Shown: positions 1 through 64,000 of the stretch, piece after piece | Position numbering within the stretch: the stretch's first letter is position 1 | Layout: each line of letters starts with the position of its first letter | Assembly (NCBI GenBank): GCA_024704765.1 | Contig: JAKMXF010000335.1 | Span: 124,001-188,000, forward strand | Length of the DNA stretch: 64,000 nucleotides | Origin: Oopsacas minuta | Taxonomy: Eukaryota > Animalia > Porifera | Direction: 5' to 3' | Notes under the pieces: model-generated | Told to the model about the DNA's origin: nothing | Database searches by the model: none | The model's input: the letters and a program-made list of their open reading frames with translations, nothing else | Position numbers and translations under genes: made by a program

Positions 1-596
1 AGAAACTTGAAAAACCAATTCAATTACTTGAAAATTTATAATATTATTTTAATTATTGCAAAAGTTTTGAAATACTATAAGAATTATGAATTTTGATCTC
101 TTGAATTTTGCTAATACTTAATTTCATTAATGGTTTAAAGACATATTTGCCACATTCCAACACATTCTTGCGTTGCTATGGAGAATAAGGCTAGATCAAG
201 GATCAATTTGTAATTGAGGATTTCAATAACCTAATATTCTAGTTATTCTATACTTTTGATATTTATCCAAAGTGGTTATAACCCAGAGCCTTATTAGGTA
301 TCAAAGCAATTATTTACAACACAAGAAGTGGAATAAATAGCTAACATATACACGAACACAACTGCATTAACAAACCTGTATCTGAAGAACAAACAGTACA
401 GATTATATAATACTGGATAGGTGAGTTGAATTCTTCATTCAATATCTGAGATTCATAGTAAACCAATTAAGAGTAATTTCGACATTGTGTTCAAATCCTG
501 ACACTATAATAAAAGTAGAAAATGTCTACAATTACTACAAATAATTCTTATAACTTTCCGTGGTTTGTTATGACCAAAAACTGGCCTCTCTATAGT

Positions 597-727
597 AGTT
601 ATTCAACCATGGATGGTGGATATAGTTTATCTGCTTGGATGTTGTTTCTTGGTCATTTTGAGGCTCTCTTCGCTTAGTTGGAAGGGAATTTGAATAAACT
701 AAATTCACCATCCATGGTTAAATAACT
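597..727. repeat. Foldback inverted repeat (34-bp arms), MITE-like
   Basis: 597-630 AGTTATTCAACCATGGATGGTGGATATAGTTTAT versus the reverse complement of 694-727: 31/34 identical. Confidence 0.8.
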
Positions 728-878
728 GATAAGCATTTAGGTGGACTATTTTCGTCATAGCAGCACTTTTCAAATCTATAAGCCCAATACTCAAAATGAA
801 ATAATCCATCTATAATATAATCGTCATAACTAATATTATCAAAAGATATTATTTCTTAAGATACAAATAAGTGAATAA

Positions 879-2672
879 CTAATTACTATTTGGAGTTTCA
901 ACTAATAACTGAGCAATAGCCTCAATAACTTTCTCATGTACATCAATATCTAATCCATCTACTCGTAGTCCCAATTCTTTACTCATTCCATCTCGAATAC
1001 CTAACTCACACATGACTGATAATAATTTCCTCTGTTCAGTTTTCGAAAATAAATCCTGAGATTTATGAGTACATATTTGATATCTAACCCCATTCATTAC
1101 ATATCTTCTATGTATTATACAGTTTCTCGCGGCTAATATTCCCGCAGCAATTGCGTAACCTCCCCAGTTAGAAACGCCAGCTGATACCAAGAAATCCGCG
1201 ACATTTGTATTCCCAATTAAATCCCCCTTATCAACATATTTAGTCACATTCTCACTTACTTTACCCATGCCCCATTCATTGCCACCATCTCCAACTGATA
1301 TTGCCTTTTTGAATAACATTTTCCCGTTTATTTCAGTAACTAGCTCGCCACAGTATTGAGTAATGTCAACACCTTTCATTGTATAATATTTCCCATCTTT
1401 CGCAGGTCCACTGTGTTCAATGGTAAGTAAGCAGTCGTATGGATTATCATTTGAAATAGATGATGCCATAGAAGCGAGAGATTTCAATTCAATTCCCTTT
1501 TCACTCCATTCAAATTGTGCCAAACATTTGCTTAGAATATCCCCCATCAGTTTGCGACTGTAGAGTAAAGTTACTTTCTTTCCGAGACTAGACAATACCT
1601 TAGCAACCGCAAAGACACCTGGAATTCCGTCAGTTTCATAAGGAACTTCGAACTCGAAATGACATGGAAATTCACTAATAATAGCTACGGTATCAGAGTG
1701 AGATAAATAGAGACATGATTTCAAGAGATCACCTTCAACGACTAAATTAGTCATACCGCGATTATTCAAATCATTTGAAATCAAAACCTGTAGTTTATTG
1801 ATGACGTCAGCTGTTTGTGATGATACAAAGGATACAGCTACATTTGGTGGATTGTTAAATACAACCATTTCACTGGGAGCAATTGGCTTAGGCTCAGTCT
1901 GTATATCACTGATGAACATGTGACCAGGGTAATGACTGAATACTCTATCGATTTTAGCGGACATGATAGCATTCTGTGTTGTAACACCACACCCCCAAAA
2001 CACAGGGACATCCCCCTCGCTCGGCGTCGAATACTCCCCAATTTCATTATGGTCTAGTTTAGCTATACCAATTTTATTTGGGTTACCGACCCATATAGGA
2101 GCCCCGTGGCTTAAAGGGAAAGTCCCACACAAATCGTGTGTCAATTTCAACATTACAAACGGTATATATCGCATAGAAACAATCATATTACAATCAAATG
2201 GAGGAATAGGTACACATGGAATGTTAGTTGTGTACATAGCAACATTCCTATGCTGCTCAATGTGTCGTTGAGGTATGCCCGCGTTTAATAATGCATGTTC
2301 AAACGTGTATGAACATCCAATATAAAACGTGACGTAATCAATAAGAGGAAACTCTTGTAAAGAAGTGACAGTGTTCGTATGTATACCATTTTCTATTACA
2401 CGATACTTCCCTACATCATACCTAACGTCCGAATTGGTTGCTAAGGGCGTGGCTGTGAATTCATTAGGAGACGAAATGTAGTGAACTGGACAAGGAACTG
2501 GATTTAGTTGACAGAATAGTTTGAATTTATCAGCATTTGATTTCTCAAGTAGAACTATGTTAGTTTGTATGTTGTTATAGCAAAAACCAGCAGTAGTAGT
2601 TGTGTGTTTGCCTGTACGGATCAACTCACGTCCTTGTTTGGAAGAATATTTTGATAACAGATTGGCTTTCAT
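879..2672 (-). CDS. DGLUCY: D-glutamate cyclase homolog (DUF1445 + DUF4392 domains), intronless
   Basis: 597-aa ORF. N-terminal DUF1445 motifs FCQLNPVPCPV, FYIGCSYTFE, HGAPIWVG, PVFWGCGVT and SHYPGHMFISD; C-terminal DUF4392 motifs ETDGIPG, GDGGNEWGMG, VSNWGGYA and VDGL. This two-domain layout matches animal DGLUCY/C14orf159. Confidence 0.9.
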   Translation of the reverse strand: MKANLLSKYSSKQGRELIRTGKHTTTTAGFCYNNIQTNIVLLEKSNADKFKLFCQLNPVPCPVHYISSPNEFTATPLATNSDVRYDVGKYRVIENGIHTNTVTSLQEFPLIDYVTFYIGCSYTFEHALLNAGIPQRHIEQHRNVAMYTTNIPCVPIPPFDCNMIVSMRYIPFVMLKLTHDLCGTFPLSHGAPIWVGNPNKIGIAKLDHNEIGEYSTPSEGDVPVFWGCGVTTQNAIMSAKIDRVFSHYPGHMFISDIQTEPKPIAPSEMVVFNNPPNVAVSFVSSQTADVINKLQVLISNDLNNRGMTNLVVEGDLLKSCLYLSHSDTVAIISEFPCHFEFEVPYETDGIPGVFAVAKVLSSLGKKVTLLYSRKLMGDILSKCLAQFEWSEKGIELKSLASMASSISNDNPYDCLLTIEHSGPAKDGKYYTMKGVDITQYCGELVTEINGKMLFKKAISVGDGGNEWGMGKVSENVTKYVDKGDLIGNTNVADFLVSAGVSNWGGYAIAAGILAARNCIIHRRYVMNGVRYQICTHKSQDLFSKTEQRKLLSVMCELGIRDGMSKELGLRVDGLDIDVHEKVIEAIAQLLVETPNSN

Positions 2673-3520
2673 TGGGAATAGTCTAAACTAAAATTCCAAA
2701 CCAAATTCAGCAATAATTATAATTAATTAGAAAAATGAACACAATATGATGTTGAGTATAGTGTAATATTAGTAGGGGGACAATTTTTATGTCTTATATG
2801 AAGCTCGAGGTACCAAATAAATTCTTAAAAAAACGGATACAATTACTGATTTTCCAAAAAATAAACACTCTTGGACAAAACATGAAAAACTGGACATAAA
2901 ATTGGACATCTTAAATAATGAGTTTCTGTCTGTAGTTCTGCCTGTTATGTAAGAGTAACAATTATCGATATATGATTTTAGACTATTCCGTTTGTAATTC
3001 TTCCAGTATTTACCTTGGCTAATGTATCAAAGTATATTTTTCTGGTGCTATTCGCTTGCTAGATCGTTTCACGAAGTAAGTTACGTAAAATAATATATAT
3101 ATATCGGTAATTGTTACTAATTATTCACGATAGCCAGTTTTATGTCCAGTTTTCAATGTTTTGTCTAAGAAAGCCCAATAGTTTATTTTTTGGGAAAATC
3201 AGTTTGGTAAATTCTAGAAATTGTGTAACGGTCTAGCAAGCGAATCGCGCCAGCAGAATATAGATATGCCGGTGTATTTGCCAATGTGAAATACACTGAA
3301 AGTTGCCAAGTTCTGGGAAGCTGAAGCCAAAAGACAATCAATTTATTTTACCGATTCACTTAGTGAAGATAGTATTATGGGTATAGAATAATTACGGTTG
3401 AATTTTTAGTGAGCGCTATGGCTTGAGACCTCAAAATATGACATTTGTCTCGAAAGCGTGAGGATTGACATACTTGTTTGTCCTTGAGGTCAATATTAAA
3501 TACTTTATCCGTTTATAGCA
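2673..3520. promoter_or_regulatory. Divergent (head-to-head) intergenic region of DGLUCY and MCMBP, containing inverted repeats
   Basis: 848 bp between two divergent start codons. Inverted-repeat arms: 2845-2919/3120-3203, 2954-2973/3099-3118 and 3042-3072/3223-3253. Confidence 0.6.
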
Positions 3521-5017
3521 ATGGCTACAGACAAATGTAATTTCACGGAGAATACACTACTCTCCAATCCTATCCAAACTCTCCATTCCCTTGCTGATAC
3601 CAACACAGATATAGAATCTGTATTGAACAGCTACCAACGACTTATATCTCCATATACCAGTCGTATACCACTTCTAAACACATCAACTGATTATATGAAT
3701 AAACTTGTATACATACGTGGTATGATACAGAATATATCTGACCCAATACTCTACTCGTCAGCTGTTACACTGAAGCATAATACTACCTCAGAAACACGTA
3801 CTATCTATGTCATGTTCCTAGATAATTACACAGCACCTGATGGATGGAATATTCTAGAAACATCTGATATCAACCGAGCGAAACACGCAAGTGAATCTCT
3901 CCTCTTTCAATGTGTACCAGTACCAAATGAAACTGAATGGTGCAAACTTGAATGGTTGAAACAACAAAACGATTCCTCCACACAATTAAAACCATTACAA
4001 GTAATGGGATATACGAATCTATCCGCGATACTACTCAATAACGAATATCTATTATATGGTGTTATAATCGGAAATGAATCTACACAAACCCTACACTGTC
4101 TCTTTCATAAGCAAGTAACCATGGATACTCCATTACAACTGAGTAAATTCAATAACACGAAACCGTTGTTATTGAAAATACGTGAAAAACTATTATCACA
4201 ACTTTTGTTCTGTGTTTCTGGTGATAAACTGGCCGCGGAGTATATGCTATACAATCTCATATCGCGAAATTATGCACGCTGTGACGTCACACAACTTGGT
4301 AAATTTACACTTAACCTTATTCACTCATCACCAAACACTTCTCAACTAATATCCTATTTATATCCGAAGCTCTTACAACGGTTTTTATATCTCCCGCTCT
4401 CTCTTTCTTATCTCAATGAAAAACAGTTTCTTCCTAAAAAAGATTACACTAGTGAACACTTGATAACCGGATGTCTACAGCTAGTAGATTCTACGTTTGT
4501 ATTGATTGATGAGACTAGAATGGAGAATGGACGTTTGACTGCTTCAGGGGTAGCAGCACTTGCTGCCTTAGCTGAGCTCATCAATGGTCAATGTGTGTAT
4601 TATGATTTTACGTATCATAGACTGCCGTTCAATGTAGATGCGCCGATTCTAGTTGTAACTGAAGGTAACAAATCTTTGCTCCCTTCTAGCACTATTCTGC
4701 CTCTTATACCGTCAGATGACGTCATCACACGGCCTGAGTTATCTACAAGTGACCTTGAAGAATTGAGATTGTATATTACATCGGTTCGGACCATGGATTA
4801 CACACTTGATGTAGAGCTACAAGATAAAGTACAGGAGGATTGGGTTGATATGAGGAAGGAGGACAAGGAATTGACTGCTGACGATTTAACTAGACTTCTG
4901 ACAGCTGCGAGGTATTTGAGTATATCACGGGGAGATGGTAGCCTTATGAAGGAAACATGGATTGAGATTAATCAGTTAGAACGAGAGAGGAGAGCTAGGT
5001 TAAATTCTATGAAGTAA
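3521..5017 (+). CDS. MCMBP: Mini-chromosome maintenance complex-binding protein, intronless
   Basis: 498-aa ORF with recalled MCMBP motifs GDKLAAEYMLYNLIS, LGKFTLNL, PKKDYTSEHLITGCLQL, LIDETRMENGRL, YYDFTYH and W..MRKED...TADDL..LL..AR. Confidence 0.9.
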   Translation: MATDKCNFTENTLLSNPIQTLHSLADTNTDIESVLNSYQRLISPYTSRIPLLNTSTDYMNKLVYIRGMIQNISDPILYSSAVTLKHNTTSETRTIYVMFLDNYTAPDGWNILETSDINRAKHASESLLFQCVPVPNETEWCKLEWLKQQNDSSTQLKPLQVMGYTNLSAILLNNEYLLYGVIIGNESTQTLHCLFHKQVTMDTPLQLSKFNNTKPLLLKIREKLLSQLLFCVSGDKLAAEYMLYNLISRNYARCDVTQLGKFTLNLIHSSPNTSQLISYLYPKLLQRFLYLPLSLSYLNEKQFLPKKDYTSEHLITGCLQLVDSTFVLIDETRMENGRLTASGVAALAALAELINGQCVYYDFTYHRLPFNVDAPILVVTEGNKSLLPSSTILPLIPSDDVITRPELSTSDLEELRLYITSVRTMDYTLDVELQDKVQEDWVDMRKEDKELTADDLTRLLTAARYLSISRGDGSLMKETWIEINQLERERRARLNSMK

Positions 5018-5501
5018 ATTATTGTTAGTTTATTTGTTCTACTTAGAATTTTCGAAATTATTTGTGATTCTATTTGGCTTGCAATGAAAATCCTTATTTA
5101 TTTCCTTCTATATCGATTGTGAATCTCAGTATATTAAGTGTAGAATTTCGAGAATTCCATGTATTATTACGTATATGGGAACCTATATTTCACCATTCTT
5201 AGGTATTGTTTTGTATATATTGAAGCCAATAATGAAATAACCAAAATTACGTATATTCACTTACTTTTATAAAAATTAAAAATCACAGTCATGTTGATAT
5301 TATCGTAATTTCTTGTTGTTAACAATCTTTATGATCCAAGAAACGATTCTGATAGGATTTGTATAATGTTTATTTCGCTTATTATCAAGCCTTTGCATTA
5401 TGAACATAATTTTTGTCCCTGAATTTTCATTATAAGCAAACCTGACTGTACATCTCTATTATATATTACTAAATATTGCCAAAATTAGAAACTATTATAA
5501 G

Positions 5502-7380
5502 ATGGAATCTACAGCAGATCATCCCTACCAAGAAATGCTAGATCTTCTCAATGAACAATTCAATAGAAACTCATCAGGTATGGCAGTTATCAGTGCTAAC
5601 AGTTCAATACATACCTACTCTGAGCTACAGGGTAATGCAGGTAAAATACGTGAACTTTTATTGCACATTGGTGTTGCTAGGCAACATGTTATTGGTATTT
5701 GTATTGAACAGAATTTTGATTATATATCAGCTGTTACCGGTGTGATGTTACACGGCAGTATATTCTTGAATTTAGACCAGTATATGAACCGGAACATTCT
5801 CACGAAATTGATTTCGGCACAGCCACCAGATGTACTAATTATCGACCAATATTTCCCTATAGAAATACTATCTGAAGTAGAAATTAGCTTCCCAATTATT
5901 TTCATTGAATCAATATTGTATGACTCAATTATTTCGGCGCCTAAACTTGTGATTAACACATCATCCAGTGAGTTTGATCGTGACGTCATGTACTTGGTAT
6001 ATACATCAGGTTCTACTGGTGGTTCAAATTGTGTTATGGGTAGTTACACTGCGCTTTTAAACAGATTCTGTTGGGAATGGCAACAGTTTCCCTTTTCTCC
6101 AGGTGACCTGCTTTGTTGCCAAACCTCCCCTGCTTTCACTGATTTCTTATGGACCTCCTTGGGTGGTTTACTTGTTGGTACACCCACTATTATCGTGCCA
6201 AAACCTCTTTACATGCGTATATCTCGTTTCATAGACATCTTATCGTCCCATTCAGTTAGCCATTTAGTGCTTGTTCCTAGTATTTTGAAGAAAATTAATA
6301 AAATCCTTGGTTCATCAGGTAAGCCATTGCCCTCTTTGAAATTCCTCGTTTCTACTGGTGAGATTCTATACGAATTTATTGCGAATGAATTCCTGAACTT
6401 TGTACCTAACTGTACTCTACTCAATTTCTACGGTTCAACTGAAGTGACTTCTGACGTCACATTCTATGTAGTACATTCAGATTGTATTAGTACAGCTGAT
6501 GAACATCAAAAGGTATCAATAGGAAGAGCAATAACAGGTGTAACATGTCATATTATTGATGATAAGTCTGATTGCGTTAAGGAGCCTTATGTAGTAGGAG
6601 AGCTAGTTGTAACTGGAGATTGTCTGTCACATGGTTATTATAAGAATCCTGAATTGACGAAACGTAAGTTTTGTCCTTTGTTCCTCTCACCGAGTGAGGG
6701 TGCTGTTGAAGGGCTCAGGACTGGGGATTTAGCGTCATGGCTGCCCAACGGTGATCTGGAGTTTGTAGGAAGGTTAGATGATCAGGTTAAGATATCAGGG
6801 TCACGATGTGATTTGAAAGAAATTGAGATTGTCATTAATAAAATAGCGTTCATAGATCGTGTTGTTGTGCGTGCGGTTAATTCACCCAAACAGGATCCAA
6901 CTTTAGTTGCATATGTTCAATTAGACCGCATTTCTACCCGATCAGTACCAAATGATCCCCCCTTCTGGAAAGATACGAACAGACAGAAACAAATTCATTC
7001 TTTAGTAGCTAAAACACTTCCCCCGTATATGACACCAACTATTTATATATTCGTTAAGGAATTTCAATTGTTGAATTCAGGCAAAGTTGATTCAAAATCT
7101 TTACCAGATCCTATGCTAAAGAATTGGGAAGTTGAAGCTACCACTTGTACACGTATTGATAATGACGTCATCGAATTTGTTAAAGGTTTATTTGCGAAAC
7201 ATTTATACTTAGAAATATCGGAGATTACTTTAAAGGATAATTTCATGGAGTTGGGGGGTTATTCTCTGCTAGTTATGTCGTTATTTGAGGATGTTGAAGC
7301 GAAGTATAATGTGTGTATGCCTGTGTTTGAATTTATAGAGGATTCGACTGTACAGAATTTGTGTGAATTTATACAAACAA
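5502..7380 (+). other. NRPS module 1: starter adenylation domain (Ebony/beta-alanine type) + carrier T1
   Basis: YTSGSTG (about 6000), AFTDFLW (6132), NFYGSTEVTSDV (6423), RTGD, GRLDDQVKISG and SGKVD. T1 motif LGGYS has its Ser at 7263-7265. No upstream C domain. Confidence 0.85.
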
Positions 7381-10300
7381 ACATGAAATGTCAACAACAA
7401 CAACAACAACAACAACATCAGGAAATGAATAATCAATTAACACTTGTATTGCCAGAAAATTTGCCGGAAAAAATACCATTTTCATTCGCTCAAAAGGAAT
7501 TATACTATTTACACGAGGCTGATAAGTCTAAATCTACATATAATGAATTCGTTGCAGTAGAAATAGAAGGATTAATAGAAGTACCATTGCTACAAACTGC
7601 TATTAACGATATAATTACTTCTCGTATGATTCTACGTACTACTTTCCATCTTGAAAAACAGGAATTTTACCAAAAAATACACACCGATTTGAATTATAAA
7701 TTACAAATATTACAAACATCCAACGCTCAATTGGACCAAGATATCATCAGGAATTTACAGCATGAATTCACCCTCGATCAATTACCTTTATTTCAATTCA
7801 CACTTTTCATATTATGCGATGCATCACGTCCAAAGAGTTTCTCCAAGCGTATAAAAGGTAAAATGATATTACTTCTCTCTTTACATCATCTCTTAGTTGA
7901 TGGACTGTCCCTATATAAAATACTGTTAGAGCTATTTACAATATACAACACATACTTAGACACATCAGCCAAACTCCCAGGGCAAAATCCACCTCAATAC
8001 ATTAGCTTTGTGTTATTAGAACGGTCAGATTGTCATCAGAAAGTATTCAAATCACAGTTAGAATATTGGCGTACACAGCTACACGCCATGGATATGTTAC
8101 ATATAAGATCTGATATGGAAGGGAGTTCTAAATTCGGTCCTGCTGGACAATTTATCTGTGGGATAAGTCTGGACACGAAACGGAAACTTACTGACGTCGC
8201 TCTCGCTCATAACACTTCTCTATTCACCACTCTAATCGCGGCATTCGCGTTCCTACTCTCAAAATACGCACAAGACCAAGATGACGTTACAATAGCCACA
8301 CCAATGAGCCTACGTCCTCATATACCTCAAGGAATGGAGCTGATAGGACCCTTAATTAACGTAGTATTAATCAGGACTAAATTCGGAATATTAAAACCTT
8401 TAACACAACACTCTTTCTCAGATTTATTAACCAAAATGCATGAAACAGTTAAACAAGCAATGCAGAACTCCCTTGTACCATTAGAACATGTAGCCAATAG
8501 TTTACGAATTGATACCCCAAATAATTCGCCGTTTGAAGATTTGTTACAGGCTCTGTTCGTATTTCATGAACACAGTAAGGTTCTTAAGCTAATTAGTAGT
8601 AATAATGATTATTCTATCAAGGAATATGGAGTATATCCTGAATTGAATATGCAAGCTAAAAGTAATATTGTAATGTCTATTGATATCGTAGAGGAAGGCT
8701 TACAGGCGAGATTAGCTTATCGTACTTCTCTGTTTAGTAAGAGTTTTGCTCGACAATTCTGCCAAGATTATGTACAGCTTCTACAATTCATTTCAAATCG
8801 TCCTACTTCTATATTATCCAGATTTTCTCTACTTTCCAACCAGGAGTATAAGAATATTATTTCGATTTGTTCTACTCCGAATTTACCAATAACTACTACA
8901 TCAATTCCTCAAATATTCTATAAATGGGTTCAAGATACACCCAATAACATTGCCCTGGAAATAGAGGATCGATTATACACATATTCACACCTTTACGAGT
9001 TAATTACACTCATTGTACAATCTCTTACAGAACCTCCCCATCAACATGGTTGTGTCATTGGAATTTGTATGCGGCAGTCTGTTAACCTCGTAGCTAGCAT
9101 CCTCGCGGCTTTATTCGCAGGTTTTGGCTATGTATATTTAGACCCAGATCTCCCAAAAGGTAGATTAACCTACATACAACAAGATGCTAACATTTCTACT
9201 GTACTATTAGACTCCAGCATTGAATTAAGCTTGATAACTTCTAACCAAATAATCAACATAGATATTATACTGAACAGTGAATTTAATGCTGAGTATAATT
9301 GTCCTATGTCTGGTAACGAAATCTGCTATATATTATACACATCAGGTAGTACAGGTAGGCCTAAAGGAGTAATAGTTGGTCAGATTAACGTGATAACAAG
9401 ATGCTGCTTAACTCCTGAACTAATTGGGCCGCCAGCAGCTAGATATTGCCAGTTCTCGACATTCAGTTTTGATATATACGCGTATGAGTTTTATTGTGCG
9501 TTGCTTAACGGTGCAACTCTATGTATATTCGAGCGAGTCAAATACTTAGCTCAACTCGATCTATTCACTTCTCTTCTCCACCGTCAATACATTGACTGTA
9601 TGATGCTTGCTCCACCATTATGTGACGTCATATCTAAAAACTATCCACGTGCATTTTCCTCACTATACTCCCTCATGGTTTCAGGTGATATCCTACAACC
9701 TATCGTATCGAATAGGATATTAACCCAAGGGGCACCGAAAAACTTCTATAATCTCCATGGAATAACTGAAGTTACTGTAGTAGATAGTATTTATCGATTG
9801 GATGATTTGTTCTACAGTGATATTCCTATAGGCAGACCACTGACTAATAATTCTATGTTTGTTGTAGATAAACATATGAATTTGTTACCGAAAGGGATTG
9901 TTGGTGAGATATTAGTTGGAGGGGGAACAGTCGCATTGGGGTATTTAAATAATTCTGAAAAGACTAAGGATAAATTTGTTACTTTTCGTTTCAGTCAGGA
10001 TTCGACTACGAGATTATTCAAATCAGGTGATTTGGGATATTTGGATTTTTCGGATAGATTCAGGTTTATTGGTAGAAGTGATTGGCAGATAAAACTACGT
10101 GGACAGAGGCTGGAATTAGGAGAAATTGAGCGTGTAGCACTTGAGTATCCAGGTGTTAATGAATTTGCTGCTGTATGTAGAATAGAAGGTAATATACCAG
10201 TTTCTATCATAGGATTCTGTTCTACAAATATTGTGAATAATAATGCGCTAACACAAGAACTAAATTTACATTTGAGAGATACACTAGCTCCCTATATGAT

Positions 10301-13300
10301 CCCTAGTGAGATTTATTTCTTGAATGAAATGCCTTATGGTACTACAGGGAAAATTGACCGTCAAAAGTTAATGAAATTGGTTGAAGAAGTGGAAATATCT
10401 AGCGAGAAAGTACCCAGCAAAAACGCCGTTACTTCGACAAATATTGATATTTTTGCAACCTTAAAGACAATTTTTACACAATATTTTCCCGAAATTGAAA
10501 TATCGATAAATTCAGATTTCTTCAATATTGGAGGTAATTCTATAACTGCTTTACAACTTGTGTCACAGATTAACTCAGAATTACAATTATCAATTTCTCT
10601 ACGTGAATTCTTTCAGCACTCAACCGTTGCTAAGCTGGCCAAGTTTATTACTGATAAATATAATTTTGTGGTTCAAGTCGAGAATGAAAACTACAGCGAA
10701 AATATACGATCTGACTTGTCAATGAATGAAATTTCAAAACGACTTACGAAGAAGTTTCCTAATCTTTCGAATTCTAACTTAGAAACTGAATTACTTAATA
10801 CAGAAATTTCCAGCAAGATTATTGAAGGAATTAACACGCTTTTTTGCTTGAAACTACTCAGTAAAGACTTGCGAAATATACTTACATTTGATAATCTCTG
10901 TTCTTTGATTGTAGAACAACTCAATTTTCAAGAAATTCCTTCAGAAAATCCAGAGGTTTATCCACTAGCCTCGACGCAGCGACAATTCGCATTAGCATAT
11001 GTCTTAAACCAATCAGAATCCGCATACCACATTCCATTGTGTATCTATAGCAACCAACTAGAATGGGATATTGTAACAGAGTTTTTCAATAGTTTTATAC
11101 AGAATCACAGTATATTACGTACTGTATACACATTATCTACTGGATTCTCACAAAAACTAATCTCTAATCCAATTTTCCCTTTTCAAATATTGAAATTCAC
11201 TTTACCACCCGAATACATTGAAAATCCATTAGAATATAATCAACTTAAAAACCTTATTAAATCTGAGGTAAATTCGCCTCTTGACATACAGAATTCTATC
11301 CCTCTAAGAGCAACATTTGTGGATATAAATACAGAAAATTCTCCTGTTAAAAAGTCCCTAATTATTCTAATTCTCCATCATATTGCAGCTGATGGTTGGT
11401 CTGTGAATCTTTTATTAGAAGAATTCCAAAATTTCATCAAAACTTACCCAAAATACAAGCTGAAAAATACGAATTTCTTACAATTAACTTCAAACGATGA
11501 CACTTCATATATAGAGTATTGGAAAAATAATTTATCAAAGTTTATTTGTAACGAATTGAAATCCTTTATGCTTCTATCTAACCGTTCGAATTCTACATTA
11601 GAAAAGCCCGATATATACAAGTATATTGTAGAAATCGATATAGCCAAGAAAATACAGAAAACAAGTCAAATATGTGGTGTTACTCCGTTTATAACATTTT
11701 TGTCCGCTTTTGTTTATTTGTTTACTTTTCTATATGAACCGTCATTACAAATTGTTGTCCTTACACCTGTATCAACACGATCAACTTTAGTTGATAAACA
11801 ATATTTTGGACCAAGCGTTAACCTTCTTCCAATAGCTATAGACCTAGAAAGCAAGGACCTAGCTAGAGAATTCTCATTCAATGATTTGACTAAATTCATT
11901 CAAAATATATTTCATACCGCTTTAGAAAATTCACCAATTACATATGAGGAAATTCACCCATTTTTAAACAAGAGTTCCTCTAACAACACAAAAGTACCTG
12001 TGGTATTCAGTTATGATTCGAATCAGCTACAAACTTCACTTGACCTTGGGAAATATGGAAAAGCACAAGTCTTACCTGCATTTGATTATCTACCGACACT
12101 TCTACATGATATCTTAATAGAAGTTAATTACACTGGTGTACTAATTGAGCAAACATTGACTATAAGTCAAGCTGGAATACAACCAGAAAAATCAAAGAAT
12201 ATTCTCACACAGTATAATATATTGTTGGAATCGGTTTGTGATTCGTTCGACACTCCCCTTTATAAACTCACAGCTCTCCCTGATGTGTATGCAAAGGCTC
12301 TGACAGGTGCCAAATGCCCATCTGAGTATATCAATATTGTCATTCTAGTATACAAAATTTGTATGGAAAATCCTGATGATATTGCATTCGAATTTGACAA
12401 TGAACATTTAACATACAAACAATTCTTCGCGGAATGTTATACATATGCTATTGACCTACGTAAGTCACTTCCCAACCCTTCAAATACTATTATAGCGATT
12501 ATAATGGATCTTTCTATTGAATTAATATTAGCCATGATTTCAGTGCTAATCATTGATTTTACTTATATTTTGATTGATCCAATACTCCCTATAAATCGCA
12601 TACAAGCAATGCTGGAATTTACTGAGACAATTGCGATTATAACTACAAACAAATACAAAACTTTTTGTGAAGAAATCAACTCTAAATCTCGATTCATTTC
12701 CGTTTTAGACAGGGAAACGTTAACATGCATTGATGTACCATACAGTCATGATTTTCATTTGACGAATGAAACTGCCTATGTCATGTCTACTTCCGGTTCA
12801 ACAGGTGAACCGAGATACGTCACAATACCACATTCCTCAATCCTATCTCGTATCCATGTAAAATCCCTCCCATTCTACTCACCTACCCAAACAGTATTAA
12901 TCTGCTCAAGTCTCTCATTCGATATTTTACCATTACAAATATATGGATCGATTTTCAGTGCATCGAAAGGTGTAATTATCCATCAAAATTGTCTGGGAAT
13001 TAATATAGATAAACTCAAACCAACTGTAATAGAAAAAAATATTAATCATATGACATTACCCACTCCAGTTCTTCACCTGGTTATTGAGATAATGCCTGAG
13101 ATATTTGAACATGTGAAATATATAGATTTTGGTGGAGATGTCGCTAGCCCTGATATTTTATGTAAGCTCCAAAAAATGTATCCCAAACTGCTTTTAACTA
13201 ATTCTTATGGTCCCACAGAAGCAACTATAGTTTGTTCAAGTTCAATTCTAACTCTGCAAGATTGTCTCAAACCTATTTTAACGATTGGCAGTGCTGTACC

Positions 13301-16300
13301 TAATACAGATCTGTTGATTGTAGATACATATATGCGTAGTGTTCCATTTGGTATACCTGGAGAATTGTTGATAACTGGTGGGGTTATGTCCGGGTATCTT
13401 CATAGGCCAAATGATGAGCGATTGGTTTCAATAGAAAACGCATTAGGTAATGTTAATGTGTATTTTCGTACAGGCGATAAAGTTCAGCAGAGAGAGGATG
13501 GGAAATTGGAGTTTTTGGGTAGAAATGATTTTCAAGTTAAATTGGATGGACAACGTGTTGAGCTTAGTGAGATAGAACATGCTCTTATGAAGCATAAAGA
13601 TGTACAACTAGCTATTGTGTTTGTGAAAAAACGCGAAAAATCGAATGTTAAAATACTGCTCGCTTGTATTCTTTGTGAAAATGTCATCACTAGGGAGTCT
13701 ATGGAAATTCATGCTAAGAAATATTTGACTACGGTTATGGTGCCTTCCCAATTTTATTTTTTCAAAACATTTCCACTTTCAATAAATGGCAAAGTTGATA
13801 GAACAAAACTTTTCGAGAAAATTCAATTTGAAAAAGATTCCAAAAAGCCTGAAAGCATTCAAACTACTAATTTTGTGAGTCAAAATTTATTAGAAGAAAT
13901 TTGTCAATGTTGGAAGCAAGTTCTTGGTTTGGATGAAATACCATTGACACAATCATTTCACACGCTAGGAGGTACATCTCTCTTATTAGTACAATTACAT
14001 TATAAACTACAGCAAAAATTCGAAGTTAATCTAAGCCTACCTGAAATATTAACAAACAACACTGTATGGCTACAATCTAACTGGATAGCTAGTAAATCTC
14101 GTGATGACGTCACGGAGGTCCCCATGGATAAAACAGAATTAATTTTACCGAGGGAAGTAACAGAGAATGCTAGATATCCTCAATTAGCTGTTATTGGTAT
14201 GGCTTGTAGATTTCCTATGAGTGAGGATAAAGAATCGTTTCATGATACTCTCTTACAGGGGAAAGATTGTATAGACATGCAACAAGCTGGTGAGTAATTA
14301 TTATATTATAGTATACAATACAGTCAAACGAATTCCTAGTCCAATACAAATGAACCTCCACAAACGAAGAATTTGGTAGAATCGGGGAAACAGCATTTAT
14401 CTGCTTCTCTGGCACCCCGTTTATGGAGGTTACACTGTAGTTATAAATAGAATGTCTGTGCAAAATGAATTTAGAAATACAAGTTTTTGTGCTTTAGTTT
14501 CTACTGATATTTGTTCAAAATTCTATTATTAACGAAGTTCTACTGTATCTTACAATTGCCCCGAACCATTAATTACCATTCTTAAACTCATAATTATATA
14601 CTTACTATTACAAATTAATAATAATATCATTAGAAGATGGCTATATTGCAGCAGGAGGTTGTCTATCAAATCCAGAGCTATTTGATGCTGATTACTTTGA
14701 CATTACTCGGTTTGATGCTTGTCTTATGGATCCTCAATACAGACTGCTTCTAGAGCTAGCAGTAGATGTTATAAGAGATGCTGCTATATCACTGGAGAAG
14801 GAGAAAGTTGGAGTTTTTATTGGTTAGCTAATATGAATATTCTCTGATTAATATATATGATAAATTTACGATAATTGTTTTCAACGGCTATCACGCTCGT
14901 AATTGATTAGTTTAGTGCCTCTTTTAACCGTTATCTCTTATCAACATTTTGATCCTATCCGTTAAATTCATGTGTTTGGCCGTCTCTTCATTAAACAATA
15001 TACAGGCAACTCCCGAAATACCGGTTAATATCGAAGCAGATCGAAGTCTATACACATATGGAACCAAACAGTCAAAAACACAAATTTAATCGGGTTATAT
15101 CGAAGTTATGATCTCGGTCCCTTGAGATATATGTATGTAATTTAGGTTGTGCTACTAACACCTATCTATCAGCATCAGGAGTAGATCTATCCTCTTACCA
15201 CTACGATCCAGCTGTATCCTTCCATGTGGGTAGAGTACTGTCAGAGGAATCAGCTGCTAATTTTATATCATATCACCTCAACTTAACAGGACCTTCCTTA
15301 CTAGTTAAGACTACTTGTGTATCATCTCTTACTGCAATGCATCTAGCTGCACACTCACTACACACAGGAGAGTGTACTGCAGCTATAGTGGGTGGTGTTG
15401 ATATATCATTTCCACAGATTAGTACTGTTAGAATACAGCAGGATATGATATTCTCTCCAACAGGTAGGGGCAAAACATAATTGCTTAGTTTAGGCATACT
15501 AAACTTGGCAATTATGTTTTGGCAAGTGACGTTATAGACAAATTTATTGTATGTTTATACACCAAAAATAGCAATTAGGTGACGTACTACTATAGACTCT
15601 TGATATCGAATATATAATTGCCAGATAATCTGGCTCAGCTGTTCCCATCCATATACCCCTTGGGCCTTGGTGGCCCACATATGACAGCAGGGGATCCACA
15701 GGATCTAAAATTTATATTGCACTTATGTAAGGGGGTCGACAAAATGTGTTTAAATTAGTATAGGGGTCCGATGGTTGGAACCGCTGATCTAGCCAAAATC
15801 TCATTCCTGTAGGTCACTGCAAGTCATTCGATGATACAGCAGATGGTCTCGTGTCCGGTAACGGTATAGGATTACAAGTAATAACACTCCTACATAATGC
15901 ACTATCTAACGGCTATCCAATATACTGTAAGGTAACTGCTAGCTCTATGAATAACGATGGTAATAGCAAAGACACGTATTTCTCTCCTAGTCTATACAAT
16001 CTAACTGACTGTATAAAACACTGTATTAACCTAGACACAGAGGGGTATATAGCTTCAATAGAAGCTCATGGAGCTGGTACAATGGTAGGAGATCAGATTG
16101 AATTAGAAGCACTTCATCGTGCTTATTCTAAAAATAGTAACAGTGAAATTCATATTAATTTAGGATCTGTTAAATCTAATATTGGTCATCTCGGGTATGC
16201 TTCTGGTGCTGCTGCTTTGTGTAAGTCAATTTTACAGTTGGAAAAAGGCGTTTTATATCCGAGTCTGCATTTCAGCGATTGGAATGGGAGTTATATAAAG

Positions 16301-19300
16301 AATCATGGAAATATTCCGTTTCGCGTGGCTTCTAAAGTTGAACCATGGACTGGGAGGAGGAGATCAGCTGTTAACGGTATGGGACAGGGTGGTACCAATG
16401 TGCATATTATCCTAGAGGAACATATACATACACCTTATATACCTCGTGACGTAGTTCGTTCAGATAATGGTTTTATTTGTCCTATATCTGCTCATAGTGA
16501 TGTTGTATTGAAATGCGTATGTAGGGAGTTGATGGGATTAATTGAGAGACGGAGTAACGTGGGATTACCCAGTTTAATATCATCTTTATATAACACAACT
16601 CGTAATCTTTCTTTTAGAAAATGTTTTGTTTCACCAAATCAATTCGATCTTTTAAGCCAACTCAAACAATGGGATTCAACGCAACAGATTATGGCGCATT
16701 CCAAAGACCCTAGCAACCTGGTTCTAATTTTTGCCGGGCAAGGCGCGCATTTTCCTAACATGGGACTTGGCTTGTATTTAGACTCACAAATATTTAGGTC
16801 ACATTTTGATAATGCCGTTTCTATTTGTCGTTCTGAGTTAAAATTCGATTTACTCAATTTATTATTTTCAGCGAATCCCAATACAAATCCTACACATCTT
16901 CAAGTTTATACAGTTTGTTTACAAGTTTGTTTGTATCGTCTTATGACGTCAATAGATATTGACCCAGTTGTCCTTATAGGACATAGTATAGGGGAAATAT
17001 CTGTAGCTACTTGTTGTAATGTATTTACATTGGAAGATGCTATACAGCTTGTGTACTACAGGAGCAGGTTAATGCTTGGGGCTACTGATATGAAATATGG
17101 AATGTTGGCCGTCAAAACCGATCAAATTTCCGCGAGGAAATTAGCTACAGAGTCTGGCCTCTCTATCGCTGCGTTTAACAGCCCAAATCAAACAGTATTA
17201 TCCGGTGAGATGGTCATAATATCTTCACTATGCGAGCAATTAACAAAACAATCAATTCAGTATAAAGTGTTATCAGTTCCTACAGCTTATCATTCGAAGC
17301 TATTAACAAGCATATTACCACAGTATAGAAATCTGTTGAAGAAATATCCACCACATGCCCCATCCAAACAATACATTTCTACTGTAACAGGTAATTGGGT
17401 AGATATCAATACTGTATCTACTGTTTCTTATTGGGAAGACCAATTGGTCAATTCTGTATTATTCTACCCTGCATTAGAATGCGCCGCACAAATAGCGAAT
17501 CCAGTTTTCTTAGAAATCGGCCCTGGAAGCAGATTATCTTCAATTATTAGGAATCATATGCTAGGATATCATGTATTTCCACCACTTATAACTTCTAATG
17601 ATAATTACCTTGAAACTTTTAAGGAAATTTGGGAGTTTGGGTTCGAATTAAAATGGAGCTTATTTGGATTTTTTGAAGATTCCACACCGAAAATTCGTAT
17701 TTTTCCTTTTCCGTTTGAAAGAAAGAAATTCTCCGTACAAGATATTAAAAAAATTCTTAAACCGAACGTTGAAATTTTACAGCCAAAACAGACATTCACA
17801 TTGCCACTACTAACTAATACAATTCCAGAATTTTCATTGAAAACTATCGATCAACAGCTCTCTGCTCCAATTGTACAACTAATAAAGAATGTATCTTCTA
17901 AAGTTATTGAAGGAGAGCACAAAAACTTTAATATTACTGTTGGATTGGGTTTACCTGGTGGTAGCACTGTATTCGAATCTTTGACAAATTTTCCGACGTC
18001 TAGTACTACAATATATCCTATTGGCTGTCTATCCAGTATATTTATATACATTCTTTTCAATATCTTCCTGACAACTGGTAGAGTCACGCATAGCACTAAG
18101 CTTATCGAATTGCTACCGTTAGAATATTCAATTTCTGAGCCGAAATCTTCTATAACTCTTTTCCATCTCGCAACACACTCATCAGGCCTAGCTTTCCTTC
18201 CTTCACGACTTACATGGGAAGTTTCTGATCTCTCCAATTACTCGCTTTCAGAGCTATTTACAGATTTCGTAGAATGTGAGCTACAGTCATCGCCAGGTGA
18301 TCAGTACAGCTATTCTGTATTTGGGTCTGCGCTACTTACGCATGCACTAACTGCTATTACAGAGCAATCCTATGAGGAATTATTACAATCTTATATACTA
18401 CAGCCTTTAGAAATGAAATCTACGTTTATTAGTGCATCTATTCGGACGCTAAAGTTCAAACATTATCAGGGGCATGACGTCAAAGGTTCTAAGGTCCCTA
18501 AATGGAACTGTGGAGAAGCTTTTAAGTTTGCTGATGGGGTTCATAGTACATTAAAAGATCTCATAAGTTTAACCCAGTATTTGACTGGAATTGCAACTTG
18601 CGATGTTCCATTGAAAGGCGTATTGGATTTTATGATAAAATCCGATCAGAATTCGTATAGTTTTCTATCTGGCATAACTAACGGGAGTTCAGTTTGGCTA
18701 GCTGTTGATTTGAAATGGAAAACATCGATTATTCTGGCTTGCAATACAAGTCTTGATAATTGTAAAAAGTTAGCTAAATTGACTGAATTTACTTTCAACA
18801 CATTTCCTGGACTATACACTAGTTTGTATTCAAGTAATATTATAGGTGGTAGCCAATCAATTCCTATGTCCTTTGGTGAAAAACAGATACTTGCATTAGG
18901 TGGTGGATCTATGCCAGCAATTAATGCTCCGATAAATGCTCTCGCTATGTGCGATAGAAGTCAAGAAATTGAGTGTCCTGCTCCCGGCAATAACTATCTT
19001 GTTAATGGAGGAATAGGGGAGATACTGCCGAAAAATGAAGTATCAGATGTTGAAAAAGTTATTTTAGAGGCACTGTCTAATCTTGTTGGAGGTGACGTCA
19101 TAAAAAGGCAAGATGTATTAAATTTGGATTTCACACATTTGGGCCTTGATTCTCTTTTAGCCATTTCTCTGGCAGAGCAAATTTCTAATGTTTTTAACAG
19201 AAAAATATCTTTTCATCTTCTTTCTGAATACACAACAATACATGAGCTTTCTCAGTTTATACAGGCAGATTGGGAAAATCTTGCAAAACACATTCCAAAC

Positions 19301-20676
19301 GTCCATAGCAACACACATGATGCAGACACTAATCACATACTATCTATTCCTAATACAAATATATACGAATTATTTCCAGATAGTACATTTCCATTGGTTA
19401 TAGAACCTGCTAGTGAACAGTACAATGGCATCGTTAATCTTAAGAGAATATTCTCGAAGCATTCTGAAACATTCCAATCTCTGTTGCTAGGCAGCGGTGC
19501 TCTGTTATTCAGGAATTTCAAACTTGATACAGCTGAGCATTTCTCAGAATTTACGAATGAGTTGAGTGGAGTTTTTGGTCCATCTCTTGAATATTTAGAT
19601 GGTATTTCACCTAGAACACGAGTGCTAGAAAAGATATACACTTCTACTGAGTACCCGTCTAAGTACGATATGTCTCCACATAATGAGATGTCCTATTCCC
19701 CTAATCCACCTTCTCATATAATGTTCTTTTGTCTAAATCCTCCTAACAACGATTGTGGAGGACAAACACCTTTGATGAGTTCTAGAAATATTCTGGACAA
19801 GATTCCAGAGAAATTGTTGAAAGATTGGAAAACTCGGAGTTTGAAATATTATTGGAATCTGTCTAGTCGTGGTAAAGGAGCTGGTAAGAGTTGGCAAGAT
19901 ACATATGGGACTGAGGATAGGCGGTGTGTGGAGAAGTTTCTCGCTGAACAAGGGTTTGAGTTCAAATGGAAAGGAAGTACACTTCGAACTTCTAGGTAGA
20001 TTTAATACAGAGATAGCATTTAGTATCATAGAGTACAGTCAATTCCCGTTATATCGAAGCTCAAGGGTCCCGCGATAATTATTTCGATATAACCGTGAAA
20101 TGTATGTCTCTTTTACGGTTGGGGACCATATTTGTACAATTTAGACTTGGATATAACAGGAGTTGACTGTATGTCCCATCACAATATGAATCTCTATCCA
20201 TTGTATGTATTAACTAGAGTAATTTTAATTTATAGCCAATTTATGGGATTGATAAATTAAATGTATTATCCCGTGTATCAAGTTAACAGTTTTCTACTAA
20301 ACAAAATATCCATACAATGATTGATTACTTATTTAGAACTGCAACAATAACACGATGCCACCCGATCACTAAAGAAGAGGTTTGGTTCAACCACGCTCTC
20401 CTATTCCACCCCTCTGAACTACCCGACACAGTCAGCACTTCCCTCTCTTCATTCCCTAAAGATGAATACCCCAAGCACTGTACTTATGGAAACGGAGAGG
20501 AAATATCAGATTCAGATATAGCTCAGGTTAAATCTGTCTGTTTATCAAATTTGGTAATGTTCGATTGGCAGAAAGGTGATGTATTGTTGGTTGATAATTT
20601 CTTAGTTGCTCATGCAAGGAAAAAATTTTCTGGTGAGAGAAAGATTCTTGTCTCCATGTTCCGTTGTCAAGATTGA
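5502..20676 (+). CDS. Spliced hybrid NRPS-PKS megasynthase, about 4,605 aa: A-T-C-A-T-(T*)-C-A-T-KS-AT-betaLac-ACP-TauD. Exons 5502-14289, 14634-14822, 15146-15463, 15813-19995, 20337-20676
   Basis: Four GT-AG introns (donors GTGAGT, GTTAGC, GTAGGG, GTAGAT; phases 1,1,1,2) join the exons in frame. 8788+189+318+4183+340 = 13,818 nt = 4,606 codons including the stop. Splicing restores a continuous KS (DPQYRLLLE, TTCVSS, HCKSFDDTADG, EAHG, KSNIGH) and a continuous TauD domain. Confidence 0.9.
7392..7415 (+). repeat. (CAA)8 microsatellite encoding poly-Q in the T1-C1 linker
   Basis: Eight perfect CAA codons; protein reads MKCQQQQQQQQHQEM. Confidence 0.95.
7470..10660 (+). other. NRPS module 2: C1-A2-T2
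   Basis: C1 active site HHLLVDG (7884-7904). A2 motifs YTSGSTGRPKGV (9336), FKSGDLG, GRSDWQIKLRGQRLELGEIE and TGKIDR. T2 motif IGGNS has its Ser at 10539-10541. Confidence 0.88.
10955..14095 (+). other. NRPS module 3: C2-A3-T3
   Basis: C2 active site HHIAADG (11376-11396). A3 motifs STSGSTGEPR, NSYGPTEAT, FRTGD, GRNDFQVKLDGQRVELSEIE and NGKVDR. T3 motif LGGTS has its Ser at 13977-13979. Confidence 0.88.
14321..14437. mobile_element. Degenerate TA-flanked MITE in NRPS-PKS intron 1
   Basis: TA|CAGT...ACTG|TA ends. AACCTCCACAAACG (14353-14366) is inverted relative to CGTTTATGGAGGTT (14418-14431). A similar right end lies at 28060-28079. Confidence 0.55.
14634..14822 (+). CDS. Exon 2 of the NRPS-PKS (KS domain); absent from the ORF track
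   Basis: TAG acceptor at 14631-14633 and G|GTTAG donor at 14823. Translates (E)DGYIAAGGCLSNPELFDADYFDITRFDACLMDPQYRLLLELAVDVIRDAAISLEKEKVGVFI(G), containing the KS motifs FDAxFF and MDPQxRLLLE. Confidence 0.92.
17870..18810 (+). other. Serine beta-lactamase/AmpC-fold domain embedded in the PKS module; catalytic motifs altered
   Basis: YPIGCLSSIF aligns with F.IGSxxK.F; LATHSSGL with LLTHTSGL; PGDQYSYSV with PG..Y.YSN; YEELLQSYILQPLEMKST and ADGVHSTLKDL with AGGL.ST..DL. Confidence 0.8.
19040..19280 (+). other. PKS acyl carrier protein (ACP)
   Basis: FTHLGLDSLLAISL (Ser at 19151-19153) followed by ...HLLSEYTTIHELSQFI. Confidence 0.88.
19370..20676 (+). other. C-terminal TauD/SyrP-like Fe(II)/2-oxoglutarate dioxygenase domain (split by intron 19996-20336)
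   Basis: GALLFRNF, IYTSTEYP...PHNEMSY (HxE at 19679-19687), FFC..P...GGQTP, WFNHA and WQKGDVLLVDNFLVAHAR (distal His at 20611-20613). Confidence 0.88.
20036..20169. mobile_element. Tc1/mariner(pogo)-type MITE, family A, in NRPS-PKS intron 4
   Basis: TIRs CAGTCAATTCCCGTTATATC / CAGTCAACTCCTGTTATATC (18/20) with TA on both sides. Related copies at about 15003-15130, 28573-28735, 30767-30944 and 50020-50170. Confidence 0.85.
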
Positions 20677-20829
20677 ATTGAATTGAGTCGCTTTTATTTG
20701 TTACAGAGTTTATTTTTAGATTTTAGTTGTTTGCATGCTTGAAACATTTCTGACTAATTCGTTTGGTTTAGCTTTTTTAGCAGAATATATTTCATCTACC
20801 AACTTTGTAACTGATATTTGAACCAAGTA

Positions 20830-20999
20830 CAGTAGAACTCGGATAAGACGTACCCCCTCGAGAAACAGAAATTAGTACGTCTTAACCGAGTGTACGTCTT
20901 ATCCGAATATGTTTGCATTACAAATAGTGATGACTGATATTTTGGGATATAAGAAATAGTACGTCTTAACCGAGTGTACGTCTTATCCGAGTTCTACTG
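20830..20999. mobile_element. Tc1/mariner(pogo)-type MITE, family B, with perfect 24-bp TIRs
   Basis: TA|CAGTAGAACTCGGATAAGACGTAC ... GTACGTCTTATCCGAGTTCTACTG|TA; internal 34-bp direct repeat at 20873-20906 and 20957-20990. Fragments at about 51203-51281 and 63627-63652. Confidence 0.92.
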
Positions 21000-21438
21000 T
21001 ACAAGGTTTCTTACCAGCAATCTAGATTGCAACCTTGAATGCTGTAAGATTTTCACAGTTTTTCAGGGAGTAGAGTCTATTTTGTATTGGAAATATTTTG
21101 TATTGGAAATATTTCCTATAATAGCAAGTTCGCGATATAGCAAGGAAACTCGTGCAAAATACAACATGCTATTATAGTTGCTATAGGCGAAAATCACTGA
21201 ATGTGGCAACTCAAGTTTGCTCATTAGAAATTATTGCAAAATAATATCTATTGTTATTTTATTAGAATTTATATGCTAAAATTTCGGAACACATAACCCA
21301 CATAATTTCCAAATAATACCTACTTATAATGTACAATTATCTAACAAGCTTACCGGATAATAGCATTTGTACCCATTTTACAAGCCAGTTTTGTAAAAAC
21401 CTATATTCATTTCAACCTCAATTAGATTTGATATAACC

Positions 21439-23562
21439 ATGTCATTGATCATGAATAACTCAGAAAATTTCGTACATTCCCTGACTACTTCATGTGCAGA
21501 CTGCAGTTTCCCTCAGGTTAACTGGATTAGTATCAACAAAGGGGTCTACCTCTGTGACGACTGTTGCTCTATTCACCGTAGTCTAGGCAGACATTTATCA
21601 TATGTACGGTCTATTGAAAAACAACGTTGGCCTGATGGGCTATTACAAATGTGTATGTCTCTGTTGCAAAAGAATTCTAATAGTATTTGGGAACACGATT
21701 TATATCATTCAAAGCAGCCCACACAACAACAGAAATTCAATACCCTTACGAAACACCCACACTTCAATACTTTATCTTTACAAAATAAACCCCGAAAACC
21801 GCAACCACAAGATCCACAGACCCCAGTAAAGGAGGCCTACATCAAAAGCAAGTACCAGGATCTAGCTTATACTCAGAAACTGAACTCAGGTAAAGATTCT
21901 CCTACAGGCACTGTGGAAGATTTCAGTCAACAGCTACACGCATCTGCTCGTACAAATAATCTTGAAACATGCTTGAGATTGTTAGCTTTAGGAGCTCAGC
22001 CTTCCTACCTGCACCCGCATAGGGGATCATCTCCTCTCCATGTAGCAGGACAAGCTGGACAGGTGGAACTATGTGAACTGTTGTTCGTGTACGGAGCTGA
22101 TCCATGTTCACTTGATAAGCTAGGTCATACTCCCGAGGAATGCGCTCGTATTGCAGGACACCATAATCTAGCTGATAGACTATTAGAAATGCAGTATGAA
22201 TGTAGTGATAGGTTGAGTTATTATCTGAACGATATGTTACCAGATCATAAATCAGGAGAGCATTTTATCGTGCCGGAAATGTTCAGATGCTCTGAGGATG
22301 AACTTCTACTACGGAGTCCTAGACAGAAATTACGTACTTTGAATAATTCAGCTTATGAGGATCTTTGCCAGGATGTTTTTGATGAAATTGATCGTCGTGA
22401 AACTGAAAATGCATGGTTGTTACGTAGCAGAGGTGGTGGAATTCCATTCTTACCGAATAATCACGAATTGAACCATCTCCGTAATCAAAGTCGTCAAAAA
22501 CTTGGGTTGCTAAGCGAGGAGGAATTCCGGCGTTTTGTATCCGACATTCTTTTGGACGCAAAGCGTCGTCAAGATCTAAGTATTGATCTCGGTCCTAATT
22601 CCCAATCTGGCGGTACGTTAGTGCCTCTATCAGATAGTTATAATCCATTAATTCCACAACCAAATAATGAATATGATATTGTACCAGAGGAATTTAGACA
22701 AATGACGATGAAAGGTAGTGACATTACAAATGATGAAAGGGAGAATTCTCTGGACACCATGGAAACCACGCTTCTACCAAATTGTGTGACTCCATCTGAT
22801 CCTGACTACTCTGTGCTTAATAATGAGCAGTTACAAAGATTGGAGAGTTGTTATCAACAGTGTCAATCGCAGGTATCAGCTGTTGAACTTAATGTAAGTG
22901 AACTACAAGATTCTGTGAAGCGAATTGAAGCTAAACTCGATCAGTTGATTACTCAATCTCTCTCGTCACCTACATTAGCTTCCCCGCCAGTGCCCGCACA
23001 TGCAAATAGAAATAAAAAGAATGATTCTACAGTGATTAGCATAACAAGCAGACTAAATCAACATTCAAATCCTAATCAAAGACATACACTAATGGATTCA
23101 TCTACTACGTCAAGACAAGAAATACCTCCTAAACCGAAAAGAAACACGGCTTGTATAGGTACAAACGATAAACTAATTGAGGGTCAATTTGAACCAGATG
23201 AAGGAGTTCTAATGAATCTTATCTCTAAGCTTGTAGAACAGATATCAATGCTGATGGAGAGTATACGTTCTAACCAATATGACCAGATTGTAATACGAGT
23301 TAACGCTATTATAGGTTTATCACAGGATATGATACAGGTATTTCCGGAAAATTATGAATCTACAAATGTATCACAGTTGGTAGGAAAGCTCCGTAGCTCT
23401 ACAATGCTTCTATCGTCCATTTCGTTAGTAGGAACTGTTGAAGAACCTCTTGATACCAATAAATTGATTTCCCTAGTTATTGACGTGTCAAATTCCGCGA
23501 AACGAATGGTTGCTGTTCTGGCTGATAAATCTAATATAGGTCGTGTTGTGTCCTCTGTTTAG
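21439..23562 (+). CDS. GIT: ARF GTPase-activating protein GIT1/2 homolog, intronless
   Basis: ArfGAP zinc finger CADC...CDDCCSIHRSLGRH; ankyrin repeats (PLHVAGQAGQ...LFVYGADP); two Spa2-homology repeats (DVFDEIDRRE; RNQSRQKL..L...EF); a coiled coil; and a C-terminal helical region like the paxillin-binding domain. Confidence 0.93.
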   Translation: MSLIMNNSENFVHSLTTSCADCSFPQVNWISINKGVYLCDDCCSIHRSLGRHLSYVRSIEKQRWPDGLLQMCMSLLQKNSNSIWEHDLYHSKQPTQQQKFNTLTKHPHFNTLSLQNKPRKPQPQDPQTPVKEAYIKSKYQDLAYTQKLNSGKDSPTGTVEDFSQQLHASARTNNLETCLRLLALGAQPSYLHPHRGSSPLHVAGQAGQVELCELLFVYGADPCSLDKLGHTPEECARIAGHHNLADRLLEMQYECSDRLSYYLNDMLPDHKSGEHFIVPEMFRCSEDELLLRSPRQKLRTLNNSAYEDLCQDVFDEIDRRETENAWLLRSRGGGIPFLPNNHELNHLRNQSRQKLGLLSEEEFRRFVSDILLDAKRRQDLSIDLGPNSQSGGTLVPLSDSYNPLIPQPNNEYDIVPEEFRQMTMKGSDITNDERENSLDTMETTLLPNCVTPSDPDYSVLNNEQLQRLESCYQQCQSQVSAVELNVSELQDSVKRIEAKLDQLITQSLSSPTLASPPVPAHANRNKKNDSTVISITSRLNQHSNPNQRHTLMDSSTTSRQEIPPKPKRNTACIGTNDKLIEGQFEPDEGVLMNLISKLVEQISMLMESIRSNQYDQIVIRVNAIIGLSQDMIQVFPENYESTNVSQLVGKLRSSTMLLSSISLVGTVEEPLDTNKLISLVIDVSNSAKRMVAVLADKSNIGRVVSSV

Positions 23563-26500
23563 ATGTTGTATATGAATGTGTCTTGTAAATATATAAATAT
23601 TGTAATTGCTCGTTTATATTTGTGGATTATACTATTGATATTATAATATATTTGGACAGTGTGTTTATGTGTATCAATGAATTATTACTGAATAAACTGA
23701 GCTGTGTTAACTTCTATTGGGAACAGTTTTAAGACTATAATTAGGGTATACTCCAGTTAATAGGGTAAATTCTGGACCAGACCAGAGGCGTATGCAAGGG
23801 TGGGGGAAAGCATGCACCATAATTTACTAGGATCACTAAATTTCTAATATGATATTATAAAAATCTGAAAATATATTACATATACTGTGGAAACCGCCTA
23901 TTAGCAACTTTGTACATGACGTAGAGTGTAGTTTTGTATGCTAATTAGTGTGTATAATAGCAAAATTCGTATATTAGTAAGGAAAATTCTTACGAATACG
24001 AATTGCTATTTTGCGTAAATTACAAAATACCAAATGAGATTATGCCTGAGTCTGTATCACAGGTGCAGTGATGACTAGCTACACCATTTGACCAGATTAA
24101 ACGCGGGGATTATGATATTGGCTCGATTAACCAGGGTATTTATCACAATTAGCATAGCTCTGTTTCTGGCCAAGTGACCGATTAACCGATGGCCCAAGCA
24201 TAACATAGTCTATATGTGTTATATACACGTTTAGCGTTCTCATTAGCGTATCAACCTGTGAAATACTACCTTATGTCCAGGTTATCGATAAAAGAGATTA
24301 GCTCAAGATGGCTGATATATATTTCTTTAATCTTGCCTGAATAAAAGATCTCATAAATGATCACGTATCCTATTTCATTAATTAAGTAATTTTATGTAGT
24401 GTTTGCTGATAGATATATTCTGTGGCGATAGGAGAATTTTAATTAGATTATTTTAACATATTTCAGTGATCATCCTAATATCCACAATAATTCATAAATA
24501 TTCAGAGCCGATAATAATAAGCTTTGTCTGTAACACATGATTTGAAGGAACTCACATGGAATATCTCAGCTGTTTGCTGTATATAAGCCATAGGCAGGGG
24601 AGGGCTTATGCTCCCCCAATATACAATTTTGTGGCCAATAAGAAATTAACACCCAACTTTCTATGAGTTGTATACGGCCCTGTGCACGTATTTAAACACA
24701 GTTCAAGCAATTAAAGTGAATGCATACGGCCACTTCTCGGTATTACGGTCATCTGCACATATAATTAACCATGCTTCTGATCACTTCGGTCAGCGCACAC
24801 CGTTTTGGACCCTTATTGGTGCTAAACTTCTATAAGGACAGCTACATCTATACAATGGCCACTTTTGGTCTATCCCCTAGGTGGCCAGGTGATTGTATAC
24901 AGAATGGTGGTTACCAAAAACAATTTTGACCGGTTCCATTAATGTAAGTTTGACTGAGGCTATGAAATCCATAGTTAATATTATCCCTTGTAACTTGTAA
25001 CTTGATTGTATAGTGACTTAGCCGTTATTTCAGTGAGATATGCCGATCTTATCGATAGGTAGCATGTTCAGGGTATCTAGTCTAACTGATAACTATTACC
25101 TTATACAAGAATTTCTTAGTTTCCAACTAATGTATAGCATAATGTTAGGAATAGATAGCAGTGTGTATTATCTATTCCCTGTAACTGATAGTATGATTGA
25201 TGTAATAATGCGATTTTCATTGTCAGTTTTGAGAACGTTTGAAATCTTAGATTTCCAATCGCTATTTATCGATGTGTATTTGTGAAATGATGGTCGTATC
25301 ATTCTATTTGGGGCTTTATTGGAGAATGCATATCAATAATCGTGAGAATATCGTCACTTATATGATAATTCCTATATTATTTTCTTTCTAAAATCTGTAT
25401 TCAAAATCTAGTTAGCACATTTAACAGATAAGTATCTTTGGATGACAACTAGTTGTTTTAATCAGGAAAAATTTATTATTTCGATAATTTTGTTGTAACC
25501 TTTGTCATTTCTAGCATGACTTCATTCATGCGTGCTCCATGCGCCCACTCAAACAATCATTTCGCGAAAAGGCTCAAGAAATTCTAAGATATGTAAAAAG
25601 CCTCAAATTGTGTCCTTATGTACTGAAAATACGCGGAAAACTTAGTCTTGATTATACCCTGATTTCTACTAATCATACTATTGTGATTATACACTTCATA
25701 TCAACAATATAGGTGTTAGAATATTGTGTATATCAAGGTGGTAAGAATGTGGATATACAATTAATAAACTGATCAAAAATATACCAAGTAACATTACTTT
25801 CATGATTCATTGCCCTAATTTGGATATATCATATTTATAATTGTGATTAATATAGTACATTGAGATTGTGTGTGTACCTTAAATCCACTTTAGTATTCTG
25901 AATAATACTTTGAAACCTCTAATCACAAGAATTACCTGATGTTTATCATAGTGTTAATCTACTGTATACATTATCTTTTCTCAAAAATACACTCACTATA
26001 TATGGTAGTAGTATTTGAGAAATTCTCAGAAAATATCTTATTGGAATAGATCAGGCGAGTGTTCGAATCGATAAAGTTTTAATCAAATTATTTCAAAAAG
26101 ACTTTAAATCGATCGATAATTACAATTTAATTCAAAATGCCCTTATTAGTTAAACCTGAACACATTCTAGATATTAATTTGATTATTGAGATGATGAACC
26201 AAATTTTCACTGTCACTCTTCATCAATAGTTTCATTTGAATAGGAAATTGTGTTATATTCTATGTAAATATGATTGGTGTTTATATTGATTGCATTACGG
26301 ATTCAGTGCAACTTATCAGCCGTACATTTGTAAAGAAATAACTATGGCATTAAACGTCATTTTGCATATACAATTGTATCAATAGATTGAATGAGATGTA
26401 GTGAATAGTGATTCTAAGGTTAATTAAGTGATAGCAAGTGATTAGAGATATAGACAGGTTCAATTGGGTGAATAGAGTGAGATTTATTGTTGTATTCTAA

Positions 26501-28572
26501 ATTTGTCTGGTCCATGCACTCTTTAGAATGTTTTCACGAACAATTGTCTAAATTGCTGAGTGTTATTCAGCTAGGAAGCTTTAATATATAGTGCGAAAAG
26601 TATAAAATATATTCAATTGGGTTCCTATAGTAACAATAGAGATTTGTTTCGTAAGGTAAATTGTGTGAATTCCTTATCACGATTTGGTAGTTGGGAAACT
26701 CTATTTACTTAAAGTTCTTGTAGTAATGATTAAATTTCTAGCATAATTAGGTGCTAAAGAGTTGAGTAACTTGATAGATTCAGATATGATAATTATTGAC
26801 ACGTGTGAAACTGTTGTCGACAGAGATTGTATAGTAGTCACATATTCATTTAACCTATTAGAGATTATTATTTGAGTTCTTCTACTGCCCCCCTGAAGTT
26901 ATTCGTGTACTTTACAGTGTTCCTCACTCAATTATCCGACTGGGTCAACCAATTACATCCGAATGGTTTTCATGATTTAGCTAATACATGAGGTGTTTGA
27001 AGGTACCTTCGACGCACAAATAGTGCGCGGACTAGCGAAGCGTGCTTGTTATACTGCATATGATTTTCATGAATTTCTCACAGAAAATGGCCAAATTTTA
27101 ATGTTACTTTGTTCTTCATCTTATCAAGAGCAACTTTATATTTAATTCCAAATTTTCGTTTAAAGATGAAGGATTAGAGCCGTGTTTCCCAATCTTGTTG
27201 GCCAGTATTCGAGCATCTAACAACTTAGTAAGGCAATGCGAATACGAATTAAATATATTGTTAAAGTAGGAGATAAATGATTAAAATTGTTGTCTTAAGA
27301 TATTTATTTAAATATCACAACATCCATAAAGGGACACGAATGCTCCATTTAAGACAATAGCATTTTCGAAAACATAATAAGACTTCAACAATCTCTAACC
27401 AAAATTGTTTCAGTGTCCGAAAGCCTGAAAGCTTCCGATTACAATAATCGTATACCCTAGTTTCAGTCAAACTATGCCTTGTAATATTGTAATTGATGTT
27501 AATCCAGAACGTCAACGTATGTATGTTCATATTTATTCAACTAAAAACTCTAAATAAGGCAACTTGGATCACTTTGGTTTCAAGCGCCAACCTTAAGGCA
27601 AATACACAAAATTTGAATATGTTTTATTAATTGCACACTGTACATTCAATTATTTCTCACAAGTACAGCGAGTTTCGAAAGTGTAGTGAAGTTCAGCTAT
27701 TATGGTGCATACGGCCCTGAATTAGCAAAATACACTGAAATGTATACATAATGCTTCGTAAACAAATCTTATTCTGTAATTTTATTGACTTATTTTGCTA
27801 TCAGTATGAGCCGAGGTATTCTATTGATATTAATTCAATATTTAAATGTAAAAGCTAATTCGACATGCAATGATTGCAATCCTGGGTAAGCCCTCTAGTC
27901 TGATAGCATGATAGGTCAGGTCTCGGAGTTTGAGTGATCAACGAGACCTGTGGAAACGTGGAACATGTGGAAATAGGTTGAAAATTCAGAGCGAATTTCT
28001 AGTCCCATATAAATTAACCTACGGGGGGGGGTAGCATTTTTCGGCGTCCCTGACAGGCAGTTTGTGGAGGTTGCACTGTGCTTACAACTCCGACCAATCT
28101 TCAATCAATTCAGGAAAAAAATCCACATACATAAATACCAAGAGTTTTAATATATTGAAATATACCAGTGATGTATGTTGTTTCGAACGCTATTTTTAAT
28201 ATCTATATCCTGGCATTTAATTAGTGGCTACATACACATTCCTATATACTAATCTATTCCAATATATTACCTTGAAATATTTTAGGGGTTAATATATTCA
28301 CATCCATATGTGAATGTATATCACCATCCTATCCAGATTGTGTTATAGATTGGAATTTGCATTTTTATCAAGATTAAAATGTGCTTGGTTAAGAATTTGA
28401 ATTCATTTACATGGATAATGTCATAATCAAATCCGTGATAATATTACATTTAGTGAAGGTAAAGTGCTGCAATTTATCGAGGATTATCGTGAATAAGCGA
28501 TTTTCCCATTTGATTCTTGTTTTATGAGAGTTCGAGGGTTTTTAGTATTATGTTTACTTAAATAAAGAGAGA

Positions 28573-28735
28573 GAGTCAACCCCATTATACCGAAATAGCC
28601 GCTTATATCTAATTCATAAATTGTACAAATATGGCCACAAACCCTCAAAGTAACAGAAATTGAACGGTTATGTCAAACTCACTTATATTGAAGTAATTAT
28701 CGCGGTCCCTTGAGCTTCGAAATAACGGTTATTGG
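28573..28735. mobile_element. MITE family A, degenerate copy (inverted relative to the 20036 copy)
   Basis: Contains CGCGGTCCCTTGAGCTTCGAAATAACGG and TTGTACAAATATGG, both matching the reverse complement of the 20036 element. Confidence 0.7.
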
Positions 28736-29444
28736 GTATATCTGTATATAAATTGGTTCTTCTTAGACTCTAAAAAAATTTTAAATTGGCCATGATTTCA
28801 TGAACCTGCAATTCCCTTCAGCTGTATGTCAGGAACTTGTACTTTGGTGTGAATCATATTATTTTGTAGCAACAACATTTAACGATACGTATCTATGATT
28901 TACCCATACAACCACACTACAAAGCATTTTGTCTATTTGTTTTACTCTTTTCTAGTAAGAATATTGCTAATATTGATTAGGGTTATTCATTTCCACCATC
29001 AAGTCTGTGTATTCAACCAATTCTTAATTCACCTGCAAAATATTTTGATTTTCATTGTTTAATTTCAAACCAATAAACCAAAACTCAACCTTACGTACAT
29101 CACATTTTCAACCTTATGTAATTCTATATCATATTCTCAAAATTGAACTTGAAGACTAATAGATTGATAATTAAGCTCAAATCAGCTCTATCCCAAGTAT
29201 GTGATAATTTATAATGCTAGAATTTGCTACACAAACATATTTCGATTTTTCATGAATATTGGATGACAAGTGTACAGTGGAATTCGCCTCTTAGCAAATG
29301 GTATTTTGAATTTTTCCTTGGTAATCCGCGATTTTGCTATCATGCTTACTATTTACCATACAAAGACGCACTCTATGTTCATGAAACGTTGCTAATACGA
29401 GTAGGCGAACACCACTGATATACCTACATAGTTATTATATATTA

Positions 29445-29582
29445 CAGTGGATGCCGCGGCGGTTATAAGAACCAAGGGAGTAGCAATACATGTTCTTATA
29501 ACCTGCATAAATATGCAGGAATATATGAGAACCCTTTTTCAAAAGATGGAACTTCTTGTGTTCTTATAACATGCATCCACTG
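29445..29582. mobile_element. TA-flanked MITE, family D
   Basis: TA|CAGTGGATGC ... GCATCCACTG|TA (10/10), plus subterminal inverted GTTATAAGAAC / GTTCTTATAAC. Confidence 0.82.
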
Positions 29583-29936
29583 TATAATAATAGTATTGGG
29601 CAATTAATAGCTTGCTATACAAGAAGAAAGATTGCGCCTGTACGAATACTAATGTAAGACAAGAAAATTCCCGGAAAATCTTTCAAATTCCAGGTGATAC
29701 CAAAATTTATGGGAATTTTTATTACCAATTCTCTTCTTACACATTTGTGCATATACTTAATTGATGTGTAAATTAAATCCAATTAGTAGTTGCACCTCAG
29801 TATTAGAAGTATCGCTATGTCAAGAAAATACACTGCCAGTAACATTTCCAAATATTCAACCAAGTGAGACAATGTGACTCCTAAATATATTTTTTAAAGG
29901 AAGCTATATTTCATTTTTTACAGTACTGATATAGCG

Positions 29937-29960
29937 TGTTGTTGTTGTTGTTGTTGTTGT
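29937..29960. repeat. (TGT)8 microsatellite
   Basis: Directly visible perfect trinucleotide repeat. Confidence 0.95.
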
Positions 29961-30766
29961 AAATTTACAAATGATAATTTTGAAAAGAATTCAAACTTCT
30001 AAGAATTTTTTACCAAGAATTTCCTATTAAATCATTTGTACTGATTCTATCAGATGTGAAGGTTCCTTATTAATTTGCATGGCTTTCATTCAAATTGGTA
30101 GTCAAGGAGAATAGTAAGGTTGAAGTGTGTAAATCCTATTAGGTCAGTGTATTCAGGGACTTCTAAAATGAATTTCCAATAAAGGAATTGAAATGTATTT
30201 TTATGAGACAGAAATTTCATAGTTCAAATAATGTGTATTATTATCAGACACTTATAATTATTTTATGGTTGTTGATTTGTATGGTCAATTATCCCAATTG
30301 TGGGTACAAAAAGGCCTTACCAAAGACTTCAATTTGAAAAGGGCTTGAATCCTTTCAGGATTCAGCATGGGGATGTCTAACACATGCAAATGACAACTTA
30401 TAATGTAGACCCATAACTCTTTTAGGCACTGTTTTTCCCATCGAAATAATCATTTGAAGAAAATTATTTTAGCACTAAACTTGTATTATTCATTATGGTT
30501 TATATTTCTATCATTAATCCCTGATGACTTGTCTGTCAATATATTTTAACTACACAAAAATTTGGCTATTAAACATTCCAGTAGTGAAACTTTAAAATTA
30601 TTAGCAGACAGATTGAAACCATAAATTATTAATGTAAATGCAAATCTCAGGTGCAATTATCTTTGTAAGTAATTTGAGATAGGATTGGTTATAAGGAATG
30701 TATTATCTACCAAAAATGATGGAAGCTTCAAGTCTATCAATATTCATGTAATTGAAAATACTTTAA

Positions 30767-30944
30767 TAGTTATTTCCCGTTTTATGGCTACAGATAAATC
30801 GATATAGCCGCTTATATCAAGGCTTAAATTGTACAAATACGGTCCCGAAACGTTAAAGTAACATAATTTTCATTGGTTATGTCAACTCCGCTTTAATCAA
30901 AGTAATCATCACGGTCTCTTGGGCTTCAATATAGGAGTTGACTG
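30767..30944. mobile_element. MITE family A copy
   Basis: Right end GGAGTTGACTG|TA. Internal ATAGCCGCTTATATC...AAATTGTACAAATA is shared with the 28573 copy. Confidence 0.75.
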
Positions 30945-33900
30945 TAGTTGCTAGGTTAAAATTGTCAGAGTATCTCCGATTGAAATAAGAGACAATATAT
31001 ACTTCTTACGTTACTTTCTCGAGTCTAGGAAATAATCTGTCAATGTTTTGCGCCTCAACCCCCTAACTAGTTAGAGTATTTTCCATATAACCATATTTGG
31101 CCATGCAAGAAATATCCCAACGTTGGTTAAATGTTTTGACTTTATTGTGAACTCTATCCTTACACAATAAATAATTGCATGCCTTCTCAAAAATTCCACA
31201 ATTTGGTGGTTTAATTGATAACTACCTAAAATGAATTAACCTGAAGTACCACACTTAAAGCATGACACAATCTATATGTAGACATAATAGTAAATTTCAT
31301 TAAAATGGTAAATTATGTGGCCTTAAATGTCAATTTGGGTATGCTTATATTATGCAATAGTTTTAGAAAACAATGGAAATAATTGTCAAGTATTAACGTT
31401 TATAAGAGAAATTTGTAAAACGTGGAATAATTGGATTTACGGATCAGACATTTTGATCAGAAATCTAGAGAAACATCATAAACATTTGAATTGGGAGGGA
31501 GCTAGTATTATTTAAGATATGGGGTGCTGTGTTCTATTTACGATTCCCAAGGGGATCGTAAGAGTATTTCTCGTGTATAGAGGAGAAATATTCCTGGAAG
31601 AGCATAGCAATTTGCAGTGTAATTTTGCCAGAAAGTTCTAATTGTTACTGAGATGCTTAGGAAGATTTATATGTAAGGTGTTGGGTAATTTTTGAGGTAA
31701 ATTTATGCTGACTAGATTTTAGAATGTTGAACTATTCCATATAATGAAAATATAGCGCATTCAGTATTAAATATTGAAGCAAATGTCAGAACTGAAGATA
31801 TTATTCTCAAAGAAATCAGCAAAACCAAACTCCCGAAACTGCTAACAAGTTCTGGTTAGAATTTTTGGCGTTGAGGCTTTCTCAATTTTGAACTTTTTGT
31901 GTTGCATTATTAATGTTAATGTTTTGGTTGTGAGGAAAATGTCCGTAGGAAAAAATAAATAGAATAGGTGAGACTTTGGTTCATGAATAATACCAATATC
32001 CTAAACAATATCTGCTCATTGTCTTTTCTGTTGACAAATACTTGATATATTTATGGCAGTACCCACCAATAAGTTCATGTAATGGTAGTAAACAAGATTA
32101 TAGAATGGAATTATTCTCTCCAATATTTTTCAAATATTTTCCAAACTTCAGTCAATAAACTACCTTTATTCTGACCTCTAGCATACTCAACATAAATTTG
32201 CATGCTATAACACTCAATTTTTTGTCCATAATCATTATTAGGCAGCTATCTAACCGCGGCATTTTAATTTGAAAATCCACACCTTTAAGATTGACATAAC
32301 TTTATTCAAACGCAAGATATCCACAACCACTGTTAATCATCTGTTCATATCTCTGTCTACATTATAAGAAGGTGGGTAAGCATCCCTTGTGGATTTACAT
32401 ATTATTGAATCATCCTATGAATTGTGACGATTATAAGGAAGGAGGGAACCTTCATCAGACTAAGGCATACCTTTTTCAAAAGTATCCTGTTCGCTATTAC
32501 ACTATCAGTAATGGAGAATTCATTTTATTTAACTATTGTCCAACTTAGAAAGCTTACAAATAGTTTCTATTAAATTTATGCAACTCCCCCAGAAATATAA
32601 TTATCATTTGAATTGTCTGACGATCTTTTGGGTATCCACTACGTAACGAACTGTTAGAACTTCTAATTGTAAAACTGTTGTCTATGATTGAGTCAAGATT
32701 GTCGTTTGATTCCGCTGTGTGACTTGCGCACAATTTCCACCTTTCTCAAAGAGTTTTAGACATATACGTAGCATATTCATTATAATTTATGCTAGATGTT
32801 CACGTTCAGTACACACCAGTTTTCATTCAATTTTGCACATAAAAATCCTTAAGTTTTAAGATTTGACATCCATTATTTTTGAAAAATTATCAATGTAAAG
32901 TTTTATTCCACGCGAATATTCTTGGTTAAATATTGATTAAATTCATAGTAGAATTATCAGTATTTGTTAATGAAATCTGCGATGAATGCACAATTTATTA
33001 AAATGTGTGAATAGTTGAGACCATTCTATGCATAGTTAATGGCTAACTTTTCCCAACGGAATTAGTATCTGATGAATATATATGTAATTATGGCTAAATT
33101 CGCTGAGAAATCAAAAATACTTCTTTTAATCTTATTCATAACAGTCTTTCATCTCGGTTAACAGCAGAAGTGAATACATCTAGCCAAGATATGAACAGAC
33201 ATCTTAATTAAGGAATTGAAACAAGTTAAAGTAGTTATGAAGTTATTACATTGATGTTGGAAGCAAATCATAAAGCTGTTTCTTTGACAGCACAATTATA
33301 GACCTTTAAAAGTTACAACAGAGCTATTAATTATAGCATACATTTTAATACAGTGTTTCCCTAATACGTATATTGGGTACCAAAGAGGTTAAGATAGTAG
33401 TTGCAGGTTGAGTATAATGAATTATTGTGGTGCAGGGATTGTATTTAAATATGCACTGTAATCGCTATGACGCTATGTACAGGGGATCGCAATGTATAGT
33501 AGCCGTTATTGTGGGTTCCACTGTAGATAAAATGTTGTGCATTAAAGACCCAGCCTATAGCGATAAACACTAGTGGAGCAGACGGTTAAGCTGACTAGGT
33601 CAACACTTTTTGCATTTCAATAATTATATTTGCTAGTATCTTCAATTAAATATCAATAAAAGGAATACATTAACCTAATCTCTCTCAAAATATGCAGTAA
33701 CCATGATCTCCTTGGACAAGGTATGTGTATATATTTTCACGTCAGAAGGTTCAGACATTAGCTCTCTTCATCCATGATATAGTCCGCTTGCCCAGATCTT
33801 CTTAGATTAGCCATGATTACGTTACATCTGCCCAGGAAGTTTGGCCGTTAGCTATAATATTAACATGGCCCCTATTTGGCCAACTGTATTAGTTGAATAG

Positions 33901-36900
33901 GCTCTCCAGCTAGTATCAGTTTATCCTATTCAGTTAACATGCTTACCTTACATACAAGCACCCAATCGCTTAGGCTCATAGACTGTAGCCAATAATTCGC
34001 AATGTAAAAGGATGAGGATTCAACCACAGTTAAATTTTCCTTTAAAACACTAATTTTAACATCCGTACGTTGATTATCCAACATCTGCTGCAAACCAGAA
34101 ATATTCCAACTAATGATTTCATATATTACACCTGATAAATATAAACTATCCGTAACATTTATCTCAATATGAAATATTGCAATGAATTGTTAACGAAAGA
34201 TATAGATAGTAACAGATCGAAATAATTCACCAATTTTCGCGCAGATTGATTATCAAGGTAGCTTTTTATCTAAAATGTGAGAAGTTTTGATCTTTTTCCG
34301 ACTAGAATATTTTAAATATTCATACGAATTATGTAAACTAATCTAATATGTTACCACATATAGTATTTATAATAATCCTAACGAACTTTTAACGATTCTA
34401 TTGAAATTATTAAACTCCACTTGAATCACAAAGAAATATAATTATGTGCAAATTATAGTTGGAGACACATGGGAAATGGCCTGAAAGTATTATGGCCAAA
34501 TGTGTTTTCGATATCGAACCACAATTTGTAGAAGTATATATTTAAAACATATCTAATTAGCTAACTTACATACATAGCGAAATTTGGAGATAATATGAAG
34601 CAATTATTACAAATTTCATACAACAATTGAAAACACATATATGTGAATGAATAGTTATAGAAGTATATTTATGAATATTCCGTTTCACCACTTGAGTTAA
34701 GTGGCAAGATTGTTAACAAGGGTATTAGCACTAATTATGCAATTTCAACATACGGATTAAAACCCCAAACTAATGTAAAATTATATTTAATCGTTCCAGA
34801 TGTTCAAAGTAGCCACAAATGTATGGTTTTATAATATTTAATTCTTGGCAAATTAGATCTCTACCGTTTTGCTATTAATATTATCTCATGGTCTCTGAAA
34901 ATGAAGGGAAATAAACATATTATAATGAATGTTGAATTCAACAGATGATCTTATCATTTTATACACGAATGTCAGTTAATTTTTATGGCATGCAAAATAC
35001 CTTTCTACCATTATGGAAACTATGTATGTTCGTATATTATCCTTAGAACAGCTGCAAATTGCGAAATATTTTTAATATTTGGTTTTCAATTCTGAGTAGA
35101 ATGTAACATTTGGTGGTTAACATTCTGTAATCATTTTTATGGATCTGAGCACTAGTTTGATTCAACAAATTGGTTGAAAAACGTAAGAATATGATTTTAT
35201 GTGTAGTTATTATTAGTGTGACATAATATCCATAATATCTGTAGACATAATCTGTCTTATCATGCATAATTGTATATTTCCAGAAAATATATGATGTATG
35301 TACCATAAAGTTTGTGTGATTTAACCGAACACTAATACGGTTAGTTTATCGGTTGAAAGCAGCAAAACGTGGAAGATGGTTAAAAATGAGAATATTTGAA
35401 TGGGAAATAGTGCTCATGCTGAAATCAAATATTTCGCATTTTTGTTAGAAATTGGACATATTTTCCCGAAGCTAGAACGAAATTACCATTTCATGCGAGT
35501 TTTTGAACAAACGTCCATTTACGGATAGCTAATAATGCTTGAAAGAAATCCGCGTAATCTATCAATATATGATCTGAATTGATGTGACATCGAATATGTG
35601 TATTTATCGCCTATTAAATAATTAGAGTTAATTATTAAATAGGTGATAAATACACAATTATAATAAGTCTAATAGTATAATTGCAGATCAAATGATTGCG
35701 TACTATTTTTCACTTTATTATCTACCCACAAAAGGCGAAATTATAATGCGAAAATTGTGCACCATTTGTCAGTTGTTTAATCAACCACAACAATAGCGAA
35801 TGTTCGGAAGAGAATTTGATATGACCAATTACTTAATAATTACTTAACTATAATGACAATTAGTACTGATTCTTAACAATTTCGTTAAGTGTAATTTAAT
35901 ATTTGTTTGTTAAATAGCTTGAAAAGACGTCTCGTTGAATTAATTGCCTTCATAAAGAGGTGTTACAATTTTCATGCTCTTCAAAGGATTCAACATTTCG
36001 CTACAATTTGATAGAATATTTCGGGGGTTTACTCCGTTTGGCGTGACACAATAGTATGAAAGTCTTTTACAAACGTTTTTCAAATGTTTGATAGAATATA
36101 TATCGAATTTAAATCTAATCAAATCAGTTTAATTTTCTGCTAAATTACAGTGGTTAACAGCTCTAACATTCCACTAAAAACATATTGAATTTTGTCTTAA
36201 AGAATTAAGTAGTTTTCACATATTATTTCTAGACTAATTAATGACATTTACAACTCAATTAAATAGTGATGGAGAATTACGCATTCGATAAATTAATGGT
36301 GTTTGAATTGCCTATTGAAACAGTGGAATAGCACTGATTTTAATCATGAAAGCACCACTGTATATCTCTACCAAATTACTGTATTTGCTTTACTGATCAT
36401 GAATAGATTCGAGGAAATCTATTATATTTTTCAATGCAATATTGTTATGCATTTGGTAGTCAAAGCAGTGAGATCATCGGTGAAGTGCTATTAACGTAAT
36501 TACTCTATGCACTGTATCTCAACGGTTGCAAAACCAGATGATCGAATTGGATAAAATTGCTAAATAATGCGATTCTTAATGAATTTTTCGCAAATACAGT
36601 TCTTGATTGTATAGTAGTTTAATAATATCCTACTGTTTATGACTTCATCAAAAAAGTATAATATTTATGGTTTTTAATTCATTTATAAGTCCAATTCTAA
36701 TCAAATTTACTGATCTTATCATTGCTATTTTCCGTTAAGAATAGTTTTCGAAATAATTATCAACGAATATTATTACAGATTAATCTGAGTTTATTGCAAA
36801 ATTCTAGCACTTTTTGGTTGTTCCACCTCTAATATATATTTCTAACAAAGATGTTTTGAGTAAAGATTACTTTGCTCATATAAATATTAACATAATTACT

Positions 36901-38101
36901 ATTATTTATTTATTGTTGATTACTGATAATTATTGTAGACGAATTACACACGTAAATATGCCTGAATTTTGTTGTTACATCGATGGAATGCAGTTATGTA
37001 ACAAATATTACTGATTAGACCAGATTTGGGATAAAATTCTTAATAATCATCCGGTTACGTCTAATACATTATAATGATCGTAAGGTGTGGTAATCGTATT
37101 AAAATATTTTATTAGTAATAAATACATAACTCTTTATTAAATATAATACGTTCTCTTGGAAAATTAACTACAATTTTGATGTGAATATACATTTAATAAC
37201 TGATGAATATATTGCTGTTGTCTTAATAGCAGTTCTCCATATATCGCACACTCAGTGCAGTACAATTGCAAATTAAATTTACATTTATTTGCACGAAGCA
37301 CGAATAAGCGCGTAGGAAATGAAGCATACAAATGAACTTATAATATTTGATATTTTCCATTAATCCAAGGTTGAAAGGCCAATAATTACTCAAAGATAAT
37401 CTAAACGATAAAATAATTCTATTAGATGGATGCTTTGCCTTGTAAGAAGGTCTCCTTTCTCTGAATTTGGAAGGACGTGAAAATGTTTTTGTTTTCTACT
37501 TCAATTAACTCAGTTTTATGAAGCCAATACTAATTGCTACCAGGTTATCTCTTGAAATCATTGATTTACGTATTTGAAGATAAATGAATTCTTCTTAAAG
37601 ATGATAAACTAATATTATTTCTTGGAAATCATATCAACATTTCCAATATTAAGAAAAAGGATAAGTCAGTTATTTCTTATTAAAATGCTGAAATATATTG
37701 TAAATCATTATTTTGGGTTGCAAAATTGAATTTACCTTAAAATTAGCTTTGAATTGTTTTTTTTTATTTACGTAAAACTAATGCTCGATTTCTTCACATT
37801 CATGGCTATTTGATCATTTTAATGTAACTGGCGATCATTAAAATTTCGAATTTGAATGATAAATGCGTTACTTAATTTATTTCTAACTATGCCCTTTATC
37901 CCAGTCTTGCTATAGTTGAATTTTTGAAAATTTTTATAATATTTTATTTGAAAAGCAAAGTTACAAATCTTACATGTATGTAATAATAATAATAGTAATA
38001 GTAACTTCTAAAAACAAATAATAATAAGCTTGTTCTATTCACGTCAGTTCGGTAAGTGATATGGCGTTTACGTAAATTGTGTAAAGATGTGTTAAAATCC
38101 T

Positions 38102-39118
38102 TTAGAAATTGAATTGTAGTAATCTAAAGAATGACCGTGAAGCTCGTTTCAACCATTTGGGTCGATGCATGAATGTTTTTCTTAATTTTCTATGTCGTTT
38201 TGTGCTCGATTCTAGTGTGGAACTTGGTGATGATAAAACTGAACTTTCACATTGGCTAGAACTAATCGTGAAGAAGGAACGGTCCTCTGATTTTTGAGAT
38301 GTAGGACTGAACATGAAGGATGGATCTGTATCATTGCTTTCACTACCCGACCATACTGATAGATTTGTAGAATCTGAGTCACTATAGTTTTCGTCGATCA
38401 TTTCAAGTGTGGTCTCATCAATTTTCGTAGACAGTGAAAGGGATAGAGGCTTGGATTTAAGTTCTGCTTCATATTCGAATAATTGCCCCATGAACCCAAA
38501 ATTGGGCGATACCCATTTGCGACAGGATCGGACATATTCGAGTGCACCATCCATACTTCTACCTTCAGTTAGCATCAGGTAGGCTATACAGATGGTTGCT
38601 GATCGAGATATACCAGCTTGGCAATGCACCAATAATTTACGTCCTGATTCGCGTACATTATTGATGAAGGCGAATGATTCTTGGAAAATGCATGTGATAT
38701 CGGAATCACCTGTATCACGGACTGGCAAATGTTTGTATTCATATTGTGACTCGTCTATGTCTGGGTATCTGTTGGACACGTTTAAGATTGCCTCAATTCC
38801 ATATTTGTTCAACCATTCTATATTTGTTGCGTGGTATTCCGAACCGAGATATAGGAATGGTAGAATTTGTGCTGGGCCGACTGTTCGATCGTACTGAATA
38901 CTATCATAACGATCACGACATTCGAAATCAAATGTTTGGTTATTTACTGGAATTTCCACATTGAACGAGTGACTTCTTTTTGCACTGTATTCTTTGTTGT
39001 AATCAACGGAAGTCTGAGTTGGTGTTGATGGCATTGACAATGTTAAATGCATTGGCCTCATTCTCCTTCGGAGCATTAGTGAGGAGGAATTTAATTCCAT
39101 TGATATTTCGATGGACAT
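38102..39118 (-). CDS. Dual-specificity MAP kinase phosphatase (DUSP1/4/5-like catalytic domain)
   Basis: GPAQILPFLYLGSEYHA, VHCQAGISRSATICIAYLM and VSPNFGFMGQL; Ser-rich C-terminal tail; no rhodanese domain in the ORF. Confidence 0.92.
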   Translation of the reverse strand: MSIEISMELNSSSLMLRRRMRPMHLTLSMPSTPTQTSVDYNKEYSAKRSHSFNVEIPVNNQTFDFECRDRYDSIQYDRTVGPAQILPFLYLGSEYHATNIEWLNKYGIEAILNVSNRYPDIDESQYEYKHLPVRDTGDSDITCIFQESFAFINNVRESGRKLLVHCQAGISRSATICIAYLMLTEGRSMDGALEYVRSCRKWVSPNFGFMGQLFEYEAELKSKPLSLSLSTKIDETTLEMIDENYSDSDSTNLSVWSGSESNDTDPSFMFSPTSQKSEDRSFFTISSSQCESSVLSSPSSTLESSTKRHRKLRKTFMHRPKWLKRASRSFFRLLQFNF

Positions 39119-42100
39119 TTTGAAAATATTTGTTTCTTTATATTTGATGTAGTTTAGATTTTACTCTAATATTCTCAGATTCATATCCTTATATACTATA
39201 TAGACTTAAGCCACAATCTATTGCTCTATAGATCAGTGTATGAAACACGTATAGTGTTAAACATATACAACTTAGTTGCATTAAAGAGCTTCTATTATTT
39301 AAAGTCAATAAAAAGTCCAAGGTTTATTAAATGCAAACGCAAATATATTTTCGTATTATAATAAAGCTTAATATTGTTCTATTTGCGTATTTGAATTTGA
39401 TTTGTTTTCCATAGCCTAACATAATTATTTATAAAGTGTCATGTTTGTGGCTTTTGTGGCATAAATTTGCTTAAAAATACCTTCAAAAAAGCATTGTAAA
39501 TTCTTGTAGTGACTGTTTTATTCATAATATTAACCACTCTTAGCCATCACTTTTATCTTTTGTTATATGAAAAGAATTTTGGTAATTTACTGTATAGATT
39601 GTAGATAATTATGGATAAGCTTAGCTAAAAATTTCCTAAAATTCTAGCCATACTCGTTTCCATGATTCAATTCTAGTTCTATTGTAATTCTTTGGTTATT
39701 CTTACAGCATATGCATATATCCGCGTCATTGTCACGCTTTTATTTATCTGAATAATTCGAATGACATATTCTAGGCACGAAATGTTTTCAAATCAATTGT
39801 TAGCTTTACAAGCACTTATTTGGGGTTAAAATATATTTTAAGGCGCAAATATTTCCATAAATAAATAATGTTTGCAACTGAGAGATTACAAACCTTTTAA
39901 CTAGATGAATTTTGAAATGTAAAAAATGATTTTTACCAGAAAGAGACCGTTACAAACATATTATCATAAATTAGCAACTTAGACATTGAGAATTATTTCC
40001 TTATTATTTAAAATATAATTCCTTTGATGATAAATATTTCCAAAAATATATTTACTTACGTAAATATTGACCCAAATTATCATATGAATAGAAGTTCAAA
40101 TTAATATTCGAATAATCAATAATTTTCCAACGGAAATGATTCTAATTTGATCCTGAAACTAAATTGTGAAAATCCACAAACATCACAACCACGTATTACA
40201 TACTTATAACACAAGCTTGCGGCATTTCGCTGTGTCTAAATTATCATTAATTCTGCATTTAAATTATAACTGTATTAGTGATAGACCACCATGTGGATGT
40301 GCAAGTTCTATATATTTGCAAGCATTATTACTGGATCACTTCTGGTCATAATGTGTCTGTATTAATGAATCCATTGATTGGAAAATCAGTTTTAACAGAT
40401 TTGAGTAGGAAATTACATTTCGCCAAATTGGCGCTCTTTTGTGAATTTATCGGTTGAATAATTATAGGGCTAAAACATTTACCAAATTGTAAGAGTATTA
40501 TTGCACTTTTCTAGATTAACCTCTCCTTACAAATAATTAAATATTCCAAAAAGTTCAAAGATACTTTCTCCCTAATTGCACAATAATGGCTGTATATGGT
40601 ATATATTAGCCCAAGTTCATCAACCTTATTCAACTATGAGGATATAGTGAAAGTGTTCAAGAGGATATAGATTACTTATTTAACATTTTAACCTATGGTA
40701 CAATTATTTTAATCATCACCTGGAGCAGGATTATGGGTCAAGCTAAATAGTAAGCAAAACATCCTAGATATCAATGATAAGTTCTTTCGACTTGCTTCTC
40801 GAACTAGCTTGTTGCTGTGTGGATTTAAAGGAGGCGTAGCTTGAGTTTAATTATTTTCTCAGGTGCGAACTATATTGCACTAGCCTAGGACTGGAGTGGC
40901 CCGGCCCTAGCTACGCCACTGGGTTTATATATTTGCTGTGTAATTTCTGATGATTGGATCTAGTTCATTTTACTTAGAGATTCTTAATACAATATATCTG
41001 ATAAAGTTATAGGAAAATACGAGTTGCATGTTTTCGAAATGAATAGAGTTTACTCCAGTAAAGTAGCCGGTTCCAAGAGGCCTGAACCCCAAATCTTCGT
41101 CAAATCAAGCAGCACTAACTTTCTACTCATAAAGATATTTTTCTCTGCCATACAATATCAATTCGGATAATATGGTAGAAAATTTGTTCAAACTGTGTTA
41201 AGAAATATTCAAAGATAAATGGTTAATTCCTTAACGAATCTTATGAATAATATTCTGTAATAATTGCCTTAATCAAAAAATTAAGGTTCTAACACAAGAT
41301 GATGTGCATGACTTGTGGCTTAATATTGACCACATATATCTAATCATATACCTTTTGTGTATAGCATGACAGAAATTATGCCAATTTCATTGATACTCAA
41401 TAACTATGACATTTAATGATCTTATTTGTAGCTGTAGTAATGTACTTTATTATCCATTATTAGCATTCGTGTTAATTAACCATACGTGTATTTGAGCTTA
41501 TTCAGTAGGTGATAATTTCATAGTGTTGTGCCTAGTACAGTAATTTAATAATAATTACAAAATATTCCAGTAAACATTGTCTGAAGTTTCTCAGCCTCTT
41601 TAGCCCTTGCCATATTTGATAAAAATTTGGAAAATTATTTCTAAAATTTATAACGTATATTTGCATGGGAGTGGAGAACAGAGTAGTTTTGGGGGCAACA
41701 TATGTTTTGCTGTTGTTTTGATAATATTGGTGAAATTCAATTCCGAAACAATTTCTCCATTGTAACTACCTTATGATTTGGACAACTGACTATACTCGAA
41801 AACGTTTCGGTTTCGATTCTAGCTTGTATAGATCACACGATCTTTATTAGAGTAAATTTAATGCTGTATATTGACCAAAATGTTATGGATTGAATCAGAA
41901 TTGAAATCCTCCATGAATATTGCAGTATCACTATCATTATCAGTACTGTTTAGCACTGTTATCATTATTAAATCCAGTGAAAGCTAGCAATTTCAGAATT
42001 GTGGACCAAAACAGGACACACAACTGAATTATTAGCCAAAACATTAAGACATGGCAAGAATACACCAATTACTATGCAATATAAGCAATAAATATTTAAT

Positions 42101-42266
42101 ATCAACTTTTGTACAATATACAAATATTAAGCACAATTTACACTGATGAGTAACTTTCATTGTGCTTATCAAAATAAATATTATTTGATATTCGCTGAGT
42201 CTTTTTGACACGATTTCACTGCTTTTGCATATATGTCATGGCCAAAATTTTGACCCATTACAAATA

Positions 42267-42435
42267 CAGTGGAGTCTCCCAAAACGGACAATCCATCTAC
42301 AACGGACAATCCTCCTGGAACGAATGAATTAACAATTATATATGTAATACTTTGACAGTCTCCGAGAAGCTGAAAACTCCCTTTAACGGACAGGCGCGAT
42401 GCCCCCAAACTATCTGTTATTCAGAGACTCTACTG
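42267..42435. mobile_element. TA-flanked MITE, family F
   Basis: TA|CAGTGGAGTCTC ... GAGACTCTACTG|TA (11/12); internal repeated AACGGACA. Confidence 0.8.
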
Positions 42436-45400
42436 TAGTTGATTTTGCCAAAGTAGATAGGAACAAGTTCTATAGTATATACTTCATAGTGGAAGTTAAT
42501 ATGAAACTAATATATTTCTCCTTCACACAACTTTTGACTTGTAATACTGGCAAGTAAGGATAAGTATTTAATTCTTAGAAAGGATACCACAATTTTTCTT
42601 ATACTAAAAGTACTCGCGGTTATTGTTTGAACCTTTACCCCTTGTCTTAAGGTTTGTGAACCCGAATGGCCACACGACTCATGACTAGCCTCAGTCAATG
42701 GTTGATCATAATCCAACATCCTAAGACCTCTCTGTTCTATACAATTCATTCAAACTACTAGAAATGGGAATCCATAAATGAATTACATTCACAAATTCTA
42801 TAACTTACAAATTCTATTATTGTATTAACCATAAGGATTGAACTCGCTACCACAATGATGGATTCATACAGGCAATGAATCACGTTGTTCTATTGATTAC
42901 TACACAGGTGAAGTCCTTATTTACAATATACAGTGCATTTTGTGGTAATTCTAGCATCACGCTGGTGTCAAAAGTGATTGCTTCAAGATCATGACTGAGT
43001 TTGTATTGTTACTATTATTACATAATTTCTTGACAGATTTTATAAGCATTGACTTAGTGTTTAATTATGTGATTCAATATGTCAAATGCTAACTGAATTA
43101 TTTGGTATTTTCTGACTTCTCTGATGTTATGATTGAGATTCATAAATTTTTGGTCAACAAATTAAATTCACATTTCTTGAATTGAAAAGTACATTAATTA
43201 AGTTGGTAAGGGAAGGCTTCGAATCCCCATAGATATATTTACTAATAAGATATTTAGCTCATAAAAATTATATACGATTAGGGAAGCGTCCAGTTTCGTC
43301 AGACTGTTGTATTCCATTGTTTTCAGTGCTTAGTTCATTACTTTAAGCCAGCACTGTAATATTAAAAATATTTATTTGCAATGATGTAGATTATTGAATT
43401 ATAAATGTATTTTATGAAACTAAGACATTAGCTTGTAACAGCGTCTAAAAAGGAGAATTTCTTAGCAATCGGAGGGATTGAGATCTGGTAAGCTCCACCT
43501 TCTTAGATACTAATACAAATTTCGATATCATAGATTGTGTGTCAGCATAAACTTTTCGGAGGTTATACGTGAGATAATTATCAATTATCCAATATCTACC
43601 TACGAATGTCAGGCCAGTATACATCTTCAACAACCCCAGATTCGTTTGAATTTCCGTTTCTAAATATATAATTGCCTACGTCATTGATAAACAAAAGATT
43701 ACTGCAAATAAATTCAATCAATAATAATTTATTATTAAACATAACAGAATTGTTGTTTTAAATTACATTAGCCTTGGAATGTTGATGGATGGTTTATCAA
43801 ATTCCACAATGTTAACAATGACTAGCAATCCGTCTATCAATTTTTATCAATAATCTAACCTGGGGAATAATCTTACCGCATATTTGAATATCAAATCACC
43901 TAATTTATAAATCACCAAGTACGACCAAATATGTATATAAAATCCGCAATGAAACCACCACAACTAAAGCAAATCCATAAGGTTTAAGTCAGCAAATTTT
44001 TCAAACACACACCTACATATCTATGCGGTAATATCTAAAGAAATTCTATTTACGTATTTCATTGAATACAATACATGATAGGTTGTACAGTGGTTTATCA
44101 TTACACGGAATTAAAAGTAATTTTTATGGACATGATGCTATAATAGACTTACATGGGTGGCTACATCCCTGTTTCTATATGTATATTACCATCTGGACAG
44201 GTGGGTAGGGAAGTCAATTGATTTAAAATTGTTTTTGCCTTCAAAGTGTAGAAATCCTTTTGAGCTTTTTGTGAGATATTTCATTTTGAGATATATTATC
44301 TAAGGATTTATAAGCACTCATAATATTATTCATATATCGGACTGGCCAATGTTTTGGAATTAGCTCATAAAATAATTTGTTCTTGGTGAAAAAGCTAAAT
44401 TCTCTGAAAAGATTCTGAAACAGTCTAACTATTGACTGGATTCACTCAATCACTCATAGAGAACAATACAGTAATTATGAGAAACGATTATCTAATTTAT
44501 CAACCTTGTGATAAGCTGTATAACATCTGCAATTTGTTACCAATTTAGAAGCGAATCCAGTCCAAAGTTATCCGCCACAAATTCATACTCTCCCCACTGA
44601 CAAGCCACGAATTTATTTGCCAATTCCACAGCATTGAATATTTCGAAATATGATTAATTGATTCAAAAACACTTGTTACATTCCAAAGTATTTAATAAAT
44701 GTGTTTTTAACCAAAATATACCCTACATGCAATTACAGTTGTTAACAGCCAGATTATTGAATAGATGCAAAAACATCGCCACAGTAAAGAAAGAAATTGT
44801 CTGTAACAGAATTGATAATTGTGAGATTGTTATATTATTATTTTCGCATCCTGAGTGAAACCATACAGATGTATCAAATTGTTAAACAAGCAAATTATCT
44901 CGAGAATATCGTGAGAGCATCTACCTTATGCTGAAACAAACTAAATTTCAATATTTTCGTATATCATCAATGTGTTGTTGATAGAAATCATTTCATTTGA
45001 ATAAATACTAAGATACAAGAATTTTTCAAGTCAAACATGTGCATGCATGACTAAACTCCATATAAAGTAGTGTAAATATCAAATAACTGGAAATTATTAA
45101 ATTACATTTAATTGAGAACACAGGGATTGCTCTATTATCTATATCGGGCTAATAGTTCAATATGAACAGACACATAACGCACCAAACTCTCACTATATGA
45201 GATTAGCAAATATCAAGCTCAATAGATTAGACAGAGAATTTAATTTTAAAGGAATTTGTCGACGAATTCGTGTACTTTATTAATAATAAGCACTTTTAAA
45301 ATTATTAATAATAATAATAAATACGTACAAATCAATGCATTGGATATTTAATGCTAAACTCAACAGTAATGGCCAGCTGTATAAACCAATTATCATACAC

Positions 45401-48400
45401 ACTTTATTCTGAAAATAAGTACTATATCCTAGTGCTATAACCGATGATATTTCTACCAGACAAACGCCTGAATCAATTAGAAATTTGAGTAAGGTCAGAA
45501 ATTTCGAAGATTTCATACACTCACAGACACTCCATATATTTCAGTGTTACCCTACATAATAGCAAATCAACTACTTTCATGATAACCACCATAGTAGTGA
45601 ATATTTGATACTAATTTTATCATTTCTAAATTTTCGCTGTAGAATTTGATTATCTTTTCGATATCGAGATACCGAGTGAAGTCGTTTTGTCAGAAAGATT
45701 ATCAAGTTTTATAAGATTCAGTAAATTATGAGTAATTTATTTATGTTTGATTTGATGACAAATTGATTTCGTATTCAACAAATACTAATAGATTTGTAAT
45801 TAAAAACATCTTAAAATCCTGTCAAAACATCCTAAAATTGATTAAATAGTTTGAAAATTATAGAGATAGCTAATTAGTTAAGAGATATTAGATGCATACA
45901 AGTATATAATTACAAATACTAATACATCACAAACGATACGATTACTCTGAATTTATGCACAAAATTGGAGAATTCTGTTAATTAAATAAGGACCAGAAAC
46001 CATAGTATATATCCGTCAACCAATATCAAATAATTACAGCACGAAATCCTGAATGTATAAGTAACTGAAAGAAGAAGCAATGTTTCACCATAAGGGTCTG
46101 TTTAGAGATGGTACCAATCAAATCATATGAAGCAGATGCCTCGAATAAAATCTACCTACTTCGGTCAGCATGCAGCATATTTAACCCTTATTGTCTGGCC
46201 CCGACAAACAACACCGTTATTTCCACAAACAGGGCATAAAATCCTCTTACAAAACTAATCATCCAAAACAGACTTAAGTTATCTGTATTAATATTCCCAT
46301 TATACAATATCCAAGAAATATAACTTAATTAACAAGTTTCCTATAATATACATAGGATTGAATTTCTCTAATATTTCAAAGGCAGTCCTAGTTAAACAAT
46401 ATTTGATAACAAGAAATATCCAAGCTAAAGTTGTGTCCGTTCAAAGCAGTAAAACTACTATCAGATGGGCCAAATTACATCTCCAGATGCCACCAGATAC
46501 AATATACCTGTATCAAATCTTATATCAAATGACACGTTCTAATTTTCCTGTAAATGTGATCTCCTGGACACTGATAAATGGTTAAAACAAGGTAACAGAT
46601 ATGTGTAAACCAAATGTACACATAAATGTAATTATAAACAAATTTGTAACACAGCCTCAAACTATAAACAATCTTTTTGATCAAGAAATTGCAGATTAAC
46701 CTTTTTGCTTAACACGTCAATAAATATTGCAAACGACGGCCTGAACTTTAGTTAAAGAATGCGTGGTTTATTGTTGGCACGCCTTTAACATGTATTATAC
46801 GTTGTGGAACTTACAAATGGTTGAGTTCAGCCTTATGATGATATTTTGACTCAGTGTATCAAAGGATGTTCTTTGATGTTAACTTAATTCACTATTCTAT
46901 TGTAACAAAGTAATTGGAAACTTTGTGATTCAATTAATGACCACTAAATGGCATTTCCAGGTAAAGAAGTATGTAATTTACACTTGAGGACAACTTCTTA
47001 CTTTTGCTCGAATATACTAGCAACCTTGCTCTATAGTATATAGGAAAGTAACATCATGGCAGTTAATGCAGACCCCAATGTATATTAAACTATGACTTTT
47101 ATGAATCAAATGGAGCATTAATAACCTCAATTCAAAGAATAATTCGCATAAAGCAATAGTCATAGAAGACGATTAGGATGGTGGCCAACTGTGTATAGGT
47201 TACACAGTTGAATAGTATTTTTAAATAATTTTGAGGTCAAATATTATAATGGGTACGTATTCCATATACAGATACTCTTTCTTAATCATATTATTCTCGA
47301 ATTTTTGTAAGAATACACTCTGCCAAATTTAACAATAAATGATAGATAATTTTGGCTCCTCAATGATTATATTTACATTTTAATATCAAATAACCATCCC
47401 GACATATAATTAAGTGTATCAAATTAATCTATTAAATACGTTCTAACCAATGAAATTCAATCCTGCATGCCAGTGAAGTAAGTCCGCCCCAAAGGATGAC
47501 TTTAAATAAATTTATTAAACTCAGCGATCTTGTGACAATAAGTATACCTGAATTTGATCATGAGTTTAATACTCAAGTTTCACTTTAAATATAGTTTGTG
47601 TATGGCCACATGGTAATATAAATTGTATAGTAAGGATATTTAATGGAATTTGGTTGAGAAAGCTTTTTTGATATATTTGTAGAAGTCAAGTATGTGAACA
47701 CATTTCCTAAAATTGAATAAATATTGATTTACCCCCCTAAACTGTAATGAGCGCTATCGTTCCTATCTACATTTAATTATCCATTATTATTCTATACTTT
47801 CGTATTTTAACTATAATTTCAACTAATCAAATTCGACAATCTATTTACACTCAAGCAAGCAACAATTTTCAAGCTGTCTTACCATAGTTACCCTATCCTC
47901 GTCTTGGCATGTCATACATATTTTGTAATTTTACAAATGAGCGAAACTGACTATGCTACACTTAATCAGTGAGGTTAATTAGTCAATCCAGATTTAGCTA
48001 ACAAACGTATGCAATCAACGTAATATTATCTAAGATTGAAAATTAATATAAACATTGATTATGATAAAAATAGCAAAAACAGATAATATAACACAATTGT
48101 GGGAGAAAATATGATTAAATTATGAAAATATAGTTTTGTATGTTAAAATCTTGGAAATAATTAAGCCACAATGATTAGCAACAATTATACTTTCCTGACG
48201 TAAAGCAATCGATAATATTTGATTAGTCAAAGATTAGTTGATAGATGTTTGGTAATTTCGCGAATAATGAATTTATCGTCTATCCAATAAGTTCCTTCTG
48301 ATCCACTCATGCTATATATTTGATAATTGATTGTAGCTTTTCATGGAAATTTTGAATTCAAACGAATTCCGCATGATTTGTAGGTTAGTAGTAATTGGCA

Positions 48401-49106
48401 TCATATTTGATGCGTCAATATTCGAAGAATTCGATTTGAATAATTATTTGATTTATGGACATACAGCTGATAAATAATTCGTATAAAAATTAAATCTGTT
48501 GAAAATATTTGTGGTTTTTAATAAATTTGAAACAACCTTATATGTATGTATTATAAAAAGGACCAAAAGTGACATAACATTTAATATTCGCATTAAAATT
48601 GACACTAATTTGAATTCGTAACTAAGTCTGGATTATATTTATTAATTAGTTCAATACCAATGTGGAGAATTTAAAGTATCCACTCAAAATTGATTATTCT
48701 AAAATATTTTCGATAATAACCTAAAATACCTTAAACAGAAGGCAAAGTAAATATATAGGAAATGTATTGTTTTAGCTATTTAGAATATTCTATTGGGATA
48801 TTATCATTTAGAAATGTATTGGGTTGCTAAGAGGAGGAGTGATATGATTGCACCAATAACCAATAATTAAGTTAAATAAAGATTCTATGCTTAAGAACAT
48901 TCTAAGTATCATGACAATAGTGAGCAAAACAAATTATCAATATTTCTGCAATATTTACCACAGTTATTAATTCATTTATATTATTCATGTCATTCATCAT
49001 AAAGGATGTTAATTACTTATAAATATAGTACAGATAATGTCAGAGTAAATCAGGACTGCCAATCAATGCCGAGGCAGTTGGCATTTTCCTGATAATAGTA
49101 AATATA

Positions 49107-49273
49107 CAATGGAACCTCGTTAATGAGAACATCAACGGACAGTCAAAATTTCATTTTATCATAGAGTTTGTAATAACCGGATTAATACCAATTGAATAGC
49201 CATTGTAGAGACCTAATTTTGTGTAAATATATGTTCGTATTATCCAGATATTCGTATTAACGAGGTTTCACTG
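49107..49273. mobile_element. TA-flanked MITE, family C
   Basis: TA|CAATGGAACCTCGTTAAT ... ATTAACGAGGTTTCACTG|TA (16/18). Confidence 0.8.
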
Positions 49274-50019
49274 TATGCTAATCTGATAGGTAATACAAAT
49301 ATACGCATACGATGAAGCACGATCAAGCACAAGTCTTCAAGAAATACACTGCATTTGTGCTATCAAGATTCCTAAAACCGGCTGAAATTCTAGATAATGT
49401 ATCTTATGATTTTCAAGAGTTAATTAATTCCGTCAAATTACGTATATTTCAGAATGTTATTAGCTTTCCTTTTCAACCATAAAATACGTTTTTACTGGCA
49501 ATTATCTAATTTGATCAATTATATCAGGCTGGCACATTGAAACAATAAAGTACAAAAGTTGGAGAAATAATATCAATAACAAATGATTCAAAATAAGCTT
49601 TTCCAACAACAAAAGTTAAGGTCATTTTTCTACTGTTTCGTTAATCGAATACAGCAGAAGAAATTTGTAGGTAAGCACTTCAAAATCAAATTAAGGGTTC
49701 ATATATCTACTAATTACGTCTGGATAACGCATTACCCTGCAATTTATCTTATTCAAAGCAGGTGTGGTGAGGTGAGATTTAATAGAAGTAAGTATACTTG
49801 TCAATTAAATTTACATAATTGGTATTTAATAGATACATTCAATATAAACTCGAGTTGTGTAGCAATTATTTTCGTTATTATTGACTGACGAATGTAAATG
49901 TGCTAAAGATTATATTCATGTAATGTTATATGGTAAATATTGTTCATAATTCCAAAGCTACCCTAGATTTGATATAAATATTGAAATAATCCCCCTAAAA
50001 TGACAAATTAGAACCACTA

Positions 50020-50170
50020 CAGTCAACTCCCGTTAGATCGAAGTTCAATAGACCGCATTGATTACCTTGATTTTGATAATTTGGCTTAGGACCATATTTG
50101 TACACTTTCAGACTTTGATAAAAGTAGTTAATTCGATATATCCGTGTTCGTTATGACAGAAGTTAAGTGT
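50020..50170. mobile_element. MITE family A copy with decayed right end
   Basis: TA|CAGTCAACTCCCGTTAGATCGAAG left end and internal GGACCATATTTGTACA, as in the 20036 copy. Confidence 0.7.
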
Positions 50171-53100
50171 ATATTATACCCTAGTTACGTGATTGCATTG
50201 AAATATGCGCCACTATTGAAATTGACAAATCTAAATAAATTCATATTACTAAACTCTATTGAAATTGGGAATTTAAGTTTAAACGTATTAACATGGCATA
50301 CAAAAGGGCTGCATTCATAGATTCTAAACGTGACAACTGTCACACTTAACTACGAATGACACCAGAAAAATGAGAGATATTCACGGATTTGTAAAGATTT
50401 CGCGACACAAACCTGAAATCTTAGATGTGAAAGAGAGTGCAAAATTTAATGCTTGATAAAACCATGCAATTGGAAACCATAAACTCTATACATTTTATAG
50501 ATTTGTTTGGCTTGAAGTTTTTGGAAGTGAAATTGTCTCCTAGAATGGCAACAGTAATTACATAGGAAAAAGTGTTAAAGGAAATGTGCTAAATAAAATT
50601 ACTATTCAAGTCAAACAATACACCACAAGGTTGGCTACTTTACTAATAGGAACACTGTTAAGGATAAATATAACCGCAAAAAGTTAGTGTTTAGTTTCTC
50701 TTATTGTCTGAATCGGTCTCTCATCTGGTATGGGAAGATAGTAAAGTTTCGCCATATGTGTGTTGGGATTGTGGTATTGTCATTGAAGCTTATGTGGGGG
50801 AATTGATGGAGCTTATCTATTTGAAAACAATAATATTTGCCAAAACATAAAATTTCGATAAGCACGACTTCCCTTTCACCAAAAGAATCAATATTTGGGA
50901 TATTCGTTTGAGGTCTAACCGCGATTTGTAAATGTATTCAGTTTGCATTGTCTGTAAGGTCGCAAAGCACAAAGCCGCTAGCCTCTGATGTATTTGAAAA
51001 CTATTATACTTCCTTTAGAAGTTATTACAAGGCGTTTTTATGGAACTCCAGATAATATTCGACAAGAGTATTCGTGTTTTATCCATCCTAGGCCTCTAAA
51101 TAGATGTTTTTGGTATTCAAAAGTTTGAAATCCACTGGTTAACCCTTACTTACTTCTGCTTTAAGTCAAAACTGAGTTTCCATTCATTTAATAATATCTC
51201 TATTCGGATAAGACGTACACTCGGATAATATGAACTAAGTTTAGTTTCACAAGGTTTAAATCTTATCCGAGTTCTGTTGTACTAGTATGTTCCAGGACAT
51301 TGAGTCATCAAAATTCGATGAATCCCCTCCCATAAACCACAGTATCTCAAGTGAAGACTCTATATGGAAATGATTCTATATGATAATGGCTGTGACTGGT
51401 GAGGCCATAGCTATACTACTTTTTCCTAGCGTTACCCACCTATACAAACCCACTATGTCTTTATCACATTTTGCATACTGCCCTTACGTCCTTACACTTT
51501 TAATTTCACTACTACAGGCCTGAAAAAGGACTAGATCCAACATGAAGAAAATTGTTTGATGGATGTGATTTTGAATTCTACTAACCTCGAATAATCTCAA
51601 TTCGGTCTACAATTGATAAAATAAACGGATAAATAATCAAAAGTATTATAAAGATACAATTATTCTGCAAACATGTTAAGCCATCATTTATTTAGGGTTA
51701 TACCATAATATTATTGTTCAATAAACCACTAATTCGTATGTAATGAATCTTTTTATTACCAAATACTATTGGGTTATCCGAAAATAATCATTAAGTATTA
51801 TCTCAAAAAGTTATTGCTGAAAATGGGAGTGGTTATATGGGATTTCTGTCAAATTTTCAATTTTGTGAAATGATTACATATTTATGACTCATGAATCGTT
51901 TATTAAGGAATAATTTGTATTATACGCTACAATCAAAAGTAACTTTACTACTAGTATTATTAAAATATGATAGTAAGTACCTCTTAAAAATACAATAGTT
52001 ATGTAAAATGATCGAATTGCGCTACCCTACTTTTACTTGTGGTGGATATTACTGCATACGAAGCAACTTGAGCTTATGATATAACCTTGAGAAAAATTCA
52101 TAGAATTTACCACACGAATTGCACAATTCCGAATGTTTATAAGAAATATACTAATTGTCTGTGTCAAGGATGTTAATGTTATCAAAAGCAAATTGTAATT
52201 AGGTTGTGTTAAAAGCTTGGAAGTTGAATGTATTTAAGATTACATGTGTTAATATTGACAAATTGAGTTATGGAGATTGTTCCTCTAGATATGATAACTA
52301 TTATCTCGAAGCCATGCATATATGTATGACTGTACATTACGATATTTCGCTGTGTGAAATATAGCAGAAATTGTACATTTCTTGGCTTTCACGTTTTTAT
52401 CAACTTGCAGCTTGTTAAAAATATTGACAGAAAATTAGAAATTACAGATGGAATTTACTGTTCGCCACAGGCAATTAATGATAAGTTCAATATAGGAAGT
52501 AGATCAAATAAAATTATTATTTTGCAAGATAATAAGTTTCTCTAGTCAAATATTAAAAGTATTTTCAACTGCAATCATTCTGGAATTTCCATATCCTCCT
52601 AGCTTATAAAAATTATAAGCTAAGAGGATATGGCGGTTTCAGAATGATTGTTTTATCTGCAAAGTAATATTCAAATTGCTTACAAGTAATTTTAATAATT
52701 TTTAGAACATATGCATGTACATTATTACAGATTTTGTTAATATTTCCAGCATATATCTACCAAATTTACTGTAGCTCCATGAATATATATATTGCTCGTG
52801 ATATTTTCAACCTACAAATTAATACAAAATCATAACCAAGGTTACTTAACATAACTCCCACCAGAATGAGTTCATTGGTTTATTATTAGAATTGCAAACA
52901 TAGCATGGGGTAGTTAAACACCATGTTTTACAAACTTAGTAAGCAAAATGGATATTTTATGCTGAATATAGTTTGCTCATATTATTAGCATATACATTCG
53001 CCAAATTCATAGAGTTATGCTATGCACGTCAATACGATTGTTAAAAAATACCAACACTGTTTCATCGTTGATATGTAAAATTTTGGTAATATATTGCTAC

Positions 53101-56100
53101 GTGCATACATGAAATAATTGTGAGATATTGCAATAAGAAAAGCACAGAGCACATATTTTAGGCTTGAGAGAGAAACACTTTTTATATGATAAGTTGTATT
53201 TTCAACATAATTGTTGAATTTTTGCTCAGAATACTTGTACGGTAAATGGCGAGTATACTTTTATTACTGATTTCCTGCGACATATTTTTCGTAAATAAAT
53301 AAATAATTTAGTATTACATAATATTGATTTAGAAGTATCAAAAGTATAATATGTGATTACATAAGATGATAAAAGAAATATCCAAAACAATCAAACGCAA
53401 TTATTTGCTATTGAATTTTGCATTGGATTTTCCCTGATCCTAAATATATAGAATGAAACTGAAATCGAAGTATTATTAGTATATCAAGCACAAGGATAGA
53501 ATATGTTAACTGAAACATATAGGGTTTAGAAGATTGTCTAGAGGTTCCATATACTTCCATTTTATATCTTATTGAATCTATTTTTATAACAACCTATTGC
53601 ATCCCAAATATCTATTTATATACTTGTTAATTATTCGCTTGTAGCATTCTTACATAAGTTACTCAACCAAAATCTATTTCTATTGAATTTCCGAGAAGTT
53701 TGTTGGACTTAAATTATGAAATATTAATTGACACTAAACATTGAAATTGACACCTGAAATAATCTGAATCATTAAAGTGCTCTGAAGGAAGTGGAGAGTA
53801 CAGACGTCATTCAAAAAACCATTTTACATTATTACTGCTGTATGATTCTTACTGACGTATTATCAATTCGGTCTTCCCACGTAGATTATATCTCTAAATA
53901 GGACAATAGACCTTTATTAATAATATTCCAAATAATCGAAGCAAGAATAATTAAAATAGCATTGAATATGAATTTTATAGTTTTGTGTGTAATTACTGTA
54001 GCTAGGGTATTTCCTGGTGTAAAATTATAGAGCGATTGTATGTGCTGAAAAGGGTTTAGTTTGGAGGGAGAGACCCCAAAAAGAATATTGAATCGTCATG
54101 CATGATTTTATAATGCGTAAACTATAGAATACGTATCACATCAGTTTTCAAACTTCTTGAATAGAGTAATTAGTACGAACATCACTTTATTAACTTAACA
54201 AGTTCGCGTTCTGCTAAATTACACAAATATTCCGCAATTATTATAAAATAAGATATATCATATGAATTACAGATGTTTTCTATACATGTGATATCTGCCG
54301 CAAATATGCAACTAATAGTTTACGCAAGTAAACTGCTGTAGTGATGTTATCTACTAAAGAATCACGAAAATCATAAATTTATATTTGTAATATTTGTTAA
54401 TTAACTAGAAAAGAAATACATTGAATAAAAGTTTGAAATGTACGTCTCAACTATCCTGTATGATGTCTGAAGAATTTGAATTAATTTTTGGGAATAATCA
54501 CCTGGAATGGTTTCTTATTAAAAAGGTTTATTGCGTGTGTTTAAAAAATGAGATTTTTATTGTAAAAAGTTTATTGTAAAGATTCAGTACAAACGAGTAG
54601 AACTTTCAATTAACAATACCATATACAAAACGAAATTAAGTTGACCTACAATCATAAAAGATATTAGTAGCTGTAAATGTGGTAAAAAACAAAGGTGAAT
54701 ATTCTCAAATACGATATGGATTTTATAGGTTTCTTCTGAAGTTCCCCATAACTACCAATCGCTTAAAATGCTAACTTGCCCGATTATATTTGCTAATTCC
54801 ATGGATTTTCGAAAATTTTCCTGATTTTACAAGTGTTGCATCCATAATTAGCAAGTTCAGGCTATTATTTGGGAAAAGATGGCCATTCATTTGCAATTAT
54901 TTCCTTGATTCTCAATTTCTTTTGGATTTCTAGTAAATCCCAGGAGGGTCTGCAAGCATCAGCAACTAACTGATAATACAGAGTTGGAATTTATAGTTCT
55001 AAGTACACTAATTTATGAGAAATATCCGAGAATTATATCAATTCGCGCCATTAGTTAAGCAATGTCTACTCGAATAGCTGAAATTTAATAAATTGTAAAC
55101 TTTACTCATCATTACTTACAAATCACTCCTTTTAAGAGTAACTACCTCAAATTTTCAGATCAAGCAGAACTAGTACAGGTGGTTTTACACTGGTACTTTA
55201 AGATACAAATCATTGAAATATGCTAAAAATATGCTGAGTATGTAAACTGTAGATAAACAAGTATAATATTAAATCACTAGGACATTGATGTTTAATCTAA
55301 TTAAATGATATATAACAAATTCTATTGATTTCGTTGAGTTGAGACCGCAGGCTTGTTTGTAATTTATTGGATCGTTAAGTGTTACCACTTAAATCATTAA
55401 TTTTTAGACGATTCATTGAAAAATCTACCAATTGATGTAAAACAAGTGATGCTTTGTTAAACTTCCGAATGAATGCAGTCAGGTTGTAAATATGCGATTG
55501 GTTTTCAGCGAGTATTTCGTTCATGGTACAGTGAGGATATGGTATTGTATTGCAGAATTTAAAAGAATAGCCTCAAATATTTTGTGTAAGGAAATATTCG
55601 GTTTATGTAGTATAGATTAATCAAATTTGCACTGAACGCATCAACGGACAATAGTGTTCAGGGATTTAATTGTGGTATTATCCATTCTTGTGATCAGTTT
55701 CAGCAAAAATGATTATGTTCAATAAATGGTGATTTCAGGGTCATTAATTGACTAGATTAACCAGCGGTTAATTATGTACTATCTTCCTTTGATCAACAAG
55801 GTGCAATAGGATATGTCGCTGAATTTGTGTTCGAATTTATTTTCACTCCATTATTAATTGTAACATGTTCGTTGAATTCATTGTCAAATTAAATTATACA
55901 AATCACCGTGTTTCCCTTCTAGTGATGTGTAATTCGAATATCCTTTTGATTAATTATTTGTTTGGCTATTAATACCATCAAATATAATCTATGTACTTGA
56001 TTCATTGATTTTTGAACAAAAAAAGGCACTGTGCATGCTACAATTTTTTTGTTTTTCATAGAACAGTTTTACTTTCTCGCCTGGCATGACCTATTTTGGA

Positions 56101-57894
56101 CTTCAATAAAAACCGCTCATTCATTCTATTGTAATAATATAATCTCAGCAATTATCTACCACCTAAATCAAGAATATCAATTTTCCCAAAATCACGCCTG
56201 TTAAACACTTAGCAAGTACTCCACAAATTTTGCGTATAGGAAGCACAGCTATTGAATAATACATATATATCAACCACACACCCGAATCGACATTGAGATA
56301 AGAACATTCTAAAAAGGAATGAAACAGATAACGTAATTGCCCTAGACAGAAAGGCACTGAACAATACAGCCATATACTTTACTGCATACATAAGATGGAA
56401 TATTTCACTAGGCTATTGTATGGAAACCATTCGAGGAATCTTGAAACGAAGAAATGTCATTTCTAAGGCTAATTTATACATTTCTAACAGGTCTTCTTGT
56501 TGCGTGGTTTCTTCATAAAGTTTCATCAGTCACTCAGTCAATTGATTAATTAATTCAAAATAGAATAAAATATTATATCCTAAGAAATTCGACCATAAAC
56601 ACATGTAAATATATATTGTTCATAAAAGTCAATTTGTGTAAAAATTAAGTAATTTTTGGATGTAATTTTAATTAGGATTCGTCAAATATGTATGAATTCA
56701 TAATATACAATGATTTTAAAACCAGTTGTTCGTAATATGCTACTCCAGAGGAAATATATTAATCGTTCGGTTTCAAATCACGCCATAGATATTTCCAATA
56801 ATTATATTTATTTAAATATCTAATGAAGAATAATTTTACGAAAGAGCATTGAATTGCTTATCATATCCGTTATGTTATCCAAACTTGATCTTTCAAAAGT
56901 CCCTGATTAGTAAAAATCTAGTAGACTAAATTATTAGATTATGGAACTAGAACTTACTAACTACAGATAGAAAATTCGTATAAAACAAAAACCATATGGT
57001 TAGATCCTAAAATGTTTATGTTTACAACTAATCGTAAACAAATTAACCTCAAATCATGCAACATTATTTGATTGTTTGGTTATGAACTGTTAATATCATT
57101 AATTATATAATCAAAGCAAACGCTTGAACTAAGGTCAGTTGATATACCATTAATCTGCACTTACATAAAATAATGTATCATTAAGTAAAAGCGGAACTAC
57201 CTAGTGTGTGTGAAATTTGCTATTTTTGCTAAATTCTGAACTATATATGCATAATACAGTATTTTCAATAGTTTAACCAACTATTAGCTCTCATACTTTT
57301 CAACTCAAACAATTCATGATAGATTTGAGGCAGATGAGCTATATTTTAATCATCATTTCTATATACGTAGTGTGTATTAGTGCTAATTTTTAAATCATCT
57401 CATGCAAGTAGCAAATAGTTATGTCGATTCTAAGTTTTAACTCAGCAAGAGTTAGGTCGGTTGTATAATAAGCAATACTCACTGTACTAACATTCTGATC
57501 TAACCGAAACCTGACCAACCACTCCATCTCCTACCGGCTACGGCTATGGCTCAGAGTACAATATCAGACAGCATATTGTAACCAGTTTACAACCCATGGA
57601 TACTAACACAGTTTTAGGTAATTATTTGAAAGTCTAATATATTAATATAATTATTATCGTAAAATGTGAGATAAGTTGAGAGAGAATAGATACTTTCATT
57701 TGGAATTAATACGTATTAATCCACTAAACTCCAAATCAAATAGGATTACTGTTTAAAAATAGTATAAGAATCATGCGCAATAACATTGCGTGTACAAACC
57801 ATATATTCCTTGATGAAATTCCCACTCTAATGAAACATATGTTCACGGGGGACCATACAAATCGTTTCAAGTAATTTATGTGATTTAATAACCC

Positions 57895-57917
57895 ATAATA
57901 ATAATAATAATAATAAT
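57895..57917. repeat. (ATA)n microsatellite
   Basis: About 7.7 perfect ATA units. Confidence 0.9.
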
Positions 57918-60900
57918 CAAATGAGGAAAATGTCAAAGTATGCTTGAATAATACAATATTCTACCAATTCTAATTGATGATAATTAAATACCAATTAGTG
58001 CACCCACATTAAAGAATTTATCTGAATATTGAAGGTTGTTAGGAATTTGTCCTGTTTATGTCCCTAGAATTTCTCAGGTACATTTAATTTCCACTCAGCT
58101 TTCCCCTCAAATGTAATTAAGTTATCAAAAATATTCTCTTTACTAGTAATGTTCTCTGGAACCTAGTTAACAAAAGGAATTTTGAAAATTATTCCTCGAA
58201 AAAACGTTCCGTTAGGTTATTTATAAGGCCAGTGGAACTGGCTTTTGTCTTACCCTAATACAACTTTAATATGGGGCAGACGTGCCTGGCCGCTGTTCGA
58301 ATCGAATATTTTGATTATACGAATATTTATTTGATCTTCAATATTGCCAAATTTTGTCATTTATTCATTGGAGTTTCGTGTAATAAAGCTTTCGCCATTA
58401 TTAATAATACACATCCCATGTACTGCTGCTTATCAATTGATCTGGACATAATTCGCCTTATCTCCATAGCAAACAAATTCTAGGTATCTGTTGTTGGTTG
58501 GGTAAGCATGGTTGCTCTCATTTAATACTAACTAGGTAAATAGGAAATATGATCTCTTCATTAATAACTTTATCATACAAACTGCTTATATACTGTTGAA
58601 CATATGGAGAACGTTCTCAAATATTTACAAACCAAATAACAAGAGGGCGTCGTGTTTTCCACCCCAACAGAACATTTACAAGATGTTAATTCATTAGATA
58701 ATTATTATTGGACCTGGAAAAGACAGGGAATTATTCTCATCAAAGATCAAATACATTCTCAATGCAGATGGCCTATTGAAGTTTAAAGTATTTGTATCTT
58801 CCCCCTGATTGAAGAAATAAATAGCGAATTAAATCACAAATATTATCACTTATAATGTCACAACAATATTAATTGAGTGGGAAGAATTGTTATCATAAAT
58901 TCTTATCGATAAAGTAATTAATAATTATTTATGGTTGGACAATATAACATCTTATTGCAAAAGATGTTGCTAGATCGCACTTGGCCGATTGTTGAAATAA
59001 GAATGTTAAATCAATGGAAACATTATCAAAGCTTGTTTAGGTTGAAAATTGTTATTTATTTGATAACTTATTCATTTGATTTTCACTTTTTATATGTCAA
59101 CTATCTTGTACTATAAGAGCGTTGGAGTAGAAATACTTGGAATAATTTGTGGGAGATTACACATGTTACCTCATAAACTTCGCTTGATCACCATTAATCA
59201 TACAAACACAAAAACATTTGATTTTCCACAGAATTTTACCTCAAATATTATAGATCACCACATACTGCTTATATCCATAAATTTCTCAAAATGATATCTT
59301 ATGAATTCAAGCATTTAGAATTGCTATAGACCTTCTGTACCTAGTCATCCTACAAAATTGTACCGAAATTATTTTAACATACTACAAATCTGCATAAAGT
59401 TTACGCAGTAAAAATATAATTTCCTAGGAAAAAGTAACGTAATTTTATGATGAAAACATAAATTCGGACCTATAGTCCTATACCTTAATAAAAATATATT
59501 TATGGATATGAGAAAATTGTGAATTTTGTTCATAATTTTGTGACACTTCACAAACCTTTTAAACTTTAAATTAACTCACAAATTACACAGTGGTTAAACC
59601 TCCAATACTTTATTAGTTAATTACCCAATAAATTACAGCTAATAGGAAATGTATGGAGACTATTTGTCTAAAGGCTGGAATAAATGAATTGGGAAAAATA
59701 TGGTTAAATCTATTTTGCTGATAAACGTATTTCTATTTACCTAGAGACATCCGACTTGTGACCCAAATCTAAACAATACAGCTTTACATACATTTGTATG
59801 AGGAAGAATTATCTATTTTCAAAACAGACGTAATCTCGAAGTTTAGTTGTGTAAAGATACCAACAACATACGTTTTCAATAAGGATATTATTGGGCATTA
59901 CATTATTACAGTAATTCAATTTATTAGGTAAATTCAATTCACATATATATGATAATTTATTTAGTAACGAGCCTTTGGCTCGTCGCTTTGCGATGAAATG
60001 CAAAGCGCCTCGAGGTATCGATTATTCTCCAAATTGACGAGCCCCTTTGAGTATTATAATATAGATATATTTAGAACAATATAATTCACAAATAATTCAC
60101 AAACTCCCTTTATAGCCGTTGAGTTCAAGTATCTACGTATATTCCTGATATAAGATGAACATTTATAGGAAGTTCATTAAGTACACCAATCTCTGCTTAA
60201 TAGGGTCACATTGGGACCAAGCCGTTTTGACAGGAGTAAATTAACACTTTTTGTATGGTTCTGTTTCTGGCCAATTGATCAGAATATCTCAGGCTTTATT
60301 AAGCAGAGTCTCATGTAAATAAATTCATTAGCAGAAAATCATATATAAACACTTACAGCAAGCAAAATACAATTTTGATTCTGAGATCAAAGATGAATAG
60401 ATTTAGAAATTATTCTAGGGTAATTATTCTGTAATCAAAGTAGACTTTATCTAAATCTAATAAGAAGTAATATTTACAAAATTTCAATCAACGGAAAATA
60501 ACCCTTTGGGTATGTTACAAATTTGGTTCGGAGAAATTATATTTTCTGAGATAAGCTTTGTATACGAAACATGCTAACATCTTTAATGTACTTACAGCAA
60601 TGCTCCTAATATACACTAATGCTTACAAGCTGATAAGAAATGTTTTGGTTTCGCAATCGTACATTTTCCAAATAATATCAAGTTATCTCATATCGGAATA
60701 CAATTACCAGAATTCAATGAATTGTGTAATTATTATATTCATACCATGTGAGATGCCATTATTCTAAATTGGCAATATGTAAATGCATTTATTAATGTTA
60801 CAGATAATGATCATTTATTGAATTCAAGGCCTCGAAAAAATCGCTCAAATTCACGCAAAATCTGGCGATATAAAGCAAAGGTTGAATATAAATAGAGTTA

Positions 60901-62064
60901 AGCGAAATTTGATAGCAAATAATAAACTGATAAGAAATGAATTCTTATTTAAAAACAGTCAGACATCATAATTCAAAAGTGATTTGCAATATATATTTAA
61001 GGTCCAAAGCACAAGTAATAGACTAAACATTATAAATTATGACATCATAATCAGTTCAAGTGTGGACACGATTATATTTTGGGTCAAATGGAATTTCATT
61101 GAGGGTTAAAACGTTACAAGTAACGTATTTTTGCGAAAATTTGAGTTTAGATATCATTTTTAGAGAAACAAAGTTTTCGTTCAAGTTTACTTCCCAATAT
61201 TATCCCCACTCATAATAGAATCATCGAATAATTATATCATCACCTATACGTAGTAATTAATTTGGAGTTACAGAATTGAATGTATTCCAAGGGATATTAT
61301 TGGATCAATTGAACTTTGGCCTAAAATTTCTGATGCAAATTATTTCCAAAACAATATATATTGTGGAATATCGTCAATACGATACTCCCAGATAAAATAC
61401 TAAAATACTGGCAGATAATTCACGTCATTAACTGTAAGATAAAGTCTAAAGAGGCTATATTAAGTGATAATTATGCTGAATATTGACACGTATAGCTACT
61501 CAGCAAAAATCGTTTGTAACTTATTATACTCAATTTTCGATTTGTTGTAAACTTTCATACAGCAATTGTACAGGTCAGAATATTTCTAATTTTGGATATA
61601 TTATCAATAAATTGATTATTTGCATTCTTTAGAAAATTTGATTGATTGAAACGTTGTTTAAACTATGGATATGAAAAGTTAGTACTCAACGAATTCGTTG
61701 ACATATTTATGCCTTGGTTAAACGCACACCAGACCCGTAAAAAGTTGCAAAATAACAATATTTCAAAAAAATGTAAAATTTGATATTCTTTTAAATCTTA
61801 ACTTTGGAACAGTTGTTCTTAAGAATCGACATTATCTAAAAGGTTGGCAATAGATGTACCATAATAATACAATGGATAAACGAACAGATTATGTTTCTAC
61901 CGTTTGACCATCGAATACAACAAAGAGCAGTGCGAATAACTAAATATACAATGGATTAATGGATAAAATATATTCTACTAAAACCTTAAATTGTAGCTAC
62001 TTCCATCCAAAATGTACCTAAATATTTCTGTGAACATTTTCAGATTTGTTTGCTAACAAGAACA

Positions 62065-62943
62065 ATGGATAAGTATTTGAGTGAAACTGGCGACCACTTA
62101 TTCTCACGTCTCTCCCACAAGGAAATAGATCTAACTAAACACCCTCTATTCTCAAAAGAAATTCTACAAATGAAAACAGTTCGTAGCATAGAAATCACTG
62201 GAACAGACTTTAGCGACAAAAATACTCTTTTGCATGAAATTATTATCAGTACATTGCTTCCTGATAAATTTGAAGATTATATTATTAATGGACAGAATGT
62301 TGGTGTAATTTTATTCGATTGTGAGCTAAATTTCCCAATTTTAGCTTTTGCAAAGTTTTTAGAAAGTCGCATAACTTATTTGTTGAGATCAAATTCAGCT
62401 TATATCTCAGATTTCGTAGAAGTTTCTCCAATACATGTTTCACGTTTGAAAGAACTATGTTTATCCAGGCTCTGGTTATACAAAATTTCTAGCGTATTAG
62501 AGCTACATGCAAATTTATTAGCAACTATTGATTTTATTACCGGAATGCAGGATACAGGATTAATACTAATAGATGGAATATCACAGTATTTATGGATGGA
62601 TGTTAATCTCTCGGAACAAGGATATACAGACACACAGCTAGTGAATCGGTTCATATCTATTCTACAAAAGATAGAGTTCTCTACGAATTTAACTATTATG
62701 ATTGCTGGGACAGTGGATAATTATGGAAATACAAAGAAACAAGGATCACATATAGAAGGACAAACTTTTAAAAGATTGAATTCTAAAAGTAAAGCGTGGG
62801 AACAGTATTTTCGCTGTAGAATTATGTTAGAGAAACAAGGGAGCACTCAGATGGCGTATATTCGAGTTAGTAATAATAATCAGTCGAGTAAGGTTGAATT
62901 ACAGTTTGAAATATCAGAAAAAGGCTTTGAAATAATTTCATAA
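62065..62943 (+). CDS. XRCC2: RAD51 paralog, most similar to XRCC2 (ATG at 62065; the ORF track starts at TTG 62050)
   Basis: IEITG....KNTLLHEII.STLLP, VILFDCELNF and Walker B LILIDGISQYLWMD resemble the XRCC2 motifs CILP, VLFIDTDYHF and LDSLSAFYWID. Confidence 0.7.
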   Translation: MDKYLSETGDHLFSRLSHKEIDLTKHPLFSKEILQMKTVRSIEITGTDFSDKNTLLHEIIISTLLPDKFEDYIINGQNVGVILFDCELNFPILAFAKFLESRITYLLRSNSAYISDFVEVSPIHVSRLKELCLSRLWLYKISSVLELHANLLATIDFITGMQDTGLILIDGISQYLWMDVNLSEQGYTDTQLVNRFISILQKIEFSTNLTIMIAGTVDNYGNTKKQGSHIEGQTFKRLNSKSKAWEQYFRCRIMLEKQGSTQMAYIRVSNNNQSSKVELQFEISEKGFEIIS

Positions 62944-64000
62944 TGTATGTTGTTACTGATAATTATTATTGAAGTTGAATTAACAGTGGGTTCGTAATGG
63001 CTCACCGATATCGGACATTACAAGTTACAACTAAGCCCTTTGCATTTTCTATTTGTAGTCCAAATAACAACGATAATCCGCTCATTTGTAAATTGGGAAA
63101 TCGACCAAGTTTACCCATAAATCTTCAAAAGATTCTTCCAGGAAAACCTGTAATTACCTATCTATTAGTTATATTACTCAATTCCCTAAAGATTATATGA
63201 TATAACTAGAATGGCCAAATGGATACAATATTGCTCTAAAAAATGCTATCCAATTCCAGACTACAAATCAATGGATTCATTATCCATAATCTTAATATTA
63301 ATCTTATAGGCAATATAAATATTATTTCTCCATACAATATCAGAGTTTATATTAGAGCTTTTTAATTGTCGAATATATTTTATGGGTAGTGACCGTGAAA
63401 CATATTTGTATTTATTTAATTCCGTAATATGTTTGTGGGTTAAATAGGAGTAGTATTATGTATTCCATTTACTGCTGCTATTGGACTTCCTAAAGTAGTA
63501 TATGGACTCGACTGGAAGTGGAAGGGTATAAAATGCTAAAAACAAAATTTAGTTCCCATTCATTTTAATGCAATTCATATTACTTATGCACTCGGAGAGT
63601 GCGTAATATTTTTGTTTTTTGAATCGGTACGTCTTACCCGAGTTCCACTGTACGTAGTTTCTATTATCTGTTTTGTACTGCAATTATAAAATGATCTAGT
63701 AATCCTCACCTGAATTATCATAACAGAACTACAATAATATAATATTAATAATCTTAGCTAATTATATAATTACAATATTTCACTGTATTGCACTTTAATA
63801 TGCACTAATTGTGTATCAGTGGTTCACGCATGTTTATTCTTTGTATTATGACTATCCTACAGCTTATAATGATTATAAATTCATAGGAGAGTAAGCCATA
63901 ATTGTCTAATTGTGGTCCAAGCAAGTAAAAGAGAATTGACCAATAATATATCGTATCACCCACGTGTAGAAGGAGTTTACTAAGGAATATATCTGCCTAG

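Follow-up and report, generated by a model that had tools for sequence, protein, structure and literature searches.

A spliced and transcribed hybrid NRPS-PKS megasynthase gene in the glass sponge Oopsacas minuta, with relatives in bdelloid rotifers

The window analyzed here is a 64,000-nucleotide stretch of Oopsacas minuta DNA, and all features located below lie on its + strand. Five exons spanning 5502-20676 join in frame to encode a megasynthase of 4,605 amino acids; the coding length of 13,818 nt corresponds to 4,605 codons and a single terminal stop. The neighbors are animal genes: D-glutamate cyclase, MCMBP (last large exon at 3521-5017; Pfam MCM_bind, E = 6e-100), and the ArfGAP gene GIT (21439-23562; Pfam ArfGap, GIT_SHD, Ank, and GIT1_C). 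Re-measurement places the megasynthase 484 bp downstream of MCMBP and 762 bp upstream of GIT, the same values as in the first-pass annotation, whose model of five in-frame exons with GT-AG introns was also reproduced.

The spliced protein consists of 13 domains in the order A-T-C-A-T-C-A-T-KS-AT-betaLac-ACP-TauD. Exon 1 (5502-14289, residues 1-2929) is a single open reading frame that begins at the first ATG following a stop codon, and its N terminus is identical to that of GenBank model P0241. Searched against Pfam in overlapping pieces, it matches AMP-binding three times, Condensation twice, and PP-binding three times, followed by the start of the KS, and thus reads A1-T1-C1-A2-T2-linker-C2-A3-T3 plus the first ∼35 KS residues. 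The adenylation domains are A1 (5556-7085, residues 19-528; Pfam AMP-binding and AMP-binding_C), A2 (8919-10352, residues 1140-1617), and A3 (12363-13793, residues 2288-2764). Their codes, read by motif anchors, are TDWVVTFSDK (beta-alanine-like), DIYMMSLVVK, and DILTIFSIVK, respectively. The P-loop of A1 is atypical (TSGSTGGSNC), as is that of A3. The carrier domains T1 (7176-7373), T2 (10488-10649), and T3 (13893-14066) hold their serines at Ser588 (7263-7265, GGYS motif), Ser1680 (GGNS motif), and Ser2826, and the condensation domains C1 (7470-8858, profile positions 4-455) and C2 (10953-12311) carry HHLLVDG at residue 795 and HHIAADG at residue 1959. T2 and C2 are connected by a linker of about 100 residues (10650-10952) without a family match. 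The first-pass annotation had placed an additional carrier domain here ("T*", residues 1717-1817), which we rejected, as no carrier-protein model from Pfam or NCBIfam matches this segment.

The KS and its C-terminal extension (14184-16585; Pfam ketoacyl-synt, Ketoacyl-synt_C, and KAsynt_C_assoc) extend over exons 1-4 and contain three introns. Exon 2 (14634-14822) and exon 3 (15146-15463, with the active-site cysteine at 15316-15318) encode KS pieces. Exon 4 (15813-19995) encodes the C-terminal half of the KS (KS_C and KAsynt_C_assoc), the AT (16724-17554; Acyl_transf_1), a beta-lactamase-fold domain of the class C/S12-like type (17855-18847; Pfam PF00144, E = 4e-19, and PDB alignments), the ACP (19118-19261; Pfam PP-binding, GLDS motif with Ser4212), and the N-terminal part of a TauD-type Fe(II)/2-oxoglutarate dioxygenase (19448-19995; Pfam TauD), which is completed, together with the stop codon, by exon 5 (20337-20676). 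The AT has GHSIGE (Ser3490) and TAYH motifs, and its PDB matches are AT domains of modular PKSs. The TauD facial triad (His4388-x-Glu4390 and His4585) and Arg4587 align with PDB 1Y0Z (E = 5e-30), the closest solved structure, which is that of At3g21360, a clavaminate-synthase-like protein from a plant. Direct reading of the residues, including the KS triad Cys3050, His3184, and His3224, bore out the earlier statement that both HHxxxDG motifs, the four carrier serines, the KS triad, and the AT GHSxG are intact.

The four introns, all GT..AG and 323-349 nt in size, are located at 14290-14633 (344 nt), 14823-15145 (323 nt), 15464-15812 (349 nt), and 19996-20336 (341 nt). Intron 1 ends in a tandem NAGNAG acceptor and contains a MITE-like piece. 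A high-copy MITE occupies 20034-20171 of intron 4; it has 26-nt terminal inverted repeats and a DNA word depth of about 6,000 versus about 208.

GenBank already holds the gene as a single 4,604-residue protein (P0241, "Hybrid NRPS/type I PKS" [Oopsacas minuta], 100% identical), one residue apart from the five-exon model, with the NAGNAG acceptor of intron 1 taken 3 nt downstream. The expectation that gene callers would fragment the gene was therefore not borne out; it is split only by prokaryote-style callers on the contigs of relatives. In the genome paper on Geodia barretti, an antiSMASH table lists Oopsacas minuta with a single "NRPS,T1PKS", and a literature search found no published description of the hybrid gene. 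Beyond the GenBank entry and the antiSMASH count, the orthologs, the family-wide domain order, the conserved A1 code, and the Cys-x-x-Ser motif described below are new here.

Transcription was assessed by comparing the runs X1-X4 over 14600-20599. Whereas X1-X3 represent colinear DNA of even depth, the public run X4 contains RNA-like contigs that skip exactly introns 2, 3, and 4 (323, 349, and 341 nt), with GT..AG joins at 14821/15145, 15461/15811, and 19992/20334. An additional loose end at 14633 bears the last 30 nt of exon 1, indicating that intron 1 is also spliced; the four junctions predicted by the first-pass annotation are thereby accounted for. The word depth in X4 is 340-600 in exons (>330 beside intron 3) and 5.7 in intron 3. 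The codon frequencies of the megasynthase correlate with those of the flanking host genes (r = 0.92), and its GC3 is 0.285, compared with 0.31-0.35 in these genes. The megasynthase is a genuine, spliced, and expressed nuclear gene of Oopsacas minuta. Its assignment to the host chromosome rather than a symbiont was confirmed by the introns, the flanking animal genes, and the host-like codon usage.

Orthologs with 56-72% identity (P0001-P0005 and P0242-P0246) are found in five related genomes, on contigs 0.3-1.7 Mb long. Similarity and synteny suggest that these genomes probably belong to other glass sponges. All four intron positions and exon boundaries are common to Oopsacas minuta and the five genomes, and GIT lies downstream of the megasynthase in two of the five (L001 and L003). 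The 13.8-kb coding sequence is free of stops and frameshifts in all six species, and the orthologs evolve under purifying selection (dN/dS = 0.13 for L001 versus L003).

An exhaustive profile search retrieved further proteins of 4,300-4,900 amino acids with the same tail, which are colinear with the sponge protein over its full length at 25-37% identity. Carriers include the bdelloid rotifers Didymodactylos carnosus, Rotaria socialis, Rotaria sp., and Adineta vaga; the remaining members sit among eukaryotic genes, and at locus L002 a neighboring gene has GT-AG introns. The family falls on one side of a branch relative to the sampled bacteria in both the KS-AT tree (SH-aLRT 98) and the TauD tree (96), and none of the best 80 TauD-bearing loci is a bacterial one with the fused tail. 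The nearest bacterial TauD relatives (33-41% identity) come from NRPS-rich loci of Pseudomonas, Sorangium, Nostoc, and Acidobacteria. Judged by domain order and per-domain trees, the sponge gene belongs to a family that is also present in bdelloid rotifers. The domain order that had been called unusual is confirmed, but it recurs in rotifers and other eukaryotes and is not unique to Oopsacas minuta.

The A1 code follows the pattern xDWxV[ST]xxDK throughout the family. In this code, an Asp has moved to position 236 and another occupies position 331, which we take to be the beta-alanine pattern; to our knowledge, the A2 and A3 codes have no assigned specificity. In a language-model feature search, A1-T1 was nearest to bacterial A-T didomains. 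Suring et al. (2023) described a rotifer NRPS with three A domains (one Ebony-like and two others), and their tree clusters the first A domain with Ebony; this NRPS is probably a member of the same family. Together, the family-wide code and this clustering make a beta-alanyl starter on A1 plausible. Of the beta-alanyl peptide-polyketide proposed in the first-pass annotation, the starter is thus backed by the A1 code, whereas the product itself remains a prediction.

From its domain content, the protein would operate as an NRPS of three modules joined to a single PKS module. Once the protein has been phosphopantetheinylated by a host PPTase, A1 would load beta-alanine on T1, and C1/A2/T2 and C2/A3/T3 would add two alpha-amino acids. 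The AT would load the ACP with a malonyl unit; the KS would then condense the tripeptidyl thioester with this malonyl-ACP to a beta-keto (3-oxoacyl) tripeptidyl-S-ACP, the keto group being expected because KR, DH, and ER domains are absent. The TauD-type domain may hydroxylate the carrier-bound residue or ketide in a SyrP-like manner. Finally, the conserved-Cys beta-lactamase-fold domain might off-load the chain through an acyl-enzyme, followed by cyclization (to a macrolactam or tetramate-type lactam) or hydrolysis; it would then be the cis-acting counterpart of PBP-type thioesterases or LovD-type acyltransferases. The proposal of a self-contained single-gene pathway is unproven: the 4,605-residue protein has no recognizable release domain (TE, R, or terminal C), and a search for a PPTase in the Oopsacas minuta genome found none.

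Because TE, R, and terminal C domains are absent, the beta-lactamase-fold domain is the best candidate for off-loading. In the PDB it aligns best with class C beta-lactamases and D-peptidases; its AlphaFold model is poor (pLDDT 51). Both the serine and the lysine of Ser-x-x-Lys are gone; the motif reads Cys3837-Leu-Ser-Ser (Cys-x-x-Ser). Furthermore, Tyr3932-Ser-Val replaces Tyr-x-Asn, and the third motif (KTG/HxG) is lost. There is a substantial chance, if somewhat short of even, that the domain is instead a structural spacer in place of a reductive loop or pseudo-KR. Release would then be due to the TauD domain or a separate enzyme, or would occur spontaneously, either by attack of an amide nitrogen on the beta-keto thioester to yield an N-acyl tetramate or by hydrolysis and subsequent decarboxylation. 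The three missing canonical elements fit such a role, as does the position of the domain before rather than after the ACP. In the rotifer members, moreover, the Cys and Tyr are gone while the other assembly-line parts and the TauD domain are retained, which leaves two options: a different release in rotifers or a structural role of the domain in all members. However, Cys3837, Tyr3932, HxSG, and W-x-C-G...ADG are invariant in the six sponges and kept in six members at just 25-30% identity (P0361, P0363, P0371, P0364, P0362, and P0366), and P0376 keeps a C-x-x-K. Such conservation is more than expected for a mere spacer.

As for its origin, the gene was probably acquired before the sponges with orthologs diverged, from an intron-less ancestor within the same megasynthase family, with the introns gained later within the sponge lineage. 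A family ancestral to animals or wider eukaryotes, inherited vertically by glass sponges and rotifers without horizontal transfer into sponges and lost almost everywhere else, would agree with the eukaryotic setting of all members with readable context, with their monophyly relative to sampled bacteria in two domains, and with the 0/80 result for bacterial fused tails. We nevertheless regard vertical descent as unlikely. The distribution is very patchy (no further named animals among 1.84 billion representatives searched), and the genes of the rotifers and those of P0361 and P0363 have no introns or are interrupted elsewhere, sharing no intron position with the sponges. A microbial eukaryote of 62% GC also has the gene, pointing to a possible donor pool, and massive horizontal gene acquisition is known in bdelloids (PMC11258130).

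The absence of a release domain, the atypical A1 and A3 P-loops, and the degenerate beta-lactamase motifs could also suggest a decaying, horizontally acquired gene that is transcribed but yields no product. Such a relic is very improbable given the uninterrupted reading frame in six species, the low dN/dS, the intact core catalytic residues of the C, T, KS, AT, ACP, and TauD domains, and the high RNA contig depth. Mis-assembled symbiont DNA is effectively refuted: although most NRPS/PKS genes in sponge assemblies are of microbial origin, and Steffen et al. did not decide where such clusters come from, this gene has four spliceosomal introns that are removed in RNA, close same-strand host genes, host-like composition and codon usage, a gene order kept in two other genomes on long contigs, and closest bacterial proteins that are just 24-34% identical.

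Taken as a whole, an expressed nuclear glass-sponge gene with the proposed assembly-line mechanism and an origin by acquisition is the best explanation, to which we assign a probability of roughly 0.78. The gene lies in the sponge's own chromosome and is spliced and transcribed; related sponges have conserved copies, and other members of its family occur in rotifers. The animal itself, rather than a symbiont, is therefore the probable producer of a small beta-alanyl peptide-polyketide.

PBP-type thioesterases (SurE-like) and LovD-type acyltransferases share the PF00144 fold with the sponge domain. They take an acyl chain off a carrier protein for release or transfer in pathways without a classical TE, but are stand-alone enzymes with Ser-x-x-Lys plus Tyr that act in trans. 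The sponge domain is part of the megasynthase, between AT and ACP, and carries Cys-x-x-Ser; the likeness is one of fold, and its best PDB matches are other enzymes. SyrP-like and integrated TauD-type beta-hydroxylases act in bacterial NRPS pathways. The sponge TauD domain has in common with SyrP-like enzymes the PF02668 Fe(II)/2-oxoglutarate fold family, the His-x-Glu...His triad, and the NRPS association, but it is fused straight after a PKS ACP at the extreme C terminus and groups with the eukaryotic family in a separate clade.

Among animal systems, the nemamide machinery incorporates beta-alanine. The nemamide synthetases PKS-1/NRPS-1 of Caenorhabditis elegans (PMC8363725) are likewise animal-encoded hybrid polyketide-nonribosomal peptide enzymes, but comprise two proteins in PKS-to-NRPS order with many more modules and a TE, and lack beta-lactamase-fold and TauD domains; they were absent from every homology search with the sponge protein. 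The beta-alanyl-amine synthases Ebony and Sm-NRPS resemble the sponge A1 in the putative beta-alanine pattern and through the published rotifer tree. Ebony, however, consists of one A-T module followed by a C-terminal domain that selects the amine, whereas the sponge A1-T1 feeds canonical C domains. The closest counterparts are the rotifer megasynthases, for which we found no published function. CAF0936322.1 of Didymodactylos carnosus (4,384 residues) and CAM4864166.1 of Rotaria socialis (4,417 residues) have the complete sponge domain order, and the Adineta vaga record UJR07171.1 (1,630 residues) covers the KS-to-TauD part. The two full-length proteins fall into the same clade as the sponge gene in the KS-AT and TauD trees, the leading A domain of each follows the A1 code pattern, and they probably correspond to the rotifer NRPS of Suring et al. 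(2023). The rotifer copies differ in their A2 and A3 codes, in the loss of the Cys and Tyr, and in being intron-less or interrupted at another site, and their identity to the sponge protein is 25-45% per domain.

The NRPS-PKS gene of Oopsacas minuta (megasynthase; window 5502–20676, forward strand) is composed of five exons (5502–14289, 14634–14822, 15146–15463, 15813–19995, and 20337–20676). When joined, these give 13,818 nt, which correspond to 4,605 codons followed by a single terminal stop and bear out the in-frame splice proposed in the first-pass annotation. The four introns are all of the GT..AG type and measure 344, 323, 349, and 341 nt.

Domains were assigned by running Pfam on the exons, with exon 1 submitted as overlapping 600-aa pieces. 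The NRPS part comprises A1 (aa 19–528), T1 (aa 559–624), C1 (aa 657–1119), A2 (aa 1140–1617), T2 (aa 1663–1716), C2 (from aa 1818), A3 (aa 2288–2764), and T3 (aa 2798–2855), i.e. three AMP-binding domains accompanied by AMP-binding_C, three PP-binding domains bearing the GGxS serine, and two Condensation domains that contain HHxxxDG. It is followed by a KS domain (from aa 2895) that extends across exons 1–4, an AT domain, a β-lactamase-fold domain (PF00144, here betaLac), an ACP, and finally a TauD domain that is divided by intron 4. All domains named in the order first proposed, A-T-C-A-T-(T*)-C-A-T-KS-AT-betaLac-ACP-TauD, were thus recovered, with the exception of T*. This ∼100-aa stretch between T2 and C2 (aa 1717–1817) matches no family, and its reading as a carrier domain was rejected, because no Pfam or NCBIfam model matches it.

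The catalytic residues that had been described as intact can all be read directly from the protein. Besides the two HHxxxDG motifs, these are the four carrier serines (Ser588, Ser1680, Ser2826, and Ser4212, the last in the GLDS motif of the ACP), the KS triad (Cys3050, His3184, and His3224), and the AT motif GHSIGE with Ser3490. The KS-AT region matches the KS-AT structures of modular PKSs in the PDB. Across the 4,605 aa, Pfam gave no match to Thioesterase, NAD_binding_4, or a third Condensation domain, which leaves the enzyme without a TE, R, or terminal C domain, and the PKS module contains no reductive domains.

Four public sequencing runs from one sample (X1–X4) contain this stretch and were mapped over window 14600–20599, which lies inside the gene. 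Over this region, X1–X3 remain colinear with the genomic sequence across the introns, with flat, even depth, and are therefore DNA runs. X4 behaves as RNA. Its contigs jump from 14821 to 15145, from 15461 to 15811, and from 19992 to 20334, all with GT..AG borders and in exact match to introns 2–4. A further X4 contig that begins its match at 14633 carries the final 30 nt of exon 1 ahead of this position, indicating that intron 1 is also removed. The word depth of X4 is 340–600 in exons versus 5.7 in intron 3. Looking for spliced transcripts across the four junctions, as had been suggested, therefore yielded GT..AG joints for three of them and a loose end for the remaining one, in agreement with the gene model.

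A GenBank protein of 4,604 aa on a 272,140-bp contig, found with exon 1 and 100% identical, is entitled [quoted passage not shown] The expectation that gene callers would fragment the gene is not upheld by this entry, in which the gene is already annotated; as a single 4,604-aa protein, it demonstrates that the eukaryotic gene caller produced one model and did not split the gene. Intron 1 ends in a tandem NAGNAG acceptor (window 14632–14637, TTAGAAG). Splicing to the distal AG, as in the GenBank model, removes Glu2930, whereas the X4 RNA contig is joined at the proximal AG, as is the first-pass model; the one-residue difference between the two proteins thus results from the use of an AG three bases downstream.

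The megasynthase is embedded among animal genes. MCMBP lies 484 bp upstream and the ArfGAP gene GIT 762 bp downstream, both on the same strand and at the distances reported before. Farther upstream, MCMBP is adjoined by a single-exon gene for a D-glutamate cyclase (DGLUCY-like; window 879–2672, reverse strand). Genes with few or no introns are common in this part of the window, whereas the region from 24 to 64 kb is AT-richer with few long ORFs. The composition of the megasynthase matches that of its host neighbors (GC 0.36, GC3 0.285, codon-frequency r = 0.92).

Orthologs with 56–72% protein identity are found in five related genomes, available as long HiFi contigs in ENA under ERZ25069837, ERZ25071281, ERZ25766962, and ERZ20067936, plus the assembly that gave protein P0004, and four of the ortholog loci (L001, L003, L004, and L005) were compared in detail. 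GIT lies downstream of the megasynthase in L001 and L003, as in Oopsacas, whereas the downstream neighbors in L004 and L005 differ. The four loci agree in the residue position of every one of the four exon boundaries but vary in intron length, and dN/dS over exon 4 is 0.13 for the closest ortholog pair. The intron-containing gene therefore predates the split of these species and has been maintained by selection. The GIT proteins of the related genomes are 68–76% identical to Oopsacas GIT and far from those of any named animal, so that their sequences mark these genomes as probably those of other glass sponges. The removal of the introns in RNA, the linkage to MCMBP, GIT, and D-glutamate cyclase, and the retention of GIT in two relatives place the gene in the host chromosome and not in a symbiont. 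The core of the first-pass annotation, a host-encoded, spliced NRPS-PKS, was right.

Copies of one element as the source of all four introns (323–349 nt) were considered and rejected, as the introns align with only 51% column identity. The introns have in common MITE-like pieces with TACAGT terminal repeats, which explain part of their similar lengths. Window 20034–20171 in intron 4 is occupied by a MITE-like element whose terminal inverted repeats are 26 nt long and start with TACAGT, and related pieces are located at 14304–14460 (intron 1) and 15051–15117 (intron 2). In the DNA runs, the intron 4 element has a word depth of ∼6,000 compared with ∼208 in its flanks, and many contigs end there, which identifies it as a high-copy dispersed repeat. 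Between the megasynthase and GIT, window 20829–21000 holds a second small element; its 25-nt ends, ACAGTAGAACTCGGATAAGACGTAC, are perfectly inverted, and it contains direct repeats of 37 nt. Eleven copies of the palindrome TGACGTCA are present in window 1802–19100 (0.48 expected), always in coding exons of D-glutamate cyclase, MCMBP, or the megasynthase (eight sites in the latter). Nine of the 10 phaseable coding sites read xxT-GAC-GTC-Axx (Asp-Val), and the orthologous loci contain 2–5 copies per 24 kb.

Beyond the sponge orthologs, ordinary searches return only bacterial PKS/NRPS proteins with 24–34% identity and partial coverage. With the betaLac-ACP-TauD tail as query, an exhaustive profile search retrieved a small set of proteins with the same tail and a length of 4,300–4,900 aa (one of 5,786 aa). 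In local blastp alignments, these run colinear with their sponge counterpart all the way from A1 to TauD. Named members of this family are from the bdelloid rotifers Didymodactylos carnosus, Rotaria socialis, Rotaria sp. Silwood2, and Adineta vaga. Other members sit among eukaryotic genes (WD40, FF/WW, RasGAP, RCC1, NOX, and Nop56/58), several of them with short introns. In maximum-likelihood trees, the family falls on one side of a branch that separates it from 45 bacterial KS-AT sequences (SH-aLRT 98) and from 80 bacterial TauD sequences (SH-aLRT 96). Full-length colinearity and trees together indicate that the architecture belongs to the family as a whole instead of having been invented in sponges, and the first-pass annotation needs correcting to the effect that rotifers and other eukaryotes share it. 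Rotifer and other non-sponge members are intron-less or interrupted at other sites; the sponge introns are thus secondary.

For the patchy distribution of the family, we favor transfers among eukaryotes over the alternative of ancient inheritance with many losses. A GC-rich locus (L002, 1–9688; ENA ERZ27263109, 62% GC; protein P0012) encodes ...A-T-KS-AT-betaLac-ACP-TauD as one ORF that the contig end cuts off within an A domain. Its first reading as a bacterial relative, based on GC content, was rejected: the downstream class I aminotransferase gene contains GT-AG introns of ∼66 nt, one of which divides the motif ADE|VY, and these introns, together with the truncation of the ORF by the contig end, mark L002 as eukaryotic. 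It is possible that L002 represents a microbial member or donor lineage of the family. A bacterial donor with the same tail was dismissed, because GTDB species genomes gave only stand-alone or differently fused TauD genes: no bacterial locus with the fused tail was among the best 80 TauD-bearing loci or the long TauD-ending proteins of the profile search, and the Planctomycetota TauDs that are nearest in the tree lie outside any colinear synthase. In a Cellvibrionaceae MAG (L021, 9155–11898), an NRPS cluster has adjacent stand-alone genes for a canonical PF00144 β-lactamase-family protein and a TauD, so bacteria also combine both activities with an NRPS, there in unfused form.

The substrates of the A domains were approached through their specificity codes, which were read via motif anchors. 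The A1 code is TDWVVTFSDK, with the Asp displaced to position 236 and another Asp at 331, and the pattern xDWxV[ST]xxDK is present in every family member. We tentatively take this pattern to be the β-alanine (Ebony-type) code; β-alanine code strings were not found in the literature searched. By feature search, A1-T1 is nearest to bacterial A-T proteins. A2 (DIYMMSLVVK) and A3 (DILTIFSIVK) both keep Asp235, which suggests that they load α-amino acids. Their codes are conserved within sponges and different in other lineages, and neither was recognized as a known code. Suring et al. described a rotifer NRPS with three A domains, the first of which groups with Ebony; this protein is probably a member of the megasynthase family.

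In the PKS module, the AT domain (GHSIGE/TAYH) would load the extender unit, likely malonyl, and KS-catalyzed condensation without reduction would be expected to leave a 3-oxoacyl tripeptide on the ACP. TauD is the best-conserved part of the family (34–51% identity in local alignments to members outside sponges). Its iron triad (His4388-Asn-Glu4390...His4585) and the 2-oxoglutarate-binding Arg4587 align with 1Y0Z and 9YUT, and the simplest reading is that TauD would hydroxylate a tethered residue in-line, in analogy to SyrP-like enzymes.

The betaLac domain (PF00144, E = 4e-19) has phmmer matches to the D-peptidase 4Y7P and to class C β-lactamases. It carries Cys3837 at the nucleophile position and a Ser at the lysine position (C-L-S-S); at the Tyr-x-Asn position it reads Y-S-V, with the Tyr kept, and at the position of the third motif (KTG/HxG) it reads S-G-I, so that this motif is lost. 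With Ser-x-x-Lys, Tyr-x-Asn, and the third motif all altered, betaLac is not a canonical PF00144 member by mechanism. No variation at Cys or Tyr is seen among the sponges and six further members; C-x-x-K is found in one member, and the rotifers have lost both residues. An AlphaFold model from a 7-sequence alignment (mean pLDDT 51.5) was too poor for fold search or active-site reading. Given the lack of TE, R, and terminal C domains and the conserved Cys and Tyr, we propose that betaLac may act as a Cys-dependent off-loading or cyclizing domain; the odds between this function and a purely structural role are about even. The description of the gene as a self-contained pathway is unproven and counts among three points to correct. 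In the family member P0376 (JGI metagenome 3300047677, 4,785 aa), betaLac has the sequence G-C-L-T-K, in which Cys occupies the nucleophile position and the lysine is retained, and an additional reductase-like region precedes TauD; P0376 thus resembles an intermediate form.

Sponges serve as the prime textbook example of animals whose peptide and polyketide natural products are attributed to symbiotic bacteria. In contrast, the megasynthase is a multimodular NRPS-PKS that resides in the sponge's own chromosome, is spliced and transcribed, and is conserved in probable glass sponges. We put forward, with a probability of roughly one in four for the reading as a whole, that glass sponges and not microbes make a β-alanyl tripeptide-ketide, that they do so with a member of an old, eukaryote-specific megasynthase family common to bdelloid rotifers, and that an in-line, Cys-bearing betaLac replaces the thioesterase as a new type of release/cyclization catalyst. 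One unstudied 13-domain architecture connects hexactinellids with the very distant bdelloid rotifers and further eukaryotes, and thereby makes the spread of such genes among eukaryotes tractable to test. The Cys variant of a β-lactamase fold within a PKS module is a candidate for new off-loading chemistry. The megasynthase is thus of interest to sponge natural-product biology and to the enzymology of its two unusual tail domains, and provides a concrete target in the search for the first peptide-polyketide made by a glass sponge.

The existence of the gene is already on record, both in GenBank and as an antiSMASH count; the evidence, the family, and the mechanistic hypothesis are new. The count is from the Geodia barretti genome paper, in which antiSMASH was run on sponge assemblies; a supplementary table row reads “NRPS,T1PKS 1 Oopsacas minuta,” and the paper explicitly leaves undecided whether such clusters reflect contamination or transfer. 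Neither NRPS nor PKS is mentioned in the genome papers of Oopsacas and Aphrocallistes, Porifera or sponges appear nowhere in the text of a survey of animal NRPSs, and the bdelloid paper does not mention TauD or β-lactamase domains. In the literature searched, we found no description of the megasynthase or its architecture and no account of its host origin, expression, conservation, or relatives. The nemamide enzymes PKS-1/NRPS-1 were absent from the matches of the megasynthase homolog and profile searches, and, according to PMC8363725, they possess an architecture that differs from that of the sponge megasynthase.

Follow-up and report, generated by a model that had tools for sequence, protein, structure and literature searches.

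How an assembly line with neither a thioesterase (TE) nor an R domain parts with its product, and whether an unusual domain in its only PKS module has a role in that step, is the question raised by a gene of the glass sponge Oopsacas minuta. The offloading chemistry determines the product of an assembly line, and the release devices known to us are few: the TE, the R domain, the terminal C domain and the trans-acting PBP-type TE. The gene lies in a 64,000-nucleotide stretch of DNA (the window, to which all coordinates refer) and corresponds to GenBank KAI6647928.1, whose sole annotation is ‘hybrid NRPS/type I PKS’. An earlier note on this DNA had pointed to a beta-lactamase-fold domain between acyltransferase (AT) and ACP with a Cys in the place of the Ser nucleophile, and had weighed two roles for it: transacylation or chain release in line, or that of a scaffold or ligand-binding module with no catalysis.

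Organization of the host gene

The exons of the gene were searched separately, and the database protein P0158 was used as the full-length sequence. The features of the gene, together with the inserted domain, are as follows.

5502-14297, forward strand: exon 1, coding for the NRPS portion A-T-C-A-T-C-A-T and for the beginning of the KS (Pfam AMP-binding three times, Condensation twice, PP-binding three times, and the N-terminus of ketoacyl-synt)
Exon 1 plus the small exons 14726-14827 and 15226-15480, forward strand: N-terminal half of the KS (ORF fragments with the active-site Cys in TTCVSSL)
15923-16273, forward strand: C-terminal half of the KS (PF02801, E 8e-26)
16724-17554, forward strand: AT (PF00698, E 4e-40; Ser of GHSIGE at 16985-16987)
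17702-17731, forward strand: motif FPFPFERKKF just 5' of the inserted domain, read from the translation, which we take to be the post-AT linker motif
17828-18832, forward strand: complete AmpH/class-C-type beta-lactamase (PBP) fold, from N- to C-terminal helix (Pfam, AlphaFold, Foldseek, VIA)
19118-19261, forward strand: ACP (PF00550, E 1.6e-8; phosphopantetheine Ser of LGLDSLL at 19151-19153)
19448-19999, forward strand: N-terminal part of a TauD/TfdA-type Fe(II)/2OG dioxygenase (PF02668, E 4e-18; H-N-E motif at 19679-19687)
20317-20676, forward strand: last exon, C-terminal part of TauD (PF02668, E 4e-15, profile positions 170-265)

The inserted domain is carried by a single uninterrupted exon of 1382 codons (15851-19999), in which the domain region at 17870-18810 is in frame. 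Pfam places the AT at ORF residues 292-568, the beta-lactamase fold at 660-994 and the ACP at 1090-1137, followed by TauD, and this order agrees with the position first proposed for the domain. The surrounding module has the defining residues of a modular type I PKS module, and its active sites are complete: the KS Cys (TTCVSSL) and two His (EAHGAGT and NIGHLG), the GHSxG motif of the AT (here GHSIGE) and the Ser of the ACP DSL motif (LGLDSLL). It is the only PKS module in the megasynthase, with the domain fused in cis. The nearest solved relative of the TauD domain is the uncharacterised At3g21360 protein, which offers no guide to the chemistry. Neither a Thioesterase nor a NAD_binding_4 (R) domain was found by Pfam in the exons or in the database protein, as the earlier note had stated for the megasynthase.

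The gene contains introns and is flanked by the animal genes MCMBP and a GIT1-like gene, a context on which a contaminant is rejected. Few other multimodular NRPS-PKS genes belong so clearly to the nuclear genome of an animal. To our knowledge almost no biosynthetic genes are known from glass sponges; this one has relatives in other eukaryotes and points to an unexplored, animal-made peptide-polyketide. In a search of sequencing runs, this DNA was found in four runs, all from one sample, and the gene in no RNA run.

The inserted domain and its fold

The domain was studied as a query of 384 residues spanning 17747-18900, of which residues 28-362 make up the fold. PF00144 matches ORF residues 715-909 (E 4e-19; 69.4 bits against a cutoff of 27). 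An alignment-based AlphaFold prediction gave a pLDDT of 88.7 and a pTM of 0.88, values that apply to the fold, the geometry of the remodelled site not being readable from a model whose alignment consists mostly of canonical serine enzymes; a single-sequence run (pLDDT 34) was unusable, and the alignment-based one was used in its place. When compared with class C beta-lactamases, the model gave Foldseek TM scores of 0.67-0.73 and, by VIA, a Z of 33.4 over 301 aligned residues (rmsd 2.3). The PF00144 match above the gathering score and the two-domain architecture (alpha/beta plus all-alpha) place the domain in the serine beta-lactamase-like superfamily, and the fold predicted in the earlier note is thereby upheld. 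Beyond the end of the fold (ORF residue 994), about 75 residues precede the ACP, with an identity of 0.49 and low pLDDT where modelled.

A remodelled active site

None of the canonical PF00144 catalytic boxes (S-x-x-K, Y-x-N and K-T-G/H-x-G) is present in full. The segments that stand in their places, and one further segment with residues peculiar to the embedded domains (those that form part of a megasynthase), are as follows.

18020-18037, forward strand: I-G-C-L-S-S in the place of S-x-x-K (alignment to AmpC-type chains; codons)
18311-18319, forward strand: Y-S-V in the place of Y-x-N (alignment on ‘YSN’)
18503-18535, forward strand: W253-x-C255-G256 ... A-D263-G, with a second Cys (TGT, 18509-18511) and an Asp (GAT, 18533-18535)
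18665-18673, forward strand: L-S-G in the place of K-T-G/H-x-G on strand beta3 (alignment; the Gly alone is retained)

The reading of the first box as C-L-S-S is supported by both the codons and the alignment. The Cys (C94 in the numbering of the domain query) is encoded by TGT at 18026-18028, and the position of the catalytic Lys holds a Ser (18035-18037). Because HMMER aligns ‘ypigCLSSif’ on ‘felgSISKIF’ and ‘feigSVSKTF’ of AmpC-type structures, the Cys is taken as the equivalent of Ser64 and the Ser as that of Lys67. In the model C94 is predicted to lie at the N-terminus of the nucleophile-bearing helix (H93-109), which argues against a Cys placed away from the pocket, a possibility that had been raised against the proposal. 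Stand-alone relatives have Ser at the nucleophile position in 101 of 105 sequences, where 12 of the 12 embedded domains aligned with them have Cys, and Lys at the general-base position in 100 of 105, the latter position being Ser or Gly in the embedded domains; no replacement general base, such as a His, was identified. In the second box the Tyr150 equivalent (Y189) is kept, as had been noticed earlier, whilst the equivalent of Asn152 has become Val; this Tyr is found in all embedded domains and in 104 of the 105 stand-alone relatives. The motifs LxTHxSGL and PG..Y.YS, which had been reported as conserved, are present as LATHSSGL and PG..YSYS.

The segment from W253 to D263 aligns to omega-loop positions 211-221 of AmpC (alignment to the AmpC-type structure 2qz6). 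Within it C255, G256 and D263 are invariant across six embedded lineages, the stand-alone relatives having F/L/I, P/G/D and G (93%), respectively, at these positions. The full set of clade-specific invariant residues consists of C94, S97, C255, G256, D263, S315, W317, L342 and E347, and seven of these nine appear, by alignment, to map to segments from which the active-site cleft of class C enzymes is formed.

The loss of the third box, in which the Lys or His of K-T-G/H-x-G is gone, is a separate observation that is absent from the earlier note. Its first position is His in 86 and Lys in 7 of the 105 stand-alone relatives; it is variable (L, S, F, N or Y) in the embedded domains.

Distribution and selective constraint

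A Cys occupies the nucleophile position in 13 of 13 megasynthase-embedded domains vs none of the 105 stand-alone relatives. The 13 consist of seven sponge-type sequences (61-76% identity) and six domains at 25-30% identity that come from megasynthases, or fragments of megasynthases, of other eukaryotes; P0001-P0006 are probably hexactinellid orthologs, judging from the 61-76% identity and a common exon end. The domain exon is also present in six other assemblies, and across the relatives the Cys codon is TGT or TGC, identical or synonymous everywhere. Free variation at this site among orthologs, which would have spoken against the importance of the Cys, is not seen: the position never varies in the orthologs or in the deep, paralog-like relatives.

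The embedded domains form one clade (SH-aLRT 100) with branches of more than one substitution per site. The order A-T-C-A-T-C-A-T-KS-AT-X-ACP-TauD without TE or R is common to the full-length proteins P0012, P0044, P0157 and P0158, and the fragments P0015 and P0030 have the same X-ACP-TauD end; no TauD was found in P0021, which may be truncated. Two more full-length searches yielded only P0157 and the Oopsacas protein. In a scan of bacterial and archaeal genomes, the matches listed were canonical SxxK hydrolases alone (24-37% identity), and the Cys form occurred in none of the 73 motif-bearing matches among the 79 best bacterial loci. A single remodelling gave rise to this active site in the ancestor of a eukaryotic megasynthase family, and the site has been frozen since. 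As read from the aligned sequences, Cys took the place of Ser, Ser that of Lys, Val that of Asn and Leu that of His/Lys, with the Tyr retained, and pocket-forming segments acquired Asp, Ser and Trp residues and another Cys.

Selection on the domain was compared with that on its neighbours. Its dN/dS is 0.10-0.15, against 0.08-0.12 for the KS, 0.09-0.16 for the AT and 0.07-0.13 for TauD, the linker reaching 0.2-0.38 in most comparisons. The amino-acid identity of the domain core (0.72) is likewise close to that of the KS (0.73), the AT and ACP having 0.64. A decaying relic is ruled out by a dN/dS on a par with that of KS, AT and TauD, to which the Cys in all embedded domains and the single clade with derived residues may be added as reasons. 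The domain is a real, complete and selectively maintained AmpH/class-C-type beta-lactamase fold.

Comparison with known enzymes

The PBP-type thioesterases SurE, PenA and Ulm16 are stand-alone, trans-acting enzymes of TE-less assembly lines, in which they accept the chain that a carrier protein holds as a thioester (PMC11735501). The sponge domain resembles them in fold (VIA Z 28.9 to SurE 6ksu and 25.7 to Ulm16 8fek) but, unlike the SurE family, it lies in cis between AT and ACP inside one exon, its four tetrad-equivalent positions are all changed (Cys, Leu, Val and Ser), and the C-terminal lipocalin-like beta-barrel is replaced by the stretch of about 75 poorly conserved residues. Members of the SurE family offload the chain from the terminal carrier protein, and the lack of a TE or R domain is the context that may point to a like role here. 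The same fold is found in the LovD and macrolactin BmmI-type acyltransferases (VIA Z 25.9 to LovD 4lcl and 29.9 to 6kjh), which are stand-alone Ser-Lys-Tyr enzymes that acylate an acceptor at the expense of an ACP-bound or other thioester donor; the Cys at the nucleophile position, the lack of the Lys and the in-line fusion set the sponge domain apart from this type. ClbP-type prodrug peptidases also share the fold (VIA Z 30.1 to 7ul6) and also belong to an NRPS-PKS pathway. ClbP is, however, a separate, periplasmic, membrane-anchored Ser-Lys-Tyr peptidase that acts after export, and none of these traits applies here. The sponge domain is thus not a member of the SurE, LovD or ClbP families: the comparison with them drawn in the earlier note holds as an analogy, whilst the architecture of the domain and the residues by which those families are defined speak against membership.

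By Pfam, NCBIfam, and PDB sequence and structure, the nearest relatives are the AmpH/class C beta-lactamase-type DD-peptidases, with which the domain shares LxTHxSGL, PG..YS and Tyr150. It differs from them in having no intact SxxK, YxN Asn or KTG/HxG and in residing inside a cytosolic megasynthase instead of being secreted, and its scores fall far below the NCBIfam class C/AmpH equivalogs (51.1 bits against 415 for NF033085; 48.9 against 266 for NF007943). A further parallel is offered by the Cys-type TE domains of the NRPSs ObiF and SulM, which have an alpha/beta-hydrolase fold, are C-terminal and keep the His base. The likeness, by analogy, would lie in a Ser-hydrolase nucleophile that is naturally Cys in an assembly-line release domain, which may suggest a reason for favouring a thiol; the difference lies in the beta-lactamase fold of the sponge domain and in its having no identified His partner. 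A literature search returned no description of the domain, of a PF00144 domain in cis in a PKS or of the sponge gene.

Proposed function and alternatives

Our preferred reading, to which we give a chance just short of even, is that the domain would use its Cys to transfer or release the acyl chain of the adjacent ACP. By thioester exchange the completed beta-ketoacyl-peptidyl chain would pass from the phosphopantetheine arm to the thiol of C94, which lies where the nucleophile helix begins and beside the backbone oxyanion hole; since such exchange depends much less on a general base than serine acylation does, the loss of the Lys could, on this proposal, be tolerated. The retained Tyr, possibly together with the new Asp, would activate an incoming nucleophile, for which an internal amine or enol, water or an external acceptor are candidates, and the chain would then be released or passed on. 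The domain would in this way take care of offloading or transacylation in an assembly line devoid of TE, R and terminal C domains. Both halves of the proposal have parallels: SurE and LovD are beta-lactamase-fold enzymes for which carrier-protein thioesters serve as acyl donors, and in ObiF and SulM an alpha/beta-fold TE domain has Cys for Ser. Of the two functions left side by side in the earlier note, the catalytic one is favoured because of the strong purifying selection, the co-conserved new residues on what are probably pocket segments and the lack of TE and R across the family, whilst the loss of the classical partners other than Tyr speaks for the scaffold.

Were this so, a self-contained device for release, cyclization or transacylation would allow a single animal gene to make and free a peptide-polyketide, and the device would be conserved from glass sponges to other eukaryotes. 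A cis-acting, Cys-based beta-lactamase-fold domain would be an additional release device, and the Ser-Lys-Tyr machinery of a very large superfamily could be rebuilt around a thiol. We put forward tentatively, at odds somewhat below even, that it would be the first natural thiol-dependent PBP/beta-lactamase-fold enzyme and also the first case of the fold working in cis within a PKS module. An unlinked enzyme may instead free the chain in trans; among the neighbouring genes, which vary from locus to locus, no obvious release enzyme was found.

A serious, though in our judgement less likely, alternative is that the domain is non-catalytic, serving as a structural spacer or dimerization element in the processing-domain slot, for which the pseudo-KR and pseudo-ME of FAS are the model, or as a peptide- or ligand-binding pocket, with the Cys kept for packing at a buried helix N-terminus. 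The equivalents of Lys67, Asn152 and Lys/His315 are all missing and the last of these positions is variable, as would be expected on such a reading; the slot between AT and ACP is a site of structural domains in other megasynthases (FAS and PKS), and a load-bearing scaffold would also show purifying selection. Pseudoenzymes, however, usually drift at the nucleophile, whereas here the Cys is fixed over long branches in every embedded domain; the clade-specific residues cluster on active-site-forming segments and not on a surface patch, and the core is constrained as much as the KS. Even if non-catalytic, the domain would show clearly that a megasynthase has taken over an enzyme fold as a scaffold.

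Rather improbable is a third reading, under which the domain would carry out other thiol chemistry on the ACP-bound beta-keto intermediate, release taking place elsewhere or spontaneously; it covers jointly a C94/C255 acid-base pair (epimerase or isomerase), a redox dithiol, a Cys/Cys/Asp metal site and Michael-type addition. The two Cys and the Asp that arose together and are invariant in six lineages fit this reading, as do a slot that normally holds chain-processing DH, KR or ER domains and an acyl-enzyme machinery that is mostly dismantled. Against it, C255 corresponds by alignment to AmpC position 213 on the omega loop, which in class C enzymes lies at a distance of some 10 Å or more to Ser64, and the family would still be without a release function; we know of no precedent for epimerase, redox, metal or Michael-type chemistry in a beta-lactamase fold. 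An artefact is highly improbable, whether as contaminating bacterial DNA, as an insert that is decaying or wrongly assembled, or as a Cys codon wrongly sequenced: the closest stand-alone relatives are indeed bacterial AmpH-like hydrolases, but the domain is in frame within one exon of an intron-bearing gene with animal neighbours, its exon recurs in the six other assemblies with dN/dS of about 0.1 and an identical or synonymous Cys codon, and its DNA is in four runs.

Host gene and its exons

The cysteine beta-lactamase-fold (PF00144) domain is encoded in an exon of an NRPS-PKS gene that runs for 1382 codons without interruption (15851-19999, forward strand), and all of the elements described in the earlier note were found within it.

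Features of the NRPS-PKS gene (window positions, strand, domain)
5502-14297, +, upstream exon of 8.8 kb: A-T-C-A-T-C-A-T and the start of KS
14726-14827 and 15226-15480, small exons: rest of KS, including the active-site Cys
15851-19999, +, first in exon: C-terminal half of KS (Pfam)
15851-19999, +, between the KS half and AT: KS-AT linker (Pfam)
15851-19999, +, residues 292-568: AT (Pfam)
15851-19999, +, residues 715-909: Beta-lactamase PF00144 (E 4e-19; score 69 bits, cutoff 27)
15851-19999, +, residues 1090-1137: PP-binding (Pfam)
15851-19999, +, end of exon: N-terminal part of TauD dioxygenase (Pfam)
20317-20676, +, last exon: completion of TauD

The database protein of the gene (P0158, GenBank KAI6647928.1, 4604 aa) is 100% identical to the window across the domain; the isoform entry KAI6647929.1 differs from it by one residue in length. 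The gene, which the genome paper of the glass sponge Oopsacas minuta does not mention (PMC10280926), is neighboured by a D-glutamate cyclase homolog, an MCM-binding protein and a GIT1-like ArfGAP, and these flanking genes mark it as a nuclear, animal gene. The D-glutamate cyclase, a single ORF of 597 aa (879-2672, reverse strand; PF07286 N-terminal, E 5e-54, and PF14336 C-terminal, E 6e-63), lies two genes upstream; this may be chance or may point to D-amino-acid metabolism. The MCM-binding protein, of which the C-terminal two thirds form one ORF of 498 aa (3521-5017, forward), and the GIT1-like ArfGAP-ankyrin-SHD protein (21439-23562, forward; 707 aa, one uninterrupted ORF) illustrate how few introns this genome has. 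Between about 24 kb and 64 kb the window contains just two ORFs of at least 120 aa; an ORF of 338 aa at 38102-39118 (reverse) has a dual-specificity phosphatase domain (PF00782, E 1e-38). Within the NRPS exon, an eight-glutamine run follows the first T domain at about ORF residue 640. The terminal TauD-type domain (19448-19999 and 20317-20676, forward) has both the H-N-E motif and the second His; its nearest solved relative is At3g21360, an uncharacterised clavaminate-synthase-like protein of Arabidopsis (1y0z, E 4e-29), rather than a SyrP- or TauD-type enzyme whose function is known.

Catalytic motifs and fold

HMMER alignment to AmpC-type chains places "ypigCLSSif" opposite "felgSISKIF" and "feigSVSKTF", and "YSV" opposite "YSN", so that Ser64 is replaced by Cys, Lys67 by Ser and Asn152 by Val, whilst Tyr150 is kept. 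This agrees with the earlier note, which had read the SxxK motif as C-L-S-S, with the Cys at 18026-18028, and the YxN motif as Y-S-V; the codon of that Cys is TGT. A further change, which it had not noted, is in the third catalytic box, L-S-G in place of KTG, or of HxG in the nearest relatives. The proposed beta-lactamase fold between AT and ACP is likewise upheld, by the PF00144 match and by structure: AlphaFold reached a pLDDT of 34 on the single sequence, and a pLDDT of 88.7 and pTM of 0.88 with a 117-sequence alignment. The modelled fold covers residues 28-362 of the 384-aa query (window 17828-18832); Foldseek matched it to class C beta-lactamases at TM 0.67-0.73, and an independent structure search gave Z 33.4 over 301 residues (rmsd 2.3). 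In the model C94 is predicted to lie at the N-terminus of helix 93-109, the canonical nucleophile position. Because canonical enzymes dominate its alignment, the model bears out the fold, not how the altered site is arranged.

Conservation and the embedded family

Six sequences from other assemblies, presumably other glass sponges judging by identity and a shared exon end, match this exon and its architecture and are 61-74% identical. IGCLSS is unchanged in all six, in answer to the earlier note's question of whether orthologs keep the Cys. Nei-Gojobori dN/dS over four pairs was 0.10-0.15 for the domain, 0.08-0.12 for KS, 0.09-0.16 for AT, 0.11-0.18 for ACP, 0.07-0.13 for TauD and 0.09-0.38 for linkers (0.2-0.38 in most comparisons), and amino-acid identity in the domain core (0.72) equals that of KS (0.73) and exceeds that of AT and ACP (0.64 each). 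A decaying relic was rejected on the invariant Cys motif, the domain's dN/dS and its KS-like core identity.

HMMER, run exhaustively against 1.8 billion representatives, gave 7327 relatives, the best 150 of which are nearly all stand-alone hydrolases of about 350-500 aa; the two top-scoring of these, P0007 and P0008, have two PF00144 domains in tandem. Megasynthases or fragments among the best 150 are P0012 (4922 aa), P0044 (4670 aa), P0021 (4327 aa), P0015/P0156 and P0030; P0157 (4640 aa) came from a word-based search. Domain scans of P0012 and P0044 gave A-T-C-A-T-C-A-T-KS-AT-PF00144-ACP-TauD, in agreement with the precomputed list for P0157; P0015 and P0030, both fragments, likewise end in PF00144-ACP-TauD. 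No TauD was found in the Pfam scan of P0021, which, given its 16-kb contig, may be truncated; P0156, at 5786 aa about 1100 residues longer than other members, may hold an extra module. Around P0012, P0044 and P0015 the gene context is eukaryotic and introns are very short; neighbours include RCC1, a NOX-type reductase, a PRP40-like WW/FF protein, RasGAP, XRN and OST5. Distant members at three loci (L002, GC 0.26; L082, GC 0.35; L083, GC 0.38) are intronless ORFs of 4.6-4.9 kaa on AT-rich eukaryotic contigs, where neighbouring genes have introns of a few tens of bases. The deeper embedded relatives are 25-30% identical to the sponge domain, yet all have (G/A)-C-(L/I)-S-(S/G).

Residues in embedded domains and 105 stand-alone relatives
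C94 (AmpC Ser64): embedded, Cys 12/12 (13/13 with P0157); stand-alone, Ser 101/105, Cys 0/105
S97 (AmpC Lys67): embedded, Ser or Gly; stand-alone, Lys 100/105
V191 (AmpC Asn152): embedded, Val/Pro/Ile/Asn; stand-alone, Asn 96/105
L307 (AmpC Lys315): embedded, Leu/Ser/Phe/Asn/Tyr; stand-alone, His 86/105

Ser...Lys occurs in 73 of 73 motif-bearing matches among the best 79 bacterial or archaeal loci listed. Most members encode the Cys with TGT, P0015 with TGC. In a maximum-likelihood tree the 13 embedded domains form one clade (SH-aLRT 100, from a quick search with many composition-biased rows and the trait columns kept in). Six embedded lineages also share, without exception, C255, G256, D263, S315, W317, L342 and E347, which are seldom or never found outside them. 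By AmpC-type alignment C255 and G256 fall at omega-loop positions 213 and 214, D263 at Tyr221, and S315 and W317 on strand beta3 directly after the oxyanion-hole residue; the derived residues thus cluster on segments that we take to be those building the class C active-site cleft.

Putative function

The domain adjoins the terminal ACP, its fold is intact and strongly constrained, and it combines an invariant Cys at the nucleophile position with the Tyr150 equivalent and new invariant residues on pocket-forming segments. The megasynthase had been noted to have neither TE nor R domain; indeed no TE, R or extra C domain was found in any scanned family member, full-length or fragment, and the neighbouring genes, unrelated between loci, offer no release enzyme. 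We tentatively regard the domain, at somewhat less than even chances, as a putative Cys-dependent acyl-transfer/release domain acting on the ACP-bound chain. The thiol would take the finished chain off the phosphopantetheine thioester by thioester exchange, which should be roughly isoenergetic and need little base catalysis, and this low demand would account for the loss of Lys; a thiol placed at the N-terminus of a helix, beside an oxyanion hole formed by the backbone, would be well suited to the exchange. Tyr189, perhaps with D263, would then aid attack by the releasing nucleophile, and the chain may end up cyclised, hydrolysed or passed to an acceptor. Thioesterase domains with Cys in place of Ser exist in the alpha/beta fold. 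Beta-lactamase-fold enzymes of the SurE type accept acyl chains from carrier proteins (PMC11735501). Those of the LovD type do so too.

Three catalytic partners are lost and the domain sits in a structural-domain slot, which would suit a non-catalytic scaffold or binding module, the other alternative of the earlier note; the fixed Cys and the centring of conservation on the pocket make this less likely. Other thiol chemistry, by C94, C255 and D263 on an ACP-bound intermediate, could instead explain why two Cys and an Asp arose together; we consider it improbable, as C255 maps to an AmpC position distant from Ser64 and no precedent is known for such chemistry. An artefact or contamination is refuted, to near certainty, by gene context, orthologs and dN/dS values.

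Likeness to known families

Public databases already contain the gene and its Pfam content; the domain itself was without description in the literature searched, where coverage was incomplete and no paper was found on it, on a cis PF00144 in a PKS module or on a Cys that serves naturally as the nucleophile of this fold. The likeness of the putative release domain to the SurE/LovD/ClbP group is broad only, being that of a beta-lactamase fold tied to assembly-line chemistry; it falls outside each of the three families, and of the features that define SurE-type enzymes (stand-alone action in trans, the catalytic tetrad, a lipocalin-like C-terminal barrel; PMC11735501) it shows none. Structural Z scores do not tell families apart (class C beta-lactamase, 33.4; ClbP, 30.1; BmmI, 29.9; LACTB, 29.5; R61 DD-peptidase, 29.1; SurE, 28.9; LovD, 25.9; Ulm16, 25.7), and the NCBIfam scores for class C and AmpH are far under cutoffs. 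On sequence comparison, the ancestor of the domain is an AmpH-like bacterial-type DD-peptidase/hydrolase and not animal LACTB.
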